From a virus: a stretch of 64,000 bases of DNA. The notes beneath the pieces were generated by a model. The model was not told the DNA's origin and made no database searches. It was given only the letters and a program-made list of their open reading frames with translations. Location of the stretch: positions 6,095 to 70,094 of IMG/VR virus record IMGVR_UViG_3300028151_000001; one strand, given 5' to 3'. Both the position numbers and the translations under genes were made by a program. Below are positions 1 to 64,000 of the stretch, piece after piece. Within the stretch, counting starts at the first letter, position 1. Every line of letters starts with the position of its first letter.

Positions 1-56
1 TACTGGGGAGCTAGATAAGAATGCTGCATTCTAGGCTAAACTGATGAAAATAACTG

Positions 57-302
57 TTGACAGGCTTGTACAGAAAAGAGATAATTCTTCCATCGAAACG
101 CACAACGGAGCAAGACGAGATGAAAGCTAAAGCTTACAAAGAACATAAAGCACTCAGTGAAGCTCGTGAACTGGTCAACACTCTTAAATTTGGTACAGAA
201 GCTTGGGAAGCAGCTATGAGCAAGGTGCGTAATCTTGTACAGGCAGAAACTGATGCTGATCAAGCTATTCTTAACCACCGCTGCAAGTTTGATAGGGATT
301 GA
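57..302 (+). CDS. hypothetical protein (81 aa)
   Basis: ORF track; collinear with tightly packed downstream plus-strand ORFs; true start uncertain at window edge. Confidence 0.6.
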   Translation: MTGLYRKEIILPSKRTTEQDEMKAKAYKEHKALSEARELVNTLKFGTEAWEAAMSKVRNLVQAETDADQAILNHRCKFDRD

Positions 303-304
303 TT

Positions 305-469
305 ATGCGTGTTATAGTTCACTACCCAAGAGATGGCATCACATACATGAAGGGCCATTGTGGTGGTCATTCTTTAAGCTCTTGTAAAATTCTGAATATG
401 ATCACATGCCCTATATGTATTAAACTGATAAAAGAGCTTAACTTAGAGACTGACAAGGACCCCTCATGA
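305..469 (+). CDS. small Cys/His-rich hypothetical protein (54 aa), not in ORF track
   Basis: Manual translation MRVIVHYPRDGITYMKGHCGGHSLSSCKILNMITCPICIKLIKELNLETDKDPS; fills gap; ATGA overlap with next ORF. Confidence 0.65.
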   Translation: MRVIVHYPRDGITYMKGHCGGHSLSSCKILNMITCPICIKLIKELNLETDKDPS

Positions 470-702
470 TCACTTCAGCCCTCATCCTCACATTCTGCTC
501 TATTGACATCTGCGAAGAATACGTCATCGACTCCAATCTCTATAAACAAGATTGCATTGAACGTAAACGTGAAGAGCTTATTGATATGGCTGGACAAAGC
601 TTTGATGTGTTATACAATGATGCTGTAGAACGCTATCAGGCTGTAGCAATGAAGGGGGAGATTGAGCGAGTGAGCTTGAAGTGTGTTAGGGATGATTATT
701 GA
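466..702 (+). CDS. hypothetical protein, possible N-terminal signal/TM segment
   Basis: ORF track; ATGA coupling; hydrophobic N-terminus. Confidence 0.7.
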   Translation: MITSALILTFCSIDICEEYVIDSNLYKQDCIERKREELIDMAGQSFDVLYNDAVERYQAVAMKGEIERVSLKCVRDDY

Positions 703-755
703 AGTAATGTGGTTGATGGTAATTTAACTTTTAATCTATAGGTAGGAGAAACAAA

Positions 756-998
756 ATGATTGTAATTTCAGAGAAAGAAGATAAAGTGAAGTTCACACCG
801 GGCACATTGATCTATGATGGATCAATTAACAACACAGGCGGAAAGAATGTAATCCTAGTTGTTAGAGGTTATGATGAAACTCAAACTGGCTGTTTTTGCG
901 GAGTATGTCTTAAAAATGGAAATTTCTCAGATGGTTTTTCTTTGGACTATTCAGGTTGGAAGAACTTTACAGGAAAAGTGACACTAGAGAACGACTGA
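756..998 (+). CDS. hypothetical protein
   Basis: ORF track; AGGAG SD upstream. Confidence 0.75.
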   Translation: MIVISEKEDKVKFTPGTLIYDGSINNTGGKNVILVVRGYDETQTGCFCGVCLKNGNFSDGFSLDYSGWKNFTGKVTLEND

Positions 999-1058
999 AT
1001 ACAGTTGAACAGAATAGCCCACTTGATTGTGGGCTTAGTTAGTTATTGGAGAAGTGCT

Positions 1059-1265
1059 ATGACTTATTATCACGCCAAAGGTGAACCAATGAGCTTTAAA
1101 GACATTGACCACATGGTGAAAAACTTTAACTTTCCAAGTCTAAACAACCCCTGTGCCAACTATAGTCAACTAGAGCAACAACGTATTCAATACATTATCA
1201 AGTGGGGCTCTAAGCAATTAAAGCTTGATGCACAGACAGCCCTAGAAAATACAAAGAGGAAGTAA
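1059..1265 (+). CDS. hypothetical protein (track start 1005; ATG 1059 has GGAG SD)
   Basis: ORF track plus SD; stop abuts next start. Confidence 0.65.
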   Translation: MTYYHAKGEPMSFKDIDHMVKNFNFPSLNNPCANYSQLEQQRIQYIIKWGSKQLKLDAQTALENTKRK

Positions 1266-1840
1266 TGGGAATCGAAACAATCTATCCAAACACAGAACAT
1301 GCTGTAGTTTTTGACTCAGAGACAGGTATTGTCATCCATCACACAATTAAGGCTAAGCGGAAGAAAGCCAAGCTTGATAAATACATTGGTATTGAGACTA
1401 AATGGCCTGATGACTGTGTAACTAAAGACAGCTTGATTGATTGTCTATCACTCCTAGATGCCTATCTTAAGAATGATCCTGTTATCAATAACCAAGCCTT
1501 GTTAGACTCAATCTTTGAAGAACATCTTACAGAACAACAAGCAAAGCTAATCAACTACATCTGCAAGAATATAGCGGCTTGGAACTATTACATTGGCTCT
1601 GTCAAAGACCTGTATTCAAGTGTAGGTATTAGCCCTAAGCACATTGCTGCTGTGCTCAATAAACTGGAACCTAACGCTGTCAGAGTGCTGCACAGGAACA
1701 AACCTTTCAAAGGTGATATCGTTCTATTGGTAAACCCCCACTATGGCTGGAAAGGTGACTATGCTTTGCTTAAGTATGCTAAAAACAAGTGGTACACCCA
1801 CAATTATAAGAAACTCCCATCTGGATGTGACTTACCATAG
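1265..1840 (+). CDS. putative RepL-like winged helix-turn-helix DNA-binding protein
   Basis: HTH-like segment (VKDLYSSVGISPKHIAAVLNKL) followed by LLVNPHYGWKG, resembling the VNP-x-x-x-x-KG wing of RepL-type proteins. Confidence 0.45.
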   Translation: MGIETIYPNTEHAVVFDSETGIVIHHTIKAKRKKAKLDKYIGIETKWPDDCVTKDSLIDCLSLLDAYLKNDPVINNQALLDSIFEEHLTEQQAKLINYICKNIAAWNYYIGSVKDLYSSVGISPKHIAAVLNKLEPNAVRVLHRNKPFKGDIVLLVNPHYGWKGDYALLKYAKNKWYTHNYKKLPSGCDLP

Positions 1841-1850
1841 CTAGACACTA

Positions 1851-1868
1851 AGCCCTGCAAGGGGCTTT
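1851..1868 (+). terminator. putative intrinsic terminator
   Basis: AAGCCCTGCAAGGGGCTT hairpin just after stop at 1840; short U tract. Confidence 0.55.
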
Positions 1869-2052
1869 AAATCTCCTATGTGTATATAAAGCCTCCTAGT
1901 GAAAATGTAAGTTAAAACGCAAGAAAGAATAAGAGACTTATTAACTTAGATCACAGATAATCTCAAATGTCAAGCTATTCCTCTAATAAACATTCTCTAT
2001 CAAACTTTCTTTACCAATACAAAAAGAAATAATAAAATAAATCTTTTAGCTG

Positions 2053-2081
2053 TTGACGTTGCCTTGAGATGTGTGTAAAAT
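2053..2081 (+). promoter_or_regulatory. sigma70-type early promoter
   Basis: TTGACG-17 nt-TAAAAT with A/T-rich UP-like tract upstream. Confidence 0.8.
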
Positions 2082-2127
2082 CAATTCCATCAAGACAGTG
2101 AACACATTAACTGAAGGTAATAGAAAA

Positions 2128-2406
2128 ATGAAAGCTTCTGAACTGAAATATAACGTAGAACAGGCTAACACTGAATCTTATTTCTTTGATCGTAAATCGA
2201 TGAAATTCTTTGGTGATACAATGGCTAACTATGGTGTTCGTTCTGAACTTATTCAGTCAAATTATAATGAAAAAGGTGAGTATGTAGAATCTGGTGTTTG
2301 GATTGAAGTGTGGGAACTTTATCGTAAAAAAGCTGTAAAACACGGTAATAAAGCATCTGCCTACTTTGCTAAAGACAGTTTTCGTAGAGTACACCCTAAA
2401 GTATAA
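2128..2406 (+). CDS. hypothetical early protein (92 aa; track start 2071 lies inside the promoter)
   Basis: ORF downstream of promoter; GAAGG SD-like element before ATG 2128. Confidence 0.75.
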   Translation: MKASELKYNVEQANTESYFFDRKSMKFFGDTMANYGVRSELIQSNYNEKGEYVESGVWIEVWELYRKKAVKHGNKASAYFAKDSFRRVHPKV

Positions 2407-3091
2407 TCAAGCAGGAATCTCTAAGCCTACCATTAAAATTAATAAGCCACTTAATTGTGGCTATAACTTTGACCGAGGAAACTTAAAAATAAAATTAGTC
2501 TATGGAGTTGGAATAAATGATGCTAACTATACATTAAGTAAGCAAGGTAGTATTGATGGTAAGAGAAAAACAATCTGGAAATGTCCTTACTATGTGAGGT
2601 GGTGCTCTATGTTAGAACGATGTTACAGTGAAAACTTTGTTAACAAACAACCTACTTATAGAGATTGCTCAGTTTGTCAAGAGTGGCTTTCTTTTATGAC
2701 ATTTAGAGCATGGATGATTTCGCAAGAATGGGAAGGCCTTGAACTGGACAAAGATATCCTCAAAGTTGGTAACAAAGTCTACGGTCCAGACACGTGTGTA
2801 TTTGTTACTCGTCTTGTTAATTCTTTTATATTAGACAAGAAAACCAAACAAGGCAAGTATCCTATGGGTGTGTATGAACAAGCAGCGTCTAACAAGTATG
2901 CTTCTAGGTGTTGGGACTATTCCACAGGAAAAAGAGTACACCTTGGAAACTATGAAACTCCAGAGGAAGCCCACAGAGCTTGGCTTGCGTTCAAACTAGA
3001 ACAAGCTTACCAACTTGCGTTAATGCAAACAGATGTACGTGTATCTAAAGCTCTGATTGACAGATATGAGAATTATACTACTTATCAATAA
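2366..3091 (+). CDS. HNH-type homing endonuclease with AP2-like C-terminus (likely true start near 2489)
   Basis: YGVGIND...WCSMLERCY...LELDKDIL..GNKVYGPDTCVFV motif shared with 23406 and 62057 ORFs. Confidence 0.75.
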   Translation: MLKTVFVEYTLKYNQAGISKPTIKINKPLNCGYNFDRGNLKIKLVYGVGINDANYTLSKQGSIDGKRKTIWKCPYYVRWCSMLERCYSENFVNKQPTYRDCSVCQEWLSFMTFRAWMISQEWEGLELDKDILKVGNKVYGPDTCVFVTRLVNSFILDKKTKQGKYPMGVYEQAASNKYASRCWDYSTGKRVHLGNYETPEEAHRAWLAFKLEQAYQLALMQTDVRVSKALIDRYENYTTYQ

Positions 3092-3106
3092 GCAGGAAGA
3101 TATGAC

Positions 3107-3128
3107 GCCCCACATTGTGGGGCTTTAT
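3107..3128 (+). terminator. intrinsic terminator
   Basis: GCCCCAC-ATT-GTGGGGC stem followed by TTTATTG, ending the plus-strand block. Confidence 0.75.
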
Positions 3129-3858
3129 TGTTTCTAGTCAATATGACAACAGCCTAATAGTCCCTTCAAATATCTCGCCTGTAAATTCCCTTCAAAGCCT
3201 TGTCAATTCTAGTGTAGATGTGTTCACTGACTACGTTCAAGTGGCCTGTAATGTGGCTCAAGAGAGTGGTTAAAATAACCTTAATGATTAAGCACGGCAG
3301 ACATTATCTCCTGTAACGATTTCATTCCACATCACAATCTCACATAATAATCAACAATTATTATGCAATAATAGAATAATGTCATCATAATGTATTAATC
3401 AATAGACATTAGCTAACATAGTGCAGGAGAGTTGCATAGAAGGGTGTAGTGTGGTAGTAGGTAAAATAAATGTATTGACAGGTGGTGGTATCTGTGAGTG
3501 AAGAGACAAAGTGTTATAGTATTACTTGAACATAATATCAGTTCGACGTAACGTTAGTGTGCAAGGTATGTCTCAGCATAGTGAGTGTTATTAGTCAAAC
3601 AGTTTATTTGCTAAGGGGCTTTGCCGATGTGGTTGTATAGCTTATACATTTAATTCTATTAGCCTGGCTCTTATCGATAGTGACAATCAATTGGAAAGAT
3701 AGCTTCTAATATTTTATAATCAACGGAGGGTATATTTGTGCACCCTCTTGGTGCGTTAAGTGCCACTACTCAATATCTGGTTTATAGGGGATTTGGAATA
3801 TTTTCCTACAGACAAATAAAAAGGACTCCTGTGAAAGCAAGCCCTTTATTAAATACAT

Positions 3859-4857
3859 TTAGATATTTCTGACTCCACCATGCTCTTCAAATATTCTGAT
3901 TACATGTTCTATATTTGAGGGGAAAGTAGTTTCTGTATATCCATCTGCCATTTCATACTTACTTAAAATACCTACTGTCATCGAATGCATACAGGTTCTT
4001 TCAGCTGCCTTACAGGATTGTACATCAGGATAAACCCATACACCATAATTAATAATAGAATAAACGGAGTTTAGGTTCTGAGACTTAATCCTCTCGGATG
4101 ATATGTTAGCCACACCAAACTTGATTGCAACTGTGTGAGAGTCATCCATTACCAAATTTATATAGGTTTCTTGAGGTCGTTGATGACTACACTTACAGCA
4201 CCTACTGCCTTTATACAAACCTACAATGTGCCCCTCTCCGTGAGTTTCACATTCAGGGCAATAAACATTCCAATATTTCTTGTGCCCGTTCTTATCAAGT
4301 CTGGGGCTTCTTGTGAATATTGTCCCTAAAGGGAATCCAGACTCCATGAAGCGTTTTATCATAACCTCATCATCTTTTCTCTTAAAGTCTCCCATCTTAA
4401 CGGCTTTGCAACCATTACAACCAGAGTCGTACTTCTTATCCAACAACGCACACAGAAGAGAACCTGAATACTCTCCGTGTACTGGACATTCAAGTAGCAC
4501 CTTAGTAAAGTTAGACTTCTTGTACTCTGAAGCCCAACCTATAAATCTCACCCCTTTTAATTTTGCAGATCTTGAGGCCCTGATTTTGTACTGATGTTCT
4601 GTCCAAGCGAATTTTCCAGAACAACCACATGGCTTGTGACCTTTTAATAGATGGTGTTTTGTTGTCACAAAGTAACCGCCATTAAACAGCTCTATATCCT
4701 CAGCACAAACACTACATCTTAAAATAAATCTTTTACTTGTCTGTCCCTCCATTCTTCCATTCCAACCTACAACTGTAGAACTTCCAAATAAACTGCCAAC
4801 AAAATCGTCATCTGTCCTAAGTTCTCCATCTATAATCAACTCTTCTAGACTACTCAT
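3859..4857 (-). CDS. putative homing-endonuclease-like protein: Cys-rich Zn modules plus C-terminal T5orf172/GIY-YIG-like domain
   Basis: Multiple CxxC/CPxHG/CGC motifs; C-terminal ETYINL...IKFGV...AE...GYTET; paralog of 44440..45414. Confidence 0.6.
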   Translation of the reverse strand: MSSLEELIIDGELRTDDDFVGSLFGSSTVVGWNGRMEGQTSKRFILRCSVCAEDIELFNGGYFVTTKHHLLKGHKPCGCSGKFAWTEHQYKIRASRSAKLKGVRFIGWASEYKKSNFTKVLLECPVHGEYSGSLLCALLDKKYDSGCNGCKAVKMGDFKRKDDEVMIKRFMESGFPLGTIFTRSPRLDKNGHKKYWNVYCPECETHGEGHIVGLYKGSRCCKCSHQRPQETYINLVMDDSHTVAIKFGVANISSERIKSQNLNSVYSIINYGVWVYPDVQSCKAAERTCMHSMTVGILSKYEMADGYTETTFPSNIEHVIRIFEEHGGVRNI

Positions 4858-4970
4858 ATTTTATCTACCACATCTCCCATATTTCAATTAACAAACAAAG
4901 CCCTTGCACAATGATGCACAAGGGCCACAATAGAATGAATGTCATGTATTATTGATGCTCATAGGCTACA

Positions 4971-5252
4971 TTAGCAATTCCCCACTTTCTCAAAGCTTAT
5001 AGTCTTATAAAACCCCCAGCCAGTATCAATAATAACATCTGTATTACCCACAAGTCGGAGTCCTGTAGGCTTCCATTTGTAAATAGCATTAGTAATCTTT
5101 TTCTTCTTACCTCCTTCGACAATCACACGCATACTATGTGGTGGAAGTTGATGATAGTGGTCAAAGTAGGCTGTTTGATTAACTTGAATATCTACAGACC
5201 ACACTTTAGTTAGTGCTTGAATTTCTTTTTTCATAAGATCAATTGTGTTCAT
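4971..5252 (-). CDS. hypothetical protein
   Basis: ORF track; GAGGAGG SD. Confidence 0.75.
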   Translation of the reverse strand: MNTIDLMKKEIQALTKVWSVDIQVNQTAYFDHYHQLPPHSMRVIVEGGKKKKITNAIYKWKPTGLRLVGNTDVIIDTGWGFYKTISFEKVGNC

Positions 5253-5383
5253 TCATTATCCTCCTCTTCATAAATAGGATCACCACCTTCTTCATCAAAA
5301 CCTAACCCATTACATGCAGGGCATAAGCCTTCTGAATCCAATAGCCACATCATAGTCCCACAGTTTCTACAGTCTTCGCTCAT
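5249..5383 (-). CDS. small zinc-finger protein (44 aa), not in ORF track
   Basis: MSEDCRNCGTMMWLLDSEGLCPACNGLGFDEEGGDPIYEEEDNE; two CxxC; ATGA overlaps on both sides. Confidence 0.7.
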   Translation of the reverse strand: MSEDCRNCGTMMWLLDSEGLCPACNGLGFDEEGGDPIYEEEDNE

Positions 5384-5616
5384 TTCAACTCCCCACTCGG
5401 AGCCACCCAATACTCAGCCCCATCTACAATGCAATTGATATGGTTGATGCTGTTGCCTGACACAACCCTCACCACTTTGCCACCATGTGATCGACATGCA
5501 GCTTCACGTAGCTGTACATCCTCAAGAGATAGAGAGCATACTGTGAGGAGTGTTGTGGCTAGTGTTAGTAGTGTTGTGGCTAGTGTTAGTAGTGTTGCTG
5601 TTGTTATGTATTTCAT
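5380..5616 (-). CDS. putative secreted/lipoprotein-like protein
   Basis: Hydrophobic N-terminus ending LLTVC; three more Cys. Confidence 0.65.
   Translation of the reverse strand: MKYITTATLLTLATTLLTLATTLLTVCSLSLEDVQLREAACRSHGGKVVRVVSGNSINHINCIVDGAEYWVAPSGELK
5549..5597. repeat. 21-bp tandem repeat (2 copies plus 7 bp)
   Basis: AGTGTTGTGGCTAGTGTTAGT at 5549-5569 and 5570-5590; encodes repeated TLATTLL. Confidence 0.95.
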
Positions 5617-5750
5617 TCTTTGTTCCTCAATATTTTAGAGCATCTTTCAATTGACTCTTTCTGTAAATTATAAAACTCAATTATACAGAAAAATAATACA
5701 CCAACAATAACAAAAATAAAAACTATAAGCAATACAATCAATATGTTCAT
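5613..5750 (-). CDS. small membrane protein (45 aa), not in ORF track
   Basis: MNILIVLLIVFIFVIVGVLFFCIIEFYNLQKESIERCSKILRNKE; ATGA coupling on both sides. Confidence 0.65.
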   Translation of the reverse strand: MNILIVLLIVFIFVIVGVLFFCIIEFYNLQKESIERCSKILRNKE

Positions 5751-6052
5751 GGATACCTATCAGTCTTTGTGCTGATATGTTTATTCTCAATAGCACTTGC
5801 TGTATGATGATTAAACATATGGATGTAGTAATCAATAGCATCCTGAGCACTTTCAAGGCTATTAAGACCAGTATATCCACCAGCAGTTCTATTTACTGAC
5901 AGCCAATTCAAGGCGTCATTTCTTAAAACACCATCTGGTGCCATATTGTCAAACATGCTGTACCACCACAAACCCCACTTGTATTCAGGTGTGTAGAATT
6001 TAGACCCATTAGCTTTGGTTGTTTCTTTGATTCGTGTCTTACGTAGTTTCAT
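5747..6052 (-). CDS. hypothetical protein
   Basis: ORF track; gene packing. Confidence 0.7.
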   Translation of the reverse strand: MKLRKTRIKETTKANGSKFYTPEYKWGLWWYSMFDNMAPDGVLRNDALNWLSVNRTAGGYTGLNSLESAQDAIDYYIHMFNHHTASAIENKHISTKTDRYP

Positions 6053-6055
6053 ATT

Positions 6056-6265
6056 TCAATCCTCATCCCAATCTAAGTAAATGTAACCGCTCCAGTCTGC
6101 ATTACAGCAGCACTCCCCCGGCTCATATGCATGACAATAACAAACATCATCAATAATTGCCTTTCCTTCACACAGCCCACAAACAATCAATGGTTCACCC
6201 TCACACCATTCAACCAAACCGGGGTGTGGAGTATCAGCACATTCATCACAAGGCCTTTGATTCAT
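6056..6265 (-). CDS. Cys-rich hypothetical protein
   Basis: ORF track; CxxC motifs and CYCH..CCC. Confidence 0.7.
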   Translation of the reverse strand: MNQRPCDECADTPHPGLVEWCEGEPLIVCGLCEGKAIIDDVCYCHAYEPGECCCNADWSGYIYLDWDED

Positions 6266-6378
6266 TTAATCCTCCACACCACTTTACTAAACCTCTCCAA
6301 ATCCTTACGCATCTCTTCCCACAAGGCCTTAAGCTCTTTATCAATATTCTCCATACGTACTTCAATTGATTTATTCAT
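6262..6378 (-). CDS. small hypothetical protein (38 aa), not in ORF track
   Basis: MNKSIEVRMENIDKELKALWEEMRKDLERFSKVVWRIK; fills gap, coupled stops and starts. Confidence 0.55.
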   Translation of the reverse strand: MNKSIEVRMENIDKELKALWEEMRKDLERFSKVVWRIK

Positions 6379-6562
6379 TGAATAATCCCTCTTGTTCCAT
6401 CCATTTAATGGCATATTCACTCATAAGTTCAAATGAGATACATCTGCTATATTCCTCATCAACCTTCACTAATGGACGTAATTGACCTATACGAATAAGT
6501 TCATTCTTGGCTTCCCATACTTGTTTCTTGAGTATAGTGAGCTTCTGTTCGTTTGTTAACAT
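6371..6562 (-). CDS. hypothetical protein
   Basis: ORF track. Confidence 0.7.
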   Translation of the reverse strand: MLTNEQKLTILKKQVWEAKNELIRIGQLRPLVKVDEEYSRCISFELMSEYAIKWMEQEGLFNE

Positions 6563-6783
6563 TAAATCACCACCCCATTCTCAAGTTTATACACTAACCT
6601 CACCACCATATCACACCCACAATGACTCCACAAGAGACTAATAGGTGTTTCTCCTTCCAAAGCATTGTTAGGGAGCATCATCCATACATGTGCAGCCTCT
6701 TTATCTCCTTCAAAGAGAGAATGTATGGCACATAGGGCTTGCTTATGCTTTTGTGTAAGGATGCTTTCATATATATCTTTCAT
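6562..6783 (-). CDS. stand-alone Xre/MbcA/ParS antitoxin C-terminal-like domain (DUF2384-like)
   Basis: AAHVWMMLPNNALEGETPISLL...G..MVVRLVYKLENG matches the W..xPN.AL.G.tP..LL....G...V..l..le.G pattern. Confidence 0.7.
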   Translation of the reverse strand: MKDIYESILTQKHKQALCAIHSLFEGDKEAAHVWMMLPNNALEGETPISLLWSHCGCDMVVRLVYKLENGVVI

Positions 6784-6787
6784 ATCC

Positions 6788-7033
6788 CTAGCTCACAAGA
6801 TTGATGATTAAAGAATGTTTTTCAATAGCATCTTTAAGACTTACAAGAGCCATGTCTCTATGAGGTAAGTAAATATAGGGAACAGAGGCTTTATAGACAA
6901 CAGTGATCACAGCATTAGGGACAATCGAGATTGTTACAGCATTGATTTGTTTTAGTGTAGTCCCTGTTGCGGTTTCATAGAAAACACTAAATTCTTTACC
7001 GTTCTTGTCAGTTGTCATTCTTGTACGAATCAT
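6788..7033 (-). CDS. hypothetical protein
   Basis: ORF track; AGGAG SD. Confidence 0.7.
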   Translation of the reverse strand: MIRTRMTTDKNGKEFSVFYETATGTTLKQINAVTISIVPNAVITVVYKASVPYIYLPHRDMALVSLKDAIEKHSLIINLVS

Positions 7034-7180
7034 CTTGTTTCTCCTGTAGATCGTTAATTTGTTGTTGAAGGTCGTATACAGATTGGATCAATTGTGTGAC
7101 CACCCTCACTGTAGGAGAAGGTTCTCCATAAACAGTAGCATCAACAGCCTTCAAATAGTTTTCTACAAACCGTTCTCTTG

Positions 7181-7627
7181 TCATTTATAAATCTCCATAA
7201 GACGTTTACGTTCTTTGTCGTACGCCCTGTTAGCTCTGTTTTTAAGTATACTTCTCTTTTTAGCATCTCTGCCTTGATAAATTGCTTTCAATTCAGCTAC
7301 TACATACACGACTTCATCATAAGTGAGGAAATCAGGTTTTGACATAACGGATAATGCAGAAAACCCAGCCATCATAGTAGACCACTGCTCTTGTGTGTTT
7401 TTATCTTCTACAGAGAAAGTTTGATAAAAGTCCTCGATATTTACTCCTGAATTTTCTCTGCATTCTACTATAAACCTTTTGGGATTATTCCTAACGCATT
7501 CAACAAAGGAGTAGACAGGTTCAGATATATCCTTAGGTCTTGGGGCATAATTATAAAGGCTAATCGGCGGCAAAGCCTCCTCATGTGTTTGTGCACTTGA
7601 TGTAAACAAACTCTTAAACCAATTCAT
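7181..7627 (-). CDS. hypothetical protein
   Basis: ORF track; GGAGGAG SD. Confidence 0.75.
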   Translation of the reverse strand: MNWFKSLFTSSAQTHEEALPPISLYNYAPRPKDISEPVYSFVECVRNNPKRFIVECRENSGVNIEDFYQTFSVEDKNTQEQWSTMMAGFSALSVMSKPDFLTYDEVVYVVAELKAIYQGRDAKKRSILKNRANRAYDKERKRLMEIYK

Positions 7628-7850
7628 ACTTCTCTCCTCCTAATTCAACACAAGGCGGCTCACCAACAAGCCATAACACACTACCTTCTTTAATCGGAAC
7701 ATCCAGCCCGTAGGCTACATCAACACAAACCTCTCCACCTTTCCAGAACACTTCCTCAAGATATGGCTTACTGTATCCTTTTACAAGGGGTTCTGCCACC
7801 CAAGCCCATCCATAATAATCCTTGTTGAGAGTGTTAGCTTTAATCCACAT
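7614..7850 (-). CDS. hypothetical protein
   Basis: ORF track; AGGAG SD. Confidence 0.75.
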   Translation of the reverse strand: MWIKANTLNKDYYGWAWVAEPLVKGYSKPYLEEVFWKGGEVCVDVAYGLDVPIKEGSVLWLVGEPPCVELGGEKYELV

Positions 7851-7885
7851 AATTTTCTCCTATTCTATTTAAATAAAGATAGCGT

Positions 7886-7914
7886 ATTTTATGGTAGTAA
7901 AACAGCCTTGTAAA
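7886..7914 (-). promoter_or_regulatory. sigma70-type promoter
   Basis: TTTACA-17 nt-TAAAAT on minus strand in intergenic gap upstream of 7850. Confidence 0.65.
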
Positions 7915-7966
7915 ATCTAATCTAATGACGGATATAGTTTTTAGTCTGTCGTCGTTCTACATACCA

Positions 7967-8383
7967 CTATTTGCCTAAACAACTGGCATTCTTCTTTGAT
8001 TCTATGGTGTTTTTGACAGGGTATTTATGTTGCTGTGTAAAATAGTCATCAATTTCCTCTAAAAGAACCCCTACACCAGCTACAGCTGTCAGTGTGTTGT
8101 TTGTATTTGCAAACTCTTTCAGATTACTAAAACCAGATGCTTCCAAGAAGAGATTGACGTCATAATTAGCCTTCTTAGCCACACGTCTCATATATTTGAT
8201 ATCTGTAATCGGATACCACCATCCGGGAAGCTTACAAGAATACTTTGATGAGAGCACACTCCAATGCTGTTGGTCAGCGTATACAGTCTTAAGATGTGTA
8301 CGTGCATATTGCTGATCAGCTTCACGTTTAAGCTTGGCTTGTGCACGTTGCTCTTCAGTCATCGGGATGAAGGTTGTGTTCAT
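7967..8383 (-). CDS. hypothetical protein
   Basis: ORF track; GGAG SD. Confidence 0.75.
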   Translation of the reverse strand: MNTTFIPMTEEQRAQAKLKREADQQYARTHLKTVYADQQHWSVLSSKYSCKLPGWWYPITDIKYMRRVAKKANYDVNLFLEASGFSNLKEFANTNNTLTAVAGVGVLLEEIDDYFTQQHKYPVKNTIESKKNASCLGK

Positions 8384-8486
8384 TGAAGGTTCTCCTTCAT
8401 TTTTGTGATGATTTCAAGAACATCATAAGGTGTAGGTTTGTTTAGTGATTTAATTTTAGCATCCAGTTCATCCAGATTTATAAATT

Positions 8487-8672
8487 TCATTTCTCTTCTC
8501 CAATTCTAATCAATTCTTCAATATCCGATATAACTTTCTGGATATCTTCATTCTCAGGGATATTCAATTTCTTACTAATCTTATGCATTTTATTTGAGCA
8601 TAAGACAAGCTGTTTGTTGATGCTGTGTAGCTGTTTAAGTAGCTGTTTGTGTGTCATTAAAATTCCATCCAA
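8487..8672 (-). CDS. hypothetical coiled-coil protein
   Basis: ORF track. Confidence 0.6.
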   Translation of the reverse strand: MDGILMTHKQLLKQLHSINKQLVLCSNKMHKISKKLNIPENEDIQKVISDIEELIRIGEEK

Positions 8673-9520
8673 GGGTTACCAACACAAATCACATTAGGGA
8701 TCTTAAGCTCATGCCACATACGTACGACGCTAGGACGATCATCTACAACACCAAGGACATTATACTTGGGTGCAATATCCCTCCAGAAGATTTCTTCCTT
8801 TACAACAGTATCCTTACGTGTATCTCCTTCTGGACGTATAAAGAATTCATCAAATGGCACCATGTTACAATCCAACCATTCCTCTGTAAGACCTTTGCAA
8901 ACACCATCACGGCCACTCACAACAATAATATCATACTTCAAATGTTTATAGAACCTTGCCATTTCCACAATAAACACTCTTGAATCATCAGTGCCTACTT
9001 TATCCCAGTCAAAAGGACTGCGACCGTTCATCTGAGCCAGTGTACCATCAATGTCAAAAATTACAGCTTTGTCCAGACTCGTATCCGGTGTATAGGTTTT
9101 ACGACCTTTGTATTCAAGCCATTTCTGGTATTGACTATAAATCACACTGTGACCAACACCGTTTTTACGAACAGAATCGCGTTTCCAAGCTGTCTCAAGG
9201 GAAACTTCAAACTCTTTTATCTCTACATCATAACCAATATCTGTCAACAACGTAATCCATTTATCACGTGTGACAGGGTTCAGGTTGGTATCTGAAATAA
9301 TAACATCTTGACCTTTACTCAGAGCATCCATAACCATCTGCTCTTGGATAAGTGTCACCTCGTTTTCTTTCTTCTTACTAAACTTATAACTGGACCAATC
9401 AGTACCCGGACAAATGATATTAAACCTAATCCAGTCACGGTTAATGTCCACAGCCTCTTGTTGACTTGCCCAGAATGTCTTACCACTCGTACTGATGCCA
9501 ACTGTCACCCAAGCCTTCAT
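8657..9520 (-). CDS. pseT: polynucleotide 5'-kinase / 3'-phosphatase (T4 PseT-like)
   Basis: N-terminal P-loop GISTSGKT with RDWIR; HAD DIDGT, VSGR, K, VVDDR in C-terminal half. Confidence 0.92.
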   Translation of the reverse strand: MKAWVTVGISTSGKTFWASQQEAVDINRDWIRFNIICPGTDWSSYKFSKKKENEVTLIQEQMVMDALSKGQDVIISDTNLNPVTRDKWITLLTDIGYDVEIKEFEVSLETAWKRDSVRKNGVGHSVIYSQYQKWLEYKGRKTYTPDTSLDKAVIFDIDGTLAQMNGRSPFDWDKVGTDDSRVFIVEMARFYKHLKYDIIVVSGRDGVCKGLTEEWLDCNMVPFDEFFIRPEGDTRKDTVVKEEIFWRDIAPKYNVLGVVDDRPSVVRMWHELKIPNVICVGNPWMEF

Positions 9521-10602
9521 ACAAAACTCTCCAATACTTTCATTTTGAATGACTCGCTCTGTTCATGGAAAGTGTCACTGACACCCTTCTTCTTTTGTCG
9601 TGCTTGAAACAGAACAGCAGCATAATTATACTCTTTTACAGCAAGTGCAAATTCTTTTTGCGCGACAATGCCTTCAAATCGAGTATAGACCACCTCCATC
9701 TCGTGAAGAAGTTTTTCAAAAGTTTTTACATAAGGAGTAAAGAATTTCTCATCCTCTGGGAAGTAGTTAAGGTATTCATCCTGCTCATTAATCAGCACCA
9801 GTTGCATGATTCGTTTTGGTGACAAGCCTTCTCCGCGAATGTGATGTACGGCAACATATGCAGGACTCTTCACCTTACAGACGGGCTTACCATCTTGATA
9901 TACAACATAACCCTCTTCAAGATCAGGGAGATGTTTTGCAGTTTCAATACAATCTTCCACGCTAGAAAAACTATATATGTTAATCTCACGAGCACCTAGA
10001 GTCAAGGCAGCTTCTTTTTCATATTCATCACCAAACTCACCCGACTGATTGTGCCGAGAAGCAAGATAGTGAAGTTTATAACCATCATAAGACTTTACAA
10101 TACGATTCTCACGGCAAGTAAGCTCGCAGATATATGTCCAATCAGCATCCAACCACAGGTCACACAGCACTTGGAACTCCGTTTCATCATCACAATCAAG
10201 CGCTTTAAACACAAGGGATTTGAAAGAGTCTCCAAAGTTGCAACCACTCTCAGCAAAAGCTGTACCACGAGTAGAGCAATACCAAGTGTTTTTCCAGTTG
10301 TAAATCTTAATCAAACTACCATCTACCTTCTCGTGACAGATAGCCTTACTCCAATCAAGATGAGTTTGTGTATCTGGTTGCTCGCCGAGGTTAAAGAAAC
10401 GATCAAGGCTACGTGAAACAATATTGAATTCATGATCAAGGATCAAACCACGGCATTCTTTTACAATATCATTTGACTTTGGACTGTTAATCTGATCGTA
10501 GTTAAGAACATACAAACCTTCTTCATACTTCTTTACCATAATTCCGAACTCCTCGTTCAGTTTTACAGTGCCGTGTTCTTTAATATAGTCAATTACTTTC
10601 AT
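9517..10602 (-). CDS. rnl1: RNA ligase 1 (T4 Rnl1 family)
   Basis: RSLDRFFN, EKVDGSLI (motif I), EGYV, KVK motifs; start moved to ATG 10602 (AGGAG SD); adjacent to Pnk. Confidence 0.9.
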   Translation of the reverse strand: MKVIDYIKEHGTVKLNEEFGIMVKKYEEGLYVLNYDQINSPKSNDIVKECRGLILDHEFNIVSRSLDRFFNLGEQPDTQTHLDWSKAICHEKVDGSLIKIYNWKNTWYCSTRGTAFAESGCNFGDSFKSLVFKALDCDDETEFQVLCDLWLDADWTYICELTCRENRIVKSYDGYKLHYLASRHNQSGEFGDEYEKEAALTLGAREINIYSFSSVEDCIETAKHLPDLEEGYVVYQDGKPVCKVKSPAYVAVHHIRGEGLSPKRIMQLVLINEQDEYLNYFPEDEKFFTPYVKTFEKLLHEMEVVYTRFEGIVAQKEFALAVKEYNYAAVLFQARQKKKGVSDTFHEQSESFKMKVLESFV

Positions 10603-10678
10603 TTTGAATTTCTCCTGATAAATTTGAATAGTGAGAATAACAGAAAGCCTCCAGTGCGTCAACACCAGAGGCTAAGAA

Positions 10679-10867
10679 TTATCCAAAAATGTGATCCCGA
10701 TTCTCCTGAAAATAATCCCGAAGCATTTCACTGACTTCATAGTTATGCCATCCTGTCCCAATGATCACTTCATGACCATCTCCTTTGAGAATATTCTTCT
10801 CGATCATCATTTCAGCAGCCCAACACCAGCTTCCATCACTAAAGAGGTATACAGATGTCTTGTCCAT
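10679..10867 (-). CDS. hypothetical protein
   Basis: ORF track. Confidence 0.7.
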   Translation of the reverse strand: MDKTSVYLFSDGSWCWAAEMMIEKNILKGDGHEVIIGTGWHNYEVSEMLRDYFQENRDHIFG

Positions 10868-11277
10868 TAGATTTCTCCAAGGTACAAAGCTTGATTCTCA
10901 ATGGATGTGAAAGTCACCATATGATTTTGACAAGTGATCTTTTTATTCTTACGAGAATACTGAAGCTTTGCCACTTCTACAATTTTAGCAGCTTGTGCAC
11001 AATACAAATCAAACCTTCCAATCTTCTCTTGTGGAAATGTGTGATTGTAAGCTTTAGGGTTTGTATTGTGAAGGTACACAGCTGTAGCAAAAGAAATCCT
11101 ACCAACTCCGTAACGAAAACCATGATGCACGCTGTAAAATGATGCACCTTCGTGAATAAATTCATTTGGTGTGTAGTTGAAACCAAGCACTGCCATAAAA
11201 GCAATTACAGAGTTAATTTGACATTGCTTTGTGTCTACAATTTTGTATTCATTTCCTTCTTTGTCATAGCCGATCAT
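10867..11277 (-). CDS. hypothetical protein
   Basis: ORF track; AGGAG SD. Confidence 0.75.
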   Translation of the reverse strand: MIGYDKEGNEYKIVDTKQCQINSVIAFMAVLGFNYTPNEFIHEGASFYSVHHGFRYGVGRISFATAVYLHNTNPKAYNHTFPQEKIGRFDLYCAQAAKIVEVAKLQYSRKNKKITCQNHMVTFTSIENQALYLGEI

Positions 11278-11288
11278 TTGGTTTCTCC

Positions 11289-12350
11289 TTATTCATAATC
11301 ACGAAATGTCACAAACGTGGGGAACTGAGGCAGGCTTGTATCTTTGTAAAGAGTTTGGTATTTGACAGTGATAAGCTTACCAATCAAAGACTCTTTCGCA
11401 ACCAACCACTGTTTGCGTTGCTCGTGTGTCCCACCTACAACATTGAATTTATTATTTGCAAATGTATTCTGAACAACAAAAACAGCACCTCCGTCTTTGT
11501 CGCTTACAATATCCACAATCTGAAACTCAGAATCAAGGAACTCTTTATACTTTTGAAGATCAGCAGATCTTTTACCTGATTCATATAGGCCGGAATCATT
11601 ACGAAGCATAATACCCTCATAACCACGAGCAACACAATCTTTATGTGCAGACTTCATCTCTGCTTCAGACGACACTTGAGTGTAGACAATAGCGTCAACT
11701 TGCTTGCTAATAGTACGCCCATTGATTGCAACAATATCAAGAAGTCTGTCCTCAAAGCGTTTATCATTCACAACATCAAAAACAACAAACCACACTTCCG
11801 GCGTCATACTGTTAGGCTTCTTTACAGCAGATATAATCTCTTCAAGATATTTCCCGTGGATATACAACTCACCGTCCCATATCTCACCAATTCGCATAGA
11901 TTGCTTTAATTGCTCTTGAATGTGTTTTACATCATACAGTTTACCACTACGTGATTTAAGAGTTACACCATCTTCTGAGCATATAGCAAGACAACGTACA
12001 CCATCTAGCTTGTCACTAACCCAACAAGGGTATTTAATTCGATGGCCCTGTTTGAGATAATCGTTAGCAAGCATTGGGAGCAAAGGAAGTTCAACCAGAT
12101 CATCTTTAGATAGGCGATAACCCTTGTCTTTCTGTTTCTCAATCTTACTCAGTGCTTCAAGTTCTGCTTGTTGACTTGGTGTTGTCTCATTACTACGACC
12201 AATGTTCTTACCTTTGACAGATTCAATCTTCAACTGAATCTTGCCATTTTCCTGACCATGCTCAATATGAATCTCTTCATCTTTTGTTTCAATAGCCCAA
12301 AGCTTATATCCACCAGCTTTGTTTAGGCCATATAGTGTTACTTTATCCAT
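11289..12350 (-). CDS. lig: ATP-dependent DNA ligase
   Basis: PMLA, KLDGVR (motif I), DGELY, VFDV, EGIMLR, KYK, FPTF OB-fold end. Confidence 0.95.
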   Translation of the reverse strand: MDKVTLYGLNKAGGYKLWAIETKDEEIHIEHGQENGKIQLKIESVKGKNIGRSNETTPSQQAELEALSKIEKQKDKGYRLSKDDLVELPLLPMLANDYLKQGHRIKYPCWVSDKLDGVRCLAICSEDGVTLKSRSGKLYDVKHIQEQLKQSMRIGEIWDGELYIHGKYLEEIISAVKKPNSMTPEVWFVVFDVVNDKRFEDRLLDIVAINGRTISKQVDAIVYTQVSSEAEMKSAHKDCVARGYEGIMLRNDSGLYESGKRSADLQKYKEFLDSEFQIVDIVSDKDGGAVFVVQNTFANNKFNVVGGTHEQRKQWLVAKESLIGKLITVKYQTLYKDTSLPQFPTFVTFRDYE

Positions 12351-12362
12351 TTCTCCTCTCCT

Positions 12363-12854
12363 TTAAATTTTGATCACTCTAACATTGTTGGTGTGAAGAT
12401 ATTCTAAACCAGACACATCCCTATATTCTTCCTTGTAAAATACTTCCTTGATACCTGCGTCTACGATGTCAATAGCGCAATATTTACAACAACTAGCGGT
12501 AACGAATAGTGACGCACCTACGGCAGATTCATTAGTCTTACACAAGTTCATAAGAACCGACTTCTCAGCATGCCTTACTTCCCGTTTTGTGACTAATTTA
12601 TATCTTCCAGTCACATCTTCGTAAGGCCACTCAGATTCTATATAGTCAATATCTATCCAACCACCAGCATCAGTTTTCATGTAAACCTTTTCCTCAAGCG
12701 GTCCATCAATTGCTGAGGGCAAAGCATTGTACCCAGTTGATAAAATATTATTGTCACGTACCAATACTGCCCCTACTTTAAGTCTTACACCACTTGATGT
12801 ATCTGCCAAGACTTGTGCAATGTTCATGTACATCTGAATGTGTTTGGCTTTCAT
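12363..12854 (-). CDS. dCMP deaminase
   Basis: RLKVGAVLV, TGYN, HAE and CxxC Zn motif. Confidence 0.9.
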   Translation of the reverse strand: MKAKHIQMYMNIAQVLADTSSGVRLKVGAVLVRDNNILSTGYNALPSAIDGPLEEKVYMKTDAGGWIDIDYIESEWPYEDVTGRYKLVTKREVRHAEKSVLMNLCKTNESAVGASLFVTASCCKYCAIDIVDAGIKEVFYKEEYRDVSGLEYLHTNNVRVIKI

Positions 12855-13539
12855 ACATTAAAGACCTTACCAAAGTAATGCATTTCTGCCTCCTCTCTAC
12901 AAAATATAGCTAACTCTAAACAATCTGTGTAAACCAATCTAATTAGTTTTCCTTTGACACTAATGTGTGCTTGCCACTTCTTTGCTTGCGAGTTCCAGCA
13001 TACACCAGTTCTGCCAGACTTACTGTCTTTTCTTGTCCTCCTATTTAAAGATTGCTCTGTATATGTGGCCCAAACACAGTTTTCCTTGCAATAATCGCCA
13101 TTCACATCTAATCTTTCCAATGTGTGCTTACTCGTAGGCTTCGGACCCATGTCTTTGTAAAATGTCTCAAAACTATTTAGCCACTCTTTACAGACTCTAA
13201 TACCCCTTCCACCGTAGTCCTCAAATGATATAAAATTTTCATTATAACATCTAGTTTTACAGCTAAGCCAAGCAGCGTGCTCGGGGGTCTTTGTCATTCC
13301 ATGAGTTATCTCTCTTATAGAGTTATCTCTCTTATAGAGTTTTGCTCATCTCTGTAGCAACCACAGCTCTTAGTATGACCACTCCTCAAATCTCTCGGTC
13401 GAACTTGTACCAAATTTCCACATTCACAAATACAATTCCACTTAACCCTCATTGTACCACTGGGACTCCTTATACTGAAGGAATCTATACAGGTCAACCT
13501 TTCAAAAACTTGACCTGCCAAATCAATCTTCTTACCCAC
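12851..13539 (-). pseudogene. HNH-AP2 homing endonuclease split into 13315..13539 and 12851..13297 by a 17-bp tandem duplication
   Basis: N-part KWNCICECG...TKSCGC; C-part RCYN..YGGRGI.VC.EW...TLERLDVNGDY..ENCVW; removing one repeat copy restores ...SIREITHGMTKTPEH... Confidence 0.85.
13304..13340. repeat. 17-bp tandem duplication
   Basis: AGTTATCTCTCTTATAG at 13304-13320 and 13321-13337. Confidence 0.95.
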
Positions 13540-13818
13540 TTATTTCTTCCTCGTGGCAGTGCCTCTACAACTCAACTCACCACTCTCAGACTTACTAACA
13601 GTCTTTTGCAGCTTTGATGCAACGATTGTATATCGTGATTTGCCATACAGACTGTCTATATATTCCTGAGCAATAGCTCTCGAAGCGGTGTGAACAAATA
13701 TATATTCACCCATTGCATTCTGAATATAAAAAGTTGCAGGTGGAATAAATAGATAGTCTGTAAAACTATTGTAGTCCACAATGGTCACTTTAATATCTTT
13801 CTTCTTAGCTTCACTCAT
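13540..13818 (-). CDS. hypothetical protein
   Basis: ORF track. Confidence 0.75.
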   Translation of the reverse strand: MSEAKKKDIKVTIVDYNSFTDYLFIPPATFYIQNAMGEYIFVHTASRAIAQEYIDSLYGKSRYTIVASKLQKTVSKSESGELSCRGTATRKK

Positions 13819-14074
13819 TATCCCACCTCACTTGAATTACATATTCACCTATCTTAGCTTTCTTTGTCAATACTCTAACTTTGGTAAGTGTTGCTTTGTT
13901 TCCAAGTCTATCTGTAAAGCTTTCGTTCCACTTATCTATCAACTTATTACCATCTGCAAGGTAATAGGGGACATGAGGTACAATTTTAATTTCTCCACAC
14001 ATAACACCAAGAGGTTCATCCATCAAATCTCCCCTGATCCTCAATAGATTTATCAAGTAAGGTATCATATTCAC
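13811..14074 (-). CDS. hypothetical protein
   Basis: ORF track. Confidence 0.7.
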   Translation of the reverse strand: MNMIPYLINLLRIRGDLMDEPLGVMCGEIKIVPHVPYYLADGNKLIDKWNESFTDRLGNKATLTKVRVLTKKAKIGEYVIQVRWDNE

Positions 14075-14593
14075 TCATTTATAAATCTCTTCAAATACAA
14101 TTTGTTTTGGTAGCATTTTAGAACACAAGTAAACAGAACTGAATGGTGGGTTCAAAGACGGCTTAGGATCTTCGTAACTCTTGAAATATGAGATTCGTTT
14201 ATTCATATACATAATCTCAAACTGGTTATCTTTAAACATATTGAATCGTTTTTGACTTTCAAACAAACCTACTACACCAACAAGCATTGCAAATGGCTTA
14301 CCAAGAGCAAACAGCCGTTCAAACACAGCGGCTTTGATTGAATACGGGGGGTTGCTTACGATGTAATCAAAATATTCAGGCTCGCTCCTAAAGAAATCCT
14401 CACCGTCTTCAATATGACTGTGAATAACTTCATAGTTTAATTCTTTAAGCATTTTCACAAAATTAGAATTCTCTGTATCAAAAGGACACCAGACAACACC
14501 GCCCTGTTTTATATATTTTAAAATAGGCTCGATAGCATACCGAGGAGTATAGAACTCGTCATTACCACTTCCTGCCACTACATCCATCTTCAT
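14075..14593 (-). CDS. putative N6-adenine DNA methyltransferase (small phage type)
   Basis: DEFYTP, VWCPFD SAM-binding region, GEDFF, SNPPYS catalytic motif IV. Confidence 0.8.
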   Translation of the reverse strand: MKMDVVAGSGNDEFYTPRYAIEPILKYIKQGGVVWCPFDTENSNFVKMLKELNYEVIHSHIEDGEDFFRSEPEYFDYIVSNPPYSIKAAVFERLFALGKPFAMLVGVVGLFESQKRFNMFKDNQFEIMYMNKRISYFKSYEDPKPSLNPPFSSVYLCSKMLPKQIVFEEIYK

Positions 14594-14830
14594 TTAAGCT
14601 GCTCCTAATTCAATTAGTTTAATAACCTCAGGATTTTTCATCTCACATTCATACTTTAAATCTTTATATATTGCAATAAACTTCGAATAGAATCCCGTCT
14701 GCTCATCCTCAATAGCTTTCTCGATAAACATATCAATCAGCCATTCGTCATCTTCTTCAATGTATTCTTCTGTATCATAATAGTCATCAACACAATGATC
14801 TAAGAATATGTCGTATGCTGAGTCACTCAC
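14594..14830 (-). CDS. acidic hypothetical protein (likely GTG start 14830; track 14854)
   Basis: ORF track; GAGGAG SD before GTG. Confidence 0.65.
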   Translation of the reverse strand: MSDSAYDIFLDHCVDDYYDTEEYIEEDDEWLIDMFIEKAIEDEQTGFYSKFIAIYKDLKYECEMKNPEVIKLIELGAA

Positions 14831-14960
14831 AATAAATCTCCTCACTAACAGCACTTGCTAGGTCTTCCCCGAAAGTAGATTCAAAATCATTCGGATTACT
14901 TAGCATCCAATGTTCGATGCTGGATTCCAAGTCTTGAATATCTGAATTATCGTTTTGCAT
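14823..14960 (-). CDS. small acidic hypothetical protein (45 aa), not in ORF track
   Basis: MQNDNSDIQDLESSIEHWMLSNPNDFESTFGEDLASAVSEEIYCE; GGAG SD. Confidence 0.55.
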   Translation of the reverse strand: MQNDNSDIQDLESSIEHWMLSNPNDFESTFGEDLASAVSEEIYCE

Positions 14961-15157
14961 TAATAGTCTCCATTATCATTGTAGAAGACTTTACCATATT
15001 TACCTTGGAAGTCCACTTTCTCTACAACAATATTGTTAAAATTAACTGTTCTGCCATCAAGCATAACAAGTTCAATAGCTTCTGATTCATTCTCTGCTTG
15101 TACGAAAGCAGTGCCACCTAAATATGAACTATTGTAAGTAACTTTGTAAATATACAT
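14960..15157 (-). CDS. hypothetical protein (track start 15238; ATG 15157 has AGGAG SD)
   Basis: ORF track plus SD. Confidence 0.7.
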   Translation of the reverse strand: MYIYKVTYNSSYLGGTAFVQAENESEAIELVMLDGRTVNFNNIVVEKVDFQGKYGKVFYNDNGDY

Positions 15158-15294
15158 AACATTTCTCCTAATCATCAATTGCCATAGATTCAATATCGAG
15201 TTCAAGCCACCAAGGTTCTGCATCGAATGATGGTTCAAACAAACATTGCAAGTCTTCTTGTTGGTTGTCTACATCTATTGGGTAGGTCATTTGT

Positions 15295-15513
15295 CTACCA
15301 AGCACTGTAATCTGTCAAAGATATGCCTATGTCCAATTCATCACATTCTATAGCGCTATTTTGACCAATGCCACCAGACTTAGAAAAGATATAATGAAAA
15401 GTGAGTAGCTTATGTTCTTCATCAGTATTAGCCGCATAACCTGAAATCATATTACACATAGTTTTGAAATCTTCCGCCTTCTTCAACTCTGCCTCGTTTA
15501 ATTTAAACTCCAT
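15295..15513 (-). CDS. hypothetical protein (track start 15576; ATG 15513 has AGGAG SD)
   Basis: ORF track plus SD. Confidence 0.7.
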   Translation of the reverse strand: MEFKLNEAELKKAEDFKTMCNMISGYAANTDEEHKLLTFHYIFSKSGGIGQNSAIECDELDIGISLTDYSAW

Positions 15514-15579
15514 AAATCTCTCCTTACTAAATAAGATGCGTGCCATAATTGTAATCAGCACGCAATGTGTTGTCAATGG

Positions 15580-16368
15580 TTATTTGAAAGCTTTTGCAAT
15601 ATCATTAACCTCTTCCAAAGCCTTCTTTGTCCGACTAGAAGGCTGTTTTGGTTGAGCCATTTTAGCGGCTTTGGCTTCACGTTGCAAGCGTTGTTTATCG
15701 TAAGCTGCAATTCCTTTCTCTACAGCTGCGGCAATGATGTCTTCAAGGGATGTTTCTTCGAATTTTTCTTGTTCACCACATTCTTCACAATCAGGATTGT
15801 CGCAAGGTTGAGTATTTCTATACTCTGTCAAACTGTCCAGCCGTTCCGCAATTTGTTCAGAACTAAAGTAGAACGGAGTCCCTTTGATTACGTCTGAAAT
15901 TTCTTCCGTTGAGAGGTAGCCACTGTACACATTTTCATACAATCGTTTCAGTTGATTACGGCTGAAGTTTGCATGCTCCAGAATGTCAGTATCCTTACCT
16001 CCCAATGAGTAACTACTTGTATGAATCATCAAGCTGGAAGTGTCATCCAAGATCCATTCACGAGCCGAAAGTGCAATCACGCTGCCAGCACTGGCTGTCT
16101 CAGGACCAATGATTGCAATAGTGTGTGCTTCACAGTTCTTCAAGGCCCGATGGAACAACATTGCAGTATCTAGATATCCACCCGGCGTGCACACATCTAG
16201 AACTATACAATCCTCTGAACCAACACTGTTAATTAGATCAATTTCTTCAGTCCACTCACTAGGTTCTCCAATACCCTCCCAAATACGGATAACATGAGTC
16301 ATGCCCGGATTATGGGTGGACGAGATACGTGACTTTTGGGGCAACAGCATCAGTTCTTCATGTTTCAT
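15580..16368 (-). CDS. clpP: ClpP-like serine protease with acidic/basic C-terminal tail
   Basis: TPGG oxyanion region, ASAGS catalytic Ser, MIH catalytic His; start moved to ATG 16368 (GGAG SD). Confidence 0.82.
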   Translation of the reverse strand: MKHEELMLLPQKSRISSTHNPGMTHVIRIWEGIGEPSEWTEEIDLINSVGSEDCIVLDVCTPGGYLDTAMLFHRALKNCEAHTIAIIGPETASAGSVIALSAREWILDDTSSLMIHTSSYSLGGKDTDILEHANFSRNQLKRLYENVYSGYLSTEEISDVIKGTPFYFSSEQIAERLDSLTEYRNTQPCDNPDCEECGEQEKFEETSLEDIIAAAVEKGIAAYDKQRLQREAKAAKMAQPKQPSSRTKKALEEVNDIAKAFK

Positions 16369-16369
16369 G

Positions 16370-17116
16370 TTATTCACTCTCCCGTTCTTTAGCCTGAACC
16401 ATTGCTTTACAAAGACCACCACGAACAATATCTTCGCTGGTTGCTGTAATTACTTTAATGTGCTTCTGAAGTTCTGGGTTATTAGCTACAAACTTAGTAA
16501 GCCATTCGATACCATTAACACCTTTGATATCTGTCTGGTGTCCAGTACCATCACCAATTAGAATTAATTTAGCCCCATGTTCCATACGAGTTAACATTGT
16601 GTAGAGTTCGTCCGGGGCCATACACTGGACCTCATCTATCACACACACATCGGAGATAGACCGACCTCTCGCATACTCAGGTGCGAGAAGCTCAATTGAT
16701 CCGTTTGCAAGGCAGTTCTCGTAGTAGCTTTTGCCGTAACGTTTCCACAACACTTCAAGCAATGGCATCAAGAAAGGTTCAAACTTCTGTTGCAAGGTTG
16801 ATGGAAGCATGCCCAAACTACGTCCCATTGGGATCACAGCACGAGAAAGAGTAATCTTGTTATAAACTCCCTTTTTAAGCCAGTCAGACACCTCACTCAT
16901 TGTCAAGTATGATTTTCCCACGCCTGCGGGAGCAGAAAACACAACTACATCAAACTCTTTAAGCGCATTCAAGAACAATTTCTGAACATCATTCTTTGCA
17001 GACACCGGAGCAGCCAGATAGTTTTCATCTTGAAACTTAGGCTTCAGAACACGGCCAATATCAGCCTTTTTAACCCAACGTTCTTCCACTACTTGTGCTT
17101 GATTACGCTTAGCCAT
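16370..17116 (-). CDS. phoH: PhoH-family ATPase
   Basis: APAGVGKS Walker A, LSR, LG.LP, RGRS, IDEVQ, LTR, GD..Q.DI, DIVR. Confidence 0.93.
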   Translation of the reverse strand: MAKRNQAQVVEERWVKKADIGRVLKPKFQDENYLAAPVSAKNDVQKLFLNALKEFDVVVFSAPAGVGKSYLTMSEVSDWLKKGVYNKITLSRAVIPMGRSLGMLPSTLQQKFEPFLMPLLEVLWKRYGKSYYENCLANGSIELLAPEYARGRSISDVCVIDEVQCMAPDELYTMLTRMEHGAKLILIGDGTGHQTDIKGVNGIEWLTKFVANNPELQKHIKVITATSEDIVRGGLCKAMVQAKERESE

Positions 17117-17132
17117 GTTTTATTTCCTTCTT

Positions 17133-17330
17133 TCAGTTAGTATTACCCATCAGTTCAAACGTTTCCAAATCTTTCAAACTATTCCCAGTATGGGTATTCG
17201 GACTATATTTTTCATCATCCATATCCCTGATTATAGCCCTAAGCTTATGCATATAGTCCATCAGAGGGCTCTCTTTATGTACATACTCAAGCCGTTCATG
17301 AATCCATTTTAGAAATTCTTTATCCTTCAT
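17133..17330 (-). CDS. hypothetical protein
   Basis: ORF track; ATGA coupling. Confidence 0.7.
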   Translation of the reverse strand: MKDKEFLKWIHERLEYVHKESPLMDYMHKLRAIIRDMDDEKYSPNTHTGNSLKDLETFELMGNTN

Positions 17331-17671
17331 TCAAAATCCTCCACCAACTGTGCAAAACAAGGGTTCTCTTGCAACACCCTTTCCATAACCATACCCTCAA
17401 AACTCAAACCTTTGTGTATCACGGTGAAGTAATCTTTTCTATCTGAACATCTGACACCAAGTTCTGTTTCAGAAGTCCAGAGATATTCTAAACTAATACC
17501 TTCTTGCTGCCCATACTTATCATCAAGTAAATAAATACCTGAAACACTTTTAATCTCTCCACGGTAGAAATACAACCAACCGCTTTTACTCCTGAAAGCA
17601 ATCTGTTGTTTATCCGCTGAAACCAAGACGCTGTCAAGAACTTCTTTCTTCAAACTTTCATACTCACTCAC
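17327..17671 (-). CDS. hypothetical protein
   Basis: ORF track; overlap coupling. Confidence 0.7.
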   Translation of the reverse strand: MSEYESLKKEVLDSVLVSADKQQIAFRSKSGWLYFYRGEIKSVSGIYLLDDKYGQQEGISLEYLWTSETELGVRCSDRKDYFTVIHKGLSFEGMVMERVLQENPCFAQLVEDFE

Positions 17672-17904
17672 AGGTTGTCTCCTAAAATATTCTCTGTAGT
17701 GTACAAGCCATGTTTCTTAAGGATGTTTGCCAAATGTTTATTTTCTTTTTGAAGCGTGTCTTTCTCATTTTTGAGATTTGTGCAAAGTTTCTTAAGGCAG
17801 TATAGCATAGGTGCCGATGAATTGTTGTAAACAATATCTTGCACAGTGCCATCCATAAAATCTTTGTCCAAACTCTTAAAGAATTCTAAATCTTCAACTT
17901 TCAC
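17668..17904 (-). CDS. hypothetical coiled-coil protein
   Basis: ORF track. Confidence 0.7.
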   Translation of the reverse strand: MKVEDLEFFKSLDKDFMDGTVQDIVYNNSSAPMLYCLKKLCTNLKNEKDTLQKENKHLANILKKHGLYTTENILGDNL

Positions 17905-18290
17905 ACTAGATCCTCCCCAATAATAACATTCTTGTCAATCACTTTACTGCCCATTACACCATCAATCTCGGCACTAAACTTAATACCACTTGTACCACCT
18001 TCACCATAACTCTGTCCATACCCTGATTCAGATGAACCAATTTCAAGTTTTGCATTATATTTATCAAATACAGCTTTGAGTTCACTCAGAAAGCTATTGA
18101 TAACCACCTCCTGATTAATTAATGCAATCTCATTAGTTGCCCATGTCCGTACAGAATCAATTTCTAGGTCAGCCTGTTCAATTGATGTCAAGGATGATTG
18201 GTTATCTCCCACTAAATCTCTCAGATTAACCAACTCTTGCAAGACAACATCCGCTTGCAACACCACATTTTCATAATCACTTTTAGTCAA
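17901..18290 (-). CDS. hypothetical protein (likely TTG start 18290; track 18311)
   Basis: ORF track; GAGGAGGAG SD upstream of TTG. Confidence 0.7.
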   Translation of the reverse strand: MTKSDYENVVLQADVVLQELVNLRDLVGDNQSSLTSIEQADLEIDSVRTWATNEIALINQEVVINSFLSELKAVFDKYNAKLEIGSSESGYGQSYGEGGTSGIKFSAEIDGVMGSKVIDKNVIIGEDLV

Positions 18291-18441
18291 TTTGATTCTC
18301 CTCCTCAACAATATCCAACACCATCATAACAAGCTCCTCTGCACCAAAATAACTCTTGTCCTCAAGATCATCGCTCACTTCATTAACGTAGTCAAGGTAT
18401 TTCTCAAGGATAAGCTTACGTTGTTCTTTTGTGAATGTCAT
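18283..18441 (-). CDS. small acidic hypothetical protein (52 aa), not in ORF track
   Basis: MTFTKEQRKLILEKYLDYVNEVSDDLEDKSYFGAEELVMMVLDIVEEENQID; fills gap. Confidence 0.65.
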   Translation of the reverse strand: MTFTKEQRKLILEKYLDYVNEVSDDLEDKSYFGAEELVMMVLDIVEEENQID

Positions 18442-18740
18442 TTCATGTCCTCAATAAAATCCTCTGGAAACACTTTGTACCACACCAAGATACACAACAC
18501 AATAGGCCATGCAATTAAATTAGCAACAAGTATTGTTGTCCACACAATTGCATTCAAAAGATTGTCTGGCGTATTCCTCATGTCACGTCTATCTTCATTG
18601 GATGTTTCTGGATCATTTTCATGTGCTTTACGCCAAGCCTTAACGATCCCTCCGTATGGACGAGAAACGTTTTCAAGCCATGATTTTACCAATAGAAACG
18701 AGCATATTGCACAGATTATGTGGGCTAGGAGGGTGGTCAT
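18438..18740 (-). CDS. membrane protein (two hydrophobic segments)
   Basis: ORF track; hydropathy by eye. Confidence 0.75.
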   Translation of the reverse strand: MTTLLAHIICAICSFLLVKSWLENVSRPYGGIVKAWRKAHENDPETSNEDRRDMRNTPDNLLNAIVWTTILVANLIAWPIVLCILVWYKVFPEDFIEDMK

Positions 18741-18937
18741 TCCAGTTCATCTCCCTTTTGCCCGCAATATTGATAAAAGTCTTCCAGATTCCCCATCGCC
18801 TTATTCAAAGATTTCAAAGCTTTCTTGTTTGATTTCTTTTCTCCCACTGGATGCTCTATCAACTCTCGTTGAATCATCATTTGGATGATGTGGGCTGTAT
18901 GTAAAGCTTCGTGGTAGTGGAATTTATCTAGTTTCAT
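18737..18937 (-). CDS. hypothetical protein
   Basis: ORF track; ATGA coupling. Confidence 0.7.
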   Translation of the reverse strand: MKLDKFHYHEALHTAHIIQMMIQRELIEHPVGEKKSNKKALKSLNKAMGNLEDFYQYCGQKGDELE

Positions 18938-19140
18938 TTATATTTATCCGCTTCAGTCATCATTCTCAATGCTAATTCTGAGACTTTTTGTCTCCACAAC
19001 CTTTCTTGCTCTAAATGCTTTGTCCTGTCATTACTTCTATAATCACAAGGCCCAACTAGGCTTACAGCAGATAAGAAAAATGTGTCAAATCTTGATAGTG
19101 GATTACTCATTTTCTTCAGCCTCGTATTTAGAAAAAGCAT
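18934..19140 (-). CDS. hypothetical protein (start uncertain)
   Basis: ORF track. Confidence 0.55.
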   Translation of the reverse strand: MLFLNTRLKKMSNPLSRFDTFFLSAVSLVGPCDYRSNDRTKHLEQERLWRQKVSELALRMMTEADKYK

Positions 19141-19303
19141 CGTGTAGGATCATCTCAGCCTGTCCGTTCCAATTGAAGTTAAGCTGATCTTGCATCTCCT
19201 CATATGAGAATCCAAGTTCCCTCATTGCACACAAGGCTTCCTTACGAGCTTCAAGGAAATCACCCCACCACTTGTAGCTATCTGCGTATTCTTTTAAAGT
19301 CAT
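19103..19303 (-). CDS. hypothetical protein
   Basis: ORF track. Confidence 0.7.
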   Translation of the reverse strand: MTLKEYADSYKWWGDFLEARKEALCAMRELGFSYEEMQDQLNFNWNGQAEMILHDAFSKYEAEENE

Positions 19304-19308
19304 TTAAT

Positions 19309-19512
19309 TTACTCGCTTGGGTTCTCTGGCAGGGGCATCCAATGTGTGATGTCTTGAACAACAATATTGTGGCATTGTGATTTTGTCCAGTCTTTCCACA
19401 AACCCTCGGAATATGCCATGCAATTAACAGCCCCATCTGCATAAACAAGAACCCAAGCAGACTTATCTTTTGGACAAGGATATCCACTTTCTTTAATACT
19501 TACCCATCCCAT
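19309..19512 (-). CDS. DUF551-like protein
   Basis: W.S.KE..P......VLV ... ITHWMPLPE signature. Confidence 0.8.
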   Translation of the reverse strand: MGWVSIKESGYPCPKDKSAWVLVYADGAVNCMAYSEGLWKDWTKSQCHNIVVQDITHWMPLPENPSE

Positions 19513-19555
19513 ATTTATCTCCCCTCAATTATCGACAATCTGCCGTTGTGCAATC

Positions 19556-19584
19556 ATGATACCAAGCTATTTTGTGCATTGCAA
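19556..19584 (-). promoter_or_regulatory. sigma70-type promoter heading the leftward block
   Basis: TTGCAA-17 nt-TATCAT on minus strand. Confidence 0.7.
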
Positions 19585-19630
19585 GGGGCTGACTGCATTT
19601 ATTTGTGCGAGAGGTTTGTCGTGGTGTGGC

Positions 19631-19660
19631 TTGACAGGGGATAAAGGGGGGGTGTACATT
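19631..19660 (+). promoter_or_regulatory. possible sigma70-type promoter for the rightward block
   Basis: TTGACA-18 nt-TACATT, divergent from the 19556 promoter. Confidence 0.5.
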
Positions 19661-19851
19661 GGTTGGAGATTTGGAGGTGGGCTAGGTTAAATAGTTGATC
19701 ATTTTTTGTACTATAAAATCCTAATCTCCTCTACAGCCCTTACAGACCGGGGCTTAAGCAAATAAATGTTATACAATACAACCTACCTATCTGTATCTAT
19801 CTACCAGATATCTTATAGGGCTTAATACAGAGATTTTAACAAGGAGAGAGG

Positions 19852-21204
19852 ATGATATATGAATTAAAGGATATGAATGAGGTAGAGAGATACATGCTTA
19901 CTCTATGCTCCAAGGATTCATATCTCTACTACCATAAAACAAAGATGTATGAATCTGTAGTCGTAGAATTGCTATCAAAGACAAAGGATAAATGGGAGAA
20001 TGCGGTAAGATGGTTTGTAACCAATACAGCCAGAGGTTTGAAGCATAAAGCCCATGCTATGAATGTGTCTCTTCTTTCCAACTACTACTCCAAGAACGTA
20101 TGTGGTATTGGATACAGGAATGTTAAATCATTACTTGACTTACTGGAGTCAAAAGGTTATATTCACATCTATAAAGGGTTTGTAGAAGAGTGGGAAGTGA
20201 GGGATAAAAAGCTTGTTCCTGTAAAAGCCTTCCGTTCTGTTGTCCTCTTTAGGAAGAGATACCTTGAGCTTTGGAATGACATACCGGTGGATCTATACGC
20301 TAAGGGCACTGAGCTAGAATTAATTAACCTGAAAACCAGAAAGACAAAAGAAGATATTTCTCTTAAAGGAAAGGCAGGTGTTACAAACATGAGAAAGGAG
20401 ATGGAATTGTATAACGAAAATCTTTACAGTGCTGACATTAAATTCAACGGACAGCCAATTGCTGTTGTTGAATACAAACGTGAGTTTCTTGATAATCTAA
20501 ACTCATGTGGTCGAGTTTTCGCAGCAGGCGGGGGTGTTCAGCTACTTCCACAACGGTATCGTGCAGATTTCCTTACAATTGACAATGAGAGTGTTGTGGA
20601 GCTTGACTTTTCATCAATCCACCCCAACATATGCTATCAATTGATCCACAACAGTGGGCAAGATGTGCGAGGTATTCTTGGTGAAGACTTTAAACCTTAT
20701 GATGCTAAGCTTGATTTTGTAAAAGTAGACTGGATGCTTATTGAACAGCATAAAAAGAAGTTTGGTATTGAGTCTTATGACCCTGTTCGTAACATCGCGA
20801 AGCTTGCTCTGTTGGTGGGCATGAATTGTGTAGACATTGAAGAGGCTATTGGGGCTGTTAGTCAGAAGCTTAAAAATGATTATCAGAAGGATGAGGTTAA
20901 GCGTAAATTTGTTGGATTGGTCAGTAAAGTGCCAGTAAGAGCTATCCTTGAGGCAATCAGGGAACATAACTTTTTGATTGAGGATTATTTCTTTAATGAC
21001 TATGGTGTGCAGCTCCAAAACATAGACAGCAAGATTGCAAGCTCCGTTATCTCAACACTGGTACAGCTTGACATCACTGTGCTGTCTTACCACGATAGTT
21101 TCGTGACAGCAGCAAAGCATGAGAAAGTTTTGAGGCAAGCCATGTATGATGCATGGTCTGATAATTTAAAAGATGCTACATTTGCCAAGGCAGATAAGAA
21201 ATGA
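19852..21204 (+). CDS. uncharacterised family-A polymerase-like protein (PolA/T7-RNAP-type palm, no exonuclease, N-terminal wHTH-like region)
   Basis: CGRVF...VQLLP (motif 2a-like), ELDFSSIHP (motif A), RNIAK (motif B), LQNIDS, SYHDSF (motif C). Confidence 0.6.
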   Translation: MIYELKDMNEVERYMLTLCSKDSYLYYHKTKMYESVVVELLSKTKDKWENAVRWFVTNTARGLKHKAHAMNVSLLSNYYSKNVCGIGYRNVKSLLDLLESKGYIHIYKGFVEEWEVRDKKLVPVKAFRSVVLFRKRYLELWNDIPVDLYAKGTELELINLKTRKTKEDISLKGKAGVTNMRKEMELYNENLYSADIKFNGQPIAVVEYKREFLDNLNSCGRVFAAGGGVQLLPQRYRADFLTIDNESVVELDFSSIHPNICYQLIHNSGQDVRGILGEDFKPYDAKLDFVKVDWMLIEQHKKKFGIESYDPVRNIAKLALLVGMNCVDIEEAIGAVSQKLKNDYQKDEVKRKFVGLVSKVPVRAILEAIREHNFLIEDYFFNDYGVQLQNIDSKIASSVISTLVQLDITVLSYHDSFVTAAKHEKVLRQAMYDAWSDNLKDATFAKADKK

Positions 21205-21428
21205 ATGACATAGATAAATTCTGCCCTTGCTGTGAACAAGGAGAACTTTTCAATAAAAAGAAAACAAGAAAAGCTACATATCTAGGGGTTAAGGGTGAAA
21301 TACTGATGTATTACTCTGTTTGTAGCTACTGTGGAACTGAACAAGCTTGCATGTCTCAAGTAGAAGTAAATGCAGACAATCTGATCTGCTTTCATAGAAC
21401 AGTTGAAAGGTTTGTCTTTAATAAATAA
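21201..21428 (+). CDS. YgiT/MqsA-type zinc-finger protein
   Basis: CPCCEQG...T.KATYLG......Y.VCSYCG; ATGA coupled to the polymerase-like gene. Confidence 0.6.
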   Translation: MNDIDKFCPCCEQGELFNKKKTRKATYLGVKGEILMYYSVCSYCGTEQACMSQVEVNADNLICFHRTVERFVFNK

Positions 21429-21495
21429 TTTCACCAACACTTGACAAATAACTATTGTCTGTGATTAACTAAGTACATAAATTAAACAAAAGAGG

Positions 21496-21681
21496 TTGTC
21501 CACTATGGGCGAAGTAAGTTTTTGTTCACAGTGTGGTCGCCTTGACGGATATTGCGTCTGTGAAATTGAAGTAGAATACTTGGAAGACAGTATGGAAGTG
21601 TTTAGGGTGGAGTGGGCTTTTGAAAGCCTAACTTGCCCAGACGAAACTATGTACAAAACTATTTTACCAAAGTATGAATAA
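21496..21681 (+). CDS. small Cys-rich hypothetical protein (likely ATG 21505)
   Basis: ORF track; CSQCG...CVC; GAGG SD. Confidence 0.6.
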   Translation: MSTMGEVSFCSQCGRLDGYCVCEIEVEYLEDSMEVFRVEWAFESLTCPDETMYKTILPKYE

Positions 21682-21687
21682 AGTGCT

Positions 21688-21716
21688 TGACAGAAACCCC
21701 TAACTGTGTAATAATT
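21688..21716 (+). promoter_or_regulatory. possible promoter upstream of the ncRNA region
   Basis: TTGACA-17 nt-AATAAT (imperfect -10). Confidence 0.45.
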
Positions 21717-21849
21717 AGATATATTGATGGAGAAAAGATATGAATGAAGAGTACGAAGGGTTTTAAAGAGCAACAAATCCTTGGTGATATGGCACGATTC
21801 TAGCAATTTCCATAATGTTTGTTGGTAGGATGAGAACAAGGATAAATTA

Positions 21850-21963
21850 ATTTGATGTACTTAGTGTGAATGCGGCTGTCTTTGATCCGTTCAACTCGGA
21901 TGTAGAAAGTGGTTTTCCAAAGGCATTGCTTAGCTAGTCAGGTGCAATTCCTGAACATCAAAT
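21850..21963 (+). ncRNA. tRNA-like structured RNA with a nested T-arm/D-arm insert
   Basis: ATTTGATGT/ACATCAAAT terminal stem; TCAGG-TGCAATT-CCTGA T-arm; inner ATCCG-TTCAACT-CGGAT and GAAAGTGGTTTTC hairpins closed by GTCTTTG/CAAAGGC. Confidence 0.5.
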
Positions 21964-22440
21964 GGGTTCGCACTTCACAAAACATGCTTAGGCTGAGTGG
22001 GTGTGACGCTGCCAGAGTTGGCATATGCAGCTATGATGCCGATAAGATTAGTCTTACGGTAGAACTCAAAACTAAAAAGACTGAACCGTCCCTATCAAGT
22101 GGTAGGTTGTCTTCTTGCCTGTAACAAGGCTAGTCCATGACAGTAAAGAGTTTTAATTCGGGATCTGTTTAGAAAGTCAGAATGCGAGCTACACGTGAGG
22201 ATGTTCAACTCGAAAGCTAATTTGGCCCTCCATTAGCAAGTAGAGCACAGTCGAGTTCTGATAAAGTCGTCTTACAAGAAACAGCGATAAGGTAATTACT
22301 CATCCTTATGTATGACTTGTAAGGTGCAATAATTTAGATTAGCTTGTCTGTCTATTTTAGCTGTACAGCTAATAGTGATGATTGAGCTAATAATGATTTG
22401 ACCCCCCAACACGAAGAATCAATTCTATAAAGTTGGGATT
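21964..22440 (+). ncRNA. candidate large structured non-coding RNA
   Basis: No credible ORF; dense short stems (GCCA-GAGT-TGGC, GCCT-GTAACA-AGGC, GCTAAT/ATTAGC, CTTACAAG/CTTGTAAG enclosing ATAAGG/CCTTAT, palindrome TAGCTGTACAGCTA). Confidence 0.4.
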
Positions 22441-22451
22441 CACCGCTGATA

Positions 22452-22624
22452 AGAGTCTTCTCCTACTCTGACTCAGTACTTAAAGACCTCAGAGGTTTCT
22501 CCTCCCCTTAAGGTCTTTCATGTTCTTGTGTCTTGCCCTCTCCTCTCGGCATGAGAACATTTTCTAAATAATCTTGTTGTTTATTAACGATATTGCCAGT
22601 TAGCTGGTCAGGATTATTTAGAAA
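22452..22624 (+). ncRNA. tandem hairpins with CUCCU-containing loops followed by a 16-bp stem
   Basis: Stems at 22452-22469, 22482-22518, 22520-22560 and 22561-22624 read directly from sequence. Confidence 0.5.
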
Positions 22625-22637
22625 ATAATATTCCTCA

Positions 22638-22740
22638 TGTGTATTTACTTGGTCTCATGGGTTCGTCTATTGGTTAAGACTCCACAAGCCGCCTCGTCGC
22701 AGGATAAAGCTGGTTCGATTCCAGCATCAAGAAGTACACA
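22638..22740 (+). tRNA. degenerate (pseudo) tRNA; anticodon not assignable (GTC/Asp-like remnant possible)
   Basis: Perfect T-arm GCTGG-TTCGATT-CCAGC, D-arm GTCT-ATTGGTTA-AGAC, acceptor CTTGGT/ATCAAG; poorly paired anticodon arm, no CCA. Confidence 0.5.
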
Positions 22741-22862
22741 GTAGAAATATTATTTAATAGTAAGAAGTCCCCTCTGTACAACAAGCGTCTCTTACATCTT
22801 AGGATTTAGTCACAGCATATTCGTTCTGACTAAACTCCGAACAATTGCGTAGGAATAATGAT

Positions 22863-23267
22863 ATGGCTAAGCAACCGCATACTCCAGCACAGCGTGCAAC
22901 ACGCTTCGATGGAGAGAAAAGCAATAGGAATGAAAAGGGTAATTCTTCTACCCGCATTAAGAAGAGTAAGCTTCGAGAACTTGCTGATAAGCTTCTGGAA
23001 CGTCAAGATATTGCGCTTCAGCTAGTGGATAAAAGTCTGGCTGGCACAGATGTTAATGCTGACAGCGTTGCTTCTGCCAAGTGGGTGCTGAACTCGATTG
23101 TAAGCGTAATTAAAAATGCTACGGCGGAAGAGCTTGGTTCATTTAATGCCCGACTGAAAGGCAAAAGGGATGAAGAAGAAGCTGAACAGACTCCGAAAGA
23201 GATTGCTGCTGAATTGAAGCCTCGTCTTAGTCTGGTTTTTGTTGACCCGGATGATAATGAAGAGTAG
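22863..23267 (+). CDS. putative terminase small subunit
   Basis: N-terminal TRFDGEKSNRN..GN motif typical of TerS-like proteins, helical body, upstream of terL; track start 22845. Confidence 0.5.
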   Translation: MAKQPHTPAQRATRFDGEKSNRNEKGNSSTRIKKSKLRELADKLLERQDIALQLVDKSLAGTDVNADSVASAKWVLNSIVSVIKNATAEELGSFNARLKGKRDEEEAEQTPKEIAAELKPRLSLVFVDPDDNEE

Positions 23268-23405
23268 TATCTGAAAGAATTAGGCCGCTGCAACGGCTTA
23301 AAACATTGTAACAGTAAGACCTCTATAGCAAGTTCCTTGATGAAGGGTTTGTTACAATGTCCCTGTTGCAGACATTAAGAAGCTTGACTATAGAGGTCTG
23401 ATAAA

Positions 23406-24065
23406 TTGGCAAGATTAGTTTCTGGTTTAGGTATTAATGATTTAGATTATGCTGTTGCACCCGTTATTAATGGAAAACAAGAACGTTGCCCATTCTATTT
23501 TAGATGGAAACATATGCTAACTCGATGCTCAGATATGTATAAAGAAAAAGATCGGGGAGTTTATGCAGATAAAGAAGTTCATCCAGAGTGGCTTAGAGCC
23601 AGCAACTTCAAATCTTGGATGGAGAATCAACATTGGCAAGGTTATGATTTAGATAAAGATATTCTAGTACCGGGCAACAAGATATACGGTCCAGATACTT
23701 GTGTGTTTATCCCACAGTGGCTAAACAAGGTAGTTATTTGCGCAGACAAAGCTAGAGGAAAATATCCTCTGGGTGTTTCTTATTTAACTGATAAGAATAT
23801 GGTGAATGAAAAATCAAAACCTTTCGTAAGCACGGTTAATATTTTTAAGGAAGGTAAATCTATCCTTGAGTATTTGGGTGTCTACTCTACACCAGAAGAT
23901 GCACATAAAGCGTGGCAAGTAGCAAAGATTGAATGTTTACAAATATCTATTGAAAGATATAAGTTAGAAAAAGGCTATGATCTAAGGGTAGAAAATTCCC
24001 TGCAAGCAAGGATTCAAAAGATAAAATTAGAAGCTGCTCAAAATTTAGAAACATTGAGCTTGTAA
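23406..24065 (+). CDS. HNH-type homing endonuclease with AP2-like C-terminus
   Basis: GLGIND...WKHMLTRC...YDLDKDIL..GNKIYGPDTCVFI; paralog of 2366 and 62057. Confidence 0.8.
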   Translation: MARLVSGLGINDLDYAVAPVINGKQERCPFYFRWKHMLTRCSDMYKEKDRGVYADKEVHPEWLRASNFKSWMENQHWQGYDLDKDILVPGNKIYGPDTCVFIPQWLNKVVICADKARGKYPLGVSYLTDKNMVNEKSKPFVSTVNIFKEGKSILEYLGVYSTPEDAHKAWQVAKIECLQISIERYKLEKGYDLRVENSLQARIQKIKLEAAQNLETLSL

Positions 24066-24147
24066 TTTTTACCTAAAGTGTCCTTGCTTTGACTGCACTA
24101 TAAATTTGTCAAGCACCTAATACAAAAATAATAAAGGTGTTTATTTT

Positions 24148-24435
24148 ATGGATTCACTGAATGATGTATTCCTTACGACCAATACTTGGGTAGATTTATA
24201 CACCCTCACAGGTATTGCTCCGGGAACATCTCTGATCGTCAATAATAAATCTGCTGCCACCGTATTTCTCCTAGTACGTGCAAGTCAGCCAGTAGGTACA
24301 TCCAATGATGGTTGGCCTTTGAAGCAAGGTAATCTAGATGGCAATTGGACTGTTATTGAAAAAGTCCCAGCATCGTCTAGAGTATGGGCTAAAGGTGCAT
24401 CTGGTGGTCGTCTCTTCGTAGAAACTTACGAATAA
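24148..24435 (+). CDS. putative small virion structural protein
   Basis: Beta-rich composition; precedes the fibre-like gene; AAGG SD. Confidence 0.55.
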   Translation: MDSLNDVFLTTNTWVDLYTLTGIAPGTSLIVNNKSAATVFLLVRASQPVGTSNDGWPLKQGNLDGNWTVIEKVPASSRVWAKGASGGRLFVETYE

Positions 24436-24446
24436 GGAGATAGACC

Positions 24447-26681
24447 ATGATTATCCCAAACAGAAACAAAACTACAATCATTGAAGGTGAAGGTAATGAC
24501 CTTTCAATGTGGCCTATCGATCAACTCCCCTACAAAGCTGCTGACGGTACAATTCAAGGCAGTGGTATGCGGGTGCTGTCTTCTGGCTCCCTTCTCGCTC
24601 CAGTAGGTTTTGCTGTAGAGTCCGGCAGTATTGATTTCGGAGATGTTATTAGACTTTCTGAATCAGCAGGCTTTCTTGCATTTGAGAACATGGTTGATAA
24701 TATTAAATATCAGCTTTTGGATTATGCCACTCCTAGAAATGCACCAGCTTCCAAGCCTTACTATTTCTATTTGAAAGAAGCTGAGCGAAGGGTTGATGCT
24801 CAGGCCAATGGTAGTATCACTATCTCGACAAACCCCCTCACCTTTAATTACACCACCCAATTTACTGCACGTACCAATTCCCTTATTTTTACTGCAACTG
24901 GGAATATGACCAACGTAAGGCTGCGTATCACAGACAAGAAGTCTGGTGTTGCAGTTAAGTACTTCCCCTCCAAATCCTCATGGACTACAGGTAAGGATGG
25001 AACAAGTTTCGGTATTGGTGAGAACGTACTAGACTTCTTGGATACAGCTGTAATCTTCCAAGCTGGTACAGACATTGTTTTTGATATCCAAGCTGACCAG
25101 ATGTTTCTTGCTGGCACAAATGGAATGCCTAAGTTTTCAGGGTATATTCAAGAGGGTGTTTTCATTGGTGTTGCTGATCAAAATGATCTTGACGACATTC
25201 AACAACAGATTAGTGAGATTGGTGAAGGATTCACAGGTAGTTATGCAGATTTAACAGATGTTCCAGCAACGTTTGCTCCATCTGCACATACGCATACCAT
25301 TTCAGAAGTAGATGGTTTACAGGGTGAAATATCCTCTGTAAATACAGATATAAACTACCTTAAATCTGAAAACTCAGGGTTGGCATCTGTAGCTAAAACT
25401 GGAAGTTATTCTGATCTGATTAATAAGCCTCCCATCCCAACAGCTACAAATCAGATAGAAAACAATAGTGGTTACATTACTGTAGATCACAAGCATCCAA
25501 TTAGTGATGTGACAGGGTTGCAGACAGCTATAGACAGTAAGCTCTCAACTACGGCTAATGTTCCAGCAAGCCAAGTTACAGGCTTATCTTCTGTTGCTGT
25601 AAGTGGATTATACACAGACCTTACAAATAAACCTGTGTTTCCAACCAAAGTAAGTTCGTTTGAAAATGATTCAGCTTACATCACATTGGCTCAGGTTCCG
25701 GCTGTTAATATCAGTTGGGCTGATGTTCAGAATAAACCTCTGACATTCCCACCCTCAGCCCACAGTCATTCCATCAGTGATGTAGCCAATCTTCAAGCAA
25801 CGCTTGACAGCAAGCGTAACTCTCTTGACGCTATTGCCTACTCAAGTCTTACTGGGCTGCCTACCCTGTTTTCAGGTGCTTATAATGACTTAACAGGTAA
25901 ACCAACACTGTTCAGTGGCTCTTATTCAGATTTGATTAACAAGCCTGTCTATGCAACAGTTGCATCAACTGGTAGTTATGCAGACCTTAGCAACAAGCCA
26001 GTTATTCCCACAGTTAACTATCCTGTAACATCGGTTGCTGGCAGAACTGGTGCAATTGTTCTTAGTGCAGCAGACGTAGGTGGATTGAGTAGCGTTGCTA
26101 CAAGTGGTGCCTATTCAAGTTTGACAGGTTTGCCAACTATACCAGCTGCACAGGTTAATAGTGACTGGGCAGCCACAGGTGGTGTAAGTCAGATTCTGAA
26201 TAAGCCTGTATTGTTTTCAGGTTCGTGGAATGATCTTACAAACAAACCTACAAGCTTTACACCAAGTGCTCATACCCACGTAATTAGTGATATTACAAAC
26301 CTTCAGACGACTCTTGATACCAAGATTACAGCTGCAACACTTCCTATCACAAGACGTGTTGATAACAGTTTGGTAGCCCGTACCAAGGTTAAATATTACA
26401 CAGTGGTGAGCGATAGCACATCTTCTGTCTGGACAGTGACAACAGGTACTGACTTCACAGAGATTCTTGATGTGCAAGTTCAGCCTGTGAGTACAGCTAA
26501 CACTATCGCAGGGATTAGGCAAGCTAGTTTGAATGCCTATACTACTACAAGTACAGCCTTAACAGGTCTTACTTATGGCAATAGTGTGCTGACAACTGTA
26601 CTGATTGGTCTTGGTGCTAACACACTTACACTTCTACCTAACACAACAGTCAGAGTAAGAGTTGAAGGGGTGGGTGCATAA
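24447..26681 (+). CDS. fibre-like virion protein with phage tail repeats
   Basis: About ten (S/A)Y/W-x-DL-x-NKP repeats and four H(T/S/K)H-x-IS(D/E)(V/I)..LQ repeats; Thr/Ser-rich. Confidence 0.75.
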   Translation: MIIPNRNKTTIIEGEGNDLSMWPIDQLPYKAADGTIQGSGMRVLSSGSLLAPVGFAVESGSIDFGDVIRLSESAGFLAFENMVDNIKYQLLDYATPRNAPASKPYYFYLKEAERRVDAQANGSITISTNPLTFNYTTQFTARTNSLIFTATGNMTNVRLRITDKKSGVAVKYFPSKSSWTTGKDGTSFGIGENVLDFLDTAVIFQAGTDIVFDIQADQMFLAGTNGMPKFSGYIQEGVFIGVADQNDLDDIQQQISEIGEGFTGSYADLTDVPATFAPSAHTHTISEVDGLQGEISSVNTDINYLKSENSGLASVAKTGSYSDLINKPPIPTATNQIENNSGYITVDHKHPISDVTGLQTAIDSKLSTTANVPASQVTGLSSVAVSGLYTDLTNKPVFPTKVSSFENDSAYITLAQVPAVNISWADVQNKPLTFPPSAHSHSISDVANLQATLDSKRNSLDAIAYSSLTGLPTLFSGAYNDLTGKPTLFSGSYSDLINKPVYATVASTGSYADLSNKPVIPTVNYPVTSVAGRTGAIVLSAADVGGLSSVATSGAYSSLTGLPTIPAAQVNSDWAATGGVSQILNKPVLFSGSWNDLTNKPTSFTPSAHTHVISDITNLQTTLDTKITAATLPITRRVDNSLVARTKVKYYTVVSDSTSSVWTVTTGTDFTEILDVQVQPVSTANTIAGIRQASLNAYTTTSTALTGLTYGNSVLTTVLIGLGANTLTLLPNTTVRVRVEGVGA

Positions 26682-26830
26682 TTAAGTAGTTTTACAGAGA
26701 ACATTTAAGGATGAATGTTCTTTAATAAAATTATTTCATATTTATTTTAGTAAACTATTGACTTTCATATGTTGATAGTGATACATTATCTTTCTTGAAG
26801 CAACTAAACGAATTTAAAAGGTACGAATAC

Positions 26831-27223
26831 ATGGCGAAGCAAATTGTTAACCTTACTTTCGGGAGTCCTGTAGACTTCGTTAATAAGGTACTGGAGATGG
26901 GTAAAGAAGGTTATACACTTCATGAGAACACTTACCCCCGTCTCAAAGGTTTCCCTATTACAGCAAGTCTGGTGATTGAGACAGATAAAACTGTAGAGCA
27001 AGCTCCCGGTTTGCAGACTATTCCGGTTCCTCTAGGTGAACAGGTTTACTCGAAAGAAGAATTGGAAGCAATGCCAATCGAAGAGATGCGTCCTATTGTG
27101 GCTTCTCGTGGTATTAAAGGCCGCGATAAAGTTAAAATGATCAAACAATATCTTGCTGCTGTAGAAAGTGGTAAGGATGTTGTGGAAGAAGAGTCTGAAG
27201 AAGAAAGTTCGGAAGATAAGTAA
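26831..27223 (+). CDS. hypothetical protein with C-terminal short helical domain and acidic tail (track start 26795)
   Basis: ORF track; AAGG SD before ATG 26831. Confidence 0.75.
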   Translation: MAKQIVNLTFGSPVDFVNKVLEMGKEGYTLHENTYPRLKGFPITASLVIETDKTVEQAPGLQTIPVPLGEQVYSKEELEAMPIEEMRPIVASRGIKGRDKVKMIKQYLAAVESGKDVVEEESEEESSEDK

Positions 27224-27315
27224 AATCAATGAGAGCGAACGGATGGCCATCCCCGCTAACTGCCAACTCAGTTAGCTAGCTCTCGCCTATTTAATCTAGT
27301 TGGAGATATTGAGTT

Positions 27316-28386
27316 TTGAATTACGAAAAGATTTACAATGCACTTGTAGAAAAAGCTAAAGTTCGTGGTCTTGATAAAAGGCAGCATGAAGGTTACTTTG
27401 AGATTCATCACATTATACCTAGATCACTAGGTGGAAGTAATGAGGACAGTAATCTGGTAATGCTGACAGGACGTGAGCACTTTGTAGCTCATATGTTACT
27501 TTGGAAAGCTTTTCCTCAAGAAAAGAGCTTAACTTTTGCAGCAATGATGATGAGTAATCGATCTGTTTGTAAAGTTAACTCGTATATTTATGAAAAACTC
27601 CGTGCTGATTTTTGCGTAGCATTATCTGAAAAATTTTCTGGAAAGCGGGTTAAAGACTTAGTTGGTAAACGTTTTACTAAGTTAGTTGTAAAAGAGTTTG
27701 CGGATTTTTATTATTCACCCGGAGGCTCTAAGCAATCAACTTGGATTTGTGAGTGTGATTGCGGCGGTGTAATTACTGTCGTAAGTGGCAGCTTAACTAG
27801 TAAAAATACACAATCCTGTGGTTGTTTATTGGCTGAATCTGGAAAAGCCCGTACAGGTGAAAATAACCACATGTGGGGCAAGAAGCACACAGAAGAAACA
27901 AAAGAAAAGTTTAAATCCCGAAATTATTTGAAGGGTGAAAATCATCCTTTCTTTGGTAAAAAGCTCTCTGAAGAGCATTGTAAGAATATGAGTGAGGCTA
28001 GGAAAGGTATTGGTTGGTCTGAAGAAACCCGTGAAATTATGATGAAATCCATGCGGTACGGTGAAGACCACCACATGTTTGGAAAGTCTCATCCTCCTGA
28101 ATTACTTAGGCAGATTTCACAATCGTTGAAGGCGCGTGACCAAAAGCCTTGGGAGAACTTAGCCACTCAAACCGAAGAATCATTGATTAAGTGGTCGGTG
28201 TGTGACTACTATTATGATCTTTGGATCCAATTTGATAGACCCGGTTTAAAAGTATTTACTAAAATTTATAACCAAACCCACAACGATAATGTAAGTTTGT
28301 CTTTCTTCACAAACCCTAGACTTAAATGGCTAGCTGGTTGGATTCCTAAAGAAGATCCTAAGTGGGTAGAATTCTCTAAAGGATAG
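27316..28386 (+). CDS. HNH homing endonuclease with NUMOD3-like repeats
   Basis: EIHHIIPRSLGG.N..SNLV.LT.REH..AH HNH motif; CECDCG..SCGC; NHMWGKKHTEETK and NHPFFGKKLSEE repeats. Confidence 0.88.
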   Translation: MNYEKIYNALVEKAKVRGLDKRQHEGYFEIHHIIPRSLGGSNEDSNLVMLTGREHFVAHMLLWKAFPQEKSLTFAAMMMSNRSVCKVNSYIYEKLRADFCVALSEKFSGKRVKDLVGKRFTKLVVKEFADFYYSPGGSKQSTWICECDCGGVITVVSGSLTSKNTQSCGCLLAESGKARTGENNHMWGKKHTEETKEKFKSRNYLKGENHPFFGKKLSEEHCKNMSEARKGIGWSEETREIMMKSMRYGEDHHMFGKSHPPELLRQISQSLKARDQKPWENLATQTEESLIKWSVCDYYYDLWIQFDRPGLKVFTKIYNQTHNDNVSLSFFTNPRLKWLAGWIPKEDPKWVEFSKG

Positions 28387-28388
28387 TT

Positions 28389-29831
28389 ATGGAAGAACAA
28401 AAACCAGTAGGTCCGAGTAGTCCGAAACAAAACCTTATTCTCCATCAGTCAAATGATACGGCTATTGTGGGTGGGGCAATGGGTTCTGGAAAAAGTTACG
28501 TAGCTTTGCTTTATCCTCTTAAGTTTGCTGAAGACCCTTACTTAAGAGGTGTAATCTTCCGTAAAACAACAGGAGAACTTACTGCACAGGGTGGTTTGTG
28601 GGAAACAGCTTGCGAGTTGTATTCCTATGTTTTTGGTGAAAAGAATATAAAAATTAACCAAAAACATTTAAAGATTACCTTTCCCTCGGGGGGCAGCATA
28701 AAGTTCTCCCATATGGAGCATGATCAGAACCGTTTCCAGCATCAAGGTGCACAATACACCTTTGTGTTATTTGACGAAGCAACACACTTTTCCCAAGTTT
28801 GCATAGAATATCTTGGTTTGCGGATACGTTCTGCGAGAGCAAAACATAAAAAGCAAATGGTCCTTACCTGTAACCCTGATCCTGACTGGTTTGCTCTAGA
28901 TTGGATTAAACCTTATCTGCAAGATGATGGTACTCCAGATTTATCAAAAGATGGTAAGACTAGATATTATGTAGTAGAAGATGGTAAATATTTGTGGGCC
29001 GACGACAGGGAAGAGTTAGAATCAATTTACGGTGAAGGGGAAGAGTCAGGTATTAAGACTTTTACCTTTATCAGTGCGACTTGTTATGATAACCCAATTT
29101 TGCTCGCCAACGATAGGGGCTACATTTCTACACTTAAAGCTAAACCCTACGTAGATGTACAGCGCTATCTTTTTGGAAATTGGTTTGTAAGGCCCTCTGG
29201 TAGCGGCATGTTCAAAAAATCTTGGCTGTCTCCAGTTAGGTTATTTGAACAAGAGATTGTATCCTATTGCCGCGCATGGGATATAGCTGGCAGTACGCCA
29301 TCAGACGAGAATCCAAATCCTGACTGGACTGCTGGTGTTCTAATGGCTAAGACTAAAAATGGCCGCTATATTATCGTTGACTGTGTAAGGTTTCGAGCTA
29401 GGTACGGAGAGGTTATCCGTAAGATGATTGAAATTGCTCGTGAAGATCCTGAAGGGACAATTATAGTTGCACCGCAGGAGCCAGGCCAAGCGGGAAAAGC
29501 TGCAAGTCAAATGATGCAGAAAGAGTTTATTTCTGAAGGCTTCAGTGCTCGTATGCGGCCAACTAACAAGAGTAAAGTTGTAAGGTTTCAACCCCTAGCT
29601 GCTGCTGCTGAGACAGGCTTGGTTGACTATGTTGAGGGTGAGTGGAATAAAGATTTCTTCTCAGAACTTGAAGCATTCGACGGCTCCAGAAATAAAAAAG
29701 ACGATCAATGTGACTCAGCAGGGGATGCGTTTGTAACCCTAGCTCAGAAAATGATTGTACCAAACTTCCTTTCAGGTATGCAGTCTTTTGGTTTTGAACA
29801 AACCAACAACCCTTTAAATAATATTCGTTAA
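28389..29831 (+). CDS. terL: terminase large subunit
   Basis: GGAMGSGKS Walker A, FDEATHF Walker B, LTCNP motif III, RAWD nuclease Asp, DDQCDS. Confidence 0.95.
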   Translation: MEEQKPVGPSSPKQNLILHQSNDTAIVGGAMGSGKSYVALLYPLKFAEDPYLRGVIFRKTTGELTAQGGLWETACELYSYVFGEKNIKINQKHLKITFPSGGSIKFSHMEHDQNRFQHQGAQYTFVLFDEATHFSQVCIEYLGLRIRSARAKHKKQMVLTCNPDPDWFALDWIKPYLQDDGTPDLSKDGKTRYYVVEDGKYLWADDREELESIYGEGEESGIKTFTFISATCYDNPILLANDRGYISTLKAKPYVDVQRYLFGNWFVRPSGSGMFKKSWLSPVRLFEQEIVSYCRAWDIAGSTPSDENPNPDWTAGVLMAKTKNGRYIIVDCVRFRARYGEVIRKMIEIAREDPEGTIIVAPQEPGQAGKAASQMMQKEFISEGFSARMRPTNKSKVVRFQPLAAAAETGLVDYVEGEWNKDFFSELEAFDGSRNKKDDQCDSAGDAFVTLAQKMIVPNFLSGMQSFGFEQTNNPLNNIR

Positions 29832-29843
29832 CAAGGAGCCTAC

Positions 29844-31334
29844 ATGGCTAGGACAAGGGCTCCCGTGGTGGATGCACTAAGTGTTCCTCTGACAACAGGT
29901 ACTGACTCAACTATTCCTAGAATTAAGTTCTCGGAAAATGGTCAGCCGGGAATGAACATTATTGGTGGCACTATCCTAGACGGTTGTGCAAAAGAACTCC
30001 AATGGCCTTGGTGCATTAACACATACAATAACATGCGTCGTGATGCTACTGTTAGTTCAGCTATTCAGTTAGTTGAAACAATGATTAGTAAAGTAAAGTG
30101 GAAAATTGAAATCCCACACGACGCTACAGACGATATGAAACGCAAGAAGAAATTCTTGGAAGAGTGCATCGCTGATCTAGACACAAGCCTTTATCAAACT
30201 ATTAAAGAAATCAGTTCTTTCAATACCTATGGTTTTTCTGTCATGGAAAAGGTATTCCGCAAAAGGCTGAAATCAAATGGTTCATATTATGATGATGGTT
30301 TGATTGGTATTAAAAAGATTGTTCCACGAGGCCAAGAAACAATTGCCAAGTGGGAGATGGATGAATACAACCGAGAGATTCAGGGTGTACGTCAGTGGAC
30401 AACAACCAAAACTGGTGATGTCCAACAGATGGAAATCTATCCCGGTGTTTTGATTCCTCGTGAAAAGTTTATGCTGTTCCGTACTAATGTTAGGAAGAAC
30501 TCACCAATTGGTGTTTCTCCTCTTAACTACTGCTGGGAAAGTTGGAAGTTTAAGAAGGCGTTAGAAGAAGCAGAAGCTATTGGTGTTAGTAAGGATATGA
30601 GAGGGCTTCCAGTTCTTACTATCCCTGTACAGTATATGGTTGATGGTGCATCTGATTCTGATAAACAGACATACGAGTACCTTAAGAAAGTAATGCGTAA
30701 CTTGCACCGTGAAGAGCAAGAAGGTTTAATTATTCCTTCTATCTTTGATGATGCCGGTAATAAGATGTTCAACTTTGAGCTTGCCGGTGTTACTGGCACA
30801 AAGAGCTTCAACGTTGGAGATATTATTGATCGGTATTCCAATGAAATCCTCATGTCTTTTTTCGCAGATGTTCTTAAGCTAGGTCAAGGTGCAACAGGCT
30901 CCTATAGCCTAGCAGATAGTAAAACATCCATCATTGCTACTCGTATTGAAGCTGCTCTCATGGAGATTCAAGATCAACTTAACAACGATCTAGTCAGACA
31001 ACTAGCTCAGTTGAATGGTTGGAATCCAGTTGATATGCCTAAGTTTGCTTACGGCGATATTGATAATCAGGATATTGGTGAGTATGCAAGTGCTCTTCAA
31101 CGAGTTAAAGCAACAGGTCTGGTTGTCCCTTCTCCTAAGAATATTAACTACATTGCTGAAGCGCTAGGTCTTCCAGACCGTGTTGATGAAAGTATGTCTC
31201 AAGAGGATCTTAATGAACTTCTTGGACCTTCTGAATCGGCTAGCGGAAGTGGCCTAAAGGAAGGGTTGCCATCAGGCACAGGAAACAATAACGGATCTTC
31301 TGGTGATTCATCTGTCTCAAACAAGGAAAACTAA
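29844..31334 (+). CDS. portal protein (DUF935-like)
   Basis: Follows terL; YGFS..EKV..KR, GxS.L, KLGQG..GSYSLA..K motifs; 496 aa. Confidence 0.88.
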   Translation: MARTRAPVVDALSVPLTTGTDSTIPRIKFSENGQPGMNIIGGTILDGCAKELQWPWCINTYNNMRRDATVSSAIQLVETMISKVKWKIEIPHDATDDMKRKKKFLEECIADLDTSLYQTIKEISSFNTYGFSVMEKVFRKRLKSNGSYYDDGLIGIKKIVPRGQETIAKWEMDEYNREIQGVRQWTTTKTGDVQQMEIYPGVLIPREKFMLFRTNVRKNSPIGVSPLNYCWESWKFKKALEEAEAIGVSKDMRGLPVLTIPVQYMVDGASDSDKQTYEYLKKVMRNLHREEQEGLIIPSIFDDAGNKMFNFELAGVTGTKSFNVGDIIDRYSNEILMSFFADVLKLGQGATGSYSLADSKTSIIATRIEAALMEIQDQLNNDLVRQLAQLNGWNPVDMPKFAYGDIDNQDIGEYASALQRVKATGLVVPSPKNINYIAEALGLPDRVDESMSQEDLNELLGPSESASGSGLKEGLPSGTGNNNGSSGDSSVSNKEN

Positions 31335-32693
31335 ATGTCTCATCAATTGATTAGGCTTCGTGACAAAGTATATAACACACCTCAATTGATGTCTTTGGTA
31401 TCCTTTGAGAATATCTGTGATTACCTAGATGCTCGTTGTTCGAAAGACTTCAAGCTTGAAGAGGGTGATTCAGAAAGACATGAGGTGACAGACCGCTACT
31501 CTTTCAATAGTGATATTGGTGTTGCTGTTATGAATCTCCAAGGTCCACTTACAGATAAGCCTGTAACTATGATGGGCTTTGATTGTGGTGGTACTAGCTA
31601 TCAGCAACTTAAGGAAGACTTTACATACCTTGCAGATAGTGGTGCCAAGACAATTGCATTCATGACTGACAGCGGCGGCGGTGAGGCTTACGGTGTATTT
31701 GATGCTGCCAATTATATCCGCTCGTATGCAGATACCAAGGGTGTAAAGATTCTGTCGTATATCGACGGACTCAGCGCATCGGCAGCCTATGCACTCACTG
31801 CAATCTCTGATGAAATCATCACAAATAGTCAGTCGGAATTGGGTAGCATCGGCGTAGTTGTTCGACTTATGAATGATAGCAAAGCTCTTGAGAAAGATGG
31901 TTATGAGCGTACCTTCATTACAGCAGGGGCTGATAAGGTTCCATTTGCAAATGATGGCTCTTTCAAACCAGAGTTTCTTGCAGACATCCAAACAAAAGTA
32001 GACACACTCTACGAAAGTTTTACAGAGTTTGTTGCCAGTAACCGGAACATGTCTGTAGAAGCAGTTAGAGCCACAGAAGCAAAGACTTTCCTATCCGGGG
32101 ATGCTTTGAAGCTTGGTCTAGCTGATAAAGTAATGACCCTTGAGGGTTTTTACGAATACTTAGCAGATACAGCGCAAAGTCACAAAGGTGATGAGAAATC
32201 AATGCTCAAAGACAAACTATTTAAAATGAATAAAGAAGGACAAAGTTTCGATATGAACGAACTAGAACTCGCTAAGTCGGAACTCTCCGAACTCGGCACT
32301 AAATACGAAGCACAAGCTGCTGATCTTCAACTTGCTTTGGCTGGTGTGCAAGACTTGCAAGCTAAACTGGCTGAAGCTCAAGGTGTTGTAGCTGAATTCA
32401 AAGCTGCTCAAGATAAAGCAGAACTTGAAGCTAAAGAAGCTGTAGCTGCCACCCGCAAAGCTGCTCTGGTAGCTTCGATTGGTGAAGATCAAGCTGCTGC
32501 CCTGTCTGCATCTCTTGAAGGTGTTTCAGACGCTCAATACGAAGCTGTAGTTGCTGCTGTTACTAAAGCAAATGCTGCTCTTGTAGAAAACCCACTTTTT
32601 AAAGAAATGGGTGCTGATGTAGAGGTCGAGACTAACCCCGATATGGAAGACGCTCTCGCTAAACTTATCCAAAAAACCTATAAAACTAAGTAA
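31335..32693 (+). CDS. prohead protease (S49/SppA-like) fused to a scaffold-like tail
   Basis: DSGGGE, SASAAY, GSIGV motifs; Ala/Glu-rich coiled-coil C-terminus. Confidence 0.9.
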   Translation: MSHQLIRLRDKVYNTPQLMSLVSFENICDYLDARCSKDFKLEEGDSERHEVTDRYSFNSDIGVAVMNLQGPLTDKPVTMMGFDCGGTSYQQLKEDFTYLADSGAKTIAFMTDSGGGEAYGVFDAANYIRSYADTKGVKILSYIDGLSASAAYALTAISDEIITNSQSELGSIGVVVRLMNDSKALEKDGYERTFITAGADKVPFANDGSFKPEFLADIQTKVDTLYESFTEFVASNRNMSVEAVRATEAKTFLSGDALKLGLADKVMTLEGFYEYLADTAQSHKGDEKSMLKDKLFKMNKEGQSFDMNELELAKSELSELGTKYEAQAADLQLALAGVQDLQAKLAEAQGVVAEFKAAQDKAELEAKEAVAATRKAALVASIGEDQAAALSASLEGVSDAQYEAVVAAVTKANAALVENPLFKEMGADVEVETNPDMEDALAKLIQKTYKTK

Positions 32694-32707
32694 GAGGACT
32701 ATTCCTA

Positions 32708-33127
32708 ATGGCTATTGTTAATCTGACCTACCGCACCCTTGGTGATCTGGTTGTTCACGAGTTGGACCCAAGTGTTGGTTACGCTCGTAAAGTTATCACC
32801 CTGAACTTCGCTGCTGCTGGTGCTGTTCCTATGGGTACTGTTGTAGCTCGTGCTGCTGCTGATACCACTTTCCACCGTGCTGTTGTTGCTGACCTCACCG
32901 CTGCTGGTACTCAGTTTGCAGTTGTGTTTGGTGATCGTCTTAGTTGGAAGCCTACCTTCGATGTAGCTGCAACCACTAACACTCCAGCCGTTGCCTTTGT
33001 TCGTGATGAAGTTATTCTGTCTGACTTCTTGATCAAAGCCGTTAACACTCAATTTAACGCTGCTCAGATTGTGACCCTCAAAGGTCTGCTGGAAGCACAA
33101 GGTATTCTTGTAGAAATCGCCTGTTAA
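32708..33127 (+). CDS. head decoration protein
   Basis: Position between protease and MCP; Ala/Val-rich; highly biased codons. Confidence 0.75.
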   Translation: MAIVNLTYRTLGDLVVHELDPSVGYARKVITLNFAAAGAVPMGTVVARAAADTTFHRAVVADLTAAGTQFAVVFGDRLSWKPTFDVAATTNTPAVAFVRDEVILSDFLIKAVNTQFNAAQIVTLKGLLEAQGILVEIAC

Positions 33128-33160
33128 GATTTCTAACACTAAACAATCGGAGCTAAATAA

Positions 33161-34234
33161 ATGGCAATTGCTTTTCAACCAAATAACACTACTCAGGTAA
33201 CTGAGCTTACCAACCAGATCGTAACCATTCCTAACCGTTGGGGTCTGATCAACAGCATGGGCCTGTTTAACGAGCAAGGTGTTACTCAAGAAAACGTATC
33301 GGTTTCCCTGCTGACTGAAGTTGATGGTCTGCCAGTTGACCGTAACTGGGATGAGCGTAACAGCACCATCAAGCCTACTCAGCGTGCTCTGGTAAGCTTC
33401 CCAATTCCTCACTTCCCACTGGATACCATGATCACTCCTCGTGATCTGCAAGGTATCATCTCTTGGACTAACTTTGCCCAAGGTCTGGAACTGGAAACTG
33501 TTGCTGCTGTACGTCTGCGTAAGATGCAAGAGATTCGCAATCGTTACGAGCGTCTGTCCGAAGTATCCCGTATGCAAATCATCACAACTGGTGGTGTGTA
33601 TGCTCCAAGCGGTACTCTGACCCGCTCTTATGGTCCAACCGTAAACTACTACAATGAGTTCGGTGTTACTCGTACTGAGATTGTTACTGATCTGGGTAAC
33701 GTCAACGTTGACCCTCTGAGCTACACCAACGACATTATCTCGGGTATCCAAGATGGTCTGTTGAATGGTCAAATCGCTGATAACTTTGTTGTAATCTGCT
33801 CGCCAGAATACTTCCAAGCTCTGATCACCAACCCTTATATCACTGAAGTGTATAAGTATTTCCGCCGTGATCAAGATCCACTGGTTAATCGTCTGTCGGC
33901 TGCTGGTATGGGTCTGCCTGCCAACTACCAAGTCTTCAACTTTGGTGGTCTGACTTTCATCGAATACCGTGGCACTTACACCGACCAAAACGGTGTTGTT
34001 CAACGCTTTATCCCTGCTGGTGATGCTTACGCGTTCCCACTGGGTGTAACTGATATGTTCCAGACCTACTTCGCTCCTGCTCTCACTTTCCCAAGTGTTA
34101 ACACTGCTGGTCAGTCTGTTTACTACGCAGAGTACATGGGCGATAAGATGGATAAGATTGAAATTATGTCTGAATCCAACCAGTTGAACGCTTGCTTGCG
34201 TCCACAAGCTATTGTTCGTCTGTCGTTGACCTAA
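33161..34234 (+). CDS. major capsid protein (capsid E family)
   Basis: 357 aa, strong codon bias, position, followed by terminator; GLF..QG, GGLTFIEYRG, ESN.L..C.RP features. Confidence 0.92.
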   Translation: MAIAFQPNNTTQVTELTNQIVTIPNRWGLINSMGLFNEQGVTQENVSVSLLTEVDGLPVDRNWDERNSTIKPTQRALVSFPIPHFPLDTMITPRDLQGIISWTNFAQGLELETVAAVRLRKMQEIRNRYERLSEVSRMQIITTGGVYAPSGTLTRSYGPTVNYYNEFGVTRTEIVTDLGNVNVDPLSYTNDIISGIQDGLLNGQIADNFVVICSPEYFQALITNPYITEVYKYFRRDQDPLVNRLSAAGMGLPANYQVFNFGGLTFIEYRGTYTDQNGVVQRFIPAGDAYAFPLGVTDMFQTYFAPALTFPSVNTAGQSVYYAEYMGDKMDKIEIMSESNQLNACLRPQAIVRLSLT

Positions 34235-34248
34235 GTTGTAAACAAGAT

Positions 34249-34276
34249 AGGGGATGAAATACTCCCCTTATTTTTC
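34249..34276 (+). terminator. intrinsic terminator after MCP
   Basis: AGGGGA...TCCCCT stem followed by TATTTTT. Confidence 0.75.
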
Positions 34277-34288
34277 AAAGGAAAAGAT

Positions 34289-34750
34289 ATGGCCCTCACA
34301 CCAATTCAAGCGGTTCGCCTTTTTATTGGTGATAACAGCGAACCATACACTTTCACGGATGAAGAAATTCAATACTTTCTTGATATGGCTGGTGGTAGTG
34401 TAAGACAAGCATCTATTTTTGCTATCTACGCAATCCTTGCAGACCTTGCCAAGAATAAATCAGTGTACCGCGAAACAGCAGGTCACTATGAAGTCTGGAG
34501 TAATGCTCTAGATTGGTACAAACTGCTATTGTCCAACATCACACAGAACCCAACACTAGGATTAGGTAGTCTTAATATCTATGCTGCTGGTATTGATACA
34601 GTGGATGTTTGGAATAACAGAGCAGATTGTGGAGCCTACTCAGGTAAGATTGTACAAACGATTGATGAAGTAGGTTGTAAGGAAGGTCACTGGATGGACA
34701 GGTTTGCATATGGAATTCCTGATCTCCCCTATTGGGTTGTGAGGCGATAA
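34289..34750 (+). CDS. head-tail adaptor protein
   Basis: VRLFIGD...FTDEEIQYFL motif; synteny. Confidence 0.7.
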   Translation: MALTPIQAVRLFIGDNSEPYTFTDEEIQYFLDMAGGSVRQASIFAIYAILADLAKNKSVYRETAGHYEVWSNALDWYKLLLSNITQNPTLGLGSLNIYAAGIDTVDVWNNRADCGAYSGKIVQTIDEVGCKEGHWMDRFAYGIPDLPYWVVRR

Positions 34751-35125
34751 ATGAGCATAGCCCAATTCTCTCTAGTAAGAAAAGTTCCAGTCACTATTCT
34801 TCGTCGCTCTCAAGATGTCTATGATGATGACACAGGCAAAGTTGTAAAAGGTGTTGAAGAGCAAGTTGTTATTCAAGCTAACGTTCATCCTTTCTCAGAT
34901 TATCAAGTGAGCATTCTTCCTGAATCAGATCGTACACGTAGTTGGCTATGGGTTTTCACCTCAGATTTGATTCGCTCAAAGAAAGAAGGACTTAATGGAC
35001 ATGGCCCCGATATTTTTGAGTGGGACGGTGACCTGTATGAAGTGATGAAAACCCAGAATTTTAAAATGGGCGTGCAGGATCATCGGGAAGCCAAAGCAGC
35101 CAAAATAGGCCCCACACCAAACTAA
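34751..35125 (+). CDS. head closure protein
   Basis: Synteny; D.FEWDG..YEV pattern. Confidence 0.6.
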   Translation: MSIAQFSLVRKVPVTILRRSQDVYDDDTGKVVKGVEEQVVIQANVHPFSDYQVSILPESDRTRSWLWVFTSDLIRSKKEGLNGHGPDIFEWDGDLYEVMKTQNFKMGVQDHREAKAAKIGPTPN

Positions 35126-35135
35126 AGGGCAGTAT

Positions 35136-35639
35136 ATGACTTTCAGACTAAAGAAAGACACTAAAGTTTGGGATAAGCTGAAGCGTGATATGTCCCCTAA
35201 GAATGGACTTGAAATCCAATTAGGTTGGTTTCCTGAGCACCGATATGGACCTGAGAATTCTAATCAACCAATGGCCTACATTGCCATGTTGAATGAGCTA
35301 GGCCATATAAATGGAGCAGATGCGTTAATACCGGGTGCTACGACACCACCACGACCTTTTATTAGGGTGGGGTTATATCAAGCCATGAAAACTTCACCCA
35401 CTAAAGCTGAATTTGAAAAGATGATTAAAAGAGTCATTTCTGGTAAGTCTGTTATGACAGCTCTAACTCAGTCTTCTAATTTCTTTGAAAACCTTCTTAA
35501 GAAAGTCATGAGGGATTGGGATACACCTCCAAACGCAGCTTTGACTATTGAAATGAAAGGCTTTAACGACCCTCTTAGAAACACCGGCGAGCTTATAGAT
35601 AATGTAACAGCCAAAGTTGTTAAGAAAGGAAGTAACTGA
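35136..35639 (+). CDS. neck/tail-completion protein
   Basis: A.LNE.G..PPRPF, PPNA..TI..KG.NDPL..TG motif. Confidence 0.7.
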   Translation: MTFRLKKDTKVWDKLKRDMSPKNGLEIQLGWFPEHRYGPENSNQPMAYIAMLNELGHINGADALIPGATTPPRPFIRVGLYQAMKTSPTKAEFEKMIKRVISGKSVMTALTQSSNFFENLLKKVMRDWDTPPNAALTIEMKGFNDPLRNTGELIDNVTAKVVKKGSN

Positions 35640-36187
35640 TGGGTGTGCAAACAGATGTAACCTACGGTTTAAGGAAAGCTGCCATTGTAGCTTTAGAAGA
35701 ATACTTTCCAACTACAGTATCTAGAAGAAATGTAATCTTGTCTCATGCCAATGGAACAGAGCCTGACCAAGATTATGTAGTTATCAATGTTTTGCAAATT
35801 GAACAGATCGGTAAAGGTTACACATCAACTTTTACCAACGAGCTTGATGAACTTACAATACAAGCTAACTACAACGTTTATGTTCAGTTTAGTTTTATTG
35901 GGGATTTGTCTGGTGACATGTCTCACACGTTTACACAAAGATTAAACAACGTTCTTTTTAGAGAAGAGTTACAGAAGTACGGATTGAACCTTAAAACAAA
36001 AACAAACATCCGCCGAGCACCACAGAAACGAGATACGAAGTGGGTTGAATATCACAATATGGATGTAGTATTTACATACGCTGTGAATACACAGCAGATT
36101 GTGGATGTAGTGGAGGCTGTTGTAATTAAAGATACACAGACAGGTGAAGTTTCAACAATCCCTCCAGATTTTATCATAACCCCTTAA
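35639..36187 (+). CDS. tail terminator / neck protein
   Basis: Synteny directly upstream of sheath. Confidence 0.6.
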   Translation: MGVQTDVTYGLRKAAIVALEEYFPTTVSRRNVILSHANGTEPDQDYVVINVLQIEQIGKGYTSTFTNELDELTIQANYNVYVQFSFIGDLSGDMSHTFTQRLNNVLFREELQKYGLNLKTKTNIRRAPQKRDTKWVEYHNMDVVFTYAVNTQQIVDVVEAVVIKDTQTGEVSTIPPDFIITP

Positions 36188-36203
36188 TGAGAGGAATTCT
36201 CAA

Positions 36204-37487
36204 GTGTCAGAATTGGACCAAATCGTACAAATTCAAATCAACAGGGAAACTACAGCTATTGCCACAGCTTCCTTCCAGATTCCGTTGGTGTTGGCAACAT
36301 TTACAAACTTTGCAGAACGAGTTCGGATCTACACAGACTTTGATGCAGTGACAGATGATTTTGATAGTACCGACAATGTCTACAAGATTGCATCTAATCT
36401 GTTTGGTCAGGATGGTGTTCGTCCTCCTTATATTATTGTTGGTCGTCGTCAAGTAGATAGCGTTACATTTACGCCTGTTGTTGCTGATGCAACTGTATAC
36501 ACTGTAACTATCAATGGTACAGATTATAGTTTTACATCCGGGACCGGGGCCACTGCTACTACTATTGTAACTGGCCTTAAGACTGCTGTCGGCACTGTCA
36601 CAGGCATCACTGTATCTGGCACTTCTACCCTAACAGTAGCTCCTAGTGTTGCTGGTAATGCTTGGAGTGTTAATTCCTCAGCTAACTTGACTGCTGTTAA
36701 TGCTACACCAACAGAAACTTGGGTTGAAGCCCTTGATGCTGTCAGTGACTTTAACAATCAGTGGTATGCATTGGTTGCAGAAACTCACGTTCAAGCAGAT
36801 GTTCTTGCCTTGGCTGCTGCAATCCAGCCCCGCCATAAGATTTACTTTACGTCTACACAAGATGCAACAGTTCCAACAGGTTCTACCACTGATGTTGCAA
36901 GTGCTTTGAAAGCAGCTGGGTATAGTCGTACAGGTATCATCTATCTGCCTACTGCTGACACTCAGTATCCAGAAGCTGCTTGGGTTGGTAGTCAACTGCC
37001 TCGTACTCCCGGCAGTAATGATTGGGATTTCAAGAAAGCAAATGGTGTCACAGTCTCGAGCTTGACTGATACGCAGCGTACAAACTTGCGTTTTAAGAAT
37101 GCAAACATGTATACTACTGTTGCTGGAGTTGCTATCTTTCAAGATGGTAACATGTCTACTGGAGTCGGTGATGCAATCGATATTATCATCGGTATCGACT
37201 GGACTTATGCTCGTATGCAAGAGGCTATTTACAGCCGTCTGACGAATCTTCTGAAAGTTCCTTACACACGTAATGGTTTCCTGATTATTGAAAGTGAAAT
37301 GCGTAGTGTTCTTTCTCAAGGCGAAGCTAATGGTTTGTATGATTCTGGTTGGAATGTAATTTCTCCTGATCCTCTTACAATTGCAGCTTCTCAACGAATT
37401 CAACGTATTGCTGGCAATTTCACCTTCACTGCACGTCTTCAAGGAAGTGTCAGGGTAGTGACTATCGTCGGAACTGTACAAGCCTAA
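36204..37487 (+). CDS. tail sheath protein (DUF3383-like)
   Basis: 427 aa; W.FK..NG, IDI..G.DW, KVPYT..G C-terminal motifs. Confidence 0.88.
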   Translation: MSELDQIVQIQINRETTAIATASFQIPLVLATFTNFAERVRIYTDFDAVTDDFDSTDNVYKIASNLFGQDGVRPPYIIVGRRQVDSVTFTPVVADATVYTVTINGTDYSFTSGTGATATTIVTGLKTAVGTVTGITVSGTSTLTVAPSVAGNAWSVNSSANLTAVNATPTETWVEALDAVSDFNNQWYALVAETHVQADVLALAAAIQPRHKIYFTSTQDATVPTGSTTDVASALKAAGYSRTGIIYLPTADTQYPEAAWVGSQLPRTPGSNDWDFKKANGVTVSSLTDTQRTNLRFKNANMYTTVAGVAIFQDGNMSTGVGDAIDIIIGIDWTYARMQEAIYSRLTNLLKVPYTRNGFLIIESEMRSVLSQGEANGLYDSGWNVISPDPLTIAASQRIQRIAGNFTFTARLQGSVRVVTIVGTVQA

Positions 37488-37504
37488 CAGAAGGAATAAT
37501 ATAA

Positions 37505-38035
37505 ATGGCATCCGATGTAATCTTAGGCACATACTCGCCGGAAGAAGTGGCTGTAATCATCACTGTTGCTGACCAGACACACATTGTCTCGGGTCTTGCA
37601 GCAGGCACTTTCATTAACGTAACACGTATGGTTCCAGCAGCCAGTCTTGTTGTTGGTTCGGACCTATCAGCATTCCGTGTTAAACGCCGTAATAAAGCCT
37701 CCACAATCAGCATCACGCTGCACCAAGCCTCAATCAGTAATCGTGTCTTTCAACAAATGCAAATTGCAGATGAGAATGACGCTACTGATGAATATGTGTT
37801 TAGTATCACCGTAAAAGATAATTCTGGACAGAGCCTATATTATGCTCGACAAGCTTTTATCGGAACAGTGCCCGACGCTGCTTATTCAGATTCTGAAACT
37901 GGTGAAACCCGTCAATGGGATATTCAGTGCGTTAACCTGATTCGTCTTGAAGGTGGTAACACTAAGATGGATGAGTCTGCTGTTGCTGTGGTTGAAGCTC
38001 TTGGTGGTGAAATCGATAACCGTTGGAAATTGTAA
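37505..38035 (+). CDS. tail tube protein
   Basis: TYSP.EV N-terminus, after sheath, high codon bias, followed by terminator. Confidence 0.8.
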   Translation: MASDVILGTYSPEEVAVIITVADQTHIVSGLAAGTFINVTRMVPAASLVVGSDLSAFRVKRRNKASTISITLHQASISNRVFQQMQIADENDATDEYVFSITVKDNSGQSLYYARQAFIGTVPDAAYSDSETGETRQWDIQCVNLIRLEGGNTKMDESAVAVVEALGGEIDNRWKL

Positions 38036-38041
38036 TATCAT

Positions 38042-38062
38042 AGGGTCTGAAAAGACCCTTTC
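38042..38062 (+). terminator. intrinsic terminator
   Basis: AGGGTCT-GAAA-AGACCCT stem followed by TT. Confidence 0.6.
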
Positions 38063-38076
38063 CTAGAGGGACAGTA

Positions 38077-38580
38077 ATGGCAGATTTAGCTACCTATATA
38101 CCTGCTGAAGTTAGTGTATTAGTCGCAGGTATTATACCTCTGGAAGGTTTTGTAGACAGCTCTTTTATCTCTATCAGTAAGGATGTAATGCCTTATGCAA
38201 CACAGAAAAGTGTTGATGGAAGAGTTGCAAGAATTTATAACAGTGACCAGACTTATACAATAAGGATCACTGTTTACAGCGGCAGTCGTAGTAATACAGT
38301 CTTAACAAAACTCTGGCAAATTGACGAGATAACTCAGAGAGGTAAATTCCCACTTCTTATTAAAGATGGTAGTGGTAGTGATTTGTTCTTCTCAACAAAT
38401 ACATGGATTGAAGATATACCTTCGCTTGTAAAGAGTAATGATTACGAGCCCAGAACATGGATTATGAAGTCATCCCAAGCAGTGATAAATCTTGGAAGTA
38501 ATAATGGTGAATCTGGTCTTCTTGAAGATTTGTTTAATATTGGAGTAGCATCCCTCCCTATTCTTGAAGGACTTCTCTAA
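38077..38580 (+). CDS. tail tube-like paralog
   Basis: TYIPAEV and same fold pattern as 37505 (I.D.SG...F...AWI...P). Confidence 0.65.
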   Translation: MADLATYIPAEVSVLVAGIIPLEGFVDSSFISISKDVMPYATQKSVDGRVARIYNSDQTYTIRITVYSGSRSNTVLTKLWQIDEITQRGKFPLLIKDGSGSDLFFSTNTWIEDIPSLVKSNDYEPRTWIMKSSQAVINLGSNNGESGLLEDLFNIGVASLPILEGLL

Positions 38581-39077
38581 TGTCAAATGGATTTACAGTT
38601 GCAACCTACTCCCCGAAAGATGTTATATTGAACATTGGGGGTTATCAAGTATCCGGTTGGATGTCTATTGCAATCAGTAGAAATAGTCGTGGATTTACTG
38701 TTGTAAAGGGTATCCGTGGCAAGAACACAAGAGTTAGAAATCAAGATACTTCTGCAACCCTTATTGTTTCATTGATGGCTAGTAGCCAAACTAATGATGT
38801 ATTTTCCTACATACATGAACTTGATATACAAGAGGGTACAGGTAGGCTGTCTCTGACTCTTAAAGATATTTCTGGTTCTAGTGTATTTTCTACCAATGAG
38901 GGGTATATTACAGGCTATCCAGTTGTAAGTAAAACTGGCCAAATTGAGACTACAGTGTGGGAGATATTTGCACAAACCACTGTAGATTATTTTGTAGGTG
39001 GTAATACCAGACCTTCTACAAATATGTTTGATTCTGCTGTAACAGAAGCTTCTGACTTCATATCAAACCTTTTCTAA
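38580..39077 (+). CDS. tail tube-like paralog
   Basis: TYSPKDV...LKDISGSSVF...GYI...P. Confidence 0.65.
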   Translation: MSNGFTVATYSPKDVILNIGGYQVSGWMSIAISRNSRGFTVVKGIRGKNTRVRNQDTSATLIVSLMASSQTNDVFSYIHELDIQEGTGRLSLTLKDISGSSVFSTNEGYITGYPVVSKTGQIETTVWEIFAQTTVDYFVGGNTRPSTNMFDSAVTEASDFISNLF

Positions 39078-39102
39078 TTTAATTTTAATATTGAGATAAA
39101 TA

Positions 39103-39432
39103 ATGGCGCAACCAAAACTTTCACTTCTTCCTCAGACAGAAGTGAGCATTGATGATATGGATTATGTCCTTAATGCACTTCCTACCACACTGGCTGTAGA
39201 TATTCAAAACGTTCTTATTGAGAATGGTAATATTGAAGGCTGGCGTCCAGATATTGATCTTGTACGCAAGGTTGTTGTTGGTAGTCAGATTCAGTATGAA
39301 GGTAAAGTGATTGATAAGAATCTTTTTGAATATCACTTTGCACGTAAGAGCGTACATCTTTATAAGCTTGTAGATGAAATCATCAAATGGAATTTTGAAG
39401 ATGTTTTTACGGTAAGCGATTCAGAGGAATAA
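39103..39432 (+). CDS. tail assembly chaperone
   Basis: Position before tape measure; followed by a start-less -1 frame ORF. Confidence 0.75.
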   Translation: MAQPKLSLLPQTEVSIDDMDYVLNALPTTLAVDIQNVLIENGNIEGWRPDIDLVRKVVVGSQIQYEGKVIDKNLFEYHFARKSVHLYKLVDEIIKWNFEDVFTVSDSEE

Positions 39433-39662
39433 AAACTTCTGGATCAACAGTTTCAAAATTAACTAACAGTGAAAAACAGATAGACGAAGAGTTCTCACAA
39501 GATTGGTTAATTTACAAACTGGTTACGCATGAAACAAAGCCTTGTACACTCTGGGATTTAGAAAATAAATATTCCATAAAGCAAGCTTATAATCTTCTCG
39601 AAATCATTACAGTATACGACGCTCAGAAAAAGATTGCTATAGACAAATCCAAGGAAAAGTAA
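39405..39662 (+). CDS. frameshift extension of tail assembly chaperone (G-T type), not in ORF track
   Basis: 85 open codons in -1 frame without a start codon (FYGKRFRG...DKSKEK), ending immediately before the tape-measure ATG. Confidence 0.7.
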   Translation, partial: FYGKRFRGIKTSGSTVSKLTNSEKQIDEEFSQDWLIYKLVTHETKPCTLWDLENKYSIKQAYNLLEIITVYDAQKKIAIDKSKEK

Positions 39663-41678
39663 ATGACTCAGATTGCAAGCTATTTTGCCTCTTTGGGGTT
39701 TGACATAGATCAAAAGAGTGTTCGTAGGGTTGATAGCACACTAAAGAATCTTGAGAAAAGACTAAAGCTTTTTGGTAAAAATTTCAATAAAAAGATTGGA
39801 ATAAGCTTAGACATTACAGCTTTTAATGTAGACCAGAAAAAACTAAGAACAGCTTTGGGTAATTCTCTGGATCTAGCTAGTAAGAGTGTAGCCTTTGAGA
39901 TTAGTAAGTTTGTTGTAAATGATAGAAATCTTCAAGCTGCGTTGTTGAGAGCGGCTAGACGTTTACCACCTTATCCTCCGGGCGGTGGTGGCCCACACCC
40001 TCCGCATCCACCTTTACCTCCAACACCGCCCCGTCCCGGACCGTATCCACCACTCCCGCCGGGTAGCCGAAGAACAGCAGTTGCGGGAGGCTATTTTGGT
40101 GGTGGATTGGCAAGACTGTATGGACCTGCCTTAGCATTGGGATTGGGAGGCTATGGGCTTTCTCAGCTCAATCAACGTAACCAGCAGGTGGTATCTGCAC
40201 AGCTTCAGACAACTGCTGTCACTCAGCAAGCCGGTGGTACTCAGCAACAGGGTAAGCAGTCTTTTGAATGGTTGAGGCAACAAGGCGATAAGATTGGTTT
40301 TAATTACTTAGATGCATCTGCTGATTATAATAAACTGACATCCGGCTTGACGGGTGCGGGAATGAGTATAAAACAATCTCAGAATATATTTAAGGGTTTT
40401 TCTGAATTATCTCGTGTAAATAAACTTGACCGTGTGCAGCAACAACGTGTTTATAGGGCCTTGAGTCAGATTGCTGGTAAGAACAAACTGCAATCTGAGG
40501 AATTAACTGGCCAGTTGGCAGAGAGTTTACCGGGAGCTGTAAGTATTTTCGCCAGAGCTTACCAGAATAAGTTGGCTGCTGAAGGTCAAGGTGGTGGGAA
40601 GGAAGGGCAAGCCGCTATTACCGAACTTCTAGCAGCAATGAAGAAGGGACAAGTTAAGGGGGATATCCTTACTTACGCTGGAGATATTGCAGGCCAACAA
40701 GCGGCGCCGGGATTGGCGGCTGCATCAAAAGCTTCACAAGCAGAGCAAGCTAGGGCACAAAACTCCCTAAACGATCTTGCTGTAGTTGCTTCTAACGCAG
40801 GTGTTGAATCAGGTTTTGCAAGGCTATTTAGGGCATTAAATGAGGGATTAAAAGAGTCTGGTCCGATGGTTGAGTCATTGGCTAGGGGCTTTGATAACGT
40901 CTCTAAGTATGTGTCTTTTGCCCTATTGTCTGTGCAATCTCTTCAAAGATTCTTTGATGGCAAAGACAGCTATCTTGGGGATAAATTTTTTCCGGACGAA
41001 GAGTCCCGCAATACAGCCTTTGGGTTTCTAAACTCTTACAAAAGTCTTATGGGTGAGATTGTAACTCTAGGCCAAACATCCCTACAGGGTTGGAAAGAGT
41101 TAAGTGCTCTTATGGGAACAGGTCCCCTTGCCAAGTTCAAAGAACAGATTGACATCATTGCAAACGGTATCAATGCTGCAAATAAACTGACTAAGGGTGA
41201 CTATTCTGGTGCTGTAGATTCTATCCAAAGTGCAGGTAAGAGGTACGCAAATGCCATTACAGCGCCCGGTCGAGCAGGTGTAAACCTTGTTAGTGATGCT
41301 GTAACTTATGGTGTTGCTGCAATAGACCCATCACAGAGTATGAGTGATGTAACACCTTGGCAAATAGATAAACCATTTGATAATACAAACTCTCTTTTTG
41401 ATTATCAAAGGCAAGCAAAAGATCAGCAAGAACAGGCTTTTGCTAACAGACGCAGGGACGGATTTAACGGGCCTATGGGGATATTCCCTATGTCCAAAAC
41501 GCCTATGCCTGAGGCAAGCGCCACAACAACTGGTGTAATGGCAGCACCTAAAGCAGATGTTAAACTAGATATTAGTGTTAAGATTGACGCTGCTACACCA
41601 GAAGACTTTAAGAATAAGTTTGAGGCAAGTCTTAGTGATGTTGTAAGACAGACACTTGATAAATACTCTGAAAAATAA
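39663..41678 (+). CDS. tape measure protein
   Basis: IASYFASLGF N-terminus; tape-measure domain (ALSQIAGK..LQSEEL..QLAE.LPG); Ala/Gly/Gln-rich. Confidence 0.9.
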   Translation: MTQIASYFASLGFDIDQKSVRRVDSTLKNLEKRLKLFGKNFNKKIGISLDITAFNVDQKKLRTALGNSLDLASKSVAFEISKFVVNDRNLQAALLRAARRLPPYPPGGGGPHPPHPPLPPTPPRPGPYPPLPPGSRRTAVAGGYFGGGLARLYGPALALGLGGYGLSQLNQRNQQVVSAQLQTTAVTQQAGGTQQQGKQSFEWLRQQGDKIGFNYLDASADYNKLTSGLTGAGMSIKQSQNIFKGFSELSRVNKLDRVQQQRVYRALSQIAGKNKLQSEELTGQLAESLPGAVSIFARAYQNKLAAEGQGGGKEGQAAITELLAAMKKGQVKGDILTYAGDIAGQQAAPGLAAASKASQAEQARAQNSLNDLAVVASNAGVESGFARLFRALNEGLKESGPMVESLARGFDNVSKYVSFALLSVQSLQRFFDGKDSYLGDKFFPDEESRNTAFGFLNSYKSLMGEIVTLGQTSLQGWKELSALMGTGPLAKFKEQIDIIANGINAANKLTKGDYSGAVDSIQSAGKRYANAITAPGRAGVNLVSDAVTYGVAAIDPSQSMSDVTPWQIDKPFDNTNSLFDYQRQAKDQQEQAFANRRRDGFNGPMGIFPMSKTPMPEASATTTGVMAAPKADVKLDISVKIDAATPEDFKNKFEASLSDVVRQTLDKYSEK

Positions 41679-41695
41679 CTCACAAGGAGTTTAGT

Positions 41696-42484
41696 ATGTC
41701 GTTCGGACTTCGCTGGGGTGAAGATACAGAGGAAGGTGGTGGTTTCATTTGGTTTGATGCAGTGACAGCAAATGTTGAGTCTTACCGAGGTCAAGTGACA
41801 AAGCATCCCATTGCTAATGGTGGAAATGTATCAGACCACTTTATTAGGGAGAATCCTGTAATTACATTATCAACTGTAATTACAGGATTTGATATCTCTC
41901 AAGGAAGTTATTTAATACAGGATTTGGTTGGTAATTCACCCTACAATGTAAATGAAGCCCCAAATGCTGTTCAGGTTAATTCTACTGACCAAAGTGTTCT
42001 GACTAAATTTATTCCAGACAGTATTGGTCAGTTTTTGGCAGATACCTCTCCTGAAGTTGTAATGGATACTCAAAGACTTCAGGTTATAGATACTGTAAAA
42101 GAATACCTGATAAGTCTAATGTCAGGCTTTATCTTCAATGATTCTAAACAAAAATTTGTTCCTAATGTCCAGACAGTAAGGCTATTTGAATATAACGGTA
42201 CACTGCTTAAAAAGATTATTAATAATCTAGTTATCACCAGTATGGTATTTAAAGAAGATGCTAATAGTGGTGAAGGTGTCTACTGTGATCTTACTTTTGA
42301 ACAGGTTACTTTTGCCTATCTGAAAAAAGTATTAATTCCTAAACAAATTACACAATCATTAAAGAAAAAAGCTGAAAGTAAAGTTTCTAAGGGTAAACAA
42401 CCTGCTGAAGTAGAGGAAGTGTCAGAAGAAAAGGGCCCCTCTCTTGACAAACAAAGAGATGTAGCCGAGGAGTTGTCAAGATAA
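41696..42484 (+). CDS. baseplate/tube-initiation protein
   Basis: FDAV......VTKHPI..G..VSDH motif; synteny. Confidence 0.7.
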   Translation: MSFGLRWGEDTEEGGGFIWFDAVTANVESYRGQVTKHPIANGGNVSDHFIRENPVITLSTVITGFDISQGSYLIQDLVGNSPYNVNEAPNAVQVNSTDQSVLTKFIPDSIGQFLADTSPEVVMDTQRLQVIDTVKEYLISLMSGFIFNDSKQKFVPNVQTVRLFEYNGTLLKKIINNLVITSMVFKEDANSGEGVYCDLTFEQVTFAYLKKVLIPKQITQSLKKKAESKVSKGKQPAEVEEVSEEKGPSLDKQRDVAEELSR

Positions 42485-42819
42485 TGTTAAAGTATGTTGA
42501 ACTACCTCTTTTTGATGATGCTAACTACGAATATTCTACAGCACTCCAAGGAACATCTTACATTTTAGAATTCTATTATGTAGAAAGAGCGGAAGGTTAC
42601 TTCATCTCTCTTTATGATGCAGAAAGAAATCCAATTGTTCTTGGTGAAAGGTTAGTTCCTAACTATCCAATGTTTAAAGATTATGCTCTTTTCCCTCTAA
42701 CGGGTTGGATCTGGATGGAGAATATCCCAGAGATTCAGACTATTGATGCGTATACTTTATACCCAGATAAAATAAATCAGTATTACAGAATGTACTATGT
42801 ATATGATGATGGAGTTTAA
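42484..42819 (+). CDS. baseplate protein
   Basis: Synteny; W/Y..SLYD......V.G.RLV pattern. Confidence 0.6.
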   Translation: MLKYVELPLFDDANYEYSTALQGTSYILEFYYVERAEGYFISLYDAERNPIVLGERLVPNYPMFKDYALFPLTGWIWMENIPEIQTIDAYTLYPDKINQYYRMYYVYDDGV

Positions 42820-42821
42820 TT

Positions 42822-43712
42822 ATGATTACTGGCCTACAAAGAAATAGGATATTTCAGCTTATTGTAGGCGACTACAAAACTGGCGAAGGTGTTCTGATCG
42901 AAGATCTTCAAGTTAGTTTTGACATCAGTAAGAGTAGTAATAACAAGGATCGTACAAATTCAGCAGCCATTGCTATCTATAATCTAGACCCACAAACACT
43001 TGCCTTGCTTGATACTGATTACCCCACCACTTCCTTCTCCACAGGGTATGAGGATACAGGTACATTCCAACAGATATTCAAAGGACAAGTTACTAATATT
43101 GTAACAAGGAAAAGTGGTACTGATATCATCACCCAGCTACAGATGGGTAGTAAGTATACACAGTTAAATCACACGCTTGTCAGCAAGTTAGTAGCTCCGG
43201 GGAAGTCAAGAGAAGACGCTTTACAAGAGTTTGTTACAACACTTGGAGCGGAGCGGGGAGTTTTCAATATTCCACAAAAGCAACAAGCTCTTCTCTACGG
43301 GTATTCAATGAGCGGTACACCTAAAGAATCTCTGGATGAGTTTTGTAGCAAATACGGATATGATTGGCAGATTGAGGATGATGTACTTTATGTACATGCT
43401 AATGATAGAGCTAATACTGAAAACTTTCAGTTGGCATATGTCATATCTGAGGAAACTGGTTTAGTTGAAACAGCTTATAGAGAAACAGCTAAAGTTAGAA
43501 AGTCCAAGAAAGATAAAGCCAAAAAGCCGGGGGTTATATGGAAGTCTTTATTGAATCCTGATATCAAAGCTGGAGACATTGTAAAGCTTGAAGACACCCT
43601 GATTCAAGGCTATTTCAAAGTAGATAAGCTTAAGCACTTTGGTGGGTGGAGAGAAAACACATGGTACACCGAGTGTACAGGCTCTGCCATAGAGAAGGTT
43701 GTTAAGTCATGA
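42822..43712 (+). CDS. baseplate hub protein
   Basis: VSFDISKS, IFKGQV, WQI.D..L, SE.TGL, LLNP.IK.G..V.L motifs. Confidence 0.75.
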   Translation: MITGLQRNRIFQLIVGDYKTGEGVLIEDLQVSFDISKSSNNKDRTNSAAIAIYNLDPQTLALLDTDYPTTSFSTGYEDTGTFQQIFKGQVTNIVTRKSGTDIITQLQMGSKYTQLNHTLVSKLVAPGKSREDALQEFVTTLGAERGVFNIPQKQQALLYGYSMSGTPKESLDEFCSKYGYDWQIEDDVLYVHANDRANTENFQLAYVISEETGLVETAYRETAKVRKSKKDKAKKPGVIWKSLLNPDIKAGDIVKLEDTLIQGYFKVDKLKHFGGWRENTWYTECTGSAIEKVVKS

Positions 43713-44443
43713 GTGCTGATATTCAAGAACTACTAGGTGCTGTATTTGATGACAAGGCGAATAATCTATATACGTCTATGCCTTGCATTGTTGTAGCTGT
43801 AAGAGATAACCTATCCGGTCAAATGGTGGATATTCAACCCACTATTAACCAAAAAGCTCCTGATGGTACTGTAGCTGAAAGACCACCTATTCTTGGTGTT
43901 CCAGTAGCTTTCCCTGTGTCCTCTACAGCAGGCATGACTTTCCCCATAAAAGCTGGTGACACAGGGATGGCTGTATTCTCTATGAGAGATATGACCGCTT
44001 GGAAGTCTGGTAACGGTAGACCAGCTACGCCTACAAACTTTGCCAAGATGGATAAAGGTGATGCTGTATTTTATCCCGGTATCCAACCGCCCGGCAGTGC
44101 TGTAAACAACCCTGCAAAGCACGTACTTGCTCACAACACAAATGACACGGTTATGTTTGCTAATCTAGGGGCTACAGAGGTTGAAGTAAGGCTTAAATCT
44201 GATGGAAGTATTGAGCTTAATACAAGCAATCAACCTGTCACTATTAATTGTTCTAATGCTACTGTGAACGCCACACAGAGTATTGATCTGAGAGCACCCA
44301 CTGTAAACATTGATGCTGCTGAAAGCGTCTGGACGGGAAATTTGACCCACTATGGTAATTATACTGGGGTTGGTGTACAGACATTTAATACTGTTATCTT
44401 CAGCACACACAAGCACGGTCAATCACCACCTCCAAGTAATTAA
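43709..44443 (+). CDS. baseplate central spike (Gp138-like)
   Basis: VDIQP...P.I.GVPV.FP...GD.G..VFS.RD; C-terminal THKH metal-binding tip. Confidence 0.85.
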   Translation: MSADIQELLGAVFDDKANNLYTSMPCIVVAVRDNLSGQMVDIQPTINQKAPDGTVAERPPILGVPVAFPVSSTAGMTFPIKAGDTGMAVFSMRDMTAWKSGNGRPATPTNFAKMDKGDAVFYPGIQPPGSAVNNPAKHVLAHNTNDTVMFANLGATEVEVRLKSDGSIELNTSNQPVTINCSNATVNATQSIDLRAPTVNIDAAESVWTGNLTHYGNYTGVGVQTFNTVIFSTHKHGQSPPPSN

Positions 44444-45414
44444 TTTATTGTCACACCTCCATGTTTTTCAAAAATCTCTGCGATTTTATCTAGGTTATGG
44501 ATGTAGGTAGTCTCACTAAACCCGTCAAACATATGCTCCTTTGATACTATCCCACATTCAAAGCTCTGTTTACACTCAAGTTCAGCAAGCCGACAGGATT
44601 CTTTTGTAGGAAATTCCCAAGCGTTGTAGTTTGAGATATTATAAATAGATTTTCTGTTTTGTTTTTGAAGTCGGGCCTCGTACTGACGAGATATGCCGAA
44701 CTTAATTGCCAATGTAATACCATTATCTGCCACCAAATTTATATAAGCTTGTCTTTGATTTTTAATACATGCACAAGATTGGTTACCCCTTCTTAGGTCA
44801 CAGCTAGTAATTTCTCCGGTGCTGTTACAAACAGGGCATTCCACCCACCAATAGTTCTTTGCTCCTTGGGAAGTTTTCCGATCACTACGATAGAAAATGG
44901 TATCTGGGTGATATGACCCTGTCGAAAGGAAGCTTTCAATCATCTTATTGTTGTTGTTGACACGATTATCGGAATTACGAACGTCAGCACATTTTCTACA
45001 AGTTCGTCCTTGTATAATGGCCGCGTAGTTGCTGTTCCACGAACCGTGTAGTTTACAAGAAACAACCAATTTAGTAGTTTGATCCTTATAGGGCTCAGAG
45101 GCGCTTACCAATTCATAATCCATTTTAGATAAAGCCCTACTCAATCTAACTTGTTGTTGGTCAAGATTCCATTTTGGTACTGTTGAACAACCACAAGGAT
45201 GTTTACCAGCTTTTAGATGCCCCAAGCTTGATAGAAAATTACTATCTCCAAAAAGTTCTCTATCTTCGCTACAAATAGAACATGAAACAATATAATACTT
45301 TGTGGAATTAGGTTTACTGTAACCTAAAACCTTGAGTTGAAGTTTTGATCCAAACAGAGTGCCTGTTAACCCATCTTGCATAAGATTGGTAATGGAATCT
45401 TTAAAGCAGTTCAT
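44440..45414 (-). CDS. homing-endonuclease-like protein (Zn modules plus T5orf172/GIY-YIG-like domain), antisense within the baseplate operon
   Basis: Paralog of 3859..4857 (CSICSED.ELF, HL..G.HPCGCS, QAYINL..IKFGI, DGFSET); GGGAG SD. Confidence 0.65.
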   Translation of the reverse strand: MNCFKDSITNLMQDGLTGTLFGSKLQLKVLGYSKPNSTKYYIVSCSICSEDRELFGDSNFLSSLGHLKAGKHPCGCSTVPKWNLDQQQVRLSRALSKMDYELVSASEPYKDQTTKLVVSCKLHGSWNSNYAAIIQGRTCRKCADVRNSDNRVNNNNKMIESFLSTGSYHPDTIFYRSDRKTSQGAKNYWWVECPVCNSTGEITSCDLRRGNQSCACIKNQRQAYINLVADNGITLAIKFGISRQYEARLQKQNRKSIYNISNYNAWEFPTKESCRLAELECKQSFECGIVSKEHMFDGFSETTYIHNLDKIAEIFEKHGGVTIN

Positions 45415-45489
45415 AATATCCTGTGCTCCCAGCAGTTAAATAAGTTATGAGCCAATTCTACCACGCCTGTAATTAGGAGTCAACTTAAA

Positions 45490-45864
45490 TTGGACTTCCT
45501 GTTGGATAGTAAATCACATGACATCTTATGGGTTAACGGGCCACTAAGAAAATCTGAAACTACACAACCTTTCACACAAACCGTTGCCCAAAGATTAAAA
45601 ATACGTCTCCTAACTTTTCAGGAGGAGTGGTTTATGGATACCACTTATGGTGTTCCGTGGCTGCAAAGGCTCCTTGGACAGAAGCAAGCTTCCAAGTCTG
45701 GAATTGATTTAATATTCCAACAAAAAATATTAGAAGAAACTGGAGTAAAGGAGATTGTTAGTTTTGAATCTACTTTCCAGAATAGACAATACTCTCTTGT
45801 CTTTAAAGTTAAAGTTGTTAATGGTGAGGTTACATCCCCCATCTCAATAAACCCAGTAAATTAA
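45490..45864 (+). CDS. baseplate wedge/sheath-initiator protein (gp25-like)
   Basis: QRLKIRLL.F..EWF.DT.YGVPW motif. Confidence 0.75.
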   Translation: MDFLLDSKSHDILWVNGPLRKSETTQPFTQTVAQRLKIRLLTFQEEWFMDTTYGVPWLQRLLGQKQASKSGIDLIFQQKILEETGVKEIVSFESTFQNRQYSLVFKVKVVNGEVTSPISINPVN

Positions 45865-45874
45865 AGGAAATAAA

Positions 45875-47317
45875 ATGGCGGGTATTTCTGACCAAGGCTT
45901 TGCTATAAAAAGAATGACAGAAATCCTGTCTGATTTACGGGCAGAGGCAGTAACGCTCTTTCAAGACCAAGTAGTGCCGGGTGACGTAGTAGACACAAGT
46001 GATTCTAGTGCACTGGGCAGGTTGATTGCCTTGACTGCACCTAGCCTCACGGATCTCTGGGAAGTTGCTCAAGCAGACTATGCAGCTTTTGACCCCAACT
46101 CTGCTACAGGTATTGCACTTGATAATCTTGTGGCTCTTGGTGGCATAACAAGACAAGAGCAAACATTCTCTACAGCACAAGTTATTCTTACAGGGGACAA
46201 CAACACTCTTGTAGCCTCTGGTCTTACTATTTCAAGCACCACAAATGGCTCACAATGGACGCTGATTAGTCCTGTAGCCTTGTCCCCTAGCTCAGCCACT
46301 GGTATCACTGTAACGCCTCTTTTGGTGGCAGATGATACACTGTACACAATCACTTACTCCTCGATTTCTACTAGCAACTCCGTCAATTATACAAGTGAAG
46401 TTGGTGCAACACAAGCATCTATCCTTGCTGGTCTTAACTCTGTCATCACAGCAAGTCATCCAACTTTGATGTCACAGATTGTTGGTACAAGCTTGATGGT
46501 TGTTCGTACAGATGAATTTGCTATTGTCACGTTCTCAACCACACCTAACCTTGGCATTACTAAAGTTCAAAAGATTGGTGAAGTGGTTTCCTCTGTAGCT
46601 GGGCCTGTAAGTGCTGAACCGGGAACACTAACAACTATTAGTACACCACAGCTTGGATGGGACAGTGTAACCAACATCACACCCGCTACAGAAGGTCGTA
46701 GTCGTGAAACTGATGAAGAGCTACGCCTAAGATTTCGAGATACCAAGTTTGAAAGGGCTAGTAATATTATTGAAGCTCTTTACTCAGCCTTGATTAACCT
46801 ATCTGGTGTTGAAGAAGTTAGAATCTATGAGAATGACACTGATGTTGTAAATGAATTTGGTGTTCCACCTCATAGCTTTATGCCTATTATTGTTGGCGGT
46901 TTAAGCTCAGATATTGCTAACAGAATCTGGGAAAATAAACCAATGGGGATTAGAAGCTTTGGTGATAGCATTGTAGTGATTTTTGATAGCCAAGGATTTG
47001 CTCATAGTATTGGATTTGAAAGACCTGATCCTGTAAATATCTATATCACTATTAACCTTACAACGGATACAGATTTTCCTGCAACTGGGCCTGATACTAT
47101 CAAGACAGCACTTATTCAATACTTTGCAGACAATCTCGGTATTGGGGATGATGTTATCTATAGTAGGTTGTACACACCAATCAACACCGTTCAGGGTCAT
47201 CAAGTAGATTCTCTTTTCATTGGTACAAGCCCTAGTCCAACAGGGACAGGAAATATTGTAATTGACTTTGATCAGATTGCAAACATCTCAAGTGCTAATA
47301 TTATTGTAAATACTTAA
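45875..47317 (+). CDS. baseplate J-like protein
   Basis: A.G..LD.L..L.GI.R, ETDEELR.R, IYENDT, PPHS, GIRSFG motifs. Confidence 0.9.
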   Translation: MAGISDQGFAIKRMTEILSDLRAEAVTLFQDQVVPGDVVDTSDSSALGRLIALTAPSLTDLWEVAQADYAAFDPNSATGIALDNLVALGGITRQEQTFSTAQVILTGDNNTLVASGLTISSTTNGSQWTLISPVALSPSSATGITVTPLLVADDTLYTITYSSISTSNSVNYTSEVGATQASILAGLNSVITASHPTLMSQIVGTSLMVVRTDEFAIVTFSTTPNLGITKVQKIGEVVSSVAGPVSAEPGTLTTISTPQLGWDSVTNITPATEGRSRETDEELRLRFRDTKFERASNIIEALYSALINLSGVEEVRIYENDTDVVNEFGVPPHSFMPIIVGGLSSDIANRIWENKPMGIRSFGDSIVVIFDSQGFAHSIGFERPDPVNIYITINLTTDTDFPATGPDTIKTALIQYFADNLGIGDDVIYSRLYTPINTVQGHQVDSLFIGTSPSPTGTGNIVIDFDQIANISSANIIVNT

Positions 47318-47331
47318 GAGGGATAAATGAT

Positions 47332-48123
47332 ATGTTAATCCCTTTCGAGGAACAACAGTATCTTGAAGTTGCACGTAGTAGGGTTACTCAACAATTCAAA
47401 GATAAAATTATTTTCGACAAGTATTTGCAACTCCTGATATACGCACAAACAGAACTTCAAGATGTCTTTAAGCAGCTCTTGCAGATGCGTGACTTGGACA
47501 CTGCTACAGGTGCTCAACTAGATGTGATTGGTAGGATTGTTGGTCAAGACCGTGTTCTTATCAATGCTGACCTTTACACCTTCTTTGGTTTTCAAGGTGC
47601 GTTGAAGGCGGGGAGTTTTGGTGAGGTTGGTAATAACCTTGTCGGTAGTCGGTTTCTAGACTATGGCGCTCCGATTGGGGGGAACATAGTTCTTGATGAT
47701 GAAACTTACAGACTGTTCATCAGAGCTAAGATTTATAAGAACACTACAGACTCTACACCAGAAGAATTCATTGAAGTAGTCAACCTAATCTTTGGCACTA
47801 CTGGGACATTCCTCAGTGAGAATGGCAATGCTAACGTTACATTATTCTTTAGTAGACCTCTTACAGATATTGAAAAAGGCTTGCTCCGGTACATCAACTC
47901 TACAGATGGTTATCCGTCAAGACTTATTCCTAAGACAGTGGGGGTTGGTATTGGTTATGGTGAATATCAGGCTGGAAACTTCTTTGGTTTTGAGGGCGTT
48001 CCGGGGGCTTTAGGGTTTGGTGAGATTAACGGAACCTATGGGTATGGGCTTGGTTATGGATTGAATTATGGTGAATCTGACTATGACTCCCGTAATGGGG
48101 GTTATTTTGCAACTCTTTACTGA
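47332..48123 (+). CDS. baseplate wedge protein (DUF2612-like)
   Basis: DLDTA.GAQLDVIGRIVG, LDDETYR.FI.AKI.KN motifs. Confidence 0.85.
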   Translation: MLIPFEEQQYLEVARSRVTQQFKDKIIFDKYLQLLIYAQTELQDVFKQLLQMRDLDTATGAQLDVIGRIVGQDRVLINADLYTFFGFQGALKAGSFGEVGNNLVGSRFLDYGAPIGGNIVLDDETYRLFIRAKIYKNTTDSTPEEFIEVVNLIFGTTGTFLSENGNANVTLFFSRPLTDIEKGLLRYINSTDGYPSRLIPKTVGVGIGYGEYQAGNFFGFEGVPGALGFGEINGTYGYGLGYGLNYGESDYDSRNGGYFATLY

Positions 48124-48149
48124 AAAACATATTAAAAGGAATATTCAAA

Positions 48150-49070
48150 TTGGCAAACATTTCTAAGCCCTCAGACATCAACAAAATTTGGTCCTTCACA
48201 GGAGATATTATTGCTCCGTCTGACACTAAAATTAGTCAAGGGTGGGGTATTGAGATTCCGCCCCGGCAGTATTTTAACTACATTGATAATAAACAAGACC
48301 AAGCAATTGCTCATATTAACCAACACGGTATTGCTGTTTGGGATGCTGTTACGGAATACCAAGGTAATGCAAGCTATTGCCAAGGCTCAGATGGTATTAT
48401 TTATAAATGTTTACAAACAAATGTAAATCAAAACCCTACTACGACTGTGAACTTTTGGACCAGAGTTATTAGCTCCGGTGCTCTTATAGGGATTGTCGTT
48501 ATTACTAACTCTGGTAACTACACGCCAAGCTCCTTAGTTAAGACTATCAAGGTTAAAGTACAAGGCCCCGGGGGTGCTGGCGGTTCCACTTCTGCAACGG
48601 GTAGTGGATACAGTTTAGGTGGTGGTGGTGGTAGTGGTGGATATAGTGAGTCCTTACTGACCACACTACCCACCACAGTTAGTTGCGTGCTTACAGCATC
48701 CGTAACATCTTTTGGCTCTATTAATGCTCAGTCCGGCGGTGCTGGGTCAACAGGAGGCACCTCTGAAGCAACCACTCCAGTAGTTCAGTCAGGAGGGAGT
48801 GGTGGTGGATCAACAGGAGGAAACATCTTGAATATATCTGGTGGGTCCGGGATGACAGGGGTTGGAACAAGATCAAGTAATTTTTGTGCAGGTAATGGCG
48901 CTGATTCAATGTTAGGCTTTGGTGGTAAAGGTGCCGTCTCTGTAACGGCACCGGGTTCAATAGGGTCTGGTTATGGGTCAGGTGGCGGCGGTGCTGGGTC
49001 AACGAGTGGTCCTATTACTGTTGGTGCGCCCGGGGCTCCGGGTGTGATTATTATTGAAGAATATTCCTGA
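48150..49070 (+). CDS. tail fibre / receptor-binding adaptor with glycine-rich C-terminal domain
   Basis: KPSD....W, GW..EIP..QYFN N-terminus; GGGGGSGG repeats; G.PG.IIIEEY end. Confidence 0.75.
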   Translation: MANISKPSDINKIWSFTGDIIAPSDTKISQGWGIEIPPRQYFNYIDNKQDQAIAHINQHGIAVWDAVTEYQGNASYCQGSDGIIYKCLQTNVNQNPTTTVNFWTRVISSGALIGIVVITNSGNYTPSSLVKTIKVKVQGPGGAGGSTSATGSGYSLGGGGGSGGYSESLLTTLPTTVSCVLTASVTSFGSINAQSGGAGSTGGTSEATTPVVQSGGSGGGSTGGNILNISGGSGMTGVGTRSSNFCAGNGADSMLGFGGKGAVSVTAPGSIGSGYGSGGGGAGSTSGPITVGAPGAPGVIIIEEYS

Positions 49071-49089
49071 TTAGTGTAAGGGTTATAAG

Positions 49090-51141
49090 ATGCCACAAAA
49101 AACATCACCTTTTATAGAAGCAAAGTATGGTTGGGCTTTTGGGGAGTCTGGCTGGAATAGTGGCATGGATGAGAATCTGGCTAAGTTTTCCTATTTATTT
49201 AACAGAAATATAGATGATATTGTTATAACACTCCCAACTATCCCTGTTGAGGGTTCAGCCTACTATTTAACCTCTGAAAAAAGAGTATATTTTGTTATAG
49301 GTGGAGTATATTACTCAAGTCCAGTGCCTAAGTGGTTTGAGTTCAGGCTAAGAACTACAGGTAGGATTTTTCAGTTTAATGGGGTAGATTTAGTAGAAAT
49401 TAACTACCAAAGTTTGCTTCCATCGGGTAATACCTCACAATATCTTAGAGGAGATTTAAGTTTTCAAAACCTAACTAAGACGGTGGTTGGTTTAGGTAAT
49501 GTTGACAATACTTCTGACCTCAATAAGCCTATAAGTAATGCAACTCAGGGTGTTATAGATACTAAGGTTGATAAAAATTTAGTTAATGTGGTCGTAAACA
49601 CTCTCAGTGAATTAAAATCAATTAATACAACCTCTATTAAATTTGTTCACCGGACTGAGTATGCAAGTGGTTTAGGAGACGGGGGTACTTTTTGGCGGTA
49701 TGACCCAACAAGTACTGCAACCAGTAACGATGTTACCATTGTATCTCCTAATAATGGTGGTGGACGTTGGCTATTAAATACTAATGGTTGGATTAATGTA
49801 AGATCAGGTGGTGTCAAAGTTGATGGTGCAACTGATGATTCAGCTAGACTAAGGGCTGTGTTCGCTGCTGCCTTATCTTTAAATCTGGGTGTTGAATTCC
49901 CGGCAGGTACTTGTGTAATAAATTCAGAAATACTTATTAATTTGACAGGTATACAGTCCCTAAACCTACGAGGGGCAGGTGCATCTCAGACAATCTTAAA
50001 GTTTTCAGGATCTAACGGAATCACTGTTACTTCTGGTGCTGGTAATTGGTTTCTTGATGTGCCAAATTCATCGGGCTTAAGAATATCAGGGGTATGCTTT
50101 ACCACTACAGCAGTTAACACAGGAATTGGTTTAAATCTTAATTTTGGGAGTTTAGAAGGTCGTCCCTCAAGGTCCGTCTATCTTAACGATGTTGAGTTCA
50201 GGGGTTCAACAGGTCTTACACAGACGTGGGCAACATCATTAGCTTTACGGGACACCAGTTATTTTTGTGCAACTAATTGCCGATGGTTAGGAGCCAATAA
50301 TCAGACAGGTAATGGAGTAGTTATATCTGCCACGGATGCAACCACTGACCCGACAGAACTTCATTTTACAGACTGCGTCTCTGTATATGGGAATATTTGG
50401 ATAAACTCTGGGGATCAAGTAGAGGGGATTTATCTAACTAACTGCTCAGCTATTGCTAACAATGTTGCCGTATTTTGTAAGAATACCACTGGTGAGTCTG
50501 GACTTCATATTATAGGTGGACACTACTCTAGTGTACTTTATAATTTCTATTCAGATCATATGAATGACGTTACTATTTCAACAAGCCTTCTCTATTCCCT
50601 TGCACCAACCAATGGGACGATATATCAGGTATATATCAATCAAGCCAGCAGAATTGCAATTAATGGGTGTGTTTTAGTAGGATCTGGTGTTGGTAATGAG
50701 ACAGGGGTTCTTGTTGAAAATAGTAACGGCTTTGGGTGTATAATTGATGGGTGTGTTTTTGAAAACCAACGTGGTAATGCCATTACATTGGCTGCTACAT
50801 CTTCAAAAGTAAATGTTGGTAGGAATTCATACAATGGTATTACAGGTGTTCCTGTAAATGATTTAAATACTACTCATGGTAACACTATCCACAATGAGTG
50901 GCAGACAACCACTATTCAAACACTGGCTGGTGGTACATCTGCTACAATAAATGTAGCTGTACCTGCTGGTCAGCTTGCCGAAAAGCCTCGTCAGGCATCA
51001 ATGATGGGGAACAGCGGGCAATCGTTGATTGGATTTTATCAGTACGATACATCAACAATCACAAACCTTGTTTTCACCTTGGTCAGCCTAGGCGGTGGCA
51101 ATATCCCGACTGGATCTGTCCGGCTCGGGGTAAAAGTTTAA
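49090..51141 (+). CDS. tailspike with right-handed beta-helix (pectate-lyase-like, putative depolymerase)
   Basis: GDGG..W, GGGRW, VR..G.KVDG.TDD.A, FPAG...I, L.LRGAG...TILKF motifs; Asn/Gly/Thr-rich coils. Confidence 0.8.
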   Translation: MPQKTSPFIEAKYGWAFGESGWNSGMDENLAKFSYLFNRNIDDIVITLPTIPVEGSAYYLTSEKRVYFVIGGVYYSSPVPKWFEFRLRTTGRIFQFNGVDLVEINYQSLLPSGNTSQYLRGDLSFQNLTKTVVGLGNVDNTSDLNKPISNATQGVIDTKVDKNLVNVVVNTLSELKSINTTSIKFVHRTEYASGLGDGGTFWRYDPTSTATSNDVTIVSPNNGGGRWLLNTNGWINVRSGGVKVDGATDDSARLRAVFAAALSLNLGVEFPAGTCVINSEILINLTGIQSLNLRGAGASQTILKFSGSNGITVTSGAGNWFLDVPNSSGLRISGVCFTTTAVNTGIGLNLNFGSLEGRPSRSVYLNDVEFRGSTGLTQTWATSLALRDTSYFCATNCRWLGANNQTGNGVVISATDATTDPTELHFTDCVSVYGNIWINSGDQVEGIYLTNCSAIANNVAVFCKNTTGESGLHIIGGHYSSVLYNFYSDHMNDVTISTSLLYSLAPTNGTIYQVYINQASRIAINGCVLVGSGVGNETGVLVENSNGFGCIIDGCVFENQRGNAITLAATSSKVNVGRNSYNGITGVPVNDLNTTHGNTIHNEWQTTTIQTLAGGTSATINVAVPAGQLAEKPRQASMMGNSGQSLIGFYQYDTSTITNLVFTLVSLGGGNIPTGSVRLGVKV

Positions 51142-51147
51142 TTTAAT

Positions 51148-51166
51148 AGCACAAGGACGTGCTTTC
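51148..51166 (+). terminator. putative terminator
   Basis: AGCAC-AAGGAC-GTGCT plus TT. Confidence 0.45.
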
Positions 51167-51184
51167 ATTATAGGAATTGAAGAA

Positions 51185-51613
51185 ATGAATATTAGTAATA
51201 AAGGCGTAAACCTTATCAAGGAATTTGAGGGTTTAGAACTAAAAGCTTATAAGGATTCTGTTGGTGTTTTAACTATCGGCTACGGTTCAACTGGCCCTCA
51301 TGTAACTGTTGGTATGACTATTACAGAATCTCAAGCTGAAGTACTTCTTAAGAAAGACTTGAGTCGGTTTGAGAAAGGTGTTGATGATTTGGTGACTGTA
51401 CCTCTTAATCAAAATCAATTCGATGCATTGGTTAGTTTTAGTTTTAATCTTGGTTTGGGTAATCTCAAATCTTCCACTCTCCTACGTAAGCTAAACTCCC
51501 TCGATTATATTGGTGCAGCAAATGAGATTCCTCGATGGGACAAAGCGGGCGGTAAAATCTTGAAGGGATTAACTCGTAGGCGTCTTGCTGAGAAAGAGTT
51601 ATTTCTTTCCTAG
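51185..51613 (+). CDS. endolysin (GH24 phage lysozyme)
   Basis: FEG..LKAYKD..G..TIGYG (E-8-D-5-T triad), QFDALVSF.FNLG, GL..RR..E..LF. Confidence 0.95.
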   Translation: MNISNKGVNLIKEFEGLELKAYKDSVGVLTIGYGSTGPHVTVGMTITESQAEVLLKKDLSRFEKGVDDLVTVPLNQNQFDALVSFSFNLGLGNLKSSTLLRKLNSLDYIGAANEIPRWDKAGGKILKGLTRRRLAEKELFLS

Positions 51614-51621
51614 GAACTTGT

Positions 51622-51975
51622 ATGACAGATGAAGTTGTACAACAAGAACCACTAACTAAAGATACACAAGTCGAAGCAACAGTTACAGCGACGTTGTCCT
51701 CTGTCCCTAAGAAGATCCAATTGGTGCCCAACTGGCGTAAAGTGTTGGTTACTTACTCCTTCTGGACTAACGTCGCTTCTGTGATCCTTACGTTCATCGA
51801 ACAAATATTACCGTATTTCAATCTTCTAGAGCCTACCATGTCAACCACTGCATATGGCATCTGTATGTTTTGTTTGAACGTATCTGCTATTGTGTTTCGT
51901 ATGATAAAGCAGAAGAAGCTTTGGAAGGCGGATGAGAATGAGGATAAAGCCGTAGGAGACAAACCAGATGTTTAA
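51622..51975 (+). CDS. putative holin
   Basis: LV.NWRKV...SFW; two TM segments; RMIKQ basic tail; next to endolysin. Confidence 0.7.
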   Translation: MTDEVVQQEPLTKDTQVEATVTATLSSVPKKIQLVPNWRKVLVTYSFWTNVASVILTFIEQILPYFNLLEPTMSTTAYGICMFCLNVSAIVFRMIKQKKLWKADENEDKAVGDKPDV

Positions 51976-52444
51976 TTTCCTCCCTTCAAGCATATCCTTC
52001 TACATCATCCTCACTTTATCGCTTCTATTGGCAGTTGTTAGCACGATAAGTGTTAAACTCTATCGAGGTAAGATAGAAGCTGAGTCAGCACTAGTGGTAG
52101 CCATTGACGCCAATACAGAGATGGTAAAAGCCGCTAACTTGCAGAAGATGAGTTGTGATGTTAATGACACATCTGTTGTTGAGCTTGTTGCTGAGATTTC
52201 CAAGATTGATGAAGCTGTGAATCCAATAAACTCTCAACTTAAAGACTTGGCAACTGTCAAGAAAACTTCCAACACCAATAAGGTGAATACAAAAGAGACT
52301 ATCAAAGATGAAAGTAATTTCTTGCCTGATGATGGGCTTCTTAGTCCTAATGTTACAGGCCTGCTCAACAAAGGCTGGTGTGCAGCCTATCCAGAAGACA
52401 GTCAATGTCTACCCACCAGACAGCCTGTTGGTAATCCCTTGTAA
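51968..52444 (+). CDS. Rz: inner-membrane spanin (i-spanin)
   Basis: N-terminal TM plus coiled-coil periplasmic region; overlapped by a lipoprotein ORF. Confidence 0.75.
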   Translation: MFNFLPSSISFYIILTLSLLLAVVSTISVKLYRGKIEAESALVVAIDANTEMVKAANLQKMSCDVNDTSVVELVAEISKIDEAVNPINSQLKDLATVKKTSNTNKVNTKETIKDESNFLPDDGLLSPNVTGLLNKGWCAAYPEDSQCLPTRQPVGNPL

Positions 52445-52589
52445 AGCTACACCAGCTGGTGAGAGCCTTATTGATCTAGCTATCGCACAAAACAAGAATG
52501 TTGCTTGCATTTCTAAGTTGCATAAAAGCTTGTTGAAGATTCGGGATAACAAAGCTCAACAGAAGGAAGTCTACAATGTCAAACCCTAG
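52308..52589 (+). CDS. Rz1: outer-membrane spanin lipoprotein (o-spanin)
   Basis: Signal peptide with lipobox LQAC; PPDSLL.IPC; overlaps Rz 3' end in another frame. Confidence 0.8.
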   Translation: MKVISCLMMGFLVLMLQACSTKAGVQPIQKTVNVYPPDSLLVIPCKATPAGESLIDLAIAQNKNVACISKLHKSLLKIRDNKAQQKEVYNVKP

Positions 52590-52902
52590 TCCAACTCCTG
52601 ATGCTAATGCACGAATCAATGCTATATGGGAGCGTGTGTGCCTAGGTCTACTTAGCTTCATTGTAGCTTGTCTATTTGTGTTCTACCAAGGGATTAAGTC
52701 TGACTACAAAGAAATGCAGATGACAATCACACAGCTTCAGATGATCAAAGTTAACAAAGAAGATTTGAGAGACACTGAAGTCAGGCTGAACACTAAGATT
52801 GAAGCTTTGGGTGCAACACTCACAGCCAACTCTATTACAAATAAAGCAGACATTTTGGGAAGACTTGACTTGTATTTTAACACAGTCAAGAATAAGAAGT
52901 AG
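52576..52902 (+). CDS. single-pass membrane protein with coiled coil
   Basis: ORF track; one TM segment. Confidence 0.75.
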   Translation: MSNPSPTPDANARINAIWERVCLGLLSFIVACLFVFYQGIKSDYKEMQMTITQLQMIKVNKEDLRDTEVRLNTKIEALGATLTANSITNKADILGRLDLYFNTVKNKK

Positions 52903-52913
52903 GAAGGTAATTA

Positions 52914-53264
52914 ATGCTATGGGTAATTATTGAGCGAGTCATACACCTATTTACTCTAGTATTGTTAATCGTGATGTTGTCAATCATTTTTGTAAACAAT
53001 AAAAGTTCAAGGGATATTCTTCAGTTTGATGAGAAACTTGCTCAATACAAAGAAGAGAATCAGAACACTAGAGCCAACAATATTGCTTATATTGAAAAAA
53101 GGATTAACAAACTCCAAGAACAACAAGACACGTATCAGATCCTTGTTGATAGGCGTTTAATGATTATGGATAATCAAGTTAAGAGCTTGATGGAGTCTAA
53201 TAAAGTTACACAGAAAGTCATTAACAATAACATAAATACTGTCGGTAATGTAACAGCTAACTAA
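52914..53264 (+). CDS. single-pass membrane protein with coiled coil
   Basis: ORF track; one N-terminal TM segment. Confidence 0.75.
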   Translation: MLWVIIERVIHLFTLVLLIVMLSIIFVNNKSSRDILQFDEKLAQYKEENQNTRANNIAYIEKRINKLQEQQDTYQILVDRRLMIMDNQVKSLMESNKVTQKVINNNINTVGNVTAN

Positions 53265-53326
53265 TTACAAAAATAAGAACCACTCTGTGGACATTAAGGC
53301 TACGCCATTAGCCTTTCTCAATACTT

Positions 53327-53360
53327 AAGCCCCTTCCTTACGGTCGGGGCTTTTTCTTTG
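53327..53360 (+). terminator. intrinsic terminator ending the late block
   Basis: AAGCCCC...GGGGCTT stem plus TTTCTTT. Confidence 0.75.
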
Positions 53361-53463
53361 TAATTAAGAAAGTGACTAGGCTTCTAAGTATAAGGATTTG
53401 ATTCTACAGGCCACGTAGAATAAGGGCTGTAGAGGTGGTCATGTATAAAGGGAATACATAGAA

Positions 53464-54702
53464 CTATTTACCCTCTAGCCAACCAACTAGAAGGTTCTTC
53501 ATTCTAAGACTCATTATACACAACTCAATAGGTTTATCATCTCTAATTTGTGTCCTGTAAATCCACTGTACTAACTCAGACAGTGCAAACTTATCATCAT
53601 CTGGAGGTGTTCCATAGTCTTGTAAGTAAGCTTTGATAGCAGTATTTACAAACCTATTATAAGCATGAACAGCTACAGTTTTGTGTGACCACAAGTTAGT
53701 TGCTTTAGTGCCACAATATATCCAAGCTACATCTTTAGGCATCCTTTTGTTTAATATATGTCTTGTTATCTTTTCTTTTTTAATATACGTGTAATCAGCT
53801 AAAGCTTTAGGGGCTGTAAATATAAAATTATCTCTTGTACCATATTTACTATAAACAGAAAATAGAGCATTAGAAATCTTATATAAATCAGCTAGTGTTG
53901 CATTCTTATTATACCAAGTAGAAGACATAGACAGCTTAGAAACTAGTTTTGTAGAAGGTGTGTCAATGAAACTAATTAAGTGTCTAGCCCTACTAAGTAC
54001 TTGTGTCGTTGTCTTAAGAAGCTTCACTTCTGTAAATGGAATAACATCCACTTTCTTAAGCTTCATAAAGGCTTCCATAACAGAACCTTCAAATAGATAA
54101 GTCAGTAGAATAACACGTCTTGACGATTGCACAAGCTCAATTGGCAAGTGTACAACCATAATGCGTCTGTCACGCTTTGCACAATACAACATACCAAGAT
54201 CAGACATCCTCTTAAGTTTGCTGTATGCTGTGTCTCCCATTTCATCATCATTGTACCATTGCCAAGTAACTCTGCCAAGATCGTCTTCGTTAACACTGAT
54301 GTGCCCAGCTTTCTCAAGACTTACAATATCATCTCGTTTATAATTACCACTATAGGATTCTATAAAGTTTATTTCTTCATCGACAATAAGAATATACTCT
54401 TGTTTCTTTATTAGTGCAAGATGCCTCTTAGTCAAGTCAGTAAACAAGGAGTGTGTAAAGGAAACGTTACACCCCTCTTCAAGGAGCTTTAGTAGGTGCT
54501 CACCTTTAGTTTTATATTCCTCTGTGCAAGGATACACAAATCCTAGTGACCTACAAGCTTCGGGTATTCGTTCTTCAACTTCTGTCAGCATTGGTGAGAC
54601 GTATAAATATTTATTCTGTGGGTTATTGAGCATCCACTGAATTACGCCTAACGTCTTGCCGCTGCCCATAATAGAGTCTAGCAGTTCAATCTTAGTTGAC
54701 AT
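53464..54702 (-). CDS. SF2 helicase-like ATPase
   Basis: DSIMGSGKT Walker A, SFTH, LIVDEE Walker B, C-terminal QWIYRTQIR. Confidence 0.7.
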   Translation of the reverse strand: MSTKIELLDSIMGSGKTLGVIQWMLNNPQNKYLYVSPMLTEVEERIPEACRSLGFVYPCTEEYKTKGEHLLKLLEEGCNVSFTHSLFTDLTKRHLALIKKQEYILIVDEEINFIESYSGNYKRDDIVSLEKAGHISVNEDDLGRVTWQWYNDDEMGDTAYSKLKRMSDLGMLYCAKRDRRIMVVHLPIELVQSSRRVILLTYLFEGSVMEAFMKLKKVDVIPFTEVKLLKTTTQVLSRARHLISFIDTPSTKLVSKLSMSSTWYNKNATLADLYKISNALFSVYSKYGTRDNFIFTAPKALADYTYIKKEKITRHILNKRMPKDVAWIYCGTKATNLWSHKTVAVHAYNRFVNTAIKAYLQDYGTPPDDDKFALSELVQWIYRTQIRDDKPIELCIMSLRMKNLLVGWLEGK

Positions 54703-55041
54703 TTAATCCTCCTCAACTGCACCATCATTATCCTCCAACCACTTCTGTGCAACCATCTTAGCATCTTCCCAAGTAGGGGCTAACTGATCACGAAGTAGAG
54801 TGAGATTATCAATCAATACATTAATCTTTGCAACACGTTTAGTGACATCACTGTCTTTGTGTACAGAGCAATCAAGGAACACTTTCTTTGAGCAATCCCC
54901 AATCTGAATCTCAGCATCACAACTAGGATTCTTAGCCCAGTAAGTTTCAAGGTCTTCTTCTCTAGGACTAATACACTTCACTACAATAAACCCTGTCTCT
55001 TCAGCAGAGTCATTGAGAAATTCCTTACGAGTGAATTTCAT
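54703..55041 (-). CDS. hypothetical protein
   Basis: ORF track. Confidence 0.75.
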   Translation of the reverse strand: MKFTRKEFLNDSAEETGFIVVKCISPREEDLETYWAKNPSCDAEIQIGDCSKKVFLDCSVHKDSDVTKRVAKINVLIDNLTLLRDQLAPTWEDAKMVAQKWLEDNDGAVEED

Positions 55042-55197
55042 TTAAATACCCTCAAGCTCAAACCACATAAGCATTGCAAGTTTATTAGGAAACTCTTTAA
55101 TCATAATAGCATCCTCATCAAAGAGTTTTACAGTGATACCTTGTTCGACGTAGTAAGTGATTCCGTTGTGTTGGTGTGAATATAGATTTAGCATCAT
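55042..55197 (-). CDS. small hypothetical protein (51 aa), not in ORF track
   Basis: MMLNLYSHQHNGITYYVEQGITVKLFDEDAIMIKEFPNKLAMLMWFELEGI; fills gap. Confidence 0.6.
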   Translation of the reverse strand: MMLNLYSHQHNGITYYVEQGITVKLFDEDAIMIKEFPNKLAMLMWFELEGI

Positions 55198-55517
55198 TCT
55201 ACACTCTCCAAAACTTCTTTCATAAACTTATGAAGCAGACTTTGTACAGAGCTTTCTGCATCAGCATTAAAAAGAATATTGTGGCCACACTCACGACCTG
55301 CTGGATACTCAACATGTGCTTCTAGAGAGCACACTTCTAAGATGTCGTTAGTGTACTGTTCAAGCAAATTATCAAGCTCTTCTTCTTTGCGAAAATCCTT
55401 CAGAGATTCACCATACCACTCCCAATTATCAACACCACCTTGTTGCAATGCTTCAAGCATACGAGTATTACGTTCAAGTTCCATCAAACGTTTTGAATCA
55501 ATTTTAACTTCAGACAT
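55194..55517 (-). CDS. hypothetical protein
   Basis: ORF track; ALQQGGVDNWEWYGE motif common in phage proteins. Confidence 0.8.
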   Translation of the reverse strand: MSEVKIDSKRLMELERNTRMLEALQQGGVDNWEWYGESLKDFRKEEELDNLLEQYTNDILEVCSLEAHVEYPAGRECGHNILFNADAESSVQSLLHKFMKEVLESVE

Positions 55518-55531
55518 TTTTAAATCCCCTA

Positions 55532-55732
55532 TTAATTAGTAGTTTTTACAGCACGTTCAAAACTCTGATACTCTTTACTCTCCTTCACAGGTAATTGCAA
55601 AGGAGTTTCTTTGTAAGAGATTCCATTCATAATCCCATCCTGTCTATTCTCATACTTCATAGCGATAAAAAGACAGCATAGAATGACAATAACACAGATG
55701 CCTAGTACAACCTTGTTGAAATCGTTATTCAT
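55532..55732 (-). CDS. small membrane protein
   Basis: ORF track; N-terminal TM. Confidence 0.7.
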   Translation of the reverse strand: MNNDFNKVVLGICVIVILCCLFIAMKYENRQDGIMNGISYKETPLQLPVKESKEYQSFERAVKTTN

Positions 55733-55938
55733 GTTTTAGCCTTCATTAACTTCCTCATTTGTCGAACATCATACACCATTCTATCATGCTCTTGCAAGGA
55801 TATTAGCTCAAGACAATAGGCTAAAGTTATCTGAGCCATTGCCCATGTTGAACGTGTGCTCATTGTATCTGTACAACGTGTCTCTGAGATTTGATTGATA
55901 TTGTCTTGTAGGAATTGTTTTAGCTGTGTTGGGGTCAT
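55729..55938 (-). CDS. hypothetical protein
   Basis: ORF track; GGAGG SD. Confidence 0.7.
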   Translation of the reverse strand: MTPTQLKQFLQDNINQISETRCTDTMSTRSTWAMAQITLAYCLELISLQEHDRMVYDVRQMRKLMKAKT

Positions 55939-56054
55939 TTGTTCAAATCCTCCGTAAGTTCAGATGTAATTTTATACCTTGTATTGTTTTTCATATCAAC
56001 CTCCAAATCATAGATAAAAGAAAATCCGCAAGGGCTTGTAGGCCGATGCGGATC

Positions 56055-56083
56055 ATTATGGGCTTGTTTCAGGTGGGTGTCAA
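56055..56083 (-). promoter_or_regulatory. sigma70-type promoter
   Basis: TTGACA-17 nt-CATAAT on minus strand. Confidence 0.8.
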
Positions 56084-56093
56084 GGGGTTATTT

Positions 56094-56285
56094 TTATGCT
56101 TTTGTTAGGCAGCTTTTACACATACAAACATCGCTCAGTTCCAACCCCTTGCTCTGCACATTGAAGCACCAGCAAGTGTTTTTACCTTGTGAAATGTCAC
56201 ATCTAACTGGACTTTCACACCGAGGGCATGAGTGGGTGACACTTGACTGACAGCCTACTTTTTCCATTAGTTCAACGTAATCCAT
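56094..56285 (-). CDS. cysteine-rich CWC family protein
   Basis: CPRC....C.......CWC...........C.C..CL pattern. Confidence 0.8.
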   Translation of the reverse strand: MDYVELMEKVGCQSSVTHSCPRCESPVRCDISQGKNTCWCFNVQSKGLELSDVCMCKSCLTKA

Positions 56286-56293
56286 AAATCCTC

Positions 56294-58513
56294 TTAGAAA
56301 CTAATTTCGCAAACACCACCGGCACAGGCTTGGCTACCCATTGTATCAACTTCTGTGTAGCTTTGCTGAGAAAGATCCTTGGAGAAGTCTACCTCAACGA
56401 AGTTATTATTGATGCCCACCCATTTGTGGAGATTGTGACAATCTTTCAACATGAAGGTCAGCTTCATAACATCACCGTCAAAGTTCTTTTCTGCAAACTT
56501 CTTAACTCGACGTACCCAGTCACGCTTGAGCAAATCACTAGAGTCTTCTGGGTCAAGCTTCAACCCAAACCCAAGTGCCGTATCACATGCCATCCACAGG
56601 TTATTACCAAATGCTTGCAATGCACCAACAATCAAACCAGATGCAAACATTGAGCTATCACCATACATATCAATAATCTGCTGTGCAGTGAACACCTCAG
56701 TGAATGGTGCCTGAGCGTATGCACGATCACCCATAGAACTCAGTAGAGAAATACCAGCAAACCATTTACGGTTGTTGTAAATGTATTCCTCAACTTCATC
56801 CCAATCATCAACAGTAATAGTGTTACTTACGTTATGACGAAGGTCAGGATCAACACAAAGCTTATAATTAGTACCGTGTTCAATCCAATATTGCTGAGCA
56901 GTCTTGACATAATCAAGTTGTTTCACGCCCATCAAATCAGATTTGTAAATACTACCTTCCTTACTTTCAACAGGGAAGCTAACTACAACATCTGTACCAT
57001 TACTACTCCAAACACTTGGCTCAACCATCTTAGGGTTGGTCTTAGTGATAATCCGAGTAACCTCATCTCCCACATTCATCTGAACATTACGTAGGTATTT
57101 AGGGCTATGTTCCCCATGAATGCCTGAAGCTGTACCGAGGATAACAGAAGCATTACCGCTTGGTTTTACTGCTGTACAACGTGCGGCTTGGTTAATACCC
57201 AAAAGCTTAGCAACTTCTTTGTTTGTAGCTTTTACAATATCAGCCCCATCAATCATATTCTGAGGATCAAACAACACATCAGGATTGTTCATCCAACCCG
57301 TAATGCTCACACCAAGCAAAGCTTCTTTCTCTGTAATCTGACGTGTAGCATCTGACAGATATTTAAAGTTAGAGTAACCGGCTTGTAGAGTACCAAGGAT
57401 TGCACCAGCTTTACAAGCGTACATGAAAGACTCTTTACTTGTACACTTGTCGCCTGAAAGCTCTGTCAAATTGCAAAATTGAAAACCTGATTCCCCAGTT
57501 TCACTGATTGGCAACATCCCAATCTCTACGCAAGGATTAAAGCAGAACTCTTTATTCTCTGTGAAGATAAAGCCGGGTTCACCAAAGTCTTTAACAGACT
57601 TCATAATGTTAGACCATTCTTCGCGGCTAAGTTCATCACGAACAAGCATGACAGAGTTGTTACTACGTCCACGCTGAGGATTGTCTACAAACCAATCACC
57701 AGTCTTGGCCTTCAACATCAGTTCATCATCTTTATCAAACATACAGATTGTAGCAGAACGACGCACACCACCACTAAGTACAGCATCAGACATATGCATT
57801 ACAAAGTCGTAAGCTGTGATCGTTGGCAAGCTCACGGAGTCATTCTTACCTTCAACCAGTGCTTCCAACAGAGCTTCACATTTAACCAGAGCACTGCGCA
57901 GGCCATCTGGCCCCGGAGCTTTAAACCCACCAGAAATCAATGCACCTTTAGGTCGAATCTTGTTGAAATCAAAGTGAACTTGGCAACCTTTGTATTCAGG
58001 AAATGTACCGGTATCTACAAAGTAGCTGCTGAACAAAACACCAAAAGCGTCTGCCCAACCTTCAATTGTATCTGGAACCTGAAATACTTTTACTTTCTTT
58101 TCATAGCGCTTGTGAACTTTAGGTAGCTTTGCCACATGGTGACTTTGAACAGAGAAGCCTACACCGCAACCACACAACAAAAGGTACATAGCTTCTTGAA
58201 AGAAAGCTGCACGATCACAATGAGAGACAGAGCAGTTATACATACGAGCTTCGTGTTTGAATAGCTGTTCACCACCGAACTGCAACGCTCGTTGAGCACC
58301 AAGGACAGCTTTATCTTTGTAAGCTTGTTCTGCAAATGCAATGTACTTCTCAAGTTCAGGAGACATTACAGAAGCATATTTTTCACGGTGCATATTCATT
58401 ACACGAGAGACCGATTCATCCCAAGTCTCATAGCCACCCTTAACTTCATCCCAACGAGAGTAACCCATGTAGAACTTAGACGACGACATCATTTCTTTGC
58501 CAGCAGTATTCAA
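56294..58513 (-). CDS. nrdJ: class II (adenosylcobalamin-dependent) ribonucleotide reductase
   Basis: MYNCS, GCGVGFS, GGVRRSA, NPCVEI, CNLTE, TAVKPSG, C-terminal CAGG.C; no beta-subunit gene adjacent. Confidence 0.9.
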   Translation of the reverse strand: MNTAGKEMMSSSKFYMGYSRWDEVKGGYETWDESVSRVMNMHREKYASVMSPELEKYIAFAEQAYKDKAVLGAQRALQFGGEQLFKHEARMYNCSVSHCDRAAFFQEAMYLLLCGCGVGFSVQSHHVAKLPKVHKRYEKKVKVFQVPDTIEGWADAFGVLFSSYFVDTGTFPEYKGCQVHFDFNKIRPKGALISGGFKAPGPDGLRSALVKCEALLEALVEGKNDSVSLPTITAYDFVMHMSDAVLSGGVRRSATICMFDKDDELMLKAKTGDWFVDNPQRGRSNNSVMLVRDELSREEWSNIMKSVKDFGEPGFIFTENKEFCFNPCVEIGMLPISETGESGFQFCNLTELSGDKCTSKESFMYACKAGAILGTLQAGYSNFKYLSDATRQITEKEALLGVSITGWMNNPDVLFDPQNMIDGADIVKATNKEVAKLLGINQAARCTAVKPSGNASVILGTASGIHGEHSPKYLRNVQMNVGDEVTRIITKTNPKMVEPSVWSSNGTDVVVSFPVESKEGSIYKSDLMGVKQLDYVKTAQQYWIEHGTNYKLCVDPDLRHNVSNTITVDDWDEVEEYIYNNRKWFAGISLLSSMGDRAYAQAPFTEVFTAQQIIDMYGDSSMFASGLIVGALQAFGNNLWMACDTALGFGLKLDPEDSSDLLKRDWVRRVKKFAEKNFDGDVMKLTFMLKDCHNLHKWVGINNNFVEVDFSKDLSQQSYTEVDTMGSQACAGGVCEISF

Positions 58514-58546
58514 TTGTTACTCCTTAATAAATTAATTGTTTGAAAC

Positions 58547-58918
58547 TTAGTTACTATCCGACTGAATCCCATGCTTCTGTGCATAATCACAGAAATCACC
58601 AGTGTTCAGCATCTTACCCATTGTCTTCAATGCAATACGCATATCAAGACTTGAATTTTCAATTTTATTGTCCCAAGAACAACCGTCGCTCTTGAGCCAA
58701 TCAGAATCACAGCGTTCGTGTGCTTCCCAACGAAGACAATTAACAACATCACCACGAAGATTACGGTGTTGACAGATTACTTCATCCAGTCCCATAGAAT
58801 AATCTAAGCCGTTCTGATAGAGATATTTATAAATTTCTGCTTTATCACCACTACCAAATGCTTCCTTGAAACCATCTACAAGCAACATATCACTGAGAGA
58901 CAAACTATATCCGATCAT
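58547..58918 (-). CDS. hypothetical protein
   Basis: ORF track. Confidence 0.75.
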   Translation of the reverse strand: MIGYSLSLSDMLLVDGFKEAFGSGDKAEIYKYLYQNGLDYSMGLDEVICQHRNLRGDVVNCLRWEAHERCDSDWLKSDGCSWDNKIENSSLDMRIALKTMGKMLNTGDFCDYAQKHGIQSDSN

Positions 58919-59082
58919 GAGATTTCCTTAACGCTATTGTAAATTACTTGATAACCCAGAGCCTCTATAACTTCATTAAAGAAGTAGTGGTCATCATCAG
59001 ACTTAATAACTTTACCTCCAATGACACAGCGTTGAAACCCTTCACCACCATCGTCTACTACATCGACTAGTAGTTCCTTCAT
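58915..59082 (-). CDS. small hypothetical protein (55 aa), not in ORF track
   Basis: MKELLVDVVDDGGEGFQRCVIGGKVIKSDDDHYFFNEVIEALGYQVIYNSVKEIS; GAGGAG SD; ATGA overlap. Confidence 0.6.
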   Translation of the reverse strand: MKELLVDVVDDGGEGFQRCVIGGKVIKSDDDHYFFNEVIEALGYQVIYNSVKEIS

Positions 59083-59085
59083 ACA

Positions 59086-59268
59086 TCACTCCTCATCATT
59101 CATAAAATAATCTTGTACAGATTCATCAGCAAGCCAAGCCAGATAAATTTCTTCGCGTGTATCAAGGATACGTCTTGCAGCATTTGCACTACTCATCATT
59201 CCTCGGACTTGATACAGATTCCACAGGTCATTCATGTAGTCGCAGAATGAATAGTCAACTTGTTTCAT
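59086..59268 (-). CDS. hypothetical protein
   Basis: ORF track. Confidence 0.65.
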   Translation of the reverse strand: MKQVDYSFCDYMNDLWNLYQVRGMMSSANAARRILDTREEIYLAWLADESVQDYFMNDEE

Positions 59269-59917
59269 GGGGTTTCTCCACTAGTGCTTTCCAACTTACC
59301 GGGAAGATATTAGCAATTTCTTTACCTACCAATTCAGCTACCACTTTAACTTCTTTCTGTGCTGTAGGGTCTGTCCGCTTCAAGTAGAAGTTAGCAAAGC
59401 TTACTAGATTACCTGTCCAAATCCAATTAACAATTGCTCCTTGTGGCAGAACAAAGCGACATTGTTCGGGACAAACACCATCTTTCAACATAGCTTGGTA
59501 TATATCTACACACTCGGCAACACGCTGCTCATAACGACAAATCCAATCATCAGACCGCACATGTTTCTCCCCACTACCTTGCTTAATACTCCCTTCTGGC
59601 TTGGACCGGAAGAATTCGGGAATAAAAATCTCAGGTGTTGTAGAGATATACCGACGACTCTCTTCGTTTTCCACCATCCCAATTTTGTGCTTAAAACATT
59701 GTGTGCGAATTGGGACAGGAGCTGCTACACGAAACTTCAAGCCTGTGTGGGCAAAGGGCGTCCAATGTTTGTGAGATGCTAAGTAGCGAATCAGTTTACC
59801 GTCCCGGTCTTCATCAAAGATATCTCCAGAGTCTTTTGCAAAACTAACTCTTGCTGCTTGTACTATAGCAAGGTCGCTACCCATTGAATCTAGCAGTTCT
59901 ACTTTGATCTGGCTCAT
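59255..59917 (-). CDS. thyX: flavin-dependent thymidylate synthase
   Basis: AARVSF, H.TPF.H, KHK...NEESRRY variant ThyX motif, PEQ.R.VLP, R....AQ.E. Confidence 0.92.
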   Translation of the reverse strand: MSQIKVELLDSMGSDLAIVQAARVSFAKDSGDIFDEDRDGKLIRYLASHKHWTPFAHTGLKFRVAAPVPIRTQCFKHKIGMVENEESRRYISTTPEIFIPEFFRSKPEGSIKQGSGEKHVRSDDWICRYEQRVAECVDIYQAMLKDGVCPEQCRFVLPQGAIVNWIWTGNLVSFANFYLKRTDPTAQKEVKVVAELVGKEIANIFPVSWKALVEKPHETS

Positions 59918-60399
59918 TATTTAAACTCTCCCGGTACACATACACTCAAATCAGGACGAATATGGCTCTTCAACTTCATCACCTTACTATCTGACACACG
60001 CTTCACAGTGTACAGCAATTCACCGTCAAATGTAAGCTCATCAATGTAATATTCACCACCTTGAGACGCTTGTAAGTGATCCTTACTCATCTGTGCATAT
60101 GTGAAGCTATTCGTTGTTTTCTGTAGGTTATTCTCGCATACAACTTCCCAAGCTTTCTTTGTATTACAACCATATGCTTCAAGAAGGTGTTCAAGATATG
60201 TATTCAGAAACTTGATATCCATACAAGCATCAACAATCTCTTGCATGTCTTCCTCACTTGAAGCTTCCTCAAGCTCATTCACTTCTTCCAAGAGAAGTTT
60301 TGATTGCTGCTTGATTTGTTTAAACACTTCATAGTGTGTAGCCATACTTGGTGCATTACCAATTGCATATCCGAATTTTACACAGTCACGCTTACTCAC
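59917..60399 (-). CDS. MazG-like / phosphoribosyl-ATP pyrophosphohydrolase-type NTP pyrophosphatase
   Basis: LLEEVNELEEA...EIVDACMD acidic motif; V...NL.K. Confidence 0.75.
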   Translation of the reverse strand: MSKRDCVKFGYAIGNAPSMATHYEVFKQIKQQSKLLLEEVNELEEASSEEDMQEIVDACMDIKFLNTYLEHLLEAYGCNTKKAWEVVCENNLQKTTNSFTYAQMSKDHLQASQGGEYYIDELTFDGELLYTVKRVSDSKVMKLKSHIRPDLSVCVPGEFK

Positions 60400-60554
60400 A
60401 AAAACTCCTTAATCAAACTTTTAATTACTTCAGTTGTTTTAATAAGCATTTCCCTTTCTTCTTCAATATCTGCAACGTACATACTATAATGATCTTCTAA
60501 ATATTGTTCAAGGAAATCAACAATAAGGTAAAGCTCATCTTGGTCATATTTCAT
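60396..60554 (-). CDS. small acidic hypothetical protein (52 aa), not in ORF track
   Basis: MKYDQDELYLIVDFLEQYLEDHYSMYVADIEEEREMLIKTTEVIKSLIKEFL; GGAG SD. Confidence 0.6.
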   Translation of the reverse strand: MKYDQDELYLIVDFLEQYLEDHYSMYVADIEEEREMLIKTTEVIKSLIKEFL

Positions 60555-60564
60555 TTCTTTCTCC

Positions 60565-61101
60565 TTAGTTCAAATATTGTTGACAGAAGTCTGCAACACT
60601 GAAGCTTTCCCAGTCATCAATACTATAACCTACACCACAATTTGATGATTGCTCATATACAGTCTTAAAGTGGACACGCTTATGATGATCGAAGCCTTCT
60701 AGGTTGTCGAGTCGGTCATCTATCATAGCAACTACTTTGTCGCTGTTCAATAAATATTTCTCTTCTGTGCAAACATAACCAGTCAAGAATTTATAATGTT
60801 CTTTTAGCCAGCTCTTTTTGTTCTTTGAGTTATACCCACATTTCTCAGCACTTACAAAAACAATGGAAAAGTATTTTGAAAGTTGCTCAAGTTTTGATAC
60901 TGAATGTCCTAGAGGCTGCATATCAAAGTAGTCTAGATTTTTCCAGAACTCATATGCATCTTTTGCATGAGGGTAATACTGAGCGAAATTGTATTTAGTC
61001 ATAGCACACTTTACATAGCCATACTTCTCAGCCAGCACTTCCCTCCAAAAAACATCTGAGGGTGCAACTACTAGATCAACATCTACCAGTAGAATTCTCA
61101 T
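60565..61101 (-). CDS. HAD-family 5'(3')-deoxyribonucleotidase
   Basis: LVDVDLV motif I, FVS motif II, K..W, MIDD motif IV. Confidence 0.8.
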   Translation of the reverse strand: MRILLVDVDLVVAPSDVFWREVLAEKYGYVKCAMTKYNFAQYYPHAKDAYEFWKNLDYFDMQPLGHSVSKLEQLSKYFSIVFVSAEKCGYNSKNKKSWLKEHYKFLTGYVCTEEKYLLNSDKVVAMIDDRLDNLEGFDHHKRVHFKTVYEQSSNCGVGYSIDDWESFSVADFCQQYLN

Positions 61102-61637
61102 TTAATCTTCCCCATCAATACAAGCTCAAGTTCGGCTAAGATGTTAAACGCTGCATGACACAAATGACTAATACCACTCTCTTCATCCACACGCTCAATT
61201 GCAGGAACACCTTCTGCTTTCTGAATAAACCCTTTTAGTCGATGTCGTGTAGCTGCTGCTGAGAATTCCACTTCAGCATTGGGGAGGTTCTTGAAGTCAT
61301 TAGGCTTGTACCCCTTATGTTCCTCAGCCCATCCCATCATCTTACCAAGCTCCATCATGGCATTAGGGAACCCTTCATCTACAAGATGCATCTTCACTTT
61401 ACCAACCTTACGTTCTTCAAGGATTGGTTTGGCGATAGTTTCTGTATTAACTACTACAAAACAATAATCCTCCCAATTAACTAGTCCAAAATTTTGACAA
61501 CCTTTGTCATCAAGAAACCACAAATCACCTTCTACATCTTTTCCGCCGACTATGTAAACTTTACCTACAGTAGTATCTTGAGCATAGTAAGGTAACTCAC
61601 TACACGAAATAAAATCTCCAACCTTAAACTTATTCAT
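61098..61637 (-). CDS. dATP/dGTP diphosphohydrolase-like (DUF5664) domain fused to an N-terminal beta domain
   Basis: K.GK..MHLV, KGY.PN.FK, AA.RH, DEESG..HL.HAA.N. Confidence 0.75.
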   Translation of the reverse strand: MNKFKVGDFISCSELPYYAQDTTVGKVYIVGGKDVEGDLWFLDDKGCQNFGLVNWEDYCFVVVNTETIAKPILEERKVGKVKMHLVDEGFPNAMMELGKMMGWAEEHKGYKPNDFKNLPNAEVEFSAAATRHRLKGFIQKAEGVPAIERVDEESGISHLCHAAFNILAELELVLMGKIK

Positions 61638-61688
61638 TTTGTCTCTCCTATTTATTTCTACAGATTATTTACAGTGTGTACGTGTAGG

Positions 61689-61717
61689 ATTATGACTCAT
61701 TCACATGAATGAGTCAA
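61689..61717 (-). promoter_or_regulatory. sigma70-type promoter with palindromic operator across the spacer
   Basis: TTGACT-17 nt-CATAAT; perfect 11-bp inverted repeat TGACTCATTCA-CA-TGAATGAGTCA at 61693-61716. Confidence 0.8.
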
Positions 61718-61725
61718 GGGTTATT

Positions 61726-62046
61726 TTATAGTCCTGTAATCTTAGCCAACCATCCTCCAAATTTACTGTGTTGATTTACACCAGAGCTTCCTGTTAACAA
61801 CCACTTGAATGGTGCAATTACAAACCAGATCGGCAGTACCCAGACTCTATTTAGGCGCTGACTTAGCGTAGTTTTGTCGTATTGCTCTTTGTAACGATAT
61901 ACAACATAGTCACTACCAATTTCATTCTCATCATCAAAGAGAAATTCAATCAACCCTTCTGGTGTCTTGGGGAGGTATGGATAATCTTTGAAGTCCCTCA
62001 TTAAGTCTGTTTGGTAAGCTTTGTTTACTCGATTGTGAATGCTCAT
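61726..62046 (-). CDS. hypothetical protein, possible C-terminal membrane segment
   Basis: ORF track. Confidence 0.75.
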   Translation of the reverse strand: MSIHNRVNKAYQTDLMRDFKDYPYLPKTPEGLIEFLFDDENEIGSDYVVYRYKEQYDKTTLSQRLNRVWVLPIWFVIAPFKWLLTGSSGVNQHSKFGGWLAKITGL

Positions 62047-62056
62047 TTAGTTTTCC

Positions 62057-62683
62057 TTAATAAACTAAGAAAGTTGTAGTGATATTACCTGCATTGCTGT
62101 CTAGCCTGAGAGCTTCTGCTTTTCGTTCTAGTGCCTTAACCACAAAAGGCTTTACGTAGTCTTCCTTGGAATAGTCATAAGCGGCCTCCAGTATAATGTC
62201 CACCTTTTCTTGTTGCCATACTCTATGAGCCTCTTCTGGCGTGTAGAAAGAACCTAAGCATTTTCTCACGCCTTTATAATTTATTTCAGAGACATACCGG
62301 CGAACTCTATCATCTTTATAGACAACACCAAGAGGGCAATCTTGTTTTCTAGACTGAGTGTGTAGTAACGAGTTTAACCAATCTGGAACCATTACGCAAG
62401 TATCTTTTGAATATTCCTTGTTGTTAGGTACAAGGATATCTTTATCGACCTGAGCGCCATTAAAGAATTCAATGTCGTACCACGATTTGTACTCACTAAA
62501 ACCCCACCAATCCTCGCTTGTCACACATTCTTTGTAAGTAGGTCTAGAGATATGGGTAGATTCATCATAACATCTGCGCAACATAGAGAACCAATTTGCA
62601 TAAGACTTTATGATTTTGTTGTTCTCCTTAACCTTACCACTCCAATCATTAACACCCACACCATATACTAGCTTATTTCTCAT
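62057..62683 (-). CDS. HNH-type homing endonuclease with AP2-like C-terminus
   Basis: YGVGVND...WFSMLRRCY...PTY..C...VDKDIL...NK.YS.DTC; paralog of 2366 and 23406. Confidence 0.8.
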   Translation of the reverse strand: MRNKLVYGVGVNDWSGKVKENNKIIKSYANWFSMLRRCYDESTHISRPTYKECVTSEDWWGFSEYKSWYDIEFFNGAQVDKDILVPNNKEYSKDTCVMVPDWLNSLLHTQSRKQDCPLGVVYKDDRVRRYVSEINYKGVRKCLGSFYTPEEAHRVWQQEKVDIILEAAYDYSKEDYVKPFVVKALERKAEALRLDSNAGNITTTFLVY

Positions 62684-62685
62684 AT

Positions 62686-63609
62686 TTACCCTGCAATATT
62701 TGACAATAAGGAGTCTCTCTTATCTTTGGTCAAGAGATTCACTCGGCTGCGACGTTGAACACCAGTGACTTTGTTGCGATACCTTTGATACTTACCAATG
62801 TTGGAATAGTGGAAACCATCTTTCTCCCATACTGACATATCAAGAATTTCATCTACATAAACATCAAAGTTAGGTAACGTATTGTCCCAGCTGCTGAGCA
62901 GATCGTAGAGTTCTTCGAGGCTAAGGACGTCATTCACATTATAGAGTTTCATCTCAGCCCAAGCTTCTGGGTTGTTCTTCATGCACTCAGACCAAAGATG
63001 GTGTCCTGCAAACTTCCCGTGTTCAAGTTTCTTATGTGTGGTACACAGTTTATCTGTTAGGTAAGCTAATCGATTTGAGGTAAAACCAAACTGAGCTTTA
63101 GCAATATTCAGAGTGTCAATCTGTCGATACGTACTAGGTTTAGGGTATCCATTCAAAACTAGACGGGCTGCTATCTTTTTTGTATCGAAGCGCTTACTGT
63201 TCTGACCAACAACTACATCAGCTTCATTAAGCAACTTCCAAAGATTACCGAGAAGTTTACTATCATCTTCAAAGTCATCAGACCCTTGAAGGTCTTCGTA
63301 AATAACTTCATCTGAACCTTTCCACTTGGCACAGTATGACAGGATTGACCAATCTTCTTGAATCTGATTCAAACCTACGTTCTGATCAAACAGTCGCCAA
63401 ACATGTGCAAGAATCGGTTTTGTTTCAATGTCAATAAATAGAATCTTGGGGCCCTTAACTTCAGGTGCTTGAAGCACTAAAGCTTCTTTCTTATTGCGGG
63501 TGAATAAGTCATTAATGGTACTCTTACCTTTACCAAGCATCTTTGCAATAGCTCGGCTAGACAAGCCTTGTTCTTTGAGAACATATGCATCTTTCTTCCA
63601 GTCAATCAC
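62686..63609 (-). CDS. DnaQ/RNase H-like 3'-5' exonuclease with N-terminal HTH
   Basis: FIDIET, GQN..RFD, IDTL, YN.NDV..LE DEDD motifs; GLSSRAIAKMLG HTH. Confidence 0.82.
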   Translation of the reverse strand: MIDWKKDAYVLKEQGLSSRAIAKMLGKGKSTINDLFTRNKKEALVLQAPEVKGPKILFIDIETKPILAHVWRLFDQNVGLNQIQEDWSILSYCAKWKGSDEVIYEDLQGSDDFEDDSKLLGNLWKLLNEADVVVGQNSKRFDTKKIAARLVLNGYPKPSTYRQIDTLNIAKAQFGFTSNRLAYLTDKLCTTHKKLEHGKFAGHHLWSECMKNNPEAWAEMKLYNVNDVLSLEELYDLLSSWDNTLPNFDVYVDEILDMSVWEKDGFHYSNIGKYQRYRNKVTGVQRRSRVNLLTKDKRDSLLSNIAG

Positions 63610-63848
63610 TCCACTTTCCCCTTCATCTCAATAATAATTTTATACAAATCAGAATTCATCTGTAAAATTGTGTCCAATGTCTCTTGCTTCTGCCATACAC
63701 TCATTGTGCAGAACTGCTCACTAATCACTTGATTCCTTTCATTCCACTCAGCCACCAACATATCCTGAGCTTCCTTGTATGTTAGCTCTTTAGTTTCTTG
63801 AACACTTACTTTCTTAACACACTTAGGAAACTCAAGAATAATGCTCAT
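63606..63848 (-). CDS. hypothetical protein
   Basis: ORF track. Confidence 0.65.
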   Translation of the reverse strand: MSIILEFPKCVKKVSVQETKELTYKEAQDMLVAEWNERNQVISEQFCTMSVWQKQETLDTILQMNSDLYKIIIEMKGKVE

Positions 63849-64000
63849 AGCTAATTCCCTACAATTTGATTAACGAAGATTGAATAATGGACACTGAATT
63901 CCACAATCAATTGCCACATTGTGTAGTCTTTGAAAATGTTCATTTAAATTCCTCAAGAAACTTATTGATTATTTCATTATCGTTGTATCCGCATCGACCT

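Follow-up and report, generated by a model that had tools for sequence, protein, structure and literature searches.

The locus lies in a 64,000-nt stretch of phage DNA (hereafter the window), which is part of an 89,104-bp genome whose nearest relative found among isolated phages belongs to the Ounavirinae. Its features are listed in Table 1, together with the gene that follows it. The motif in the divergent intergenic region, CCTCTACAGCCCTTA, occurs again at ~53419-53433 on the minus strand, with a variant near 56030 on the same strand. The ATG of the zinc-ribbon gene overlaps the TGA of the polymerase gene as ATGA, and the ORF of the Cys-rich microprotein is open from a TTG at 21496 (21496-21681). 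Between 21682 and the ATG at 22863, no ORF exceeds 71 codons; the one of that length starts with GTG and matches no Pfam or PHROG family, nor does the 134-aa product of the downstream gene. An earlier, sequence-only reading had described the microprotein and a stretch of ~1.1 kb without a credible ORF in the same terms.

Table 1. Genes, signals and RNA modules of the locus (positions counted from the first nucleotide of the window)
Feature	Position	Strand	Remarks
Divergent intergenic region	19513..19851	.	between leftward and rightward gene blocks
Sigma-70-like site	19631-19660		in divergent intergenic region
Motif CCTCTACAGCCCTTA	19727-19741		in divergent intergenic region
divPolA2-type polymerase gene	19852..21204	+	450 aa
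Zinc-ribbon protein gene	21201..21428	+	75 aa; YgiT/MqsA-type finger, no HTH
Cys-rich microprotein	21505..21681	+	58 aa from likely ATG; CxxC...CxC
Putative sigma-70-type promoter	21687..21715	+	extended -10; head of RNA operon
RNA E1	21777..21843	+	7-bp closing stem, 3-bp hairpin, long hairpin; three-way junction
RNA TL1	21850..21963	+	tRNA-like; 9-bp terminal stem, T-arm-like 3' hairpin 21938-21954
Module A2b	21964..22069	+	weakly conserved; nhmmer matches L224, L239, L245
RNA A3	22070..22160	+	~90 nt; 3' end AAGGGUUUUAAUU; 7 sequences
RNA B	22172..22334	+	~160 nt; multi-stem 5' domain, GGCCCUCC loop
Hairpin X	22336..22398	+	14-bp palindrome inside; seen only in L019/L064
RNA C	22396..22624	+	~230 nt; 5' AUUUGACC, hairpins H1-H5
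C hairpin H1	22405-22437
C hairpin H2	22445-22477
C hairpin H3	22482-22518
C hairpin H4	22520-22560
C hairpin H5	22561-22624		long forked hairpin
RNA T	22640..22738	+	tRNA-like; extended terminal stem, D-arm-like hairpin, variable middle arm
Gene 'ORF140'	22863..23267	+	134 aa; beyond the range of the finding

A divPolA2 polymerase and two small zinc-binding proteins

The 450-aa protein matches phrog_4756 (E=1.7e-76) and no Pfam family, and its sequence and modeled fold assign it to divPolA2, a minimal family-A-like polymerase family described in 2024. The description of this gene as PolA- or T7-RNAP-like in the sequence-only reading held up, as PolA and single-subunit RNAP folds fit the AF2 model (pLDDT 90.8) equally well (Z 12-14, residues 62-450). 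Palm and fingers are PolA-like and catalytic motifs A, B and C (D252, K317 and D415) are all kept across 31 homologues, in which D252, H257, K317, N325 and H414-D415-S416 are invariant; an exonuclease domain and a canonical thumb are absent. The N-terminal 160 aa are modeled at a pLDDT of 88.9 and have weak winged-helix-like matches (Z at most 5.8). By tblastn, the protein matched 115 Rheinheimera Barba records over residues 215-435 (E=2e-7), where its identity to barbavirus proteins is 25%; the matched gene is not equated here with AUR84708.

The same 89,104-bp genome encodes a regular PolA (PF00476 in an 813-aa ORF) and a second divPolA2 paralogue. The divPolA2 enzyme is an accessory one with an intact palm, a description that implies neither rNTP nor dNTP use. 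Motif C reads HDS, like that of T7 RNAP, and an invariant His stands in place of the steric-gate Glu of PolA (Klenow), so that an RNA-related activity is conceivable. Judged by the hallmarks of a T7-like single-subunit RNAP (a promoter-binding N-terminal domain, a specificity loop and a Tyr639-type residue in motif B), that identity was nevertheless rejected: the protein is 450 rather than ~880 aa long, matches no Pfam RNAP family and has the invariant Asn325 eight residues past the motif-B Lys, at the position of Tyr639 in T7 RNAP.

As a diverged family-A polymerase, divPolA2 is known from barbaviruses and related phages (Yutin et al., Virol J 2024, PMC11348598). The published family and the window protein share a length of ~450 aa, palm and fingers with motifs A, B and C, the lack of an exonuclease and a canonical thumb, an N-terminal globular domain of unclear fold, and structural matches to both DNA polymerase I and mitochondrial/T7 RNAP (Z ~12). 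In both cases a regular replicative polymerase is encoded alongside and paralogues occur within one genome, but the regular enzyme is PolA in the window genome and PolB in barbaviruses.

The ATGA-coupled finger reported by the sequence-only reading is likewise present, with weak scores against YgiT/MqsA profiles (TIGR03830 E=3e-6, which is under the cut-off; YgiT_finger E=0.011; Pfam MqsA E=0.044). Its CxxC...CxxC finger aligns to the N-terminal finger of MqsA (TIGR03830, TIGR03831, PF15731), but the curated cut-offs lie above every score of the 75-aa protein, which is without the HTH domain. Identity as an MqsA antitoxin was rejected, since the match covered only profile positions 1-62 of 127 and scored 27 bits, with the cut-off at 61.8. 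So was pairing as an antitoxin, since the gene that follows is the Cys microprotein and not a toxin; no MqsR-like toxin gene was found near the 75-aa gene. Homologues of the Cys microprotein were found in 19 loci, each time immediately 5' of an RNA/tRNA cluster, and this holds also for G014, although the cluster there is far from the polymerase.

Structured RNAs in the tRNA slot

Comparative evidence indicates that small structured RNAs form an operon at 21.7-22.8 kb, headed by a sigma-70-type promoter of its own; from 5' to 3', its modules are E1, TL1, A2b, A3, B, X, C and T. The promoter suspected near 21688 by the sequence-only reading matches at 11 of 12 positions (TTGACA, 17 nt, TG-AATAAT), and no other site in the region scores higher. 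It is conserved in L019, and in five further loci (L027, L228, L032, L014 and L227) E1 is preceded by a comparable promoter at a distance of 35-60 nt. Host RNA polymerase would transcribe the operon from 21687, and host RNase P, RNase Z and RNase E would process the precursor where it carries tRNAs or the tRNA-like TL1 and T; the discrete RNAs, their processing sites and their abundance are all predictions from sequence.

The modules were found by nhmmer and BLAST in relatives whose polymerases are only 25-50% identical, and for E1, B and C, alignments of 10-20 distinct relatives reveal strong compensatory change at base pairs. No module reached the gathering score of any family in an Rfam scan, and each occurs only once in the 89,104-bp genome. 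Module order varies from locus to locus, and in L019 the flanks are 94% and 91% identical to the window while ~570 nt of the middle are missing. The modules act as cassettes, with different combinations held by relatives and interleaved with real tRNA genes.

Among 10 distinct E1 sequences, 98.3% of cells are paired and 13 of 24 pairs are compensatory, compared with 0-3 in slid controls, a value reached by none of 500 shuffles. E1 also has a 6-bp loop-loop pseudoknot (AUAUGG with CCAUAU) that holds one compensatory change, and its covariance model (R1) scores 88 bits on the window copy. The 37 pairs of B, whose 3' domain is closed by an invariant GGUGCAA, are 91.6% paired in 10 distinct sequences (35-43% in slid controls), and 23 of them are compensatory (0/500 shuffles). 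The hairpins of A3 also covary (four of nine predicted pairs compensatory), the fold being predicted in part only.

For C, the same five hairpins were predicted independently in 20 distinct homologues, with no conserved ORF across them. Its 5' element reads AUUUGACC in the window and GUUUCACC in relatives, and three or four of its apical loops are CU-rich and anti-Shine-Dalgarno-like, with three such hairpins at 22445-22560. The loops of H3 and H4 are CCUCUCCU in most of the 20 homologues, whereas the outer stems exist in 11-14 different versions, every one of them paired. Free stems around a constant CU loop motif are the design expected of an RNA that occludes ribosome-binding sites. We infer that the single-stranded CCUCUCCU-type loops of C would base-pair with Shine-Dalgarno regions, so that translation initiation is repressed or re-ranked; C would act in trans, and it may also affect the gene immediately 3' of it. 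The extended complement, AGGAGAGG, is not enriched at phage ribosome-binding sites (five occurrences, two of them before ORFs).

TL1 and T were compared on two or three distinct sequences each; in both, the T-like stems vary in a compensatory way. TL1, whose inner arm contains a second T-arm-like hairpin (21885-21901), is at least 90% identical in two phages with polymerases 35-45% identical and has compensatory changes at two pairs. T has a perfect canonical T arm, GCUGG-UUCGAUU-CCAGC, at 22709-22725; the homologue in L018 keeps the T stem with a compensatory change and has an unrelated middle arm, and T-similar elements lie inside the tRNA arrays of a 19.7-kb contig (L255) and a 239-kb contig (L256). 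Neither ARAGORN nor Rfam identifies TL1 or T as a tRNA, as they have acceptor-like and T arms only. Conservation and covariation bore out, beyond chance, the two tRNA-like shells and the anti-SD hairpins proposed from the sequence.

ARAGORN at default settings detected no tRNA in the window, nor anywhere else in the 89,104-bp genome; relaxed settings gave only odd calls with 4-base or 2-base anticodons, and RF00005 gave no match at E up to 10. In related phages, tRNA genes lie 0.5-3.5 kb 3' of the homologous polymerase gene. The sequence-only reading had placed such genes at about this position in relatives and had proposed that non-canonical RNAs replace them here, and both points agree with our results. 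By this comparison the cluster occupies the slot where relatives keep tRNA genes, and the phage has lost all canonical tRNAs and retained the non-tRNA RNAs. In seven relatives a tRNA or TL1 closely precedes C, mostly at 0-5 nt. The junction between a tRNA and C is 0-1 nt in five loci (L016, L023, L031, L245 and L179) and 9 nt in L239, and TL1 is 5 nt from C in L253; in G015, TL1 lies directly 5' of C, in place of the tRNA seen in other phages. This abutment of C on tRNA 3' ends suggests that C is released by processing.

Synteny and alternative readings

We consider it reasonably likely that 19513-22862 comprises, rather than one system, three things often found in synteny where the rightward block begins: the divPolA2 polymerase, the two small zinc-binding proteins and the ~1.1-kb structured-RNA operon. 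The cluster is a more faithful companion of the Cys microprotein and of the downstream 134-aa gene than of the polymerase. Homologues of the 134-aa gene occur in 50 loci and are the most constant 3' neighbour of C.

This constancy bears on the unlikely alternative that C, perhaps along with the rest of the array, serves as a 5' leader acting in cis on the 134-aa gene and the late operon, in which the CU loops mask or present the ribosome-binding site of that gene and no RNA acts in trans. In ~10 distinct genomes, even in G014 with its distant polymerase, no more than ~80 nt separate the 3' end of C from the start of the 134-aa homologue, so C may be such a leader, and no U run follows H5, so transcription probably reads on. 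However, C and the 134-aa gene are 2.6-2.7 kb apart in L023, L031 and L241 and 1.2 kb apart in L179, where E1 is placed after the gene. The tRNA-like T lies between C and the gene in the window and in L018, and the junctions of C with tRNA 3' ends also argue against a leader.

The frequent synteny that we favor differs from the one system that the sequence-only reading had proposed, in which polymerase, zinc-finger proteins and RNAs belong together and the RNAs are products, templates, primers or partners of divPolA2. About two thirds of relatives have the cluster 3' of a divPolA2 gene, and the two are co-oriented and adjacent in the window and ~20 distinct relatives. In three genomes with two paralogues each (G002, G005 and G015), it stands behind one particular paralogue. 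These patterns leave room for a functional tie, and the order in G015 (paralogue, homologue of the 75-aa zinc finger, TL1, C) is that of the window. The HDS motif and the steric-gate His, by comparison with T7 and Klenow, and an N-terminal domain weakly like winged-helix domains (Z 5-5.8) point the same way. Nevertheless, the cluster has its own host-type promoter, here and in at least five relatives, and no repeated T7-style phage promoter was found in the genome. The complete genomes G011 and G013 carry divPolA2 and neither RNA module nor tRNA, and in two other complete genomes, G003 and G014, the cluster is 28 and 35 kb from the sole divPolA2 gene. The closest polymerase homologue (L003, 69% identity) is followed by small ORFs only for 7 kb and no RNA, none of the modules was found in the distant divPolA2 phages Aeromonas PhAER-4 and Pseudomonas M1, and no RNA module lies beside the second paralogue of the window genome. 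The 75-aa zinc finger has a homologue in just one other genome, G015, between the divPolA2 paralogue and TL1-C, which speaks against its being a part of a system. The expectation of covarying RNA behind polymerase homologues was borne out for conservation and covariation (E1, B and C) but not for linkage to the polymerase. A functional link between polymerase and RNAs is not supported by these comparisons, divPolA2 is probably only a frequent neighbour, and we regard a single system as improbable.

Still more speculative, and in our view quite improbable, is the idea that the RNA operon and divPolA2 form a lineage-peculiar unit for taking over translation that replaces the usual phage tRNA set. 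If it were true, C would mimic the 16S anti-Shine-Dalgarno sequence in a multivalent manner, titrating SD-led host mRNAs or shielding ribosomes against toxins that target 16S. TL1 and T would mimic tRNAs and engage host tRNA enzymes or defence nucleases, and divPolA2 would be a dedicated RNA-synthesizing enzyme by which these RNAs are made or amplified late in infection.

We give even less credence to the RNAs being decoys against host defence, with TL1 and T drawing tRNA nucleases and C drawing toxins that act on the 16S 3' end. TL1 and T do keep acceptor and T-arm geometry without an anticodon arm, C does show several copies of a 16S 3'-end-like sequence, and a MazF toxin reportedly removes the anti-SD of 16S rRNA. 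However, the C loops read CCUCUCCU, which differs from the CCUCCU of 16S rRNA, the cluster has no defence or anti-defence gene linked with it, and nucleases of the anticodon loop would find no target in TL1 or T. That the region is a functionless, decaying remnant of a tRNA array is hardly credible: the tRNA-free genome, the tRNAs of relatives at the same position and the T arms of two elements would fit, but the compensatory changes at paired positions contradict decay, the modules are conserved in phages with proteins 25-50% identical and stand alongside intact tRNAs in relatives, and E1, B and C are unlike tRNA.

Comparison with known RNA systems

GOLLD and ROOL are large ornate phage ncRNAs found beside tRNA genes. 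They and the window region are alike in being long non-coding phage stretches that adjoin or are interleaved with tRNA genes, but GOLLD and ROOL are large RNAs whereas the window region consists of separable cassettes, different subsets of which occur in relatives. Membership in either family was rejected, as neither Rfam covariance model gave a hit, whether at gathering score or with E up to 10.

For the anti-SD loops of C, the cuckoo/alpha-r14 sRNAs of Alphaproteobacteria and RNAIII offer an analogy (PMC4615179). C and Cuckoo/alpha-r14 (RF02344) are both built of adjacent hairpins with varying stems and a CU-rich anti-SD-like motif in each loop. This motif is CCUCUCCU or CUUCCUCCUCU in C and CCUCCUCCC in Cuckoo, and C has in addition the 5' GUUUCACC, H1, a CUUAAAG linker and the forked H5, is phage-encoded and lies beside tRNA genes. 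Membership in Cuckoo/ar14 (2-4 hairpins with CCUCCUCCC loops) was rejected at 19.9 bits, against a gathering score of 58.8 (E=0.55).

A further parallel is Pseudomonas phage PAK_P3, whose sRNA1 and sRNA2 are small non-coding RNAs in or beside a tRNA cluster and are strongly expressed late, with the band C/D RNAs of T4 cited as a further case (PMC4933390). Profiles of all eight modules showed no sequence homology to PAK_P3, and tblastn gave no divPolA2 match there. The PAK_P3 RNAs are known from expression, whereas those of the window are known from comparative structure. Nevertheless, in both PAK_P3, an ~88-kb lytic myovirus, and the window phage the RNAs lie at the head of the late block, and PAK_P3 sRNA2 and element T have the same T-loop sequence, GGUUCGAUUCC.

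Structured RNA modules in the tRNA slot

The source record is a complete virus genome of 89,104 bp. At 19.5 kb of the window, small leftward genes give way to a rightward block. The first gene of the rightward block encodes divPolA2, a minimal family-A-like polymerase, and is followed by a run of RNA modules. The motif CCTCTACAGCCCTTA lies at intergenic block boundaries at 19727-19741 (+), which places it about 110 nt before divPolA2 begins, and at 53419-53433 (-), with a variant near 56030-56041 (-); a regulatory or promoter function specific to the phage is conceivable.

Features of the divPolA2 region, with the second divPolA2 gene of the same genome
Feature	Coordinates	Strand	Description
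Polymerase ORF (divPolA2)	19852-21204	+	450 aa; first gene of rightward block
75-aa ORF	21201-21428	+	overlaps polymerase ORF as ATGA
Cys-rich ORF (Cys microprotein)	21496-21681	+	likely ATG 21505
Sigma-70-type site	21687-21715	+	TTGACA, 17 nt, TG-AATAAT; 11/12 positions; best site of region
E1	21777-21843	+	7-bp closing stem, 3-bp hairpin, long hairpin; complementary loops AUAUGG/CCAUAU
TL1	21850-21963	+	9-bp terminal stem; two T-arm-like hairpins, one inside
A2b	21964-22069		weakly conserved module
A3	22070-22160	+	kept in 7 sequences; partial covariation
B	22172-22334	+	37 predicted pairs
X	22336-22398		hairpin
C	22396-22624	+	5' GUUUCACC, H1, H2, CUUAAAG linker, H3, H4, forked H5
T	22640-22738	+	extended terminal stem, D-arm-like hairpin, perfect T arm; anticodon arm absent
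134-aa ORF	22863-23267	+	charged protein, no known family
Second divPolA2 paralogue	G000:C1:82888-83979	+	divergent, 441-aa open frame; no RNA module near

A sequence-only reading of this region had noted a possible promoter near 21688 and no credible ORF after it. Both observations hold: the predicted promoter is of the sigma-70 type, and the longest frame between it and the ATG at 22863 is GTG-started, 71 codons long and matches no family. ARAGORN called no tRNA, either within the window or across the complete genome, and no Rfam family reached its gathering score in the region; at E values up to 10, Rfam gave only chance-level matches (ar14 at 0.55, sR52, MIR6288, TMV_UPD-PK3 and DnaX). A blastn search of 19500-23300 against 50,697 phage records gave no match, so no cultured phage carrying these RNAs is in hand.

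We compared the region with loci surrounding divPolA2 homologues drawn from IMG/VR, JGI metagenomes and Logan. Successive parts of the 21.7-22.8 kb stretch match relatives at the nucleotide level (by profile and BLAST), the polymerases there being only 25-50% identical, and each module is present once in the present genome. E1 usually comes first behind a sigma-70-type promoter.

The covariation sought in this stretch is present in E1 and B. Among ten distinct E1 sequences, 98.3% of cells are paired and 13 of the 24 pairs vary in a compensatory way, compared with 0-3 when partners are slid, and none of 500 shuffles attained the observed values; in the pseudoknot of one relative (L179) an A-U pair replaces G-C. 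For B, 23 of 37 pairs are compensatory and 91.6% of cells are paired, compared with 35-43% in slid controls. For C, MAFFT produced alignments that did not respect the structure, so independent MFE folds took the place of a covariance model; this is a comparison of folds rather than a statistical covariation test. The order of its elements is identical in all 20 distinct sequences, each folded alone; the outer stems come in 11-14 different versions per hairpin, every one of them paired, and no conserved ORF is found in these 20 sequences. The CU-rich loops stay the same: they are CUUCCUCCUCU-like in H2 and read CCUCUCCU in H3 and H4. The sequence-only reading had described anti-SD hairpins here. 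With E1, B and C the region holds three or more RNA families that Rfam lacks, and comparative support for each of these folds is clear.

The sequence pattern used to search for C was too loose and most of the matches listed look like chance; among them, those in L156, L171, L179, L146, L153, L180, L215 and a few other loci were upheld by profile. The pattern for E1 gave four identical false matches with a different fold, in L226, L229, L231 and L232. A further hairpin module (ACGGATAYTACGTTCATACGCGGCGTARTACGTTGAC) follows E1 in L019 (~8040-8090), L227, L228 and L018, and the window is without it.

TL1, T, A2b, A3 and X are each represented by few sequences. The two tRNA-like elements anticipated for the region correspond to TL1 and T. 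One T-arm-like hairpin of TL1 adjoins the 3' strand of the terminal stem in the manner of a tRNA, and in two phages with 35-45% polymerase identity TL1 retains 90% identity or more, two of its pairs being compensatory. In the L018 homologue of T, the T stem carries a compensatory change and the middle arm is unrelated, and a T-like element lies inside the tRNA array of L255 (19.7-kb contig) and L256 (239-kb contig). The element on the viral contig L256, at 10393-10449 (-), has a terminal stem of ~18 bp, as does that of L255; both share the D-arm and T-loop sequences of T and are not called as tRNAs; the array counts 20 and 23 genes in these loci.

In relatives, the equivalent slot holds one to six tRNA genes intermixed with the same modules, which bears out the statement that related phages keep tRNA genes at this position and, with no tRNA called and conserved modules in the slot here, that the array has been replaced by non-canonical RNAs. 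The distance from a tRNA to C is 0-1 nt in L016, L023, L031, L245 and L179 and 9 nt in L239, and in genome G015 C starts 5 nt past TL1, so that TL1 takes the place of a tRNA. From this abutment we infer that tRNAs and tRNA-like elements may serve as processing punctuation. That this phage has dropped all tRNAs yet kept these RNAs argues that the RNAs are selected for their own sake. In another genome, G012:C1:75147-75433 (-), ~1.4 kb downstream of divPolA2, contains three low-scoring matches to the tRNA model (28-49 bits) uncalled by ARAGORN, which may be further non-canonical tRNA-like genes.

The divPolA2 polymerase and its small neighbours

The 450-aa polymerase matches phrog_4756 (E=1.7e-76) and no Pfam family. 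Its homologues in metagenomes exceed 100, most of them on 84-93 kb contigs; the IMG/VR scan was alignment-based, a single-protein scan having returned nothing. On one IMG/VR contig (3300011768_000001, loci L034/L036) residues 1-212 and 218-450 match two adjacent loci separately, ~10 nt apart, which could reflect a masked stretch or a broken gene. The AlphaFold model (pLDDT 90.8) matches family-A DNA polymerases in Foldseek (E about 3e-6). After realignment, yeast mitochondrial RNAP, T7 RNAP and PolA are equal (Z 12-14, ~230-265 residues aligned), and D252, H257, K317, N325 and H414-D415-S416 are invariant in 31 homologues. The description of the protein as PolA/T7-RNAP-like holds. Motif C is HDS, as in T7 RNAP, His257 stands at the position of the PolA steric-gate Glu, and Asn325 lies where Klenow and T7 RNAP both have Tyr; the sequence therefore does not reveal the substrate choice of divPolA2. 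When the N-terminal 160 residues were modelled separately (pLDDT 88.9), they gave only weak winged-helix-like matches (Z at most 5.8, below the tool's stated noise level), a likeness to be taken as a hint and no more. In a search for repeated T7-style promoters, no 11-mer recurred more than five times.

The protein is a member of the divPolA2 family. Yutin et al. describe the palm of these proteins as active-looking and the N-terminal domain as unassigned, report that an exonuclease domain and a canonical thumb are missing, and suggest either a DNA polymerase acting in repair or an RNA polymerase (PMC11348598). In keeping with that description, the genome also encodes a regular PolA and, outside the window, a second divPolA2 paralogue, and the polymerase reaches barbavirus proteins by tblastn (E=2e-7).

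The proposed ATGA-coupled MqsA-type finger is weakly supported: the overlap at 21201 is present and the 75-aa protein aligns with the MqsA/YgiT zinc finger, but scores are below cut-offs and the protein lacks the HTH domain that MqsA has. Its homologue was found in just one other genome. Homologues of the Cys microprotein occur in 19 loci and those of the 134-aa protein in 50. An HNH endonuclease gene (23406-24065 (+), phrog_953, E=3e-75) is inserted right after the 134-aa gene.

Position of the RNA cluster relative to the polymerase

Modules or tRNAs lie 0.5-2.7 kb downstream of divPolA2 on the same strand in about 20 of about 30 distinct relatives (those with 40% or more polymerase identity and no less than 5 kb of sequence beyond the gene), and G002, G005 and G015, with two paralogues each, carry the cluster after one of them. 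Other genomes speak against an obligatory link. G011 and G013, both complete, carry a single divPolA2 gene each and no module, E1 or tRNA; in G014 and G003, also with one gene each, the cluster is 35 kb and 28 kb away; and the 7 kb downstream of the closest homologue (L003, 69%) holds small ORFs only. No RNA was found near second paralogues, that of the present genome included, nor any of the modules in distant divPolA2 phages. The cluster instead co-travels with its two flanking genes, that of the Cys microprotein on the upstream side and the 134-aa gene on the downstream side. In G014, far from the polymerase, the Cys microprotein is followed by A2b, A3, tRNA-Thr, C and the 134-aa gene, in that order. 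This co-travel and the host-type promoter make conserved gene order the likelier cause of the adjacency. The link between divPolA2 and the RNAs is therefore positional and not obligatory, and the function of divPolA2, whose neighbourhood has been called variable (PMC11348598), should be sought independently, first as rNTP versus dNTP use.

A single large, ornate RNA filling the region is rejected, as relatives carry the modules separately; L019 has flanks that are 94% and 91% identical but is missing ~570 nt of the middle, so the modules behave as cassettes and not as domains of one large RNA.

Possible roles of RNA C and known phage RNAs

tRNA genes are a known feature of lytic phages. To our knowledge the other small RNAs of phage tRNA clusters are almost unstudied, those known being T4 bands C and D and the PAK_P3 sRNAs. 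In RNA C the phage offers a compact, directly testable candidate for phage control of translation initiation, and the small pseudoknotted fold of E1 suits structural study. We propose that host RNA polymerase would transcribe the cluster, that tRNA-processing enzymes would release the RNAs, and that the CU-rich loops of C might pair with Shine-Dalgarno regions, by analogy with the cuckoo/alpha-r14 RNAs and RNAIII (PMC4615179). A genome-wide count of AGGAGAGG-type ribosome-binding sites was uninformative. The 134-aa gene is the most constant downstream neighbour of C, and its product may be a real functional partner or regulated target; since C frequently lies just upstream of this gene, a cis-acting role is a serious alternative.

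C itself falls outside the cuckoo family (19.9 bits versus 58.8 for RF02344, with a different loop motif). Profiles of all eight modules found no homology in PAK_P3, and the 134-aa protein has no similarity to the PAK_P3 DUF5681 protein. The abundant late small RNAs within the PAK_P3 tRNA cluster are nevertheless a precedent (PMC4933390): their genomic position is as here, and one of them has the same T-loop sequence.

What the first reader, a model, noticed from the sequence alone, without database searches (positions are those of the whole stretch)
19852..21204. Minimal family-A polymerase with hybrid DNA-pol/RNA-pol motifs
The motif order matches PolA (GR...Q.LP; DFS; R..AK; Q..DS; HD), but motif C reads HDSF as in T7-type RNA polymerases rather than HDE. 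There is no 3'-5' exonuclease, and the N-terminus looks like a wHTH (LLDLLESKGYI). At 450 aa it is too small to be the replicase or a T7-like RNAP. It may be an origin-specific primase-like or RNA-synthesising enzyme, or a template-specific polymerase of unknown function.
Basis: partly seen in the sequence, partly recalled or inferred. Interest (0 to 1): 0.72.

Follow-up and report, generated by a model that had tools for sequence, protein, structure and literature searches.

The report
Minimal TV-Pol-type polymerase in a phage
This phage gene encodes a stripped-down relative of DNA polymerase I and T7 RNA polymerase fused to a DNA-binding head; it belongs to a very large, unnamed phage family (also present in the cholera phage ICP1) that probably starts nucleic-acid chains at specific sites, most likely to begin phage DNA replication, but no member has been tested.

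Summary
R221, R237, D252, Y283, R313, K317, H414 and D415 are invariant in 75 relatives.

It has no Pfam/NCBIfam match (PHROG 4756, unknown function; 2,839 clusters). It is not the replicase: the 89-kb genome has its own PolA and gp4-like primase-helicase, plus a second paralog.

Profile comparison places it nearest the TV-Pol family of Iyer et al. 2008 (75%, E 2.5e-5, against 0.2% for canonical PolA). The Pol I sugar-selection residues are replaced (H257, L321, N325), so a DNA or RNA product is undecided.

The gene, a 177-bp leader and a coupled 75-aa zinc-ribbon ORF are swapped as one cassette between about 94%-identical phages, and a complex model supports binding (0.64; best control 0.02).

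The ICP1 homolog (ORF100) is transcribed by 4 min and lies 2-4 kb from the mapped theta-origin peak.

Best reading: a site-directed primase-polymerase for replication initiation (about 0.45). A mini RNA polymerase is the main rival.

This scan has noted similar minimal polymerases on other DNA.

The parts
19852..21204 (+). Gene for the 450-aa minimal family-A (TV-Pol-branch) polymerase, PHROG 4756
   Evidence: ORF and translation; PHROG 4756 E 1.7e-76; family-A fold
19852..20301 (+). Residues 1-150: N-terminal winged-helix-like domain with a long four-stranded beta wing. The helix at 88-100 (LLDLLESKGYI) is the candidate recognition helix
   Evidence: Folded alone, pLDDT 92.6. Only winged-helix proteins match, at modest Z 4.5-5.9. 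Weak HTH_34 (E 0.17) and TrmB (E 0.074) matches. The encoding DNA at 20104-20183 is the only stretch of the gene still alignable at DNA level between alleles
20302..20472 (+). Residues 151-207: linker with a single helix (177-192) where family-A enzymes have the thumb, so the thumb is vestigial
   Evidence: DSSP of the model; residues 160-177 are part of the predicted interface with the zinc-ribbon ORF
20473..21201 (+). Residues 208-450: palm plus reduced fingers. It holds the Arg hairpin G220-R221 (20509-20514), motif A D252 with H257 (20605-20622), the fingers helix R313..K317..L321..N325 (20788-20826), the helix with Q389..D392-S393 (21016-21030), and motif C H414-D415-S-F (21091-21102)
   Evidence: Invariant or near-invariant columns; collinear profile alignment with TV-Pol from the hairpin to motif C; fold matches
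21201..21428 (+). ZnR1: a 75-aa ORF with two CxxC pairs whose start overlaps the polymerase stop (ATGA). Candidate allele-specific small subunit
   Evidence: ORF; weak MqsA-type zinc-ribbon match E 0.044; swapped together with the polymerase gene; complex model median 0.64 against best control 0.02; no homolog in 57 related loci
19675..21416 (.). Replaced cassette: 177-bp leader, polymerase gene and ZnR1. It differs from the near-identical phage L014, whose flanks are 91-96% identical
   Evidence: blastn of the window against L014; polymerase alleles at the same locus are only 43-50% identical
19631..19660 (+). Sigma-70-like promoter (TTGACA-18-TACATT) in the conserved part of the divergent intergenic region. 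It would give a leader of about 190 nt
   Evidence: Consensus scan, 10 of 12 matches; this is a pattern match only
19731..19780 (+). Conserved leader box CTACAGCCC-N9-GGGGCTTAAG-N14-CAATACA, followed by a G-poor CTATCT-repeat tract (19781-19812). Its function is unknown: a promoter, an operator or a recognition site
   Evidence: The same architecture precedes alleles only 43-50% identical and precedes paralog 2. GG[CG]CTGTAG occurs 6 times in the genome against 0.6 expected. The core PWM hit is unique in the genome (24.8; next best 16.9). There is no consensus hairpin

Best explanation
The gene encodes a catalytically intact, minimal family-A nucleotide polymerase of the TV-Pol branch. It has a winged-helix head (residues 1-150), almost no thumb, and a palm with shortened fingers (residues 208-450).

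Shown: the fold; the invariant Arg hairpin, the two Asp residues and the RxxxK motif; the sequence kinship to a TV-Pol; the presence of a separate replicase and primase-helicase; a second paralog; and cassette-type allele replacement.

Inferred: the enzyme is made early from a host-type promoter. Its winged helix brings it to particular DNA, and it starts and briefly extends nucleic-acid chains without a primer (a primase-polymerase). The resulting 3' ends are handed to the phage PolA and gp4-like replisome, so it acts as a dedicated replication starter. In this phage it probably works with the co-swapped 75-aa zinc-ribbon protein, docked beside the thumb stump and the Arg hairpin.

Whether it polymerises dNTPs or NTPs cannot be told from the sequence.
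For: Fold: all top Foldseek and VIA matches are family-A polymerases, from a model with pLDDT 96.3.

Catalytic integrity: R221, R237, D252, Y283, R313, K317, H414 and D415 are 75/75 conserved, and both paralogs keep them.

TV-Pol kinship: the family profile finds only MaLMM01_gp030, the TV-Pol element beside IS605-type transposases, in that phage (E 2e-4). hhalign against a gp030 profile gives 75%, E 2.5e-5, over 172 collinear columns. Controls against a canonical PolA profile give 0.2% and 0.4%. TV-Pols were predicted to be primase-polymerases (PMC2579912). The one tested member, CcPol, primes DNA synthesis de novo with a small partner encoded directly downstream (PMC7581432; PMC10061031).

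Not the replicase: the genome has PolA, a primase-helicase and an exonuclease elsewhere.

Vestigial thumb: a single helix, which argues for short products.

ICP1 homolog ORF100: it is already at 12.9-33k reads at 4 min, in parallel with the primase-helicase ORF57. It lies at 56.0-57.7 kb in the engineered reference (59.1-60.6 kb in MH310934). The 8-min theta-replication peak is 'near the 60 kb position'.

Position: paralog 1 is the first gene after a minus-to-plus strand switch, where cumulative GC skew has its minimum within the window; paralog 2 lies about 1 kb into the other plus-strand block, after a few small ORFs.

Cassette swap of leader, gene and ZnR1, as expected for an enzyme matched to its own partner or site.

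Complex model with ZnR1: median 0.64, best of 3 controls 0.02. That mark was reached by 58 of 80 solved complexes and 2 of 110 mismatched pairs. Runs agree in at least 81% of contacts and partner pLDDT is at least 76.
Against: No activity of any member of this branch has been measured.

The phage already has a conventional gp4-like primase-helicase, so a second primase is not obviously needed.

The TV-Pol link rests on one six-sequence profile at moderate probability (75%).

The defining TV-Pol contexts (D5-like helicase, transposase or resolvase) are absent here.

The two-helix thumb of the TV-Pol definition is not seen in the model.

The coupled small ORFs of other alleles are unrelated to ZnR1 and to one another, so a general two-subunit enzyme is not supported.

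The ICP1 origin is mapped only to 1-kb bins and described as 'near 60 kb', 2-4 kb from ORF100.

GC-skew turning points coincide with transcription strand switches, so they are not independent evidence of an origin.

No iterons or AT-rich unwinding element were found upstream.

Copy number varies from 1 to 2 among close relatives, and tblastn reports up to three matching places in some Vibrio phage records.

Motif C (HDS) and the Q..DS helix resemble single-subunit RNA polymerases more than Pol I.
Confidence: 0.45

Rival explanations
1. It is a minimal single-subunit DNA-dependent RNA polymerase that transcribes a set of phage genes. The winged helix takes the place of the promoter-recognition parts of T7 RNAP. 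The two paralogs could have different promoter specificities.
For: Fold matches to yeast mitochondrial RNAP (Z 12.4), T7 RNAP (10.9), N4 vRNAP (8.2) and N4 RNAP II (6.9) are about as good as those to DNA polymerases. Motif C is HDS (67/75) as in T7-type RNAPs, and Asp lies three residues after Q389 as in the RNAP 'H-S-x-D' helix (established knowledge of T7 RNAP H784..D787). The Pol I steric-gate Glu and F762 are replaced by H257 and L321, unlike the dNTP-using CcPol. Paralog 1 is the first gene upstream of the structural block on the same strand, as T7 gene 1 is. The ICP1 homolog is early, and ICP1 late transcription does not depend on replication (PMC13595925). A promoter-like box (GGSCTGTAG-N13-16-TACAAT/AATACA) precedes both paralogs.
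Against: The Tyr that T7-type RNAPs use to select NTPs (Y639) is Asn in 67 of 75 members. There is no specificity loop or T7-like N-terminal domain, and the thumb needed for processive multi-kb transcripts is vestigial. No repeated long promoter was found in the 64-kb window. The box has only about 6 copies in the genome, one of them at a convergent junction. A 43%-identical allele replaces the gene in an otherwise 94%-identical genome, which is hard to reconcile with an enzyme matched to many promoters. The nearest sequence relative is TV-Pol, not RNAP.
Confidence: 0.22
2. It is a primer-dependent accessory DNA polymerase without proofreading, used for gap filling, lesion or modified-base bypass, or recombination-dependent synthesis. 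It is not a chain starter.
For: The family-A fold matches include Pol nu and Pol theta (Z 10.3-11.8). It lacks an exonuclease and has reduced fingers. It coexists with a complete replisome. CcPol alone only extends primers. The genome is rich in repair-type enzymes: polynucleotide kinase, RNA ligase and DNA ligase.
Against: This does not explain the winged-helix head, the position at strand switches, the cassette-type allelic diversity, or 1-2 divergent copies per genome. The residues Pol I uses for sugar and base selection are not kept.
Confidence: 0.15
3. It acts in phage-host or phage-phage conflict, for example by making a decoy or signalling nucleic acid or by countering a defence system. 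It has no role in replication or transcription.
For: Alleles diverge very fast between near-identical phages, copy number varies, and the downstream small ORFs are hypervariable. The gene is early and sits among small unknown early genes. ICP1 evolves by allele swaps linked to counter-defence (PMC9040626).
Against: No PADLOC or defence-type context was examined or seen. The catalytic core is under strong purifying selection and looks like a template-directed enzyme: the R221 hairpin and Q389 correspond to duplex-contacting residues of Pol I (established knowledge). The ICP1 gene is at least 99.7% identical across 43 isolates, which is unlike an arms-race gene in that lineage.
Confidence: 0.1
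4. It is an inactive polymerase relic that serves only as a DNA-binding regulator through its winged helix.
For: The winged-helix segment is the only part of the gene still alignable at DNA level between alleles.
Against: Both metal-binding Asp residues, the Arg hairpin and RxxxK are invariant in 75 of 75 diverse members and in both paralogs.
Confidence: 0.03

Closest known systems
TV-Pol (Transposon-Virus polymerase) family, Iyer, Abhiman and Aravind 2008 (PMC2579912), e.g. Microcystis phage Ma-LMM01 gp030
   Same: Size (400-600 aa). A minimal family-A core without a nuclease. A beta-hairpin with an invariant Arg, two invariant palm Asp residues and RxxxK in the fingers. The signature G-x-R-x-Y-x-x-G-G-G-x-Q ... 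R ... D-x4-H and K..(L/I)N is shared with gp030. Coexists with a normal replisome.
   Different: The N-terminal domain is a winged helix, not the all-helical domain described. The thumb is one helix, not a two-helix hairpin. Motif C is HDS, against HDG/A in the gp030 group. There is no D5-like helicase, transposase or resolvase neighbour. It is carried as 1-2 copies by lytic phages of about 85-92 kb here (up to three matching places in some 115-140 kb Vibrio phage records) and is swapped as a cassette.
CcPol-MP primase of staphylococcal SCCmec elements (Bebel et al. 2020, PMC7581432; Rice 2023, PMC10061031)
   Same: A small family-A polymerase with a shortened thumb, and a small, fast-evolving protein encoded immediately downstream. 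A complex is predicted here too. CcPol-MP is the only biochemical precedent for a family-A enzyme that starts chains de novo.
   Different: CcPol keeps the Pol I E710 and F762 equivalents and uses dNTPs. This family has H257 and L321 (and N325 for Y766). The partner here is a zinc-ribbon-like protein, not an OB fold, and it is not conserved among alleles. No helicase gene follows.
T7-type single-subunit RNA polymerases, including the small two-subunit N4 RNAP II
   Same: Shared fold (Z 6.9-12.4), HDS in motif C, and Asp three residues after the Q/H of the preceding helix. T7 RNAP also primes replication at the T7 primary origin (established knowledge).
   Different: No Pfam RNA_pol match. No specificity loop, intercalating hairpin or full thumb. 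Asn replaces the NTP-selecting Tyr. About half the size of T7 RNAP.
Bacterial and phage DNA polymerase I (Pfam PF00476), such as the phage's own 811-aa PolA
   Same: Right-hand palm and fingers topology, and the same order of motifs (Arg hairpin, A, B, Q-helix, C).
   Different: No detectable sequence similarity (hhalign 0.2%; no Pfam hit). No exonuclease domain, shortened fingers, a vestigial thumb, and altered steric-gate, F762 and Y766 positions.

Membership tests
TV-Pol | [quoted passage not shown] | tested here: met
   Strands 208-213 and 221-224 with G220-R221, both 75/75. They align to the G-L-R of Ma-LMM01 gp030.
TV-Pol | RRM-like palm with two highly conserved metal-binding Asp residues | tested here: met
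   D252 and D415 are 75/75. They sit on strand 246-253 and in the 411-420 hairpin. Both align to the D residues of the gp030 profile.
TV-Pol | Fingers module with an RxxxK motif (and a conserved Asp) | tested here: met
   R313 and K317 are 75/75, on helix 311-325. K317 and N325 align with K and N of gp030. For the conserved fingers Asp no clear equivalent was identified, so that sub-feature is inconclusive.
TV-Pol | N-terminal thumb built on two antiparallel helices | tested here: not met
   Between the winged helix and the Arg hairpin, DSSP shows only one helix (177-192) and short strands.
TV-Pol | Significant profile similarity to a bona fide TV-Pol, stronger than to canonical PolA | tested here: met
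   A1 against the gp030 profile A3: 75%, E 2.5e-5, 172 columns. A1 against PolA: 0.2%. A3 against PolA: 0.4%. Only one TV-Pol subgroup was tested.
TV-Pol | Linkage or fusion to a D5-like helicase, or to a resolvase, integrase or transposase | tested here: not met
   The neighbours are small unknown ORFs, HNH endonucleases and structural genes. No fused forms over 822 aa were found, though that is weak evidence.
DNA polymerase I / family A (Pfam PF00476) | Match to the DNA_pol_A profile | tested here: not met
   No Pfam hit even at E 10, and none in 75 relatives. The same model finds the phage's true PolA.
DNA polymerase I / family A (Pfam PF00476) | Right-hand palm and fingers fold | tested here: met
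   Foldseek top 50 are all family A, probability 1.00. VIA Z 10-14 over about 230-270 residues.
DNA polymerase I / family A (Pfam PF00476) | Steric-gate Glu (E710), F762 and Y766 of motifs A and B | tested here: not met
   By motif register these positions are H257 (72/75), L321 (54 L, 20 M) and N325 (67 N, 4 Y, 4 F). The register is inferred from the D-x4 and R-x3-K-x3-x-x3 spacing, not from a superposition.
T7-like single-subunit RNA polymerase | Motif C H-D-S and the preceding helix with Asp three residues after H/Q | tested here: met
   H414-D415-S416 (S in 67/75) and Q389..D392-S393. The comparison with T7 RNAP H811-D812-S813 and H784..D787 is from established knowledge.
T7-like single-subunit RNA polymerase | Motif B Tyr (Y639) that selects ribonucleotides; specificity loop; N-terminal promoter-binding domain; Pfam RNA_pol match | tested here: not met
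   N325 in 67/75. No Pfam match. The 243-residue core has no room for a specificity loop, and the N-terminal domain is a winged helix.
CcPol-MP (PolA-SSB) primase | A small partner encoded directly downstream that binds the polymerase | tested here: inconclusive
   ZnR1 overlaps the stop codon and is co-swapped with the gene. The complex model gives 0.64 against control 0.02. However, the partner is not conserved in other alleles.
CcPol-MP (PolA-SSB) primase | The partner has an OB fold that binds single-stranded DNA; a helicase gene follows | tested here: not met
   ZnR1 has two CxxC pairs and a weak MqsA zinc-ribbon match. It was not folded on its own. No helicase gene lies downstream.
CcPol-MP (PolA-SSB) primase | Primer-independent DNA synthesis | not testable with these tools
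   This needs a biochemical assay.

The most novel reading that the evidence does not exclude
This family is a previously unrecognised class of phage-encoded, site-directed chain-starting polymerases. It is a roughly 450-aa family-A enzyme that uses a winged helix, and in some alleles a private small subunit, to begin RNA or DNA synthesis de novo at a cognate box. If the product is RNA, then ICP1-like and these Felix-O1-like marine phages, which are currently said to encode no RNA polymerase, would carry the smallest known single-subunit RNA polymerase, used to prime the theta origin and/or drive a transcription class.
Probability: 0.2. Interest if true: 0.85.

Novelty: new variant of a known kind. 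Interest (0 to 1): 0.6.

Why it matters
The family is very large (2,839 clusters at 50% identity) and entirely unannotated. It has members in the well-studied cholera phage ICP1, where what starts theta replication and how gene expression is controlled are both stated open questions. Recent papers there still say the phage has no polymerase beyond Gp58. If the enzyme starts chains by itself, it would be only the second tested case of a family-A primase. It would also define how small a working family-A polymerase can be, and it would give a compact enzyme with unusual sugar-selection residues (His, Leu and Asn in place of Glu, Phe and Tyr). The cassette-type swapping with a private leader and small ORF suggests a specificity module that could explain replicon compatibility between co-infecting phages.

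Tried and rejected
Sequence-only annotation gave nothing. Pfam and NCBIfam had no hits. PDB sequence and profile searches gave only a weak TrmB winged-helix hit. hhalign against the single own PolA sequence found nothing.

Fused forms longer than 822 aa: none found, which is weak evidence.

A conserved downstream partner by sequence was rejected. ZnR1 has no homolog in 57 loci. ZnR2 (21496-21681) occurs in about 10 loci at varying distance. The first downstream ORFs fall into many singleton clusters and are chemically heterogeneous.

T7-style repeated long promoters: no such repeat family in the 64-kb window. The leader-box PWM is unique in the genome.

Iterons or an obvious origin structure in the 340-bp upstream region: only short, weak repeats.

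A hairpin reading of the leader box was rejected as general. Some copies form a 9-bp stem, but RNAalifold finds no consensus structure over 14 copies.

The box is absent from the ICP1 locus.

tRNA or Rfam elements downstream (21.4-23.0 kb): none, even with relaxed ARAGORN settings.

The search of bacterial genome contigs could not be run, because the alignment was too diverse for the pattern step. Presence in bacterial chromosomes is therefore untested.

An ICP1 gp102 literature search gave no relevant paper.

The N-domain Foldseek search had no hit at E <= 0.001.
Full report
THE OBJECT. window:19852-21204(+) is an uninterrupted 450-aa ORF. The window is part of an 89,104-bp phage record, of which it covers 6095-70094. 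The nearest annotated relative is Pseudomonas phage vB_PsaM_M1 (Ounavirinae), where the homolog is labelled 'DNA polymerase' without comment. The protein has no Pfam or NCBIfam match and falls in PHROG 4756, 'unknown function' (E 1.7e-76). An exhaustive HMMER search found 2,839 cluster representatives at E <= 1e-3, nearly all 400-560 aa. tblastn found it in 237 phage records from Vibrio (including ICP1), Aeromonas, Pseudoalteromonas, Shewanella, Rheinheimera and others.

FOLD AND ACTIVE SITE. An AlphaFold2 model built on 75 relatives is very confident (pLDDT 96.3, pTM 0.92). Foldseek's top 50 PDB hits are all family-A polymerases, with best E 3e-6. An exhaustive VIA-align search ranks apicoplast Pol first (Z 13.9), then Aquifex Pol I (12.7), yeast mitochondrial RNAP (12.4), Klenow (11.9), T7 DNAP (11.8), Pol nu (11.8), T7 RNAP (10.9), N4 mini-vRNAP (8.2) and N4 RNAP II (6.9), each over about 180-270 residues. 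The fold therefore does not separate a DNA polymerase from an RNA polymerase.

The invariant columns are R221, R237, D252, Y283, R313, K317, H414 and D415, all 75/75. H257, Q389, D392, S393 and S416 are 89-99% conserved. These residues map in order onto the Arg hairpin, motif A, the O-helix RxxxK, the helix before motif C, and motif C.

By motif register, the Pol I steric-gate Glu is His257, F762 is Leu321 and Y766 (Y639 in T7 RNAP) is Asn325. Eight of the 75 members have Tyr or Phe at position 325, which supports that register. Motif C is HDS as in T7-type RNAPs. The one thing I could not measure is the distance between the two Asp residues.

N-TERMINAL DOMAIN AND THUMB. Residues 1-150 folded alone give pLDDT 92.6. 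They match only winged-helix proteins (MarR, CodY, CAP/FNR, eS10, kleisin, and ORC/Cdc6 WH domains) at Z 4.5-5.9. This is a generic winged helix with a long beta wing, not a member of any particular family. Between it and the palm there is a single helix (177-192) where family-A enzymes carry the thumb.

IT IS NOT THE REPLICASE. The genome has an 811-aa PolA (PHROG 17), a gp4-like primase-helicase (PHROG 239) and an exonuclease on the minus strand at 71-80 kb. It also has a second PHROG 4756 paralog at G000:C1:82732-84054(+), outside the window. That paralog is 25% identical and has all catalytic motifs intact. Paralog 1 is the first gene after a minus-to-plus strand switch and heads the structural block. 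Paralog 2 lies about 1 kb into the other plus-strand block, after a few small ORFs. The paralog 1 position is syntenic in the close phage group but not across the whole family.

NEAREST KNOWN FAMILY. Iyer et al. 2008 defined TV-Pol as a 400-600-aa minimal family-A core. The core has a thumb hairpin, an Arg hairpin, two palm Asp residues and a fingers RxxxK motif. They predicted it to be a primase-polymerase.

I tested this link directly. The family profile finds exactly one ORF in Microcystis phage Ma-LMM01: gp030, which sits beside the IS605-type transposase genes, as that paper describes (E 2e-4). hhalign against a profile of six gp030 relatives gives 75% probability and E 2.5e-5. The match covers 172 collinear columns, from the GGR hairpin through D-x4-H, K..N and the LQ helix to HD. 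Controls with a four-sequence canonical PolA profile give 0.2% for this family and 0.4% for TV-Pol. The family is thus closer in sequence to TV-Pol than to Pol I.

It departs from the TV-Pol definition in three ways: the thumb, the N-terminal domain, and the absence of helicase or transposase linkage. The only characterised TV-Pol member, CcPol, makes DNA primers with dNTPs when bound to the small protein MP encoded just downstream, and it keeps the E710 and F762 equivalents. This family does not keep them, so its sugar preference cannot be inferred.

CASSETTE BEHAVIOUR AND A POSSIBLE PARTNER. Locus L014 comes from a phage whose flanks are 91-96% identical to ours. A block at window ~19675-21416 is replaced there: the 177-bp leader, the polymerase gene (43% protein identity) and the translationally coupled 75-aa ORF ZnR1. 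Among five related genomes the copy number is 1 or 2, and second copies are 21-37% identical to the first.

ZnR1 has two CxxC pairs and a weak MqsA-type zinc-ribbon match. A complex prediction gave a median score of 0.64 against a best control of 0.02. That mark was reached by 58 of 80 solved complexes and 2 of 110 mismatched pairs. The runs agree in at least 81% of contacts and partner pLDDT is at least 76. The predicted interface covers polymerase residues 160-177, 214-218, 264-270, 374-378, 387 and 391. The model supports binding but does not show it.

The ORFs coupled to other alleles are unrelated to ZnR1 and to each other. One is a DUF4326 protein. A general two-subunit enzyme is therefore not supported.

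LEADER ELEMENT. Upstream of alleles that share only 43-50% identity, and upstream of paralog 2, there is a common architecture. It reads (A/C)A(A/G)CCC, then N9-10, then G(G/T)GG(C/G)CTGTAG, then N13-16, then a -10-like TACAAT or GGAAT followed by ACA, then a G-poor CTATCT-type tract up to the ribosome-binding site. GG[CG]CTGTAG occurs six times in the genome against 0.6 expected. One occurrence is a perfect palindrome at the convergent junction (window ~53405-53452) and another lies at 81.9 kb. Some copies can form a 9-bp hairpin, but no consensus structure is found over all 14. It could be a phage-specific promoter, an operator or a recognition site. I could not decide, and the box is absent from the ICP1 locus.

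EVIDENCE FROM ICP1. The ICP1 homolog is ORF100 (ICP12006E_102), annotated as hypothetical and at least 99.7% identical across 43 isolates.

In the published RNA-seq counts it has 12.9-33k reads at 4 min, 20-41k at 8 min, and 11-17k at 16 min. This parallels the primase-helicase ORF57.

In the laboratory's engineered reference it lies at 56,043-57,710, and in MH310934 at 59,134-60,618. [quoted passage not shown]

Reviews and a September 2026 paper state that ICP1 encodes no RNA polymerase of its own. They also state that its expression control and replisome are incompletely known. No paper discusses this gene.

WEIGHING. What is shown:
- a catalytically intact, minimal family-A polymerase with a winged-helix head;
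- sequence kinship to TV-Pol;
- a separate replicase and primase-helicase in the same genome;
- a second paralog;
- cassette-type allele replacement;
- early expression of the ICP1 homolog.

What is inferred: chain starting at specific sites for replication initiation. This rests on the TV-Pol and CcPol precedent, the vestigial thumb, the DNA-binding head, the position at strand switches, and the proximity to the ICP1 theta origin. All of this is indirect, so I give it 0.45. A mini RNA polymerase (0.22) remains a real possibility because of the HDS motif, the Q..DS helix and the loss of the Pol I sugar gate. The Asn at the Tyr639 position, the missing thumb and the easy allele replacement argue against it. 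An accessory primer-dependent polymerase (0.15), a conflict function (0.10) and an inactive relic (0.03) follow.

NOVELTY. A family of this kind has been described and one member has been characterised. This finding is therefore a new variant of a known kind: a very large, unannotated phage branch with a different head, thumb and nucleotide-selection residues. Earlier notes of this scan describe similar minimal TV-Pol-like polymerases at strand-switch points in other phages and elements. I reached the TV-Pol link before reading them and tested it on this family only. Those notes are not independent evidence.

Noticed in passing
window 53405-53452 (genome ~59.50-59.55 kb): A perfect palindromic copy of the leader box (CTACAGGCC-N11-GGGCTGTAG on one strand, CTACAGCCC-N11-GGCCTGTAG on the other) at the convergent junction of the structural and replication blocks. 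The plus-strand copy is followed by the full ...GGAATACA motif but has no co-oriented gene downstream.
   Followed up: partly
G000:C1:82732-84054(+) = L063:12733-14055 (outside the window): A second PHROG 4756 paralog (440 aa, 25% identical, all catalytic motifs kept), followed by an overlapping 89-aa ORF. The GTGGCCTGTAG box lies about 70 nt upstream.
   Followed up: partly
window 21840-22845: About 1 kb without a convincing ORF, between the small zinc-ribbon ORFs and the 140-aa ORF. The relative phage M1 has three tRNA genes in the corresponding region, but here ARAGORN (even relaxed) and Rfam find nothing. Parts of it are conserved in L014 (86-94% identity).
   Followed up: partly
window 23406-24065(+); L063:7516-8193(-); L063:15011-15697(+); window 27316-28386(+): At least three PHROG 953 HNH endonuclease genes are scattered through the genome, one of them between PolA and the primase-helicase. 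A further homing endonuclease lies directly upstream of the large terminase, which suggests active homing and mosaicism.
   Followed up: no
window 8657-12350(-): An RNA/DNA end-repair set on the minus strand: polynucleotide kinase-phosphatase, T4 Rnl1-type RNA ligase and ATP-dependent DNA ligase. PhoH and a ClpP-like protease lie further along (15580-17116).
   Followed up: no
window 3859-4857(-): A 332-aa protein with three CapR-homology domains (Pfam PF21817, E 1e-28). This domain is known from ICP1 and its satellites.
   Followed up: no
L019:7356-7637(+): In one related phage, the small ORF translationally coupled to the polymerase gene is a DUF4326 protein (E 5e-29). This shows that the coupled position is filled by unrelated genes in different alleles.
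   Followed up: no
window 21496-21681(+): A second small cysteine-rich ORF (ZnR2, 61 aa) lies outside the swapped cassette. It is 95% identical in L014 and recurs downstream of about 10 of 57 family loci, including distant paralog types.
   Followed up: partly

What the first reader, a model, noticed from the sequence alone, without database searches (positions are those of the whole stretch)
21964..22440. Candidate large ornate ncRNA between tRNA-like elements
About 480 nt with no SD-led ORF but many nested helices (e.g. CTTACAAG 22271/CTTGTAAG 22316 enclosing ATAAGG/CCTTAT; GCCT-GTAACA-AGGC; a 14-bp palindrome at 22359). Large phage ncRNAs of unknown function (GOLLD, ROOL classes) are known to sit among tRNA genes. 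I cannot assign this one to a class.
Basis: partly seen in the sequence, partly recalled or inferred. Interest (0 to 1): 0.65.

Follow-up and report, generated by a model that had tools for sequence, protein, structure and literature searches.

The report
Phage cassette of small folded RNAs
The flagged 480 bases are not one giant RNA but a row of separate small folded RNAs that related phages mix and match, and one of them is an uncatalogued, roughly 90-base pseudoknotted RNA also carried by phage T4 and about a thousand other phage records, with no known function.

Summary
The helices are real and no ribosome-binding-site-led gene is present, but this is not one GOLLD/ROOL-like RNA: no Rfam match, and the whole interval folds no better than shuffles (z -1.5). 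It is the middle of a non-coding cassette in an ~89-kb phage and splits into modules that relatives carry in different combinations: A (21965-22070), B (22074-22164), C1/C2 (22176-22335), an unshared hairpin, and the start of a separate anti-Shine-Dalgarno RNA (22401 on). A and C covary in five genomes each. B belongs to a family found by BLAST in about 1,000 phage records (T4-like, rV5-like, T5-like Aeromonas, Vibrio, Shewanella), often between tRNAs; a model built without the window finds it at 49 bits. B has a covarying three-way junction and a pseudoknot (permutation 0/20,000; kept in two later-fetched Vibrio copies). It is missing from six complete related genomes. Best reading: a polycistronic transcript cut into small stable RNAs, B acting in trans on a host protein (inferred); a new ribozyme is the main rival. 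No expression data. The scan noted family B before on T4-like DNA; the pseudoknot and modules A and C are not in the notes I saw.

The parts
21687..21715 (+). sigma-70-type promoter candidate, likely start of the cassette transcript
   Evidence: 11 of 12 consensus matches with TG extension; similar promoter-like sites precede the cassette in relatives (by eye); function not shown
21779..21843 (+). module M0, stem-closed element upstream of the interval
   Evidence: 87% identical over 63 nt in L022; matched on its own by several contigs
21851..21963 (+). tRNA-like element T1 (acceptor-like stem and T-arm, no normal anticodon arm)
   Evidence: fold z -2.0; 93% identical in L010, which lacks A, B and C
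21965..22070 (+). module A: long hairpin with a box C/D kink-turn-like internal loop, then a three-way junction
   Evidence: 5 genomes; 20 of 30 pairs with changes on both sides, 96.6% of cells paired; kink-turn reading by eye
22074..22164 (+). module B: widespread pseudoknotted RNA. P1 22077-81/22109-13; P2 hairpin; three-way junction P3 22114-16/22147-50, P4 22117-30 (GUAACA loop), P5 22133-41; pseudoknot 22086-88/22159-61
   Evidence: held-out covariance model 49.3 bits, E 1e-10, only hit in window; covariation; pseudoknot permutation test
22176..22262 (+). module C1: multibranch element closed by its own terminal stem; one loop shows CCUCC
   Evidence: homologues in L006, L070, L152, L153 with compensatory changes
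   Evidence: outer stem kept with compensatory changes in L006, L070, L152, L153; variants in L033, L022; z -2.6
22338..22391 (+). hairpin H with the 16-bp palindrome; not found in relatives
   Evidence: z -2.6; no match in 17 related loci
22401..22626 (+). separate RNA with several CUCCU (anti-Shine-Dalgarno-like) loops; only its first 40 nt fall in the flagged interval; 3' end approximate
   Evidence: same start in L017 and L033; a contig match begins at 22404; weak ar14 similarity, 19.9 bits against a cut-off of 58.8
22623..22756 (+). tRNA-like element T2: cloverleaf at the end of a long stem
   Evidence: fold z -4.1; outer stem kept in L017 with a different interior

Best explanation
The interval is part of a protein-free RNA operon at the place where related phages keep their tRNAs. 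One transcript from the promoter at 21687-21715 carries a row of independently folding modules, which host processing enzymes (RNase P at tRNA-like folds, RNase E and trimming nucleases) release as small stable RNAs, as for T4 species 1 and 2 RNAs. Phages gain and lose the modules one by one. Module B folds into a compact, tRNA-sized particle: a three-way junction showing a GUAAYA loop, tied back onto a P1/P2 helix by a 3-5 bp pseudoknot. I think it most likely acts in trans by binding a host protein of translation or anti-phage defence, as a decoy. Shown: modular distribution, conservation, secondary structure and pseudoknot by covariation. Inferred: transcription, processing and the decoy role. 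Odds: modular cassette about 0.85; B a trans-acting protein binder about 0.4 given that.
For: Module presence differs among genomes: A+B+C in window, L006, L070 (L033 with a C2 variant only); A without B in L022; C1/C2 without A or B in the complete genome of L152; none in L009, L010, L017. B: 1,040 phage records by BLAST from the VR7 copy (redundant records, E up to 5); held-out model hit; 82.7% of cells paired against 71.1% shuffled, 42 cells changed on both sides against 14.9, 0/500, and slid controls at most 55%; three P3 pairs 17/17 with 3-4 pair types; pseudoknot score 10.2 against 8.2 +/- 0.35, 0/20,000. Two Vibrio copies fetched after the structure was drawn keep the pseudoknot with new letters (GAGU/ACUC, GAAG/CUUC), and one swaps P4 from CCU/AGG to CCA/UGG. 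G-U pairs and GNRA loops point to RNA and to this strand. B has no fixed downstream gene: between tRNAs in Aeromonas phages, before vs.8 in T4-likes, before an internal-protein gene in kv_tblp2, before portal in KASIA, and opposite to the flanking head genes with a promoter candidate of its own in Vibrio phage 1.104.O. T4 annotates two small stable RNAs in its tRNA cluster.
Against: No transcript, end or partner was observed. The order A-B-C is the same wherever they occur together, and C1 always precedes C2, so some modules may stay joined in one RNA. A and C rest on five related genomes each. Relatedness inflates the shuffle tests. In T4-like phages B sits almost always just before vs.8, which fits a cis role there. 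The decoy role has no direct support.
Confidence: 0.6

Rival explanations
1. The cassette reading holds, but module B is a self-cleaving or processing ribozyme of an undescribed class that cuts the polycistronic transcript and frees neighbouring tRNAs and RNAs.
For: Size (about 90 nt), invariant junction bases and a pseudoknot nested across P1 are typical of small ribozymes; its helix order resembles the HDV fold; theta ribozymes sit beside phage tRNAs (PMC10879173); hammerhead-like and pistol-like elements occur in sister cassettes (L009, L025; by eye, no Rfam cut-off reached).
Against: No ribozyme family of Rfam matches. The HDV core is absent: the loop in the L3 position is variable and the linker before the pseudoknot has no C in the window. 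Copies between intact tRNAs would be released by RNase P anyway.
Confidence: 0.2
2. Module B is a cis-acting element of the transcript: an antiterminator in the manner of HK022 put RNA, a nuclease block, or a regulatory leader (for vs.8 in T4-like phages).
For: In T4-likes it starts at the upstream stop codon and precedes vs.8 in hundreds of genomes; tandem copies in two phages.
Against: Downstream neighbours vary (tRNA, portal, internal protein, other RNAs, a terminator); a stand-alone antisense location in Vibrio phage 1.104.O.
Confidence: 0.15
3. The interval is one large ornate RNA, like GOLLD or ROOL, whose domains are optional.
For: A, B and C keep the same order in three to four genomes; GOLLD has a variable 5' region and may hold tRNAs in its linker (PMC12286853).
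Against: No universal domain; no helix joining modules was seen to be kept across genomes (inspection); the predicted end-to-end helix uses bases of the anti-SD RNA; no Rfam match.
Confidence: 0.07
4. The modules are decayed, non-functional spacer sequence.
For: Whole-interval folding is not better than shuffles; hairpin H is unshared.
Against: Dense compensatory change in A, B and C and retention of B across unrelated phage families.
Confidence: 0.02

Closest known systems
T4 rnaC and rnaD (species 1 and 2 small stable RNAs of the T4 tRNA cluster)
   Same: Small phage RNAs of 100-140 nt, of unknown function, co-transcribed with tRNAs (annotation).
   Different: No sequence or model match: model R1 finds one T4 site, at 64852-64905 between denV and vs.8, not rnaC/D. 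B is not tRNA-shaped and has a junction plus pseudoknot.
GOLLD (RF02032) and ROOL (RF03087); accession numbers from memory
   Same: Phage-borne structured RNAs near tRNA islands, with pseudoknots and unknown function (PMC12286853).
   Different: Those are single RNAs of several hundred to over 800 nt that form cages; here the modules are 70-110 nt, assort independently and give no model match.
Theta (HDV-like) and other tRNA-associated phage ribozymes (PMC10879173)
   Same: Small pseudoknotted RNAs next to phage tRNA genes; similar helix order (P1, a strand pairing with the 3' tail, an inserted domain).
   Different: No Rfam match; no conserved P3/L3/P1.1 core or linker cytosine.
Cuckoo / alpha-r14 sRNAs (RF02344)
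   Same: The RNA starting at 22401 and one C1 loop display CCUCC-type loops.
   Different: Far below the family cut-off (19.9 against 58.8 bits); concerns the neighbour, not modules A or B.
23S rRNA helix 44 loop (GUAAUA, E. coli 1093-1098) and 16S rRNA 1497-1506
   Same: The P4 loop of B has the same six letters as the 23S loop, and one variant matches ten letters of 16S.
   Different: Matches this short are near chance; different closing pair and no helix 43 partner. A lead for the decoy idea, not evidence.

Membership tests
GOLLD / ROOL / OLE | Match to the family covariance model | tested here: not met
   No hit at cut-off in the window, none up to E=5 in 21600-22950, none in homologous loci
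GOLLD / ROOL / OLE | One RNA of several hundred nt with domains kept together | tested here: not met
   Modules occur separately
GOLLD / ROOL / OLE | Location at a phage tRNA island | tested here: met
   Relatives have tRNAs at this locus; the window has only tRNA-like folds
GOLLD / ROOL / OLE | Self-assembly into RNA-only oligomers | not testable with these tools
   Needs mass photometry or cryo-EM
RNase P RNA (circularly permuted) | Conserved P4 pairing between the CR-I-like and CR-V-like words | tested here: not met
   The two look-alike words lie in modules B and A, which occur apart; their pairing is not kept in L006, L033 or KASIA, and the B word pairs locally in P5 with covariation
Group I intron | P3-P7 core with P4-P6 between, interrupting a host gene | tested here: not met
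   No Rfam hit; no room for P4-P6; no split host gene at this site
HDV-like / theta ribozyme | Nested double pseudoknot with conserved L3, P1.1 and a linker cytosine | tested here: not met
   One pseudoknot supported; corresponding loop variable; no C in the window's linker; feature list from my own knowledge
HDV-like / theta ribozyme | Self-cleavage | not testable with these tools
   Needs an in vitro assay
T4 species 1/2-type stable RNAs | Released from a tRNA-cluster transcript as a stable small RNA | not testable with these tools
   No RNA reads; context fits
T4 species 1/2-type stable RNAs | Homology to rnaC or rnaD | tested here: not met
   R1 has no hit in the T4 tRNA region L043; no BLAST match was listed in phages for the window query
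Uncatalogued T4 denV-vs.8 RNA family (module B) | Three-way junction core P3/P4/P5 with GUAAYA loop and GUAA linker | tested here: met
   Held-out model 49.3 bits, all 54 positions
Uncatalogued T4 denV-vs.8 RNA family (module B) | P1 with a loop strand pairing to the 3' tail | tested here: met
   P1 5 bp; pseudoknot 3 G-C pairs in the window, 3-5 pairs in homologues

The most novel reading that the evidence does not exclude
Module B is a new functional class of small RNA, either an undescribed self-cleaving ribozyme or an RNA-only inhibitor of a host defence or translation protein, overlooked in phage T4 itself and traded among unrelated phage families of Gammaproteobacteria; modules A and C are two further undescribed families in a swappable RNA cassette.
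Probability: 0.3. Interest if true: 0.85.

Novelty: new variant of a known kind. Interest (0 to 1): 0.58.

Why it matters
Phage tRNA islands are usually read as lists of tRNAs. Here the island has no recognisable tRNA left and holds a set of structured RNAs that close relatives swap like accessory genes. One of them is in T4, the best-studied phage, has no Rfam entry, and I found no paper on it in the searchable library. With a covariation-backed fold including a pseudoknot, the question of what small phage RNAs in tRNA clusters do becomes testable in T4 and laboratory E. coli: self-cleavage, deletion, complementation, pull-down.

Tried and rejected
Rfam: no cut-off hit in the window, only sub-threshold chance-level hits in 21600-22950, and only tRNAs in 26 related loci. 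ARAGORN: no tRNA or tmRNA. Circularly permuted RNase P RNA, suggested by two look-alike words: rejected (see membership). Group I intron, tmRNA, hammerhead reading of C2, twister and hairpin ribozyme cores: considered by eye, did not fit. A second pseudoknot (P4 loop with the UUAC after P3): no compensatory change, absent in several copies, not claimed. My first pseudoknot guess (GUCCC with GGGAU) failed in L006 and was replaced by the register tested; an earlier run with eight mis-anchored P1 helices gave 10/10,000, and one copy is still mis-anchored. Pattern hits L003-L005, most module A pattern hits and the C1 pattern hits other than L070 that I inspected were chance or coding matches. MAFFT could not align C2 across all variants. 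BLAST of modules A and C against cultured phages found nothing. Related loci from the upstream 450-aa protein: none. Sequencing runs: no RNA holder listed; the contigs laid are probably DNA and none covers A or B, which says nothing on expression. Literature: searches for the motif letters, vs.8 and T4 ncRNA found no description; supplements of Fremin 2023 and Weinberg 2017 are not held, so an entry among their candidates, or among motifs never sent to Rfam, is not excluded.

Full report
Setting. The window comes from an 89,104-bp virus record. It has a terminase large subunit at 28389, a major head gene at 33161 and tail genes after it. The 450-aa gene before the region (phrog_4756) has relatives in Aeromonas, Vibrio and Pseudomonas phages; Pseudomonas phage M1 has the same gene order with three tRNAs at this locus. 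The window has no tRNA by ARAGORN and no Rfam hit. A near-consensus sigma-70 promoter lies at 21687-21715 on the + strand, and the next clear gene starts at 22863, so about 1.1 kb is free of credible genes.

Observation. The interval as a whole does not fold better than shuffles (z -1.47). No large-RNA, RNase P or intron model matches up to E=5.

Homologues show modules. BLAST of the region hit only 56 bases, in Shewanella phage KASIA between terminase and portal. Walking out from that core, and from relatives found through the terminase, gave a set of loci in which different pieces of the interval recur with different neighbours. Module A (21965-22070) is in the window, L006, L070, L033 and L022, and in none of 32 other loci or four other whole genomes. 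Module B (22074-22164) is in the window, L006, L070 and L033, and absent from six complete related virus records, three of which have terminases 83-84% identical to the window's (KASIA and T4 served as positive controls). C1 and C2 (22176-22335) are in L006, L070, L152 and L153; the complete genome of L152 has neither A nor B. L033 and L022 have only a C2 variant. The last 40 bases (22401 on) are the start of a different RNA with CUCCU loops, present in L009, L010 and L017 without A, B or C. Hairpin H was not found elsewhere. Contigs from wastewater runs match four short pieces of the region separately and then diverge. This pattern is what a cassette of independent RNAs gives; a single RNA would need every domain to be optional.

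Module B. From the Aeromonas copy the search reached T4-like phages, and from VR7 it returned 1,040 records (redundant, loose threshold). Confirmed copies are in T4, VR7, Karamvirus, rV5-like Murica, T5-like and T4-like Aeromonas phages, Shewanella and Vibrio phages. A model of the 54-nt core built from 20 copies, leaving out the window and its three nearest homologues, finds exactly one site in the window, 22107-22158, at 49.3 bits. The fold: an A-rich lead, P1, a variable P2 hairpin, then directly a three-way junction of P3 (three pairs around a bulged purine), P4 with a GUAAYA loop and P5, with a GUAA linker. Covariation is strong: 42 cells changed on both sides against 14.9 in shuffles, with slid controls far lower; the three inner P3 pairs hold in 17 of 17 parsed copies with three or four pair types each. 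The strand just after the 5' half of P1 pairs with the tail beyond P3, in many different letters (for example CCGA/UCGG, ACCA/UGGU, AGUG/UACU, GGGAG/CUCCC, GCCAG/CUGGU); cognate pairs beat all 20,000 permutations. Relatedness inflates that figure, but two Vibrio copies fetched afterwards keep the pairing with new letters, and one has a compensatory swap in the otherwise invariant P4. In the window the pseudoknot is three G-C pairs, 22086-88 with 22159-61 (for coordinates).

Context of B. It lies between tRNA-Glu and tRNA-Ile in T5-like Aeromonas phages, after tRNA-Thr in AS-zj, between denV and vs.8 in T4, between two internal-protein genes in kv_tblp2, in tandem in two T4-like phages, and in a 1-kb gene-free stretch opposite to the head genes of Vibrio phage 1.104.O, with a promoter candidate before it and a terminator-like hairpin after it. 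No fixed downstream gene argues against a riboswitch-type leader as the general role.

Modules A and C. A is a long hairpin whose inner loop reads like a box C/D kink-turn (by eye; the window has C for the usual G), followed by a three-way junction; 20 of 30 pairs change on both sides among five sequences. Neither has a match among cultured phages or in Rfam.

Mechanism. Shown: the modules, their folds and their patchy distribution. Inferred from the known biology of T4-type tRNA clusters: one transcript from the 21687 promoter, cut at tRNA-like folds and A/U-rich linkers into small stable RNAs. For B I favour a trans-acting, protein-binding role because its context varies, it can stand alone on the antisense strand, and it comes and goes among close relatives like an accessory gene. 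Its loop letters equal those of 23S rRNA 1093-1098 and, in one variant, 16S 1497-1506, but such short matches are near chance and serve only as leads. A new ribozyme is the main rival; a cis element is third. Nothing here shows expression.

Novelty. Small stable RNAs of unknown function in phage tRNA clusters are a known kind (T4 species 1 and 2). B, A and C are not in Rfam 15 and I found no paper on them, with the caveat that two large candidate catalogues could not be checked. Earlier notes of this scan describe family B on T4-like DNA and the anti-SD RNA on related phages; I read them after finding the homologues and tested the B claim independently.

Noticed in passing
window 22401-22626 (+): Separate conserved RNA with three or more CUCCU loops resembling the 16S anti-Shine-Dalgarno; shared with L006, L009, L010, L017, L033. 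C1 has a similar loop at 22226.
   Followed up: partly
window 22623-22756 and 21851-21963 (+): Two tRNA-like folds missed by ARAGORN and Rfam. The second is a cloverleaf on a long stem, like bacterial Y RNAs in outline; L017 keeps the outer stem with a different interior.
   Followed up: partly
L046 6853-6950 (T4 about 64,850-64,945, minus strand): The T4 copy of module B overlaps the annotated start of vs.8 (219 aa); VR7 vs.8 is 175 aa and starts after the RNA, so the T4 start codon is probably annotated too far upstream.
   Followed up: partly
L009 about 4240-4295 (+): Hammerhead-like core (CUGACGA, stem, GAAA, stem, GUC) in the same cassette position of a close relative; below Rfam cut-offs, read by eye.
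   Followed up: no
L025 about 2595-2665 (+), repeated in L039: Pistol-ribozyme-like element just downstream of module B in Aeromonas phages AS-zj and CC2; by eye only, no Rfam hit.
   Followed up: no
L001 4850-4890; L027 2501-2542; L028 2501-2539: Another short element (about 40 nt) shared by KASIA, CR3, T5-like, KVP40-like and phAPEC8-like phages, sitting between tRNAs; no Rfam match.
   Followed up: no
L132 1172-2179 (+): Vibrio phage 1.104.O has a 1-kb gene-free stretch antisense to its head genes, with promoter candidate, a tRNA-like fold, several hairpins, module B and a terminator-like end: a second RNA cassette.
   Followed up: partly
L022 2990-3200 and L007 15160-15390: A further 200-nt non-coding element shared by L022 and Pseudomonas phage M1 in the same island; no Rfam cut-off hit in L022.
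   Followed up: no
L042 2075-2100, L046, L048, L049: In T4-like phages a small conserved hairpin follows module B and stays in front of vs.8 even when a gene is inserted between them (kv_tblp2), so it is a separate, vs.8-linked element.
   Followed up: no
window 19852-21204 (+): 450-aa protein of phrog_4756, unknown function (called DNA polymerase in phage M1), precedes the RNA island in this phage group.
   Followed up: no
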